A DNA stretch of 44,380 nucleotides from Catajapyx aquilonaris (Eukaryota), in assembly GCA_000934665.2 (NCBI GenBank), contig JYFJ02003260.1, forward strand, positions 1-44,380, in the 5' to 3' direction. The translations under genes and the position numbers were made by a program. A model generated the notes under the pieces. It made no database searches. It had not been told where the DNA came from and worked only from the letters and a program-made list of their open reading frames with translations. Positions 1 to 44,380 of this stretch are shown piece by piece. Position 1 is the first letter of the stretch. Every line of letters starts with the position of its first letter.

Positions 1-154
1 TAAATCCGCCACTGGCTGATAATATGGGGAGTGTCTGGGGGCTGGTACCGAATCTTCGGAAGGGGCGCCTCTTCGGAAGGGGCGCCTTGGGCGCCCCCCA
101 TCGGGTTGCGCCCTTGGCGGGGGCCAATTTCGCCACCCCCTAGGTACGCCTCTG
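1..154. mobile_element. Right-hand ends of hAT-like non-autonomous DNA elements (truncated by window edge)
   Basis: TAAATCCGCCACTG (1-14) and CCCCCTAGGTACGCCTCTG (136-154) are reverse complements of CAGTGGCGGATTTA / CAGAGGCGTACCTAGG-type termini common in insect MITEs. The interior is GC-rich with a 17-nt tandem duplication TCTTCGGAAGGGGCGCC (53-86). No matching left ends are visible. Confidence 0.4.
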
Positions 155-3100
155 GTAATGGCTGAAATGTAAAAATAATAATACGAGTTTGTACAGTGAA
201 ACTGGATTTAATTGCTGAGAGTGGATGGTAACTCACAGGGGCAGTGACGTTGCAGGTATCATTTGCATCCGGTAGCCCTTAGTCCCCGGTAATTATTATC
301 CGATAAGTAGATCCCTGTTTAATCTGACTCGGGGGTTCGGATCGACAGCTTTCACGTGTCGGGAGGTCACTGGAGTAGTGGCGGATTTGTCGCGGCTTGG
401 GAACTATGAGGGGGGACAGAAGGGGGTAGTGCTGGGGTGTTTCCAAAGAGATAAATTATACGAATTGATTTATTGATCGACGCTGCACAAAGTGCAACTG
501 GCAATGGGGATATGGGCTGCTCTATATAGTGAGCGATTAGTGCCCAACATTGTTGCAAATTCTGGGGGGGTCCTCAGTTGGGGTGCATTGCCCTTTCCTA
601 TTGTTACCTCAGAGTATAGACCGAGAAGAGGGGGAAGACCGAGCCAATCGACTCTTCCCAGATGTAACTTGTTGTAACTAAGAGCACAGTGGCGCATTCT
701 GCCAGGTCTTGCTTGCCCTGAAACACAGTCGATTTGTAAAACTAATTTGCCCGCACTTTAATTAGCGAGCAGGGGTAACCGTTTCCGACGCCGTATGGAC
801 CCAAATTGATATGCAAGAGACGTTGGCTTTTGGGGTGGCCAGTTATGTTGTAGGAGCCACCCCGCTTTTGTGCAACGGAGGCACGTATATACCCAGCAAT
901 TAGTAACCGCGGGTGCAACAATTGACAATAGCAAATCGAAAGGGAATCGATGGGATGACGCAATGTGTGTAGATTGTAGAATTGGTAATGCGATGCTGGG
1001 TATTGATTCACGAGGTGGCTGCCACCATAAATTTACCTTTTCCAATCCGGTTTGCGGTGTTTGCTGTCACGGCCAGATGGCAGTTAACATGTTTAGTGGA
1101 ATTTTGCTGTTTCCGTGCCCCGGCTACACACTAGACACTTTTCATACGATCGGTATTTGCATTGTGCATCTGTGTTTGGCTGATTAGTGTACCAGATCGT
1201 AGTGGACACTTTGTAGGTGGGACTGTACGCGGCCATCTTTATTCTCCCACTAATCGAAAATGGACTTGGGGTTTTCCCTTAGGAAGCAAGGGAAGGAATG
1301 AATTGGGCGAGGGTCAGCAGGGTGTAGCATAATGGCAGGAGGGGTGGAGGAGGGAAAAAGAATCCTCTTAGGCCTAATTTGCTGCCAGGGAGGGCTGCGA
1401 ATTTGGGAGGAATAGCTGCAGCTAGGGAAAGATGCCAAATCGATAACAGGCTGTTGGATGGATGCTGCCAGGGGTCTTATGGACCGAGCTTCCGAGCCGC
1501 CGTTTATCGACTGGCAAGCCCCTTATGGATCACACCAAGAGATGGATAGATGGATAGTTGGTCACCCTGGAAACCATTTTTTAGGAGGGGTCTCTGGCAG
1601 AGTGGAAAATGCTGCAGCATCCACTCTCCCCCGGTTATAACTTGCCAGATTGGGAAATCAACTCCGCGGCGGATGCCTCCCGGACTTTATATACAGCATG
1701 TGACACTATCTGTGTCTATACCCATCCAGTGTTGTTGGTTGGTTATTCGATACATTTTACTGGCGACACTGCAGTGGCATGAAACTTACACGTTATAGGT
1801 TATACTGTGTGCATTTTGTACGTGGGGTTGGAAATATGCTGCCGGAATTAATGCAGATGTTTGGTGGGAGCATTTACAAAGGTTGCATCATATTACAAAT
1901 TATGAATTTACCCATACATTGTCGACATTTACTGCGGTGATTTTATCACGAGAATAATTCTAACATGCCGTTGAATATTGAGCTTGTATTAGTCTTTACT
2001 GACGGGCCCAAAGCATTTATTGGGACTATACAATACTAACTTCGACATCTCTGTATACATATACGTATATGTCTACCTTGGTGTCCCAGTCAATCATTCA
2101 GGTACAGTACATGCAATGCAAAGTATAGACGACTTTAAAAGAAAGCCATTATGGCAATCGCTAGACTGTGGCCTACACTGATTTCACTCGAGATAAGAAA
2201 TCTTACAGCACTTTAAAGTTATTTAATGCGCACACATTGCCAGTATATTGTTGTATGGATCCAAAACTTGGGGACCCTGACGCAGTGGAGTAACTAATTC
2301 ATGTTCATACCTTTTTTGCACGGTTTTTAAAAATAGAAATCCACATAAATCTATATACAGTCGTGTATTTTGTATATCTAGAGACCGGGATTACCTCATT
2401 AACATTATTTAATCACTCGCCAAATTTATGGTAAACCGAAGCAAATGACCAGAAGGACGACTTGTTAAAATTTCCACAGCTATTCAGAGAAAGTGTCGAA
2501 TTAAATCCATAACGGCATACAATGAGGCAAAATCATGTGAAACTCTAGTTTCAAATAACGGTGTTGCATGGAATGAATTGCTCGAAGACATAATTATACC
2601 CAGGAGCCTAATTAGGATATAATTATAGAGGAGAGTATGAAACAAAAGACATTTGCGAGTCGAAACAGTACCCGCCAATATAAATGTAAATACAGCAGTA
2701 TAAAGCATAAAGTTTAGAGCAAATCGAGAAAAAATTTCAGTCATGGGCTCTCCAATCTTGCTAATGGCAACAAATACGATGACTAACTACTTATCTGAAA
2801 TTAAGGGAAATTGTAGCAATGAACTAGGATTGGTCCCCTGGAACAATTCATTGGCATCGTGCGTCAATGATTGTTCCGGGCCAACCCTCCTTGCAGGCTT
2901 TAAAAAGGATGTGTCTATACAAATTATTAGCTTCTAATACTTTTGATAACCAATGAAAGTAAATGCCTAGTGTCCAAATTACGCTAACCACTAAGGTCAT
3001 ATCAATTTGAACACCTGTATACTTAACTGTGCCTGACTTCTAGCGGATCCTGTGTGAATATGCTGGATATAAAAGCAATATTTATACGGGAAGGTCGCAA

Positions 3101-6100
3101 TTTCCTGAGCCAAAACAGGTAGCATGCGATTGAAGGCACAATTAGACCTAACCCGCAGCCATATTCCGAGCGAGGAGAAAGGAAGGTTGCAATGCACCTA
3201 GGAATTTCTCTGAAAACTCTCGCACGGCGTCAGCTGGCCAGACAATAATTGCATTATTTCGGGTGTAATACAGTAGGCCCCGTCATGCGATACTGCATTC
3301 GGAAGCAGCATCTGCCGCCCTCCTTTATCTGATGTGCAAAGTTTGCCCGCCTTGCACGTTACTTTTAGGCGTAACTCAAATGGAATTTTTGCATGCGACT
3401 AGAAGGTGGGGTTCCGGTGTGACAAAGTCAGGCGTCTGCCGCCGAGAAAAGTGGTGCGAATTTAATTGGAGCAACCATGAGAGAAAGAGGATGGGGCTCA
3501 GATGGAAAGGACTCGGGTTTTTATTGTTGTGATGGAGAAGAAACAGTTCCCAGAAAGTTGAGGCCATCATTAGAGTCGGGGTTCAATTAGGCCAATGGAA
3601 GCTAGGACCACCCACATCCTTTTGCCTGGTTGACCCCCCATGTGCTGACCTTCGACTGTCCGGGGAAATATTTGGTTGTTTATTAGGCGATGCGTGTGGT
3701 TCAGTTGGGCAACCGGAGCGCAGAGGCATTGTTTTCATGCGATGGATTCGGGCAAGGAGAGGCTCCCGTTACAATGTGTGACAATGGGTTTGAAATATTT
3801 CAGCAATAAGATTGAAAACGTACGAAATTATTTAATTTAGGTAACATACTTTACGACGTACATATTTTTATTAAGTAAATATTCTATGATTTTGTGAAGG
3901 GGGGGGGGGGGTAAAATAGGCATATTTTAAAAATCATGTGACTACTAGATTACGTGTGACTATTGATTCCAAGTTTACAGTGAAGCGCTTTATACTGGTC
4001 TTGGACAACTGCGAAAATAAACGGGCGTTGTGGATCCAGGCCAGTTAGGCCAATGTCATGTAATTTCGGTTCCTTGACGTCGGGTTGAGAATTATTATGG
4101 GCCGTTCACCTAGACATATTGTTAGCGCGTCCAACTTTACAGGCGACGATACTTCTAGGCAGTCAGCCAGCTTGGTATCTAATTTTAAGGTAGGGGTCCC
4201 GAGAGCGTTACTGTACGTGACAGGAAGAGCGAAAATTTGCCAAACAACCTGCTTTACTTCATATATGGTTTCCCCCTAAAGAGATCTGGTCCTGATTAGC
4301 CCCCCGTATATGCATCCGCTGCAGTCCACTAACACAGCACACTGGCATGCCAGGAAAATATTTGGGCCGGCATAATAAGCCGAGTAAAAGTCAAATAAAT
4401 TTCTCCGGAAAGTTGCATCGACGGAGACGGAATTCCTACTCTGTCCTCCAACCGAGGTAGGAGCAAAGTTAGCTAGCACCAGGCCACGACAAATTCAAAA
4501 CCATGTTAATGTTGCGTAACGAGAAACTTGGCTTTTAGTCCGCACCGTGGCAGCCAGCGGTTCTGGTGGCTTCTGCATAATAGCTACTCAGAGACCCGGT
4601 TTCATTCCGTGTGTTTATAGCCGGATTCGGCATGAAATTAGGCGCGCACAAGTCGCGAGGCTAAGGAATAAGTGCACATGGCACACTGTTGTATAGGATT
4701 TTAAATAGTGCTTGTATTTTCTCACATTGCTCCACTTTCTGGACTGCAAATACGAGGGGCTGCCAGGAAATCAATAGCGAAACTCCAGCTGCTGCTGCTC
4801 CTGTGCCGATGCTGCGCTCTATAAGGATTATCACATGTTGTTTCAACTTCAGGACGTCGAACTTGTGCCCCATTGTTGGCATATGTGATAGGACTTGCGG
4901 ACATTTTTCTCTCTCGATATGTCACGTGTCAGGGGCAGGGACGGGGGTTTGAAATGTCAAGGCTTTGTGCGTGGAGACTTTTGGAGTTTTTTTGGGGGAT
5001 TTTTAGGGCGGAATTGGAAGGGGGGAAAAAGTTTGGGGGCGATGTTGGCTCAATAGGGTAGCCGGAAAGTTTGTTAAGTGCCTTTTATGAGGGTGTCGGC
5101 TGGGCAGTGTTCATTTTCGTAAAAATTGCTCGGGTCGACCACCTGGTTTTCGGAATGATGATGTTGCGCAACCGGATAGGCTTCGCTTTCAGGGCACTAT
5201 GTGGTGGACTGGATCGTGTAAACGGCAGCGTAGGGTAATTTTCTAACAAAGTGGTTCCCCCAGCTCAAGTGGTGTTAATGTGGCCGTACTCGTATTTTAG
5301 CCGAGGTCTTTAGTTCTCATAGGCCTGTAACCAGAAATTTCCTAAGCGTCACGTTTTACCAGGCTGAAGAGTAGACATGGGTATCCACATATTGAACTCA
5401 TAGTACCCGAACCCAAGTGCGAATAACCAAACATGCTATTTTCATCAATCCGTCTCTTACAGAAATGTCCGTCCTTCTGTTGTTCTCTCCCGTCCCATTG
5501 CATTGCATTGGTTCGAAAAGGCACGTGACATATTCAACATGGCTTCTCCAAATATGTCCGCCATATTGTCTGGACCACGTGACTTTTCAATCAATGGAGA
5601 GTATCAGGAAGGAAGCTGGAGGAGACAATGGTTGGAAGGAAATTCTGGTCATTTGGCATTATGAATGCACTCTTGCAGCTATATCATTCAGCTGAGAGTG
5701 ACTTTAACTCGAATTTTTGACCCATTTTCATATAACCAACTAATGTCCGTTTGCCCTGCAATCGAAGTATTTCCGACTATTAGCTATCCAAATATTAGGT
5801 GTCGCTCCTGCAATGTTGCCTCACCCAACCTTATAGGGGGAAAAAAGGTCCACTTCTGAACCCTGAAAATTGCAGCACACGATCCAGTGCGCTGTGCCGT
5901 AATGGCCATAATAAAGTGAAGGAATTAATTTAGGGTGGGTGGATGGTTGGTCCCTGGAAAAGAGAGGGGTCCACCACCCCCGTCCCCGTCGGGTACACTA
6001 CTATCCCGGTCCGAGTGTTTACATCTGCAGGCAGGTCGATGATCCATCGGGTGGGAAAGGCTTGCGTGCAGACACTGGTATAGCCTATGATTTATCCGCT

Positions 6101-6799
6101 TAAACCCGCACACATATGCGCCTTTCGCCTTCTATTACATACCGGGAGAGAGATATATGTGCGTGGAACCGGCACGTATTTCCACTAATTAAAATACTGG
6201 GTGGGCCAGAATTTAAAAACAAAAAAATACAAAAATAGAAGAAAAAAATCGGGCACAAAAATAATAAACAAATGTTGCATGGCTAGAGCGGGAGTGGATA
6301 TTTTATGTGAGAGAATGACAAAACAGTGTCGGATTTGGGGCCTATCATGCGGCATGCGTTTTAAATAGGTAATGCCATTGGGGAATTATCCGGCTGTCGC
6401 ACATGTATTTTTGATCAGTTAGCGACGGAAATTACGTTATCCAGACGGACCGTGGCATATTGTATACCAACAACATGGAAGAGAATAGGGACGAACTCGG
6501 CGACTCTCGCATTATAAGGTTCAATTTGTTCATGGCGATTGCACTGCGTCGAGTCTCTTGAGACAGGTATGGAGGAAAGGTTAAATTTGAGCGGCTGGTT
6601 GCGTTGAGAGTTAACTGTCCGTTACCGTCGGGCTTTCAAGATAAACGGGCGACTCATAGCAATGGCTCGGAAAAATGAGAGACTATAACTCAGAAGCAGA
6701 GCTTGCAGAGCATGACCAGGGCATTACAGGAAAAACCCTGATAATATTGAAAGAGCTGCTTGATGGCAGCCATCGACGAGTTTCACGCAGGGATTTATA

Positions 6800-7754
6800 C
6801 CGGGTGTAACTAAAAGGTCGGCTTTGTGTCAGTAAAAAATGACTGTCTGACCTTCAAGAAGTGACATAGTCTTGTGTATAGAACTGGAAAGGTGAGGTAA
6901 CAGAACGACCGGCTGCGAATTTCCACAGATACATATCTGAACCGATTTATTGTTCAACTCGGTATATTGAATTTCATGCATCCTCAGTTGGACCAACGTT
7001 AACCGCCGATGATCGTTATTCCGTGGACCGGAGACCACCAGGAAGTTACAACTGAATTAGCTGTTGTAGGGCAGGTTCTACTATGTTATTTATTATTGTT
7101 TAAGTACTTCCAACAATGAATAATATCCTGAAGTCGATCCCGAGGCAAGAGTTTGGGTAACAGAGAGACACCTGCTAAGAAGTACACGCTACATTCCTTC
7201 CACAGCTATGGGTCCACTACCATGTTTATCCCCAGTACCCCAACTTATAATATCCCCCATGGCAACTCCAGAATATACTACAATCCGTTGAACCCTGGGT
7301 AGTTTACCTATATACGTATTGTACCTTCAATGGCTCAACCGGGCCTTTATTTATTAACATTCTGGAACTTAGACTCTTCTCCTTTTTACAGTTCCACTGA
7401 TAGTTACATTCCGAAAAATTACGACTCCTAATAAGTTAGGTATAATGGACTGTACATTATAAACATATTTTGCAAGCTTATTGGTCATGATACTGCTCAC
7501 TGGGCGCAGATTTTAGTGAATAACTTTTCCATTGCAAAAATGAAAATAGTTTCGACCGGAAAATTTTGAGTGTGTTTTTGTCGCATAAAACTGAATCACT
7601 GTCCCGGAAAATTTATGTGGACGGAGCGAGTCCTCTATATGCAGCTTTCACAGCAGTATGGTTTCTGACACTCTTCGAGGGTGTAACTACTGAATACTAA
7701 TCATCTTAGTACAAAAATGTTGACATTTTTGTTACACCTTATTGGAACACCCAG
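6800..7754. mobile_element. Possible degenerate Tc1/mariner-type non-autonomous element
   Basis: TA|CCGGGTGTAACTAAAAGG at 6800 matches the reverse complement of CCTTATTGGAACACCCAG (ending 7754) at 13/18. Palindromic subterminal sequence at 7678-7740. The right TA duplication is not clean. Confidence 0.3.
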
Positions 7755-9877
7755 TTGTAGGCCTGTAATGTCTCTCCGTCTTGGGGGTCAATGGGCGTCT
7801 GATGCATTAGGAAAGCGATACACCTGTATACAAACACCTACAGTAGCCACTTGGCGTAGGCACCGATGCATTTAATCCTTTACAGTATACCTGAAGTGGG
7901 ATGCAGGACATCAAATGCAGCCAAGGTTACTCCCAATTGTAACACACGACAGGAAATTATTGGAAATCGATGTCCCCTGGTTATACTCTCATCTTGTTTG
8001 GACTCTGTGGGATGAAATTTTTGTATTCAAAAAAAGGGGGGTGGGTATAGGCGGTCCTAGTTTGAATCACTTTGGGCCTGCTCCAGTTGCGATAATGACC
8101 CACGGGGTACGTTGCAAAGTAGGATCGAAATTGTTAGTGGGCCCGGGAAAATTTTCATGCAGAGCTCCATCTTCGTTTTCTGGATTACTCGTCAGGATTA
8201 CCCAGGGAGCAAAAGGACACTGCTTTAACTCCAGTAAAGGCTCGATTTATCTCTGGCGGTGGAATGGATGCCACGAGGATTTTGGGCAAACGGAGGCGGG
8301 GAGAGGGATGGAAAAAGGAAAGGGGAAAAAATAAATAAAGGGAGAGAGATTGTAGCGTATCTGGCGAATGCCACCCGGACATCAAAGGGGACAGGGAAAT
8401 TGCTTGGGCAAAATTGGCTGAGGAATAACTAAAAGGGACAGATTGCTGCACTGTAGCCGCCACAAGATGGACTCGGGATTCTGGGATTTAAATCGGTTGG
8501 AATACGGAAATGTCGATCAGGAGCTCTATATATAGTTCTTGACGGAAGTGAGAATAGTGAATAAATTTTTCACTAATTACTGCAACTGTGTGAACACAAA
8601 TTATTATAATATGTCTAATAATTAATTAAATAAATAATAATTTTTATTAATTAGGTTATTTGTACCTACATTTCGGAGGGCTGTCATGAGTACATGCGTT
8701 AATACTACGGACTTCTGGCCTTGGGTCACGGCACATGTCTCTCACGTCACTTTTGAATCTGCCGCTGGCGTTTATTGACCTATGAGATTAATCCTTCAGC
8801 CGTTTATCGATGTTATATCCTAGCTGTACGTATAAGCCCATAAAATAAATCTCGAATGGAAACGCCGTAATATTGGAGGAATAGTGTCAGGAATCAAAAG
8901 ATTCTTGTGAGCTATGAATAATAATGGATCTTGGGAATGGGCAAGTGTGCAAGTCTTAAAATGTAGTATGGTCGTCACCTCACTCTGAATTGTTAAACTT
9001 TAGCAATGTTAGTCTCAGGCAAGGATGAAAGCTAGTCGGTTGGGTGGGTGGCACACGAGAGACACTTTGTGACAGGTGATTTCCTTATTCATGTGCAGGC
9101 AATATTTAGAGGGGACACTCTCGCTTGTGTTACGTTGCATGACAGGAGCTTCCTGGGATTAAAAATCGCGAAGAAAAACCGACTATACGTAATTTATGGA
9201 CGTAGCTCCTTGCAGGAAATTACAAGAGGATTGAAAGAGGTGATGAAAAAAAATATTATGGGAAAAAGGGGTGGGTGGGGGGTGTAGTTTGCGAGGCAGC
9301 TGGTGGAGCTAATCCGACCTGAAATTAATTTGAGGGCTTCATTCCCATCCCCGAGGCGTGTGCTGAAAAGAGGAAAACACAGGCAACACCTCGAGAAGTA
9401 TAGCTCCTCTCGGCTCTTACTATTGGCCTAATGCCTGGGAATTGGGACTAACGCGAGTCCCCGGAGGATCTCCTGCTAATATTCGGCCTCGAACTTTCCC
9501 GGAAACTTGTTGGGTAGTTAAGTCAATCTGGTAGTGCTGGGATTGCCTCCTGTGTCAAGTCCCATCACTCAACGTACGTACCTGATATTGCGAAATGGCT
9601 GGAACGCTTTGGACCCATTCAGACGAGTCAACTTATTTCTCCCAAGACATGTTGTTCACACGAGACAACGTTATATGCATGTCTGGATGGGGCCATTGTT
9701 GTTGACTCATGCTCTATGTGGATGGTACTTAGTTATTTGCTAGCTGATACCTGAAATATTTCTTTTTCCTATTTTTGCACGCTTTCTGACAGCTGGACTG
9801 AAGTGTGAGTATTACTAACCTGCTGTGTGAGGTGTTTTAGAGGGTACACAGATCTGATGTCATCTCTTTTTCTGCAG

Positions 9878-10069
9878 ATACTGACAATCAGCGGGTTATC
9901 ATCCATGTGAAGGATGTCAATGATGAGCCACCATATTTCATCAACCGACCACTTCCAATGCAGGCTGTCGTTCAACTCAATGCACCGCCTAACACCCCAG
10001 TGTTCACCCTGCAAGCAAGGGATCCCGACACGGATCACAACATTCACTATTTCATCGTTAGAGATCGAA
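9878..10069 (+). CDS. CadN: Neural cadherin coding exon (first exon in window; internal exon of a larger gene)
   Basis: Acceptor tctttttctgcag|AT, donor GAA|gtatgt; 192 nt, phase 1 to 1. Translates (D)TDNQRVIIHVKDVNDEPPYFINRPLPMQAVVQLNAPPNTPVFTLQARDPDTDHNIHYFIVRDR, with cadherin DVND and ARDPD Ca2+ motifs. I recognise it as near-identical to Drosophila CadN. The ORF track misses this frame. Confidence 0.95.
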
Positions 10070-10133
10070 GTATGTAACACTATGCAACATTACGTAACTG
10101 ACAGGATACTAATATCTCTTTTCCACAAACCAG

Positions 10134-10380
10134 CTGGAGGCAGGTTTGAAGTCGATGAGCGGTCTGGTGTTGTTAGGACCAGAGGGACTGATCCATTCCA
10201 ACTTGACATGGAGTATGTGCTGTACGTGAAGGCAGAAGATCAAAATGGGCGCATTGATGACCGAAGGTTCCAGTCGACTCCAGAGGAGAGGCTGTCAATC
10301 GTGGGAGGCAAGAGACCGCCACAGTTCTACATGCCCAAGTATGAAGCTGAGATCCCGGAGAACCAAAAGAAGGATTCTGA
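10134..10380 (+). CDS. CadN: Neural cadherin coding exon
   Basis: ccag|CTGGAGG ... TCTGA|gtaagt; 247 nt, phase 1 to 2. (T)GGRFEVDERSGVVRTRGTDPFQLDMEYVLYVKAEDQNG...PENQKKDS(D). Confidence 0.95.
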
Positions 10381-10440
10381 GTAAGTCCTAAGTCTAATTG
10401 CCATGTGAGTTAGAGTTACAATTATTATTCTTGTTTGCAG

Positions 10441-10657
10441 CATAATATCAGTGAAGGCCAAGTCATTTGCTGACCGTGAGATCCGCTACACTCTGAAGGC
10501 TCAGGGTCAAGGTGCTGGGACATTCAACATTGGCCCCACTTCAGGGATTGTCAAGTTGGCCAAAGAACTGGATTTTGAAGATCTCAGACAGCCACATGTG
10601 TATCAACTAATTGTGACTGCAACTGAAGACTCAGGAGGATTTTCCACGTCGGTTGAG
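10441..10657 (+). CDS. CadN: Neural cadherin coding exon
   Basis: ttgcag|CATA ... GTTGAG|gttagt; 217 nt, phase 2 to 0. IISVKAKSFADREIRYTLKAQGQGAGTFNIGPTSGIVKLAKELDFEDLRQPHVYQLIVTATEDSGGFSTSVE, with an LDFE cadherin motif. Confidence 0.95.
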
Positions 10658-10714
10658 GTTAGTTTTGATAATAGTTGTGTTGACGAAGCATTACTAATGG
10701 GAGATGCTTTTCAG

Positions 10715-10991
10715 CTGACTATCCGAGTGACTGATGTGAATGACAACGCACCCAAGTTCGAGCTGCCTGACTATCAAGCACATAATGTCGATGAAGATAT
10801 TCCAATTGGAACGTCAATATTAAAAGTCAAAGCAACGGATTCAGATTCAGGATCCAATGCTGAGATCGAGTACCAGGTGTCAGATGACCACTTTAGTATA
10901 GACTCCAATGGAGTTGTGGCCAACAACAAGCAGCTGGATGCGGACAACAACAATGCCTACTATGAGTTTGTGGTGACAGCTAAGGATAAGG
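10715..10991 (+). CDS. CadN: Neural cadherin coding exon
   Basis: tttcag|CTG ... AAGG|gtgaga; 277 nt, phase 0 to 1. LTIRVTDVNDNAPKFELPDYQAHNVDEDIPIG...EFVVTAKDK(G), with a DVNDNAP linker. Confidence 0.95.
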
Positions 10992-11219
10992 GTGAGAAAG
11001 GGAGACAATACATTTAAAGACTGCTATTGATAACTGTATCAGGTATTGCCTATTGTGTTGGTGTCATTTATGCATCACTGGATTTAATTGTGGCTCTGTA
11101 TTATGACATCCTGTGGACATGTCATTGACACCATGTCATGATACAGCCACATCAAATGACTTAATTGATAGATTTGCAAGCTAGTGTAACACATGAGTGA
11201 TTAATATTTTTGCATTTAG

Positions 11220-11689
11220 GAGAGCCATCCAAGACTGGCACTGCCACGGTGCGCATCTACACCAAGAATAAAAATGACGAGGAACCAAAGTTTTCACAAC
11301 AAGTATACACGCCAAATGTGGATGAAAATGCAGGTCCAAACACTTTAGTGACAACAGTAGTGGCATCAGACAAAGATGGTGACAATGTTAGGTTTGGATT
11401 TGTGGGTGGTGGAACAAAATCTGGCCAGTTTGTAATTGAGGAAATTACTGGTGTGATCCGTCTTCACAATGGGGAGATCAACTTAGACAGGGACAAATAT
11501 GAACTGAATGTAACTGCAATGGATGATGGGGCTTGCTGTGAAAATGGCGATCTCACCATCCACACCAGCACTGCTGTTGTGGTTGTATTTATTACTGATG
11601 TCAATGACAACAAGCCAATATTCAAAGACTGTGCCACTTACAACCCGAAGGTGGAAGAAGGAGCACCTAATGGAAGTCCTGTCATTAAG
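11220..11689 (+). CDS. CadN: Neural cadherin coding exon
   Basis: atttag|GAGAG ... ATTAAG|gtaatt; 470 nt, phase 1 to 0. EPSKTGTATVRIYTKNKNDEEPKFSQQVYTPNVDENAG...TDVNDNKPIF...GSPVIK. Confidence 0.95.
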
Positions 11690-11941
11690 GTAATTCAAGT
11701 AGGATTTATGGTAATTGTTTTTGGGTAATTGCCAAAAAAATTGCTTAATGCTTGCCATAACTCTTTTCTGGTGGAAAATAACCATGAAAGTGGTGCAGTG
11801 CACATAAAATGGGAGTGTCCAGTTGCAGTTTTTGTCCCATTACGGAATGATATAAAATAATGGCCAACTGGGTGTGGTGGTTGTTGATTGAGTTAAGCGG
11901 AAAGGGAAATAAAACCCAGCGAAACTGTCCCCTGCACACAG

Positions 11942-12067
11942 GTCCATGCCACTGATGAAGACAAAGGAGTCAACGGGCAGGTGAAATATTCCATCGTTCA
12001 GCAGCCTAACCAGAAGGGAACCAAGTTTACTGTCAACGAAGAGACTGGAGAAGTTATCACCAACAAG
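11942..12067 (+). CDS. CadN: Neural cadherin coding exon
   Basis: acacag|GTC ... AACAAG|gtaagg; 126 nt, phase 0 to 0. VHATDEDKGVNGQVKYSIVQQPNQKGTKFTVNEETGEVITNK. Not in the ORF track on the + strand. Confidence 0.95.
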
Positions 12068-12701
12068 GTAAGGGAAATATATCGCTCTCATTCTTCAGTA
12101 GAGATATGATGGGGGATTCTGTGTGAATGCATATTGTTAGTGATGCTTTGAACTTTTGAACACTGACGTTTGTAGGAAGGCGCAAAGCCTGTTAAATATT
12201 ATTATACAGGTCTCTTGTTTGACCAGAGCACTTTTAGCTGGTGTATCTGGGTTTGGGTTTGTGATGGGACAGGATTTATGAAAGTGGTTGGTTAAGGTTG
12301 CTTGCAAAAGCCAGGTTACTTACAGGGCATCATTCTCATGCTTGTAACCACAAGGCTGCAGTTTCCTTTCTGGTCTAGAACAGTGCGTCAGTGGCATGTG
12401 TTCTGTTCTTTGATCTCTCAAACTGTGAAAGAAAGGCAATTAAATCCTGTGTTGAGGCATATCAAATAAACTGAACAATTTGAGCCATGTATGCAGGTTT
12501 CATGAGCGTTATTTTTAGAATACAGAACTTGTTGGAAAGTATTGATTTACTGGTAGGTTTTATTACTGTGTTTATTGAGGAGGAGGCACTGTGAAGTGGG
12601 AGATGCTATGATTTCCCTGCTTTTTGTTTGGATAGCTTTTACATCTTTACTGAAACTATTGCATAAACTTGTGACTTCAACTTGCTATTCTTCTTTCCCA
12701 G

Positions 12702-12848
12702 GTGTTCGATCGAGAAGGTGATGATGGAAAGTTTGTGTCTGTGACTGTAAAGGCTACTGATCAAGGAGATCCATCTCTGGAGGGAGTATGCTCCTTCACT
12801 GTTGAAATCACTGATGTTAATGATAACCCACCACTGTTTGACAGACAG
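12702..12848 (+). CDS. CadN: Neural cadherin coding exon
   Basis: ttcccag|GTG ... AGACAG|gtgaca; 147 nt, phase 0 to 0. VFDREGDDGKFVSVTVKATDQGDPSLEGVCSFTVEITDVNDNPPLFDRQ. Confidence 0.95.
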
Positions 12849-12928
12849 GTGACATTTAAAAACATTTTCATACGGTACATTACAGAAAGTTATAAGCATT
12901 ACCAATAATGTTTGTGATGTTTTTTCAG

Positions 12929-13120
12929 AAATATGTGGAGAATGTCAAGCAGGACACAAGTGTTGGGACCAATATTTTGCGTGTGTCAGCCTCAGATGAA
13001 GATGCAGACAACAATGGAGCCATTGTTTATAGCTTAAGTGCACCTTACAATCCTTCAGATCTGGATTATTTTGAAATCCAGCCCGAATCAGGATGGATTG
13101 TTCTCAGGAAGCCTCTTGAC
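12929..13120 (+). CDS. CadN: Neural cadherin coding exon (constitutive exon upstream of the 7a/7b pair)
   Basis: tttcag|AAA ... CTTGAC|gtgagt; 192 nt, phase 0 to 0. KYVENVKQDTSVGTNILRVSASDEDADNNGAIVYSL...GWIVLRKPLD. Confidence 0.95.
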
Positions 13121-13986
13121 GTGAGTATCCACTTGCCAAATTTACTCATTATTTGTACATATTTTATTGTTTTTTCCCAAGTTAGTGTCAGTTCAAAAGG
13201 AATAGTTTATAATCTGCAAGATGATTAAATTTTGTGGTTAAAATATTTTTGAAACTCAAGTGAAAGTCAGTGCAAACTAAATCCAAAAGAGAGTTATAGA
13301 AAGTGTAGAGACGACGACTTGTTCTGAGCAGGATAACACGTGAGGTAGATGTTAATGTCTATTTAATGACCACTTTTGCCTGTTCAGTTTGCGTTTTTTG
13401 AAACAAAGGATTAATAAGGGCAAATTTTTGAAACATTAAATTTTTGAACAGCTTTTGTCAATACCATGAGCAAGCGAGTGAAATGTATTTTTTACATGAA
13501 ATCTTGCGAGAGATTCTAACAATTTTTTCAAGAATCGTGTGAACTTTTTTGCCATTGGCAAAAGTGGCCAAGAAGATTTTTTTACATTTTTATATTTGTA
13601 AAGACTTCTCCCTCAAACTGTCTAGAAGTGCTTTTTATTCTCATGGTTTGAACATTTCTATCTTGCCCTGTCATTTTTGTCTTTTATTGTTTTTGATGGT
13701 GCAGTTTTTCCACCTGAGTAAATTTTTGACGCTACTTGCTTGAGTTTCTGCACTGGATTGAATTTGTGTATTTTTATTATTATAGTATCACACTTTCACA
13801 ATAACAGTACCTGAAGGATGTTAGACAAGTTTCCTAAACGCTGCAGCGGCAGGTAACTTCGGAAGAGATCCCCACTATAATGAAAAAAAAAAAGATAAAC
13901 CTTTTTGGCCTTCAATGTCCAAATCTTGTGCTAATTATAAGAATTTAAAATTTTATGTGACCAAAGGGGTAAAAATGCTACTTTAA

Positions 13987-14120
13987 CCCATTCAGTGGCT
14001 ATCACAAGATCAATTTTTCAAAAGTTGTCATGTAGTATGGTGATGTTGTACACCACAATTTATTCTGAATCATTATCTCCAATTGATAGAAAGCATGATA
14101 TAGGCCGGGCCCTCAATGGG
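13987..14120. mobile_element. piggyBac-type MITE (134 bp)
   Basis: TTAA|CCCATTCAGTGGC ... GGCCCTCAATGGG|TTAA. TTAA target duplication (13983-86 and 14121-24), CCC...GGG termini and imperfect short TIRs. Confidence 0.65.
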
Positions 14121-15177
14121 TTAATATATGTAGTCATTTATTTTGAGAAAAAAATGGTGCCTTGACGAGCAGTACGAAAAAAAGGAGTGTAGGTTCCTCT
14201 TGGGGAGGTCTGTATACTTCTGTCAGACCTGTAAAAAAAAAAGGCTTAAATCTTTGTTGTTGAATAACTGTGGCATTTCCCATTAATAAGACATGTTGTA
14301 TAGGGGAAAAGAGATGGCAAAGTTGCGCAGTGTTTGAATTGAGGGTAAGTCCAATTCACTCTAGTTGATTGGAGCAGCATCCAAATGCATTTCCCAGTGA
14401 ACCAGGAACTGGAAAAATGTTGCCGCATGCCACATGTTCAGTCTCACTGCATGAGCCGCGCATTGATAATTTGTTACGTGGAAAAACGCGAAAAAAAGTT
14501 TATGCAGCAAAAAAAAGCGCATGCAATAAAGCTATTTTATGCATGACTGTTGATGGATTAATGCTGTTCGTAGTGTCTTTTACACATCTGAGTCTTACTC
14601 TTTTGTTGTGATTATTTTCAGTAACTTTTTTCATTAGTTTTAATTTTCTATCCGTCATCCTCCCTTTGATCGAGGGATGCTTTTCCTCGTAAGTATTTTC
14701 CAATGTCCATGTTGTGTGTGTTTTTTGAACAGTTTTCATTTGCCAGACAATTTTTGATCATCTCGAAAAGGAGAGGATTTTTTGTGTAGATATTTTGTAA
14801 GGTTTTTTGCAGATATTGCCTTTTGCTGTCTGTGACATCCATGTTGGAAAAGAAAGAAACTTTTTTCTAGCATTAGAGTGCAAAAAAAAATATTTTTGAA
14901 AAAAAAAAAAGAATTTTTATAAAGAAGCCAATCCCACTTGCTGTGGACATAGCTTGAATGTTTGGAAGTAGTTGTTGCATTCCGTTTTAAGCATTTGGGA
15001 TACAGTAAGGCAGAGAGTTGTTGCATACATTTACTTAGTACTTGTTGATTACGGAAAGCAGAATATTGTCTTTTTAGTTTCTTGAGTTGACCAAAAAAAA
15101 ATATAATTTTCTTTTGCCATGGTTATGTGGTGTGCTCTTGACTGACCTGTTGGCACATTTTTTCATGCCACCTGTAG

Positions 15178-15368
15178 CGAGAAAGGTATCGTCTGCAAGT
15201 GAGAGCCTCAGACAGAGGCACACCTCCCCTGTATGCTGATGTGGATGTTGAGTTAGACGTCGTAGACAGGAATAACAAACCACCCGTGTGGGATCGGAAT
15301 GTATACGGCCCCATTTACATCAAAGAAAATGTCACAGTTGGTACTGTAGTGACTTCAGTGAAAGCAAG
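15178..15368 (+). CDS. CadN: Neural cadherin mutually exclusive exon, upstream copy (7a equivalent)
   Basis: ctgtag|CGA ... GCAAG|gtttgt; 191 nt, phase 0 to 2. RERYRLQVRASDRGTPPLYADVDVELDVVDRNNKPPVWDRNVYGPIYIKENVTVGTVVTSVKA(S). Paralogous to the next exon and the same length. The a/b naming follows order and my recall of Drosophila CadN. Confidence 0.93.
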
Positions 15369-15910
15369 GTTTGTATATGGGTTCGATCTTAAGAGGTTAA
15401 GAGCGGGTTCACGATGAGGGTGGTTGTCCCCACGAAAGGCTGGTCTTTCTTCTGGCTACGTTGCATGATGAGTGTGCCGCGCTCTTTATTCTTTTCTCTT
15501 TTTTCTACCTGGGCCCTCCTTTTTGATTGCGTCCTGGTCCCTCCTTAACAGCGTGTCCCCCTTAACCCGCAGCCTTTTATTTAGCCCCCCACACGGGTGC
15601 CCCATTGGATGGATGACATGAATGAGTGGTCTGCTTGTGGTCATCGTCTTTTTTCCTTCCAGCTCTACCCCCTTCGTGCAATGTAGGAGAAAAAAGGTCA
15701 GCCCTCTTTTTTACACTCTTCCCGCTCTATGTGTGTGTCTACCACGGAATCTCTCGACTGCTCTGTGAAACCACCTTTTGCCCGCCCTACTGCCACCCAC
15801 TGACACCCCAATACACACGTGTACAACCTGCGGGTCCTGCGACAGACAAAGACCAAATACCCCGAGGAGGAACCTCCCTGCCTCGACAGCCACCCTCTAT
15901 CTCCCTAGTG

Positions 15911-15931
15911 GTTAGTACTAACATGACTAAC
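15911..15931 (+). promoter_or_regulatory. Tandem branch-point / STAR-protein (QKI/How)-type elements upstream of exon 7b
   Basis: TACTAAC at 15916-15922 and GACTAAC at 15925-15931, followed by a pyrimidine tract and the 7b acceptor (AG at 15976-15977). Confidence 0.6.
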
Positions 15932-15977
15932 AACCTTCATTTCTCTCTTTTTTTGGGCTTTTACTCGTTGAACCTAG

Positions 15978-16168
15978 CGAGAGACATACAAGTTGGAGGC
16001 GATTGCCCAAGATAAAGGATTTCCTCCCTTGTCCCGAACAGTAGAAGTTCAGATTGATGTTGTGGACCGAGCAAACAACCCGCCAGTGTGGGACCAAGTG
16101 GTCTACGGACCAATCTACATAAAAGAAAACATGCCTGTGGGCGCTAAAGTTGTGTCAGTTAAAGCCAG
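15978..16168 (+). CDS. CadN: Neural cadherin mutually exclusive exon, downstream copy (7b equivalent)
   Basis: acctag|CGA ... GCCAG|gtctgt; 191 nt, phase 0 to 2. RETYKLEAIAQDKGFPPLSRTVEVQIDVVDRANNPPVWDQVVYGPIYIKENMPVGAKVVSVKA(S). Confidence 0.93.
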
Positions 16169-18118
16169 GTCTGTTAGCCGATTTAATGTTGGTTGATCCG
16201 TGCGGCACGCCTGCTCCCTTTGCACGGCACTGTGGGAGTTATGTATTCTGCACGCTGACTACCCACACTCAATATTTTGCACGTACAAGTTCTTTGGTGT
16301 GTGGCTGTCAAATCCCTTGTACTTTTGTGTCCCAATATTTTGCCTCTATTTCCTGGAGTTAGGCCAGCCTAGCTAGCGGGACAATGGTGTGATGGTGTGA
16401 GAATGCTCTCCTATCTCATTCCCTTTTTAACCAGTGACAAAAAGACTCAGCTAACATACAAATCAGACCAGAGCAATACAGTTCAGCCAGTGAAACAAAG
16501 AGACTGAAAAAGAGAAGGAAAAAAGAGAGATATTTTTTCATCATGCAAAGGTTTTTTTCTTACAGGAGACCTACTTGTGGTGGGGACTCTGAAAGTGTGA
16601 GAAAGATGGCGAGAGAGTGTGCAGCTGTGTGTGTGTGTGGAAGGGGGCACACGATTTTTTTCAAGGGGGTCTCAACCCACTTTTCCCCCAAACTCTTTTA
16701 ATCATAGTTTTTTGACAAACCATATTTTTGAGAGCTGAATGTTGTCACTCTTTTTCCAACTCTATCCCCAACCCACCTTTTCTACACTTTTTTGGGGTTG
16801 GTAACGTTAATATTTTCTGGGCATAAAATCCAAGACTTAAAGAAAAACAGGCTTGTACGCAGGTTTCAGGCCTCACTCGCATATTTTTTGTAAAAAAAAA
16901 AATCAACCAGTCAGTGGGCTCCATCGGTTCTGTTGAGCACAAGCACTTTGTCGTGTGTAGTACGTACGTGTTATTTTTTGCAAATATTGTTACTGACCTG
17001 GCTACAAGGCTGTTTTGGCTTTTTTTGTACAGCACTAAAAAGGACCCTTTCATTGCCTGCAGTTGGGCCTCAGCCGTGGGAGATTTTGAGCACACAGTTA
17101 GTTTTTAAGCCAATATTGTCCAGGTTTTTTAATTGTAGCAATCCTCCACATCCCCAAAGTTAACTGCTGAAGGACAACATTCAGCCACCACAAGTGAACC
17201 GGGAAATTTTGTCGTTCAGCCAGTAATCCGTTTTTTTTTTTTGAAGGAACTGGAACTGATTTTTTGAGAATGGTTTTCCTCATAGCCAATTTGGGGATCT
17301 GCGTAAAAGAGCAGTTGGGCTTGATCAGCATGCAGAAACCCTTGTGTAATAATTTGCTTTGAATGGTATGGAACATGGTGTGTGGGCCTCAAGTCAGTTT
17401 TTTGGAAATGACTTTGACGTTAAAAAAAAAAGCAGCAAAAGGGAGCAGCTTAGCTGTAAGGATATAGACGGTTGTAAATGTTGTTGCTCTCCAGCCCAGA
17501 CCGTACGTGTCCAGAACAGAACTGACGAGTGTGGCATGTGACAAGGTAGTTTTTGAGTAGTATTTATCATTAGAACCGATTTGTGATTCTTAGAAATTTG
17601 TAATTTCGTGAGTTATTTCTCTGAACACGAGCATTTTATTTCCTTGATATGCATGTGTTGCATTGGAAAGTGTGAGAAAGCAGGCAGCTCTGTAAGGTTT
17701 ATTTTTTTGTGCCTCTGCTAAATAGATGATCAGGACATAGTTTGAATGGAAAGAGCCCATATCGGGTGAGTGGGCTTTTGATCTTGACGCTATTATTCAT
17801 CAGCAAGCATGTTTCATTTGCTACAGCCTCATTTTCCAGGACAAAAAAATATATTCTCAGAGGTGCCATTCGTTCATTGGTTCGTTGCCTTGTTTTGGCC
17901 ATAACTTCGCATTCATCTTGTTAGTGGCGTGTGTTCAGTAATTAACAGTAGTCTCAGAGTATGACCAGGGACTTGATTTTGTGTGCTGTTTTGCAGTTCA
18001 AGTGAGAAATTATTGAGTAGTTGTATAACAGTAATAATAATTATATCAGTGCCAGTGTCTTCTTAACCTCCACGAGTCACCTCCAAATGCACTCAGCTTA
18101 CATACCACATGTAGAGTA

Positions 18119-18207
18119 GATGATAATAATAATAATGACAATAATAATATTGATGATGATAATAATAATAATATTGATATTGTTGATAATAATGATAATA
18201 ATGATAA
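18119..18207. repeat. Imperfect (AAT/GAT)n microsatellite
   Basis: Directly visible trinucleotide array. Confidence 0.9.
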
Positions 18208-18362
18208 CAAATCAAGGTTTTTAGCCCCAAGATTACAGTACAAAATAAGCTCCTTCACTATCCTTTCTCACTGTAGTTTGGAAGTCAAGTTTCGAACTAA
18301 TAGATATAATGAATGTGCACTGCCATGGATTGCAAATGACGCCCCTGCCTTTTCCCCTTCAG

Positions 18363-18552
18363 CTCAGGGATTGAGGGCAATCCCACGGTTTACTACCGAC
18401 TCATAAGGGGCTCCACTGCCCAAACAAACAAGTACGACACCTTTTACCTCCAGCAAAGAGGCGATAATGGGTTCACTTGGGCAGACATTAAAGTGAACCA
18501 CCCACTGGATTACGAGAGCATAAAGGAATACAACTTGACCATCAGAGTGGAG
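18363..18552 (+). CDS. CadN: Neural cadherin coding exon (constitutive exon downstream of the 7a/7b pair)
   Basis: ttttccccttcag|CTCA ... GTGGAG|gtatgt; 190 nt, phase 2 to 0. SGIEGNPTVYYRLIRGSTAQTNKYDTFYLQQRGDNGFTWADIKVNHPLDYESIKEYNLTIRVE, with an LDYE motif. Not in the ORF track on the + strand. Confidence 0.95.
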
Positions 18553-19274
18553 GTATGTATGGGAGATGTCACTTTTAGAAACTGGTGTACAGGTACTGGT
18601 ATAAATCAACCAGTTCCGGGAACCAGTGCACACTGTTTTGTTTTTGTTTCTTTCTCTTGCAGGCTCTAGTAAATTTGTCTTCTTCAATTCAAGTTTCACA
18701 TTGTTGTGGTGATTTAAAACATGGGAATATTTAAAATCAGAATTTTGAGTTCTGTTGATGGGAGGGAAACATGTCTTTTGAGGTGTTTGAACCACACAAA
18801 AATTTATTCTCCAATGAACAAGTTTCGTTTGAATTCAGGTTCTACTACAAATAGTAAGACTTGCTTAGTATTGTGGTGTCAATTTGGGACATGAAAATGC
18901 TAAGCTTTGTGTTGTAATACTGTATTACCCTGCAATCAGTGACAAGCTTGTAAAAACGCCGTCAACGCAATATTTGAGAAAACATACATTTTGTCATCAT
19001 TATAATGGCATGGAGGTATATAGGGGGGTTTTCCATTCTTTTACCTGCAAAAAGTATAATTTTTTGTTATGTAAAATTAATGAGAGCATATCAAAGTTTC
19101 ACATCTTCATTCCCTGTCAACATGACCAGTCAGGAATAGCTGCTGTAAGTCACTTGCCAAATTTTACAATAAAATGTACCCTCCCCTGCCCTCCATTATC
19201 TGAGGATTAACTTTTGAGTTTGAGGATCCAGTCAAGATGGTGGCACTAGTGATATGGTAAGATTGGTAACAGTA

Positions 19275-19443
19275 CAGTTTTGGACATAAATCGAGGCATA
19301 GTCTACTGCTAGTGGCATTTTCTGAAGCGGCAGAAGAAGGAATCGAAGATAAGCATTCTGCAAGCCGGGTGAGCAAGATTTCTTCTTCTGCCGCTTCGGA
19401 AAATATGTCGCTAGCAGTGTGCCTCGATTTATGTTCAACACTG
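19275..19443. mobile_element. Tc1/mariner-type hairpin MITE (169 bp)
   Basis: TA|CAGT ... ACTG|TA. Imperfect inverted arms of about 70 bp (ACATAAATCGAGGCA / TGCCTCGATTTATGT; GAAGCGGCAGAAGAAG / CTTCTTCTGCCGCTTC) around a spacer of about 27 nt. Confidence 0.85.
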
Positions 19444-19909
19444 TATATGCGCTTTTCAACCCCCTATCCCACCCTTCTAACTAAATTGCAGGCAGCCCTA
19501 TCTTCACAGCAACACTATCATTGATATCCCTATACCAGCAGGTAAAATTCGTTTGAAACAGAAAACATTTTTTTGATAGATACCTGCTGTAAGTAATTGC
19601 AGTTGAATCATGATATAACTGCCTTGGCTGTAACAGACTTTCGGTTATAACAGACTCGAAAGGCTGGTCCTGCCATACTTCCATAAGGCCCTGTGTATTT
19701 TACTCCTGATGTAACACTCATTTTCACCTCATCATCTCAGGTATAACGACCATTTCTTGTCCCCTCGGTGGAAAATTTTGCTATTTTTTTATTACTCAGC
19801 TTCATTTCCCAAGCAAGGAAAGCATCACATATTAGAGGAGGGTGATTTTCCCACCTGTCACTGATGTAACACTTGCAGAAAAGGTCAAAATTATTATTTT
19901 TCTGTTATA

Positions 19910-20645
19910 CGAGGGCTATTTTAAAATGAAGTTCCAATGACCTGTGAAATAAAAACAACAGAACTGAAAAATGTTTTAATATTCGCAAAAGTGAGAGTCA
20001 TCCTTCTGCTACTTCTCCACATAGTCACCTTCCCAATTGAATCACTTGTCATAACATGGAACCCTCTTTTGTAACCCTAACACAATCGAAGCTCCCGCCA
20101 AATGCTATACTCGCTCTGTAATCAGATTTCTCCCAAGCTAAAGGACATATTGCAGCCAAAATTCATAGGAGATTGTGTAATGTGTATGGAGAGAAGCGCA
20201 TGAGTGACATTGCTGAATCGGACAAATTGATGTTCATAATAAGGAAGATCGTGGGAGGAAATCTGTGGAGACTGACAAGTTGTTGAAAAGTCAACAAGGC
20301 TGGTTTAGAGCACATCAGGTCACAATTTATGACCTGTCTAATGATTTCCCCCCAAATTTTGGGGTCACAACTTCATGAAATTGTCCAGGAAAGTTGGGCA
20401 CAAGCATTGTGCAAAGTGGGTTCAAGAACAACGAAGAGCTGAACCAGTGGGTGGTAGGTTGGCTCAGTAGCCAGGCAGCAACCTTCAATGGGGTAGGCAT
20501 ACAAAAACAAGTGATTCAATCGGGATGGTGACTATGTGGAAAAATAGTATAAGAATGTAGCTAACTTTTGTAAGTATTGAATTTTTTCATCACTCTTGTT
20601 TTTAATTCACAGCTCAGTGGAACTTAATTAAAAAAATAGTCCTCA
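19910..20645 (+). mobile_element. Internally deleted, degenerate mariner-like transposon
   Basis: TA|CGAGGGCTATTTT ... AAAATAGTCCTCA|TA with extended TIRs. Remnant N-terminal transposase, frameshifted (IEAPAKC..RSVIRFL..AKGHIAAKIHRRLCNVYGEKRMSD, about 20086-20210). Mariner C-terminal DGDYVEK* at about 20524-20547. Confidence 0.9.
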
Positions 20646-20917
20646 TATATGGCAAGGACGAGACGGCAGAAGAAAATTGCGGATTTTTTTTTGTCCCATG
20701 ATTCAGTGGTAAAGTTTCCTTTACAGAATTTTTGTTTTGTTGCACCTGAGGATTTTCAGTTATTCATCACATAGGGTCATAGGCCTTCAGATGTCTCTTT
20801 TTGGGGGAAACTTTCATGCTGTTGGGAGAGACTTTGCTATAGGCCATCCAGGAAAAGGCTGCATTGGTTTTCTGGGGTTTTGAAGTAGAGTTGCCAGATG
20901 CAAAAGGAACCCAAATA

Positions 20918-20939
20918 TGATAATGATAATTATAATAAA

Positions 20940-20974
<35 letters not shown>

Positions 20975-21226
20975 TCATACCCCGTTATCAGCCTTTTTCG
21001 GCTCTTTAGGGGGAAAGTTTGTTTTGTCTGGAACTCTTTGCTTTTCATTTTACTGCGCTTTTTGGGATAGGATAGGGACAGAAGGAAGCGGCTGTGGCCT
21101 ATTAATTACGGAAGGACCGTGGGAAACCACAGAAAACCACGGTCAGCGTAGCTGGCCCCGGGATTTGATCCCAGGACCTCCCGATTAACAGTCAGACACC
21201 ATATCCCCTACTCCAAACTGCTTCGG
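20918..21226 (-). mobile_element. tRNA-derived SINE, degenerate, with (TTA)n tail
   Basis: Minus strand reads CCGAAGCAGTTTGGAGTAGGGG (A-box-like), TCTGACTGTTAATCGGG (anticodon-arm-like) and GGATCAAATCCC (B-box-like). The body GGAAGCGGCTGTGGCCTA...GGAAACCAC (+ strand) resembles SINE cores I recall from non-holometabolous insects. The (TAA)n run at 20944-20974 is positioned as the 3' tail. Confidence 0.65.
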
Positions 21227-22139
21227 TAAAGGAACCCAGATATCCCACATCCATGTTGGAATAAAAATTTCCCACCTGGCTACTCTACTTATCTTCATGG
21301 TAAACGTAGGGACTGGGGAGGAGGGTAGGGGGGGGGGGGCTGAAAAGTTGGAAAAACCCACCTAATTCCTGCAGTCTCTTGGTTTCCCTTTACAGATAAT
21401 TTTTTCTCATGAGTTTTTAAATGTAATACACAATTCAATAAATGCCAGTGTGACTCCATTGAGATTTGTGCTGTTTCTGACATAATACTGAAGCACAAAT
21501 ATTCAGTGAAAATTCGGAGCAAACTTGATGATTAATATGGAAACATTAAATATTGTACCTCACATTACCTGAGAAATTTCACATTCTCTCTCAAAGTGTC
21601 ATAAATTTAGTTGAGATTCATATAGGCCTATTGTTTAAGCCTAAAAGGACAGAGACAGTTCATGTCGCAAGATTCTAGTAGTTTCACTTTGAATCTGTGA
21701 TGTCCTTTCTCTAATGCGAATAGTATTTCAAGACATGACTTCTACTGTATATTTACATTAATAGAGAGACATCACACGTTTTCCAGTGAACCCTAAGCAG
21801 CATTGCAACATTAATCATCTCCTTCATTTTGGCCGTGCCTTCATACTGGGAAGCACTCCATATCCCTGGACATATTAATTATTTTTGTTAACGCTGGTCT
21901 TTTATGGCATCAAATCTTTCGTTTTGTGCAACTTTTTCTTACAACTCCACTTAAAGACTTCTGCACTATACCACCTCACCTCTTCCAGTACTTTCAATCT
22001 TAAGCCTCCTGAGAATTACAGTCAAAAGAGAAGTTATTCTTAAGAACTGTTCAAATTCAGCATTGGTATCATTCCCAGCTACCTTCTTCGTTCTGTTCAA
22101 TTGTCTTGCTGGCTAATATTTAAGAAACTGAAAAAAAAG

Positions 22140-23157
22140 GTTCTGCAATGGATGGAAAGTGTTTCAGTATAATTAGGTCTCTTTGATGCTCAAATTGCAC
22201 CTGTAATTTTATATGGAGCCCAGGTCTGGGGTATTGCTCATTTAGCGATTTTTGATGAGGTGCAAAATTATTTCTTGAAACGGTTCTTTCAGCTGCCTAC
22301 TAACACGGCGAACTATTTTGTAAGATTGGAACTAGGCATTCGACCATTGTCAGGTAGAGCGCTAAGGCTGATTGGAAAACACCTGATTAAGCTGGTGAGT
22401 CTCCCCACGTCTCGGCTTCAGAAGCTGGCTTATCTTGACTTCAAAAACGAGCTACCGGCTCATCCCCATCCCCAAACTGGTACAGTAAGGTCCTACACGT
22501 ATTTTCAGAAGCAGGTCGTGACAATTTAGATAGGTTGGAGCTCTCACTCGGTGCAGTTATCCAGACATATGAAGAACACATGTTAAGTGGTAGTCGTCAG
22601 GCATTAGCCCGCTCAACTCGCTATGCCTTTTATCGTGAATTAGTCCCTGAATCTCTCCCGGTGTGGTATATGGGTGTGAGTCGACCGCTGCCGATCACTA
22701 GAATGTTTGCCAATCTCAGAAATCAATCCACCTCCTTATACATACGTGGCCAAAAAATTACCTTCAAGTGTGATGTTCCATGCTCGTGGTGCAACTCCCC
22801 TGATATCAGGCTTTTTCATTACATCACATCTTGTACAGTTGTCATTTTTTTAATCACGCCCAGGGTAAATTTTGTGTCAGACATGAGCGTTTTCCCGTCT
22901 GACAAGACCCACCTACTTTTTGGACACTTGCCAAAAGAAGTGCTATATCATTCATTCAATTTTTTTGATAATGTCAGAAAGCGAATATACTTTTGAGGGG
23001 ATTTCCCCTGAAATTCCAGTGTGAACGATACCATGGGTGAACGAATTGTATGTAATGTAATTGTGAGGTAATGTATTATAACGAGAGTTGTGTCCCCCCA
23101 AAAGGGCTCTGCCCTGATATCGGGGTAACTAAATAAAGAAATAAAAATAAATAAATA
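22140..23157 (+). mobile_element. 5'-truncated, degenerate non-LTR retrotransposon (LINE; RTE-X-like C-terminal region)
   Basis: Post-RT motif LFDAQIAPVILYGAQVWG...EVQNYFLKRFFQLPTNTANYFVRLELG. C-terminal CSWC...H...C zinc-knuckle-like motif, stops/frameshift, a short 3' UTR and an (AAAT)n-like tail at 23131-23157. The clade assignment is tentative. Confidence 0.8.
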
Positions 23158-24392
23158 CAGTATTATTAGGTCTATAAATATTGAGTAAGTGACTTAAAAT
23201 CTGCATATTACGGCAGCAATATTTCTGAGGTTTTTGAGGTTAGTTGCTGCAATGCCCTTGTCCAATATACTTTGTTGTAGTTTTATGACTCATGAAGGTG
23301 CTTTGCTACTCCATTACATGATATTTTCTTCAATTATTTTTATTTGAGAGCATTATTTTATGCTGAGACGGAATCATAGCAGGCCTGATGTCCTACCTGT
23401 GTTCTGTGCATGTACCATGTAGTTCAGAATTGGCTCCCATCCCCATCCTTTAAAATCTCATATGCTCATTTTCATTTGTTGCCATGGCCTCATCTGCCAC
23501 TGTGGCACTGATTGTGAGTGTGGACATCTTTGGAAAGCTTGATACTGGGATGTCCAATGTTTGCAAAATTACATGCCAAATGCAAGGTCAAGTGTCTGAG
23601 GCAAGTGTCGCGAAAATGTCACTGCTGAACATGCTAGTAAAATTCTGAAGCATAGTGTATGCCCAGTCTGTTGATTAGTGAATTGCACTGACAGTATGTG
23701 ACCAGTTACAGAGCCAATTATGATACAGGTATACTGTACTTTTGCAAGCAGTTTTCTCCTGATTCCAATGCCATGACAATATTCCAGAGACCCTGTTTGA
23801 GTACGACAGGAGTATAATATATCATTAATCACTTTTAATGACATTTAAACGAATGACAAATTTGGCTGACCTGAACATTCTAGTAGAGTACATGTATATG
23901 CAAGTACAGTATATTTTGTCTGTAAATGTTATTAAATTTTTCCCATAGTCCACTGCACTCTTACTGTTAGTATGGTGAATGCCTGAAAGTGTAGGATTAC
24001 TGAACTCTGGACCCATTAGCAGTGCAAGTAATATGTATATTGGCTTCCTTTTCTAAGATTCTTACACTGAATATTAATTTGTTTCCTGAAAATTGTATGT
24101 GTCTTGGCATTCTTCATGCCTTTGACAAAAACTTTAGTACTGTATTTCAAATTGATGATAACAACTTTTCCTGCTTCCTCTATGTGAAGCTAACATCAAG
24201 TCCTAAGTGTGAAACATTGTTTTTCTTTGATTGTAATGTGGATAATATTTTTGGATGTTACCTGAAGAGGTTTTAAAGCACCACAACAATACCATGTTAC
24301 ATTATAAGAAATGATTAATAGATTCTACAAATTTGACGAATGATTCAGTGTGCATGTGTATGTTAAACAACTATCTCTTCTCAAACCATTAG

Positions 24393-24575
24393 AACAATGG
24401 AGCCCAACAACTGGCATCTGAGGCCACCATATACATCATGCTGGAAGATGTGAATGACGAGATTCCGCTGTTCACAGAGCGAGAGCAGGAAACTGTTCTT
24501 GAAGGGGAGCCCATTGGAACGAAAGTCACCCAGACCAATGCCATTGACAAAGATGGCACATTTCCCAACAGTCAG
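24393..24575 (+). CDS. CadN: Neural cadherin coding exon
   Basis: cattag|AAC ... AGTCAG|gtacat; 183 nt, phase 0 to 0. NNGAQQLASEATIYIMLEDVNDEIPLFTEREQETVLEGEPIGTKVTQTNAIDKDGTFPNSQ. Confidence 0.95.
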
Positions 24576-24692
24576 GTACATTAATTTCAACTTCAAGAGT
24601 GAAAACTTTCTAACCGTAGTCAAAGAGCACTTTGAACATGCCTTACTGTGCTTTAAAGAGCAAACACGATGAAACACTTCTGCTGCTTTCAG

Positions 24693-24882
24693 GTGTACTA
24701 CTACATAGTGAACTCTTCGCGCAATGAAGGCAAAGACTACTTTGAGATCAACCCGCAGACTGGAGAGATATTCACCAAAGTTGTGTTTGATCGAGAGAAG
24801 CAAGGCGCCTATGCACTGGAAGTAGAGGCGAGAGATGGCGCCCCTTCTGCACGACCCAACAGCAATGGACAACCCAACTCAG
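24693..24882 (+). CDS. CadN: Neural cadherin coding exon (last exon found in window)
   Basis: ctttcag|GTG ... TCAG|gtagga; 190 nt, phase 0 to 1. VYYYIVNSSRNEGKDYFEINPQTGEIFTKVVFDREKQGAYALEVEARDGAPSARPNSNGQPNS. Confidence 0.95.
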
Positions 24883-27807
24883 GTAGGACTTTTCACTCGT
24901 TACTTGCTATTTCAACTGGATTGCCAGTTCCTGAGGAGCGGCTTTGTGTGTGACCAAAATGAGCTGAAACAATGCTGTGGCATAAATTGAGTTCCATGTA
25001 ACTGGATTTACTCTGTTGTCTGACACACAAGGAAACACAATCACAACCAGGCTGTAATTGCATTGTTTTCAGTTAGCATACATGAGATGCATTCTCCCAG
25101 GTATAAATCGCAGTAACTACCAGATGCTACATCACATATGCAAATGTTATCATTCATGCAGGCTTCAATGGGTGAATAAACACGCCTGGATAAATATTGG
25201 AGAACATAACAATACTTGTTGACATATCATGACTGGCCTAATGACGTTATTACATTGAATTTGCATTTTTTAATGAGGGGGCACCGCTGCACTCTTTGTC
25301 AGAAGAGGGTTTGTGCCACTGCATGTACTTGGGAGAGTCGCTACAATTTTGTTAATGGATAGTGTGTATGCTGTTAGTTTTGATTGCCAATTAGCGGAAG
25401 AAAAATAACACTATTTAGGTACTGACGTGCACAATTCATCAACTCAATTGTTAGAATAGGGATGAAATTGAAAATGGTGAGCAACATGTGGTGAGTTGGG
25501 TGACCAAATGACTGCATAATTGATGACAAAAAGTGTGCTATGCAGGCATACCAGTGCATTGTTCTTATTTGTACACCTTCAGCAGCGTACATATTATCTG
25601 GATTTATTTATTCTGTGTGAGAAAGGTCACGTTTGAGCATTTTAGATCTTCTGTACGACTCGCAGGATATTTAACTACATTGTAGGTAAGGTTGCGATGG
25701 ACCGATGATGATCATGATACCTGTTATTGTATGAAGAATGCACTTATTCCTGAAGCTGTAAAAAGTAAAGGGTTGTTTAAGCTCCTTAATATACTTGACC
25801 ATAGTTGCCGAACGTTCAGCAAAATCCGGGGATTTTTGAAAATCCGAGTACTCAGTGTGCGCTCTCAATCTGTTTCAATTTTCTTTTGTTTTAAATTTTG
25901 GTCCAGTATTAAATTTGCAGTGAAAGTCTCTCATCAGAGAAGCCGGATGCGAGTAAGTTGGAATATTGTCATTGCAGGCTGAACATGTGGTCCAGATTTT
26001 CCGTCTCTACAGGCACGATTTTGAGCACACGGTCCAATGCAGATGTTAACAATTGCCTGGCCATTTCATCACACGGGTTGCTAAGCATATTGGAAAATTT
26101 TCGGGTCCTTCCACTTTTGAAAGTAGCCTCGAAATTGAGGCCACCCCCTTCCAAAAAAAGGACAAGAGTGTCTTTATTTCTCTGAAGGGGGATTTCTTCA
26201 GAACATTGGTGGTGATAAATCCAGCCTTCCGACACGGTGCAAATTGTCGATAACAATAGTCTCCCAAGTGAAAAGGCCGCCTTTACATGAAAGCAAAAAA
26301 AAAAAAAAAATTTTTTTTACAAAAAAAAAGGGTCCTCTTGCCGCCACCATTCTTCTTGATAGTTCCAAATGACTTGCGCTAGAAGTGAGTGGGTTTTGGC
26401 ACTCGGACTCGGGCAGTAAAGGGAAAAGAAAAATACTGTAGTAAAAAAAAGGTAAGGTAGCGGGGGCGGCTGACTCTTTTGATCTAGATTTTTGGACCCC
26501 CATAAGGCCAGGTTGGCAACTTCACACAGAGTAGAGGGGGGTCCAAATGGCAAGACTTTTCGATTATTTACTCAGCGCAAGTATCGGGAAAGAGAAGTTT
26601 GCTTTGGGAGTAGATTGCAAGGAGGGGAAGGAGTTATTTTTTTGTGTTGTTTTTTATCGAGGGTGGAGGAGGTGCAGGGGGTTTTCTCTGATGGTAATAA
26701 GTGGAAGTCGAGACTGTTTCCTCTCCTGGGATTGTGTTTGCAGTGGAGCAGTGGAATTGAGCAAGTTTGCAGGTCTGGGTCGTTCATTGCGCTACTTTGT
26801 TTGCTGACCTCTGTGAGTACACTGGCGATTTCTGTACTGATTTATACAGGTCTGTCAACTTGCCATGTGGGGGTAATTCGGCTTGTACATAAAAATGTAG
26901 CCAATGGCGAAGAGGTGGCACAACACAGGGGAAAAACCTGAATAATGTAATAAGGAATTTAATAATGAGAATATTTTAGTATACCTGCTTTGGTACTTGG
27001 ATATACCTAATTTTGTGACGGAGTTAGTAGGTAAGTTATTTAATTACTGAGTGGAAATCATAACCTGAAGTACGCTTATTTGAGGAAAAAATTGCATATT
27101 ACCAAAGCAACGCCGAGATTTCCCATATGTATTTTTTGAAAATGAATTAGGGGCAAAAATGAAGTTTTGATTAGTTCAGCGGCTATGGTGGGTAATCAAT
27201 AATCACTTATGCAAACTTCGCTCTTTGTTGATTAATATTGTATAAGTACTTGGTAATATCGGGGGCATTCTGGGGATTCTATTGTAAGCTATTGAGCACT
27301 GCCTGGATCACGCTAGACTATAAGTTGACTTTAACGTTGACCTGGCGTGACGGAATAATTTGGTTGTACTTTAATGAGAAAAAAGGCAGTTTTTTTTACA
27401 TTTGATTCTCTCCACTGCGAAATTTTTCTGCGGCCAGGGAAATACGTGTGGAGTTACAGTGTGAGTATTCATAATTGATATTTTTTGTGCCTCAGAGGAG
27501 AGCTTGAAAAGAAAATTTAAATTATAGAACTCTGCTGGTTATTAGAGAAGGTTTGCCACTCGAATTTCCCCCATGTGTAAAGCTATTCACACCTATTTTA
27601 AATAACGAGTTTTAAGTACCGAATAATTTGCGCTACACATGTTTCATACGACCCAATAATTCATTTGGGGCTTTCAGCCTGTGGGACTTAACATGTCTGC
27701 AGTAACTTCATAACTATTTTTAAATGCGGCAGAGTAATTATTTATAACTCTAATATCACAGCTCTGAATATCGCTTCTCTTTGCAAAGAGTGATTGTCCG
27801 TTAGATC

Positions 27808-27866
27808 GAGAGAGAGAGAGAGAGCGAGAGAGAGAGAGCGAGAGAGAGAGAGCGAGAGAGAGAGAG
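27808..27866. repeat. (GA)n microsatellite with periodic GC interruptions
   Basis: GA runs interrupted by GC at 14-nt spacing. Confidence 0.95.
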
Positions 27867-30800
27867 TGAGTTCCATAAAATTTTTCCATAAAATTTACGA
27901 TATATTGATAATTTTAAATACGGTACCGTTGGGAAAAATTGGCAAGTACATTGTGTCTGCTGCTGTATGGTGCAGTCTGTTGCAAAGTTGGGTGCTGCAG
28001 ATTCTGGACGGTTTGTTGCCTAGCGGGCCTCCATTCTGTCCCTGTAACTTCAAACAAAAATTGCTGCGCAGTTTATTACTATAATTGTGGAAACAAACTC
28101 AGCCCCGCATGTCCCAGGAGTAACCCGCCATCCACGTCCAATCAAGCGGATTGCTACTATATACCAGGCCCGATTTATGACCATCCATCAACATAACATC
28201 TAAATTCGAACCTTGACTGCTGCACAAAGCAAATCAAGTACCGAGAAATGCCCTATATGCATGTGCTGGATGATTGCCATTATGGGCTATCCGAGGCCAT
28301 GTCCAAGGGAATGATCCTACACATGTAGTGGGCGGGAATCATCACGGTTAATTCCGGCACACTCGGTACATCAGCCACTTCATGCCATACTCTAATTGAA
28401 TGGCAAAGGCACAAACACCGCTCCAACACTGCGTTATGATGGAGTGTTTGCAAGTACCTTGCACACATAATCTAGTTATGCGCACTTGACATGATCAGCA
28501 CGTCAGTTCCCTGATACACTATATAGGCCCTACAAGTGGTGCAAAAGCAAGTCCGCAGTGTTTCATTCCGTCCAGGCCCGGAATGAAGAACGCCGAGTGA
28601 GTGTTCATTAACTGGGCATGATTGAAGCCTCATTTGGGCTCTTATTGGGTGAGCCGGAGCCATTTGGCGGCTCCGATGAAGCGAAACGGGAAATGAATGC
28701 TACATTGCACTATTCTAATTAAATTTTTATGGCCCCCTACTTTGGAGGGGTAAACAGAGCGGGGGTAAACTTTTCATTTGCGTGGTCCGCACGTGGTCCT
28801 CCATCAATTGTGTGTGAAATGTGACGGGCGGAGCAGAAGCTGTTGTCACTTGTCACCAGTCCCGGTTTTAATCCAACCCGGACCTAAAATGGGAAGCTGT
28901 GCCTGTTGCGTCTGGCCCATTGAAAACCCTCGCGCCTGGCATAAGTGTGTGTTTGATTTGCAGGGTGGTGACGGCGCGATGGGATCGTCTTTGCTGCGGG
29001 TTTAATTGGGTCAAATGGCGGGATTAGCGGGGAGCGATTCGCGATTGAATTTCGGCCAGCCGGAAAAAAAACCGGAAGGCAATTTATGATGGCGTGTGTT
29101 TTTATAGAGGGCTTGCAGGTGGCGATGTGTGATTGACCGCGTGATGGCGCCAGTAGGACGTTGCCTGGCGTACCCAGCAGGTGTTGTTGCCATGGGGCAA
29201 CTCGGAGCAACTTGTGTGAGTAACTGGTGACGTCAGGTGCCTGAAAGGGCCTGTTCCCAGTAGGTGAAAGCCGGCTCAGATTTATGCAATAGAGCCACGG
29301 CTTCCAGGCCTTTTTTTTTGTGCTAGACTGTGGAGTACAATCGTCTATTGTGGGGCTTTTTCCCTGGCCTGTCCCAGCGGGAGTACGTACAGGTCTCTCT
29401 AACTGTGGCTATCAGGCGGTGTCGCTACCGATAATGAATGTTTGTATCGGTCGTTAGCGTACAGGTTAATTCACAAGTTATTTACAGCCGTTAACTTTAA
29501 TGGCTGGGATGTTGGGAACCGCAAAGAGGAGGGTTTAACGGGAGAACTTTTCAATGCCTATTTTGGGGTGGACAAATGGAGTCTAGGGCCATGTTTCGCA
29601 ATTGATTGGTAACGTTATGGTCTAGATAGTAGTCTATCCGTCATGATAATAGCGGCTGTGACACATGGTAATAAGAGCAATCATGGGACCCAAACCCAAT
29701 TGCCTTTAGAACGACAAGTGAACATTGTGATTTGATGCGGATGTAATAAACATTTATTGCTGCAATATATGGGGTCGCATATGTTTTCTTATTTTGCGAG
29801 GTAATTTGGTGCTAAGCTGTTGAGTTGATGTCGTTTTCAACTGTTCGTGCCGGTAGCCATAGGTTGGCTTCTTTCTAGGTGTGAAACATGAATCATTTTT
29901 GGCATTAATGTGTCCAAAATGTATGTTTCCAATCAGTAAAAGTAGGTGTGAAGGAACCACTATGTTAACATGGCTCTTGATGATTGAAATCGTCATCAAA
30001 CTTTGTCCTCACCCTGTTCTTGCGGTGAGCGCTGAGACCTACAACAACAGTAGACTGGCCCTTAACCGAGGCAATTTGAAATGTTGATTAGACGGTACAT
30101 AGCCGTCTAATAAAACAGCAAGTGGGGAGAGTGGAGAAGACGGCCTACTCCATCACCGGGCGATGATAATTTGGCCCCTTCCTGACGCATTTTATGGCCA
30201 ATTCCTGCTTCCGCGCGTCACGCACACTAATTAGGAAAACATAGGCCATAATTCAGCAGTTCTTTTCTGGCTGTCGCGAAGCAGGCGCGCGGGGTCTCAA
30301 AATGGATATAAATTCCTTCGCACTCCTCTTTCGACCCTCTAATCCGCATTTATTTCCCTTGAAATTCCGGCGCAGCAGTTAATTCTCATTAATCTCAATC
30401 GCTCCAAATGATAATAAGGCGAGGGCCAGTAGGAAAGTTAGCTGCTAATCTTGTTAGTGTTCATCCAGCGTGCCATGTAATATGGCTGGGTTTTTTCTAC
30501 AGCTGAGACTTGATTAATACAGAATATTGCACTTGCCTGATTATGACGTTGCACATTTTAATTATTGTGCTTTCCGTGGCGTTGGGAAGGTTATATTCTT
30601 GGGTTATTTTTCTGACTTATATCAACGCGTGGCCGTATGGGGTGAATTCATGCATGGATGATTATTGTGTTAATAATTCAGGTGTAAGGGAACTGTGAAG
30701 TTTGGTTAACAGGCTGCTAGCGTAAAAGTACTACCATATTGATATTTGTTTTGCGAAGGTATAGCCTACAGTACCTTGACAAGTACAGTGACTTGATTTA

Positions 30801-33800
30801 AGGAGCGAAGAAATATTATTTCCCCCACGATAACCCTTCATTTCATTTGCTTACATAATATACAGCATATGGAGATACTCTGACATTAGCATGCGTTCAC
30901 TCGTTATAGTCTCTATAAGGCCTACATTATTTTTAAATGTTCCAAGGGATGACCCTCCTGTCCGAGTACCGCAATGCCATAATTTGACATGTAATATGCA
31001 GTATTATGTCCGATACAAAATTCAGACGTCGTTGGCATTTATTCCCGACACCTTGTAGGTAGCATTGTGTTCATTAGCCGGCTGGCCGTATAAGTCACTT
31101 TCATAAGTGGGCACTAGTCTGGTTTCCCGAGGCACTATGCCAAAATAATTTGTTCAGCAGCCGGATTATTTCAATCCGAGCAATTAAACCTTTAAAAATT
31201 CAAGTGGCTCTTACACTCACCATTTCCGACGAAGTGCAATAATTATGATCTGAGAGACGGTGTATTTCACTGCAAAGCGGACCGATTTTTTAAGGTAAAC
31301 AACGACTGAAGTTAATGAAATTGGAGGATTTTAGTGTGCTTTTATATCTCCGAGGATTAGGCTCTTTCGGAACCAGACCCTGCTAAATCAATCCCCCTCC
31401 TAAGTGTTTCGGGGCTGAAGTGTTTCCTCTGCATTAATAATTTCATTAGGGAAAGGTTCTTTCAGTTATCCGCGGATAAGGCACACCTTCGGAAAATAAT
31501 CACATTATTCATGACTGAATTCGTCTCAGAGCGTCAGTCTCGATGTGTCTTTAAACCTGTGACGTTTTCTTAGTTGTGCAAAGCTTTGCTGCGGTGCCAC
31601 TAGCAGCACTCTTAAGCATCTTAATACTCTTTGATTATTATTAATTCTGTCTTAAGCCTTAAACTTGTAACAATTCTTAGCCTGGTTTCGGTGACATGTT
31701 TGGCTGCGAGGTTCTTCTCGAAACTGCTTTGAGATTTAGAAAATGAGAACTAAATATGAAGCAAAGCTGACTATATGCTTCCATATAGAGTCAGTTAGTG
31801 TCGTCTCAAGTACAGTATTCGCCCAGTTGTGCATATCAGTTGAAAATATACTTGCTCTATCAAAAATATGTGCATCTTTAATGACGTGGTGTCTTCTTTC
31901 TATCCTCTCCTACACTCGAGAGTTCCAGGTAATACTTTTTTGACGTCAGATGGCTTCTAGTGTCATCGGCCCAGGTCCTTAGTATAGGCAGAGGTATGTT
32001 TGTGTCGATAAAAAGGAAGTGGGAACGAGCAAAAGGAAGAGAAATAGTGTATTTCCATGTAAGCTGGATCCCTTTATTGTGACGGTGAAAGAATAGGTAA
32101 AAACTATCCCAAATGTCGCCATAGTGGTGGAAAAAATGGTGCTGACATCTGCTGGTGTTCTATACTTTTTGCCTTTCCAATGACACCTGCCATATCTTAC
32201 TGCGGAATGAGCTGAGCCTCTCTCTCTCTCTCTCTTGGTTGCTGTTGTATTACGTATTAGGTAACTCTGCACAACTCTCGAGGGATAATGCCTGTGAAAT
32301 GGAAACGTGGTCTGCATGGCGTGGTCCATCCAGCAAGTTGCGAGTAAAGAACACATCAGTAATAGCCTAGGTTGATATAAATCCAGTAGAAACTAGAACA
32401 CGAATGGTCCGTGTCAGATAATCCTTGGTAAGACCCAAGAATTAATGTTTGTTCCTGTGCACTACATCTGGCCAAATGGAGGCCGGTTGTTTGCGGTGCG
32501 ACGGAGCCACTTCCTATCCGGGGATTTCCTCTGTTTATATGTTTAACGTTTGGGCAGCAAGCAAAACTAACTACCATTGCAAATGAGCCCGCAATAAAAA
32601 TAAGCGATGGCACCATTGAAAACTGCGGCGGTCTTCCATTGCCAGGATTGGAGGATTACCTTTGCGGCCAGCCAGTGTCCGAAGCGTTCAAAGTGCCCGG
32701 CCTAGCTGGACGTGAGATTACTGTCACCGTTCGGACTGATCCAAAAAAGCATATCCAAAACGATATTGTAGAAAACGATATGCTAATTCGACTAATTGTG
32801 CTGCATTGTTGACCGAAAATCGCCCGGAATGGCTTTTACAACCAGCCAGTTGTATTTGATCAAGCCTCGAAATTTCATTTACCATTATGCAGATGTTTGC
32901 AAACCACCAATAAAAGCTATCAGTTGTAATTATAAGCCGAGTTTTGTTAATGAAGTGTGTTGTTATGGATTAGGCGCATTGCATATAAACCAGGTCAGCC
33001 TGCTTAAATGCCAAGGGATACACCGTATCATTACGGGGGATACAAGATTCGCGCGTAAATGAATTGATTAGTCTGAAGCCGTAATGCGAAATGTTATATA
33101 CGTGGGTACTAATGACTAGGAGTAATTAGGAGCGGGTGTGTTCTGGAAGAGTGTTTTGGGGGGTGGGTGTGGGGAGGGGTAGAGCGGTGGTGGTATGCAT
33201 ACACGATGGTTTGTGGAGCTGCAGATTGAAATTGGCTCCCTACCTACAGTACCTCCGTCAAGCCAACTTCCCCCAGGGAAATTTGTGATTGTTATGGGAA
33301 ATTGTATCGATTGAGGAGGGGAAAGGGAGGGAAGGAAAGGTCTGCAATTAGGGACTGGAGAATTTCCTCAGGTGCATCGGCGGAGTCTCAAGTTTTTCAA
33401 AGTGGCTCTCATCGCATGTTTTTGTTCAGATTTACATCAGCCATTGTTTGCAGCAAATTAATGATTACCCCGAAGTCAGCTTTGCAAGTTTTAAGCACAT
33501 CGTTAGGATGCATGATTGACATTAACAATTATTATGCAGAACTACTGGCTCGTCATTATGGAATGGTAGATAAGCAGAAGTAATATTTGAATAATTGGCC
33601 TAAGACCCTAAGTTGTTGCAAGAGAGTTTTTTTGTCTCCATCCTGTCGTTACCGTGAATTGTAGTTAAGTATTGAACAACTGCCAAATTTGGCAACTATG
33701 AACTGATGACATTCTAATCGCAGTGAAAAGGGTCTGAGGGCAGAGACAATCCGTTTATACACAACCACGAGGCGATATTCACGATGTACTATTAACACAA

Positions 33801-36072
33801 TTAATCAGGCAATGTTATTCATGTCCCATCGTACTCTGACACTGTATTACGAGCTGATGAAATTACTCTGCACTACATTGGACCTGTCTATTTTCGCCTT
33901 GGTAGGAGATCAGAGCGGATATGGTATTGCTGTTTTGAAGGGAGAAATAGACAGGCCCGATGTGATGCAGCGAAATTTTACTGTCCCTCTGCGTGTTGGT
34001 CATATGGCCTGATAATATATAGGTCTTACAAGTGCCTGAAGCGTGGACTATGCGTTTATACTGTATATCTAGTGTGTGCTGGAAAAGTATATGCTCCACT
34101 TCAGATTGTTCCAAAAGTAATGTGAGACTCAACCACAATGTCCGCAATACTATAAGTAAAGTTCAAAATTTGCGAACCGAATATGGTCGGCTTTTCGCCT
34201 TATGCCCCGTAGCAGTTGCGTGCTCTTTCTAACCCTAATTGTGAGCGTTGCGTAATAAATTCACGAACATCCCTTTAGGTACATTCCATGTCTAATTTAG
34301 TTACAGTCTGAAACAACATAATAGTTTACACAGATGAGCCCGGATAACAATCCGGAACAGAATCGGAGTAGGAAGATACGCTGTGGAGTGAATTATTGCT
34401 AGGGGTTTGAAGTGGTTCGCTGATAGCGGGGGGGCTTTTATCCCTTGTGGGAAGGGCATAATTTTTGGGGGCATGGACGCCGCCAGCACTTGTTTGCATG
34501 GGGCTCAATGTCAACATTACACCAACTGGTCTGGAATTAAGTCACCAGTAGAGAGGGCATTATGACACCCGGAATTATCTTAGGCAACCGGGATTCAAAG
34601 TCAGAGTCGTGCAGAATTTATGTAACTGCTTACGTGATCCTGCGAAATGATACAGCCTTTCATGTTTAGCTAAGGCTGATTTATGGCCCAAAGAGGCTTT
34701 GTGACGCTTGGTCAGTCCGCATTTAAAAAAAAAATACGCGTCATCAGGGTAGTGCACTTCCATCCGACGATAATTATCCTGTAATATTGTAAATCCGGGG
34801 GACTTCATGTAGCTGCAGGGTAGCCTCATCTGTTATCATTAGTGTCTGGCCAAATATTTTAGCGCACAATTTTAATGAGGGACAAGTAGTGCTCAGGAGG
34901 CCTGGAATTTCGGTGGGTATCCAAAAATTTTCATAATAGTGGGGTCAGCATTCAAGAAATACTGGATTATTTTTTATACAAAAAAAACGGGGCAAAATAC
35001 GTTAGTTCATAAGTCTTGTCTTTCGTAATGCAGTTAAAACTTGGCTTTTTTGCTGCACCACACAGCGGAAGTTGTGCCAAAATATCTCCCTAGTTAATTT
35101 AATTGTTCGTGATGTTATTAGTGATCGTATCCAAGTTGCGACTTTGTTGACAGAACAAAATTTTGGGGATGTTTTTATAACGGTATCATGGCGCCCCCTT
35201 TTTCCTCTCTTTCCTACCGCTTCTTCCTACATCAAAACTAAAAATAGAGTTGGAGGAAAGTTACCGGCTTGAATTCTGGAATGATACAGTAGGCCATCAT
35301 TCCTTCTTTCGCGAGGGACGGATTTTCTTCCTGAGAGAAGTCTTATATAAGTAATAGGTTTTTCAGTAGCAGAGATTTTGTGCGGATTCGGGCGAAGATT
35401 GAATTCGACATCGGATGTTCATTAATTTTTCGTTCCATAGGGAAACGCAAGGAGCTCTTGTAAAGAGTTGCAGGTCCCTCCAGATATTATTATAGATTTC
35501 ATTTTCCTTTCCCGTAACTAATGTTCAGGGAATTGAAGCTGCCACCCGCGAAAGTAACTGGAAAGTCGTATTCTGATTACATCCGCTGGATTCTGCACTT
35601 GATTCGGTGGCTTACAGGCGAATTGATGTAAGGATGTATTGCGATCCACGTTATGGGATTACAGCAGTCATCTAAACTTATCCGGATTTCAAAGAGATCC
35701 GGCTTGACTGACAGGAACGGATCTAGGGAATTATTGCACAAAATTTTAGTCAGCATATGTCACGTAATATTTTGATTTTTTGGGGGGATATATTGTGTTA
35801 CATCCGTTACTGCTATAGCGTAGGACAGCAGCGGCCTCTTGTAAACGAGCCACTTTTCCCTTTTCGCTGCAGGGTTGCCAGGGGCAGTGAATATTGTTAG
35901 ATGTCACCTGAACTCTCGATTGAGCAACTTGGGGCTCTCGGTCACCACGTCTCAGGTGGCATTTCGCATGCCATTTTCCCAGCATTTTGCCAGTTTCTTC
36001 TTCACGCTCGGTTTGACACTTTATGAAAGGGGACTGCAAACGTCTCTTGAGGTTGGCACCTCCCATCTCTAT

Positions 36073-36094
36073 ACACACACACACACACACACAC
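36073..36094. repeat. (AC)11 microsatellite
   Basis: Directly visible. Confidence 0.9.
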
Positions 36095-38974
36095 CGCCCA
36101 CCCTAGAGATGTTGCATGACTGGCAATAAAGCACATTCTTGCGCCGCAGAATTTCATTAACCCGCATCATTTGCATGTCAATGCTCGCCTCGTCCCGTGA
36201 TGGATAATCTGGCCTGGCTGCTGTGAATTTCATGAAAAGAGGGGGAGGATGTTTCGGCTTTACGATCGGAGATGAAGATGCGTTCAAAAACCGGTTAAAA
36301 GTGCTGGTGTGTGCGGCGTGCCTACATATTTATGAAGGGAGTGTTACAATACCTTCGGGCGTGTATGAAATATGCACAGTTTTGAACTATTTATTCCAGC
36401 GTTTCTCTGAATAAATGCATGTATCTCGCACCGCCAGGATCAAACGGCAGTGTTTAGGTCAAACTATAGCAAATATAGGAAGATTTAGGATTTAAAATTC
36501 ACTGCTGGGTCTGCAAATATAGGAATCCAAGTTCGTTAAGTAATGTGTACATGGGGAGTGGGTAAATATCAGAGATTTGGGTGCTCCCAGAAGGAAAGGG
36601 GGAAAGTTTTTGACGAGTCTCCTTTGGAGGGTTTCAGGAGCAATTTTCAAGTGGAAGTGTCAGTGACAGTCGGTTGTTGGTAAAGAATTCACATTCATGA
36701 GGCGTTCTGATTGGGATTCAAGTATGCAAAGTGAGGCTTAATGATTTCGAAAAATTCGTGTGCAATTAGTAATGGCTTCTGGTAGAATGTTGCTCAAATT
36801 TTGAAGGTGTCAATGACAGCCGTCCTATCCACTTATCGATGTGAGGAATGCTGGGTGGCTTTCTGCACATACTTTTTCTCCATGTGAACTTGCCTCACAT
36901 TCAAGTGGGAGAGAATATTTCCCCCCAGCAGCCATAGGAGAGACTTGTCTGCTTGAGGGCATAAATCTTGTTCAGACGCCTTCACGCAAATGGCCCAAGT
37001 TACTCAAACTATTCCTCTTTGCAACGTGTGACCCATACGGCAGCAGAAGCAGCAGAGTCACGGAATTTATCCACCTCACAAAGTTGCAACCATCTCCTGC
37101 GTGTGTTGGCCGCTGGATGCATTCCTTGATCCAGCTGTCGTTGGAGGCATATGTGCGGAAGGAATAGTTGGAATAGCAAGAATAGGCAGTGTGTTATACA
37201 GGTTGAATGGAATTTAATTGCGGGTTTTAGGTGCAACTTTTTGAAGAATGTGAACCGCGTTTAACACCCGTGTCCGAAGTACCATGTTGAATTCTTGAAA
37301 TGTTTCATGAAAATGGTTGCCGTTATTTTGATGCTCATTTGCTTCAAATGCGATGAAAACTTTTAGCGGGCTGCTAGTTTTAAAAGACTTGCTCCCAGAG
37401 GCAATACAGAGGAAGTTGGTTGTCTGGTTTTGCATAGCACCCTGATGTTTCGCAGTAAAAATCGAGGGCCAAGTTGAAACACCGCTGATAAAGCATTAAT
37501 TAGGTTAAAAAATTTACTCTAGCCTGGGGTTATGTATAGAAGTGGTCCAGCGTTTGGCTGGAAATGTAGGGCATTAAGTATTGAACAGTTACACATCGGA
37601 ACCGTGAGTCACTGCGTGCGGAGTTGCAATGTCTGGCAAGTCCAATGTGGCCACCAACACCCAAGGGTATACAGCCGGCACTGATATTCATTACAGGTTT
37701 GTTTGTTTACAGCCTAAGTAACTGGGATTGGTCTGTAACATATGTTTTATTTAATGATGGGTTAGATTACTTGGATTAGAGACAGTCTGAAAAGTGGTTT
37801 TGCTGAAACCTCGCTGATTCTCAAATATTGGACAGTAAAAGACTTAGGTTCTATATGTAAACTGAGTTTATGTGAGGTACACTGTAACAACAATGTATGC
37901 AAAATTTTGTGCAGAAAACTTGTTGTCATGTATCGCTACCAGCAAGTGCGGTTCATAATGTGTCACTGGACTGGTCGTACCATGTTACAAGTAGCGAAGT
38001 TGTCATTTGATTCGAGCCATTTGGAGCCCGTGAGTTTCGACTATTTTTTTCAGTTTTTGCGTACCGTACGTACTTTGTTTTTATAACATTGTTTTGCTAC
38101 AGCTCCCCGTGGTGATGGTACTGTACAGTATACGCATGACTTTTCAAATGGCATTGTGACTTGCATTTGATTATGCATGTTGATTAAATCCCAGTGGGTA
38201 TGGCGTTTTCCAGAGGGAGCTGCAGGCACTAATTGTTTTGTGTTCTGCACAGTAATTTCTGTTTCCATAATTAGAGCAAAATAATGATGCGCCGCAAAAT
38301 GGGTTTCTTATTCGGTCTGAAAAATGCTAAACGACTGCATTCACAAGGAACTTACGTAAATGCCAGCTGCACTGATTTAGCGAAGTCTGCCTTGCATTTT
38401 GGGAGCACAGCTGACACGTAATAGAGGAAACACCCAACCAAAATATACGGAGAAAGCACCAGTCACGAGGACCTAGCCCATATGTGCTGGGAAATTGCCT
38501 TCGGATGATAAGTTCAGGGCGAGTGAAATTGGGCACTCGCGCGAGAAATTTAATTACGAGAGCTTCCAAAGCTCAGGTAGAAGCATTAGAACTAAAAGAA
38601 GCAAGAATTCCAGGGAGTCTCGTCTTTTAATAATTGTCTTCGGTGCTTCTTTCTTATGGCCTGAGGATGCGTATAACAGGCGAGGTTCCAATTTGAAAAA
38701 AAGGGGAGATATACTGTACACATTTTGAAATAAGTCTCAACATGCCTAATATTGGCGGAGATTTGAAGTGCATTTCATACATATACTATTCGTTGCAAAT
38801 TCGCGGATAAGAACGTGATTGCTGTACTGTGAAGTTTAAAATTTTAATACCGTTAAAGCCGACCCAGTTTTTGGCAACTGAAGCGTGCTTTCCTGCCTTA
38901 GCCATCACGCCTAACACAGCGGGCCACTTCAAAAAAAGTTGGTGAGGTTTATACCACAATTTCTCTTTAACTGT

Positions 38975-39065
38975 CGGATGTCGCATGAAAATACCCAGGA
39001 AAGAAGTTGCCAGGGGCGTGGCCCCAACGGACGGATTTCGCATTAAAATACCCAGAAAGTGAAGT
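38975..39065. repeat. Imperfect direct repeat of about 33 bp, period 57
   Basis: CGGATGTCGCATGAAAATACCCAGGAAAGAAGT (38975-39007) versus CGGATTTCGCATTAAAATACCCAGAAAGTGAAGT (39032-39065). Confidence 0.8.
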
Positions 39066-42000
39066 ACTTCCACCTCGGTGGATTCATAAAGCCCGGGCTT
39101 GATCGCGATAACGAAATGGGAAAGGGGCGCAGATTTTTCAGTGCAGCCACGGTGAATAATTAGCATGGCGTCCTGTCAGTTGGTGTAAAAAGGACAGATA
39201 ACGGCGTGTCTGGCCGAAGCAATGGCACGAATTTCAAGCCGGACAGCTGGTTACAAATGCTGCGCACTGTGAAACGCACGGTGTGTATATACCATCCACA
39301 GTTCGACTAATGAGCCTCACTTGTCACGACCGGCTTGAAAAATGATGGCCTCTGCGACATGTCAGTCATTGCGGACTGGCGACCACTGATGGGTTACCAG
39401 GATATAATTAAATACACTGCGGAGGTCCCTGCAGGTGGTCTTAAATGTACGAAGTATGTCATATGTATGCAGACACCCTGTGCCCTTTAGGTGCGCGAGT
39501 ACCTCCAGGAGAAATCCATCATTTTATTGCTGCATTCATAAAACTCCCATTAGGAACTGTAATATCTTGTGATAATCAGAATCTGGCAAAAGCCCTCAAG
39601 CACCCCTGCACTTTCAATTATTATTCCAAAGTCTACCTCCTAAATCTTAGCTCATGAATATGCATTCGCAGATATGAATTCATTTTGATTCCGGGACATA
39701 AGGTTTCTCTAAGAACCTTCAGCCCAGAGTGAAAAACAGCTGCTGGTATAAGCACACATTTTCATCTTAAGCGAAACTTTGCTAACCTTAATATATCATT
39801 TTTGCACGATTTTTCTATAGAAGAAAATTGGCAGCATATAGGTGACCGACTTTTACTCCGGAACGCCCTTGGTTCTCGAACTTGACCTAACCCAACAGAG
39901 AAAAAAAAGCTGGCCGTTGGAGAGAGGTATAGGTTAAAAAATAGATGTGGGCAAGTCGACGGTATCTCAGGGGCTTGTTGGCAAAAGTGACGTGAATGCA
40001 GGAAACGAGGCAGCAGTTAGGGCGGGAAATGAGCCCACAGCCTCCTGAAGAGCAGCGTCTTTTGAGGATGCCGTGGCCTCCATTTGAAAGATGGGAATAT
40101 TCTGAGGCTGTGGCCCTTTGTGGAAACCCTTGCTTGTGGGAGTGGAAGTAGTTGGGGTGAGGGGGGGGGGGNGAGAGAACTCATCTTTTACCGAGATGAA
40201 GAAGCCCACGTCCACCAATTCATCGGGAATTTTCAAAACGTGCTAAATCCTGCTGCTGGAGCAATTTGAAGGACTTTTATCACTGTTCGATTACATTCAG
40301 AGAGATTACTTCACATGTAGCCTCAACATGCATTTTTATCAGATGTCTGTTTTTGCAATTTCACCAAATAGCACAGTATGCATGGGCGTAGTCGATGCGA
40401 GGGACGTGCAGTATGTTGGCTGCATGAGTCGAGTGATAATGAGCATATGGACTGTATGATGCATTAGGCAGATTCTCTTGGAAATATTGGGTTGTGGTCG
40501 AGTTTTGGCAGAATTTTCACGAATCAGGGTGCTAGCGGGCGCCATTAGATTATGAGATTAACTCATTAGCAGCTTCCTGCATGCAGAAACTACATGATAT
40601 CCGGATCATCATGCAGTGCTTGGGTATAAGAGAGAGGATACACAATATGGCGAATAAAATTTTAAAAGCGTGTGACATATGGCGCACATGTAAGTTATGT
40701 GAGAATCATTATTTTGACTACATGCTACTGAACATCATTTGACGTAGACGTAATGCTAATACACATGATATCGATTGCATGCAGACACATTACCACAGAT
40801 TCATTGTTTCTGTGCTCGACTGGGGAGTGCTCCCGGTGCTTTGTCTGTTAACAAGCATTGTGCTGTACATTTAAGCGCCACGCATGTAGCTGGTTTAGTG
40901 ACACGTATAGTGCAACATTAATAGCACTTTTTGCAAGTTAGTGGCACGCCTATTTAGAGAGTAGAACGTAAAGATAAGCCGAGGGGGGAAGCGTTTCTCA
41001 GGAAGCAATTTTGATAGGTTTTTAGTACAAGATGGTCGAAGTTCTGGAGCAACGTTACAAGTGTATCTGGCCGAAAAGTTTGGTCCGATGGGGTCGCTTC
41101 TAATCGCATTACCAACAGCGGCTGCTCTCGATTTTTCGCTCGCTTTTCCAGTTTTATGCTGGCGTCCAGAATTTGGCAAGTGATTCATGGGTATCATGTG
41201 GATGTCGTTAAAGGCAGCGTATATTTTATTTATAGGGCTATTATTAAAGTTATCAGCTGGGCGCGAATTAAATTTGGCCTGCCGTTCGGAGGCCCGCTGT
41301 AATTTTGTGGGAATGTATAAGCTTGCAGCACGCGTATTTACATTGCGGATGAAAAATGCAGCTCCGTTAATGAAATTACCCACGGTTTTGTAGCCCTGTC
41401 CATGGAATAAATCAAGTTGCGCCCCCAACAATTAAAACAGTGTTTGTACTGCAATCTGAGCCGAACCGGATTATTGCCACAGGCAAGTCTTGCTCAGTTC
41501 CCTTTTCATCCGGATTCCGTTTTATTACATCTTGTCAGGGGCAATGAGCCACGAATAAAGAGGTAATTGGGAGAAAAGAGTTGAAAGGAGGACTCCATTT
41601 GGCAGCGATTGGATCCGTCCTCTAGTCATCCTAATTGCAACACTGACTCCAACACGGCTCCGTAATCCGGTTATAAGTTCAGAGCTGACAACTACAAGTA
41701 AATGGACCGTCTACATTTTTGGGGGATACAATATGGAGTCAACTGAATGGCATCTAATAGAGCGGTGTTGCTCAAAATTAATGGAAATTGTTTTTGATTC
41801 ACACTGTACAACGATTCAGTGCATTGTCGTTTAAATAGTTCAAGCCTGTTCCAATTGGGAACTTGCTAATAAAAAATAGGGTCCTATTTTTACCCCATGG
41901 TCGAGTCAAGATGGAGTGTCGCTGCAGGCGCGATAATTTGACAGGCACAGGCCCTAATTAGAGGCCAGACATTGAATCCACCCGTGACTGTAGGGCCTCT

Positions 42001-44380
42001 TGAAACCTGAGGTTTCAATTGGGCATCCTCATGGATGTGCTGTCGTATTGATTTTCGTATCCTCTTCGTTTTGGCGCACTCGGCTGTCTGCACCCGAATT
42101 GCGCGCGTTTTGATATAGGTCGCGTTACTGCCGCCGTTTGCAATTTTGAGTTTTGGGGGAGAAAATATTTATCCCCGGAGAGTCTAATGATGCTAACGAT
42201 TCGACCGGGCGTGACTGCCAGGGGCGGGTATGTAAATCGGAGCCAATCAGCTGTAGCCAGTAGCCCGCTAGATTAGCTGGCTTTGGCGGTGTTTTATCTG
42301 CTTTGTAGGTGTTCATTGGCGTAAACACAACCTTGAAAAGAAGCTATGGCTTTTGGCTTGTTTTCGCGCTTTTTGACATCGGTCTGTGTGATAACTTGTT
42401 GTTTTTTAGGTGTATACGTCATTATTACGAAATGTACGGACGTTTGACCAACAATTTTCGAAACTCGGGACCTGTGTTTATTTCCTGTATGATATGCAGT
42501 ATATTTGCATATCCATCCTATTTATCAACGCGGTGAACTAGTACATATTAAGTAAAGTGTACTGTATAGTTATGTAATGAATACACGAAATAATTAAAAT
42601 CAACAAAATTTAAATTAGGCAAATGATATTAATATAATACTGTGACTTGTGCGCATGTATGTGAGCATATTACACCATAGTTCGCATATAAAGGTCGCAA
42701 ACCACGCCAATAATTACAATTTACTGTATTTTGTGGGTCAATGACACGCTGACAGTTGAGATTGTCACAATATTGATAACCTGCTACGAATACATTGAAT
42801 TATTGAAACTGTAGTTCATTTCCTGAAATGGCTGATTTATGATGATAATAATTGTATCAGTTTCGAGAGACTTACCGAGACTTCTAAACATTGCATTTAG
42901 GACGCTTCTTGACGATGAATTATTGTACTCGTCTCCTGTTTCGAATAGCTGGCTTTCATGGCGAGGAAATAAGCCATGCCTCCCAGGTGCCTTAGGAAAG
43001 CAAACCATGCCTACCAATTTACCTGCGCAGCTTGTATATAGTTGACTCGGACGTTCCAGGGGAACTTTTTAGGAGGAAAAAAATTGGTAGGGGCAGGTCG
43101 AGCAGCGGTGCTCATAAATCCACTCCAGTGTGCATGTGAATGAATCTGGGGACAAAGTAGTTGGCACGACCCACGAACTGCAGCCTCATAATTTTTCTCC
43201 TGTAGCTGCCGCTGCCTGCTTGTTGTTCTTGAGCCTGGAAAAGGAAAAATGAACGCCTGTTTGATCATTTTCTTTCGCCATATTTAGATACAGGCTGATT
43301 CGACATTATGCCTCACTCCATATGTATTAGTTGATGTCGCCCTCTCGCCTCGCCCAGCATTGGCACGCTCATAAACTTGCCCAAGCCATTAAGAAAACCG
43401 CAGTAGTGTGGAACAATGGAATACATCGCGCCATTTCGGTTTGATGACAGTCAATCAAAGTCTGAACGATGCCCGAGTCGGTTTTAAAGCCCCCACCAAA
43501 ACCAACCCAGCAGCAGTCGACGCGATTGGTATCGAGCAAACTGTTCCGTGACAGACGTGGGGTAAACACGTCACCTCCATTTGTACGGAGGACACTGCAT
43601 ACTAAAGACATGAGTGATTGGAGTCGACATGGTTGCACACGTCTGCTCCCCAAACGAGGCTGGAAACCGGGAAAGTGCACTTCTGCCACGTTAAATCCTC
43701 CGGATTCACTCACACTGTTTGTGATGATCATGACAACCGGATTTTTTGGGGGGTACCATTCCGGCGACCCCCAACTTTATGCTGATGCCACCCCTTTAAG
43801 CAGAGTCATATGGGGCCCGCTGGAAAACAAGCTTCGTCGTGGTTTAGCAGATATTTTTTGAAATGGTGTGTGTACCGACCCGACGGTTCAGTGAACTCGT
43901 ACACACTCCTTCAGCTGAAATTAAACAGGCAGGGTCGCAGGGAAATAAAACATATACATACAATATTATCTCAGGGCATTTTAATCACGATATGTCACTC
44001 TTCGTGCATATTTGTTGAACCGGCTTGGAATGATATCAGGGAGTAATCCCGGACACAACTTAAGCCTGCAGCCATATGTGACGGGCTGCAAAACAGCGAC
44101 GTCACATTGCAGAACATATTTCTGACACCCATGTGTATTCGGTACAGGACCAGCCTCTGTACCGAGTACACATGCAGATGGGGAAAAAGGGACATGTGGT
44201 TACCATATGCCAGCGTGGTTTGTGGCGATGTCCATTTTGCTCTGGTCCCGCTTTGCGAGATAAAGGCATTAGAGGAGGGGTTGTTTACATTACTCGCTCG
44301 TTAATTTTTATTATTTGCGCGGGCAAGAGCGACAGGGGTTTCAGCGATATGCGGGCCATGTTTTTTGGCGTATTCGCTCT

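Follow-up and report, generated by a model that had tools for sequence, protein, structure and literature searches.

How does an arthropod N-cadherin (CadN) gene choose between its mutually exclusive exons 7a and 7b? The pair is described for arthropod N-cadherin by Hsu et al. 2009 (PMC2655722) and in a review (PMC3245913), and a search of the literature found no explanation for the mechanism of this conserved choice. The accessible passages of Hsu et al. 2009 deal with exon conservation and expression; they contain no RNA-pairing mechanism, and the term 'secondary structure' is absent from them. For the window analysed here, a 44,380-nt stretch of DNA, a preliminary description had proposed that intron 6 pairs with the intron between the two exons over about 34 bp (Duplex I) and thereby loops out 7a, hides it, and presents the 7b acceptor to the upstream donor. 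If Duplex I works in this way, CadN would join the short list of genes with mutually exclusive exons chosen by long-range RNA pairing, and the N-cadherin exon 7 switch would have its first reported control by RNA structure. Our literature search, which had most subscription journals outside its reach, brought up no paper that reports such pairing for CadN.

A known arrangement of this kind is the exon 4.1/4.2 cluster of Drosophila srp (serpent), for which the accessible parts of Yue et al. 2016 (PMC4691838) describe bidirectional intronic RNA pairings. In the upstream srp pairing (Ud:Ds), disruptive and compensatory mutations show that inclusion of the distal exon is driven by pairing, and the four srp elements were found through their high conservation among Drosophila species (PMC4691838, same parts). 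The question addressed here is to what extent the pairing proposed for CadN resembles such a system in its anatomy, its predicted stability, its departure from chance and its conservation.

The exon 7 cluster of CadN in the window

A 150-residue exon at 11240-11689 shows 91-94% identity to neural-cadherin (CadN) from many insects, which identifies the gene in the window as insect CadN. Its cadherin-repeat exons lie on the + strand from about 9874 to 24893, and no exon was found in the window beyond 24893, leaving no ME-13 cluster to serve as an internal replicate. Exons 7a and 7b are tandem exons of 191 nt, each preceded by AG and ending in AG followed by GT, and they are flanked by constitutive exons (Table 1). 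Within the window the two share 64% protein identity. To the matching exon of relatives 7a is 76-89% and 7b 74-94% identical at the protein level, compared with 48-65% to the other exon. Both match the C-terminal third of the Cadherin profile, 7a at profile positions 65-92. With 63 codons each and this a/b orthology, the segments 15178-15368 and 15978-16168 are ME-7a and ME-7b, the mutually exclusive pair of arthropod N-cadherin. Gene and exon pair are thus the same as those treated by Hsu et al. 2009 (PMC2655722, accessible passages), with a/b orthology stronger than a-b paralogy. An RNA contig of a related organism (run X5, record 9) spans exactly 15978-16165 with 30 unaligned letters on either side; it fits a spliced mRNA that contains 7b, its flanks being too short for placement.

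In insects a 12-nt micro-exon, 7a', is additionally described between 7a and 7b (Hsu et al. 2009, PMC2655722, accessible passages). It was not located by a simple AG-N12-GTR pattern in window positions 15369-15977 and in seven related loci: one unrelated candidate each appeared in the window and in locus L007, and none in the six other loci.

As 191 nt is not divisible by 3, inclusion of both exons or of neither shifts the reading frame. Frame shifts upon double inclusion or double skipping, combined with mRNA surveillance, are an established route to apparent mutual exclusivity. Judging from exon length, frame and mRNA surveillance could enforce the exclusivity of 7a and 7b.

Table 1 Features of the exon 7 region, given in positions of the window
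Feature	Position	Strand	Remarks
Exon 6 (constitutive, upstream)	12926..13120	+	donor GTGAGT at 13121
Duplex I, 5' arm	14191..14233	+	in intron 6; 1070 nt past exon 6 donor, 944 nt before 7a acceptor
Local hairpin competing with long-range pairing	14206..14230	+	complementarity confirmed
Exon 7a (alternative)	15178..15368	+	191 nt; AG acceptor; donor GTTTGT
Companion pairing, 5' arm	15399..15456	+	5' part of 7a-7b intron
Duplex I, 3' arm	15829..15875	+	in 7a-7b intron; 460 nt downstream of 7a, 102 nt before 7b acceptor
Tandem branch-point consensus TACTAAC..GACTAAC	15916..15931	+	about 50-60 nt from 7b acceptor
Exon 7b (alternative)	15978..16168	+	191 nt; AG acceptor; donor GTCTGT
Conserved block after 7b	16169..16315	+	four GCACG, at 16205, 16222, 16250 and 16279
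Companion pairing, 3' arm	16351..16410	+	in intron after 7b
Exon 8 (constitutive, downstream)	18363..18550	+	an RNA contig joins 18550 to 24391

Anatomy and predicted stability of Duplex I

The stems of the proposed duplex are all present in the sequence where they had been placed. The outer stem joins AGGTTCCTCTTGGGG (14191-14205) to CCCCGAGGAGGAACCT (15860-15875) in 15 bp with one bulged base and one G-U pair. Further inward follow GGTCT (14207-11) with AGACC (15850-54), TCTGTC (14219-24) with GACAGA (15841-46), and an innermost stem of 8 bp with two G-U pairs between GACCTGTA (14226-33) and TGCGGGTC (15829-36). The suggested extensions, 14291-306 with 15806-22 and 14166-72 with 15878-85, are partly complementary, as had been claimed, and the window pair 14260 x 15789 in the extension region reaches -40.4. 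For the duplex as a whole (RNAduplex, 14185-14240 x 15825-15880) the hybrid energy is -49.7 kcal/mol over 37 pairs, which join 14185-14234 to 15828-15880.

The setting also agrees with the proposal. The 3' arm, said to end about 40 nt before the branch-point elements of 7b, ends 41 nt before TACTAAC (15916-22) and GACTAAC (15925-31), and the hairpin described as a competitor within the 5' arm (AGGTCTG 14206-12 / CAGACCT 14224-30) exists; local folds of this arm use a related stem-loop, and its local folding is unremarkable (z = -0.94). The anatomy of the proposal is correct: the arms bracket 7a, and the 7b branch points follow closely downstream of the 3' arm. Each arm is present in a single copy, with a DNA depth of about 33 against a baseline of 32.5 (run X1), and a search allowing up to 3 mismatches finds the 22-nt core at one place in the window. 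An A-run follows the 5' arm. An Rfam search of 13100-18400 returned no family and one sub-threshold chance match (13976-14001).

Predicted stability is more modest than the hybrid energy. Opening both arms costs 19.7 + 20.8 kcal/mol against the -49.7 kcal/mol of the hybrid, which leaves a net energy of about -9 kcal/mol, and when opening cost was computed for the 26 strongest pairs, eight others matched or beat the net value of Duplex I (-9.8 kcal/mol). In a partition-function fold of 14000-16700 (2.7 kb) Duplex I is absent from the minimum free energy structure. Its ensemble probability is about 0.5 for the outer 15-bp stem, about 0.37 for GGTCT/AGACC and about 0.01 for the two inner stems, so that roughly the outer 20 bp, not 34, are thermodynamically credible. 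The 34-bp duplex holds as complementarity in the sequence; once local folding is allowed, only its outer half is predicted to form.

A companion pairing (candidate Duplex II) crosses Duplex I; if formed, it would loop out 7b. Its arms, 15399-15456 and 16351-16410, reach -55.0 kcal/mol as a hybrid, the second-best value in the window, and the region 15399-15473 has a second partner at 16536-16588 (-45.1 kcal/mol). The ensemble probability of the companion is 0 and its net energy +5 to +8 kcal/mol, both arms being locked in local structure; with these values we do not enlist it for an srp-type reading.

Comparison with shuffled and real sequence

Two controls were applied to the question of chance, and they disagree. 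Dinucleotide shuffles rarely produced a duplex as good as Duplex I: 2/393 did so with 100-nt windows (real -60.9, mean -46.6, sd 4.85), 0/48 with 60-nt windows (real -48.6, mean -37.7, sd 3.5), and 0/60 when shuffling was limited to intron 6, with the 190 nt before 7b left as they are. The real-sequence control covered the + strand of the whole window, with arms 150-3000 nt apart and 3741 seeds. Here Duplex I ranks about 14th among the long-range duplexes of the 44-kb window, with 12 independent pairs stronger and one tie; several of the stronger pairs come from G+C-rich sequence at 1-1.7 kb, and a repeat accounts for two. The number of such duplexes expected by chance between intron 6 and the 7a-7b intron is about 13 x 1.25M/126M = 0.13. 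Duplex I is only modestly beyond chance, clearly in relation to dinucleotide shuffles and weakly in relation to real sequence. A 'correctly' placed intron-intron match of -50 kcal/mol can arise at a roughly one-in-ten rate in real sequence, which calls for caution in scans for structures of this kind.

Two other measures were set aside. A gapped local-alignment score with G-U pairs proved too permissive (real 87, shuffle mean 85.5) and was dropped as a test of Duplex I, and RNAduplex on entire introns, which yields one giant meaningless duplex, was not used.

Duplex I in related loci

The 7a peptide, used as a query against metagenome contigs, gave 17 related loci. Seven of these contain exons 6, 7a and 7b (L001, L006-L009, L014 and L015) and represent three other insect lineages; the duplex tests cover none of the remaining 10, in which intron 6 is missing. 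L006-L009, which share 97.5-100% mutual identity, are nearest to the window. When 12900-18600 was compared with seven of the 17 loci by blastn, alignment was confined to the exons, the segments 15873-15977 and 16169-16315, and 35 nt ahead of 7a. Neither arm was among the aligned segments, and the conservation peak anticipated at 14191-14233 does not appear; the block shared with the nearest relative begins at 15873, and the 3' arm lies just outside it. Aligned by Smith-Waterman to intron 6 of five loci, 14100-14340 scored at the shuffle mean.

The scan for duplexes between intron 6 and the 7a-7b intron found none above background in L001, L006, L007 and L014. The best equivalent duplex reached -35.3 or -33.1 kcal/mol in L007 (32/56 and 45/51 shuffles as good), -33.1 kcal/mol in L006 (37/48), -38.4 kcal/mol in L014 (3/48 and 16/156) and -45.0 kcal/mol in L001 (6/53). 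In every lineage the 3' arm of the best duplex lies 75-174 nt before 7b and the segments are G+C- or C-rich, a bias for which the restricted shuffle tests, those on relatives included, already account. A conserved complementary pair at equivalent positions, the yardstick chosen beforehand for the proposal, was found in none of the reachable relatives, all of which are distant. On this first of the two counts named beforehand, the idea that the pairing sets the choice between 7a and 7b fails, for lack of a conserved or analogous pair among seven orthologous loci in three other lineages.

The exons of the relatives are 62-84% identical to the window at the DNA level and most of their intron sequence is unalignable. 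Given this distance, a structure specific to the window's own clade could go unseen in them. Published selector and docking pairs are often clade-specific. In run X5, from a close relative, the RNA contigs cover neither arm of Duplex I, and one of them stops aligning at 15753 with 91 further letters. Other searches for relatives came back empty: the exact 21-nt arm pattern had no matches in metagenome contigs, the 7a peptide found no relatives in the genome-contig or viral-contig collections, and a protein search with the open frame 15626-16012, which runs through the 3' arm and could have caught intron read-through in relatives, gave no hits.

Conserved intronic elements around exon 7b

Other parts of the same introns are conserved. 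The last 105 nt before 7b (15873-15977) are shared with the nearest relatives and include, at the branch points, ACTAACATGACTAAC, which is identical in L006-L009 and has a similar counterpart in L012. The weak donors GTTTGT after 7a and GTCTGT after 7b are likewise conserved in relatives.

Downstream of 7b the motif GCACG is clustered. Four copies stand within a span of 80 nt in the block after 7b, out of 22 on the + strand of the whole window. In the 200 nt after 7b, three copies each were counted in L001-L004, L011 and L012, four each in L006-L008, one each in L010 and L013, and none in L005, L014 and L015 (L009 is left out of this count); in the 200 nt after 7a there are none in 11 of 12 loci. 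The expectation for the 200 nt after 7b is 0.1, compared with 3-4 observed in the window, L001-L004, L006-L008 and L011/L012. The cluster falls within the first about 120 nt downstream of 7b and is conserved in four lineages, the window included. According to the accessible parts of a preprint (10.1101/840272), GCACG is treated as a primary-variant Rbfox motif, and exon inclusion correlates with the number of motifs found in the first 250 nt of the intron downstream. In the literature search, no paper stood out as connecting Rbfox1 with CadN exon 7. From its sequence, the block 16169-16315 is a candidate conserved enhancer of 7b inclusion.

Within this block, at 16263-16310, CCCACAC and GGTGTGTGG can pair around a loop that contains TGCACG. 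Both elements are invariant in the window, L006-L009 and L012, and there is accordingly no covariation by which to judge the hairpin.

Comparison with known systems

The cluster resembles srp in being a two-exon mutually exclusive cluster in which an element of the upstream intron is complementary to an inter-exon element near the distal exon, and, in terms of hybrid energy, in showing a second, crossing complementarity between inter-exon and downstream introns. In contrast to srp, the arms of Duplex I are not conserved in the available relatives, the companion has an ensemble probability of 0, and the pairing is a computational prediction. Duplex I thus lacks conservation, a defining feature of the published cases. 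Docking-site and selector structures that compete with one another are described for Dscam exon 6, 14-3-3 zeta and Mhc in the accessible part of a review (PMC3245913). As in those systems, long-range intronic pairing would put one variable exon beside the constitutive donor. They differ in having one docking site for which all selectors compete, whereas the 5' arm here has no second partner before 7a: when it was compared with all 2955 60-nt windows of the 44 kb, the site before 7b gave -52.2 and the next independent partner, which is not before 7a, -39.2.

The three to four GCACG motifs after 7b are similar to the GCAYG clusters of Rbfox-dependent downstream intronic enhancers (10.1101/840272, accessible parts). 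Unlike Duplex I, such a cluster is a protein-binding signal that involves no RNA pairing; for CadN this role is putative.

Readings of Duplex I

The pairing exists, is only partly stable and is not conserved, while other intronic blocks around it are conserved. We regard Duplex I as a genuine, lineage-restricted complementarity between unique sequences that, with a confidence somewhat above even, is most likely fortuitous, unselected and not the switch between 7a and 7b. It is probably not a conserved exon switch because the match is missing in other insects and is only modestly beyond chance. A functional element is more likely absent than present, and we infer that Duplex I is neutral and that regulation is carried by the conserved blocks. 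Control of the conserved choice would more likely reside in elements common to other insects. These may include the weak conserved donors GTTTGT and GTCTGT, the tandem branch points before 7b and the GCACG (Rbfox-type) cluster in the first 120 nt after 7b, together with the 191-nt exon length, which would put double inclusion or skipping out of frame. Attention thereby shifts to the GCACG cluster and the branch-point block around 7b, which are likelier to be the regulators.

An srp-type upstream pairing is a less probable reading, to which we still give appreciable weight. The core at 14191-14212 and the element 100 nt before 7b would loop out 7a and favour 7b by bringing the exon 6 donor near the 7b acceptor, acting as a lineage-specific tuner atop a conserved protein-based control; the hairpin in the 5' arm would work against them, as perhaps would pairing of 15399-15473 with 16351-16410 or 16536-16588, which would favour 7a. 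The topology, from the upstream intron to just before the distal branch points, is identical to that of Ud:Ds in the accessible account of srp (PMC4691838). All stems are present and beat their shuffles, the outer stem keeps its probability of about 0.5 across 1.6 kb in the 2.7-kb ensemble, the arms are single copy without extended inverted-repeat similarity, and the crossing companion holds the second-best hybrid energy of the window; with distant relatives only, a clade-specific structure may be invisible. Against this stand the lack of arm conservation and of any significant analogue in the three other lineages, a chance expectation of about 0.13 such duplexes given the window's own sequence, a net energy no stronger than about -9 kcal/mol with inner stems near 0.01, a companion that is predicted not to form (probability 0, positive net energy), and a literature search that found no RNA pairing reported for CadN. 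More specifically, that a de novo srp-like pairing (14191-14212 / 15849-15876) tunes the 7a:7b ratio atop an ancient GCACG (Rbfox-type) enhancer behind 7b is less likely than not. Were it true, srp-type membership would be new for CadN, and such pairings could be young and clade-specific, arising and turning over fast under a splicing pattern that remains unchanged over hundreds of millions of years. Complementarity between flanking introns can also favour circularisation. Duplex I might therefore promote back-splicing of 7a, instead of or besides shifting the ratio of linear isoforms; its arms do bracket a single internal exon at 944 nt upstream and 460 nt downstream. This is very improbable, as the same non-conservation and modest stability count against it and no back-splice joint occurs among the RNA contigs mapped to the region, where coverage is sparse. 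It is just as improbable that the arms are remnants of oppositely oriented repeat copies or of an inverted duplication, with the complementarity a by-product of insertion history. True repeat-derived inverted repeats do occur in the window, such as 19919-20049 / 20507-20635 with a DNA depth in the thousands, and the A-run after the 5' arm would suit an insertion of this sort. The arms themselves have baseline depth, their core is single, and the best alignment of 13900-14600 to the reverse-complemented 7a-7b intron scores 12.0, below the shuffle mean of 13.1 (248/300 shuffles as good), all of which leaves a repeat or inverted-duplication origin unsupported.

Inverted repeats and G+C-rich sequence elsewhere

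In the intron after exon 8, positions 19006-21590 form a high-copy repeat region in which DNA depth rises to about 117,000, compared with 32.5 at baseline, and the inverted arms 19919-20049 / 20507-20635 within it make the window's strongest duplex. The first 1700 nt of the window (1-1700), which precede the mapped exons, are G+C-rich (GC 0.48) and are the source of 5/14 of the strongest long-range duplexes. Locus L007 carries short-range inverted repeats in its introns at 12738-13178 and 15036-15516, with energies of -83 to -99 kcal/mol over 340-480 nt, and these look like foldback elements.
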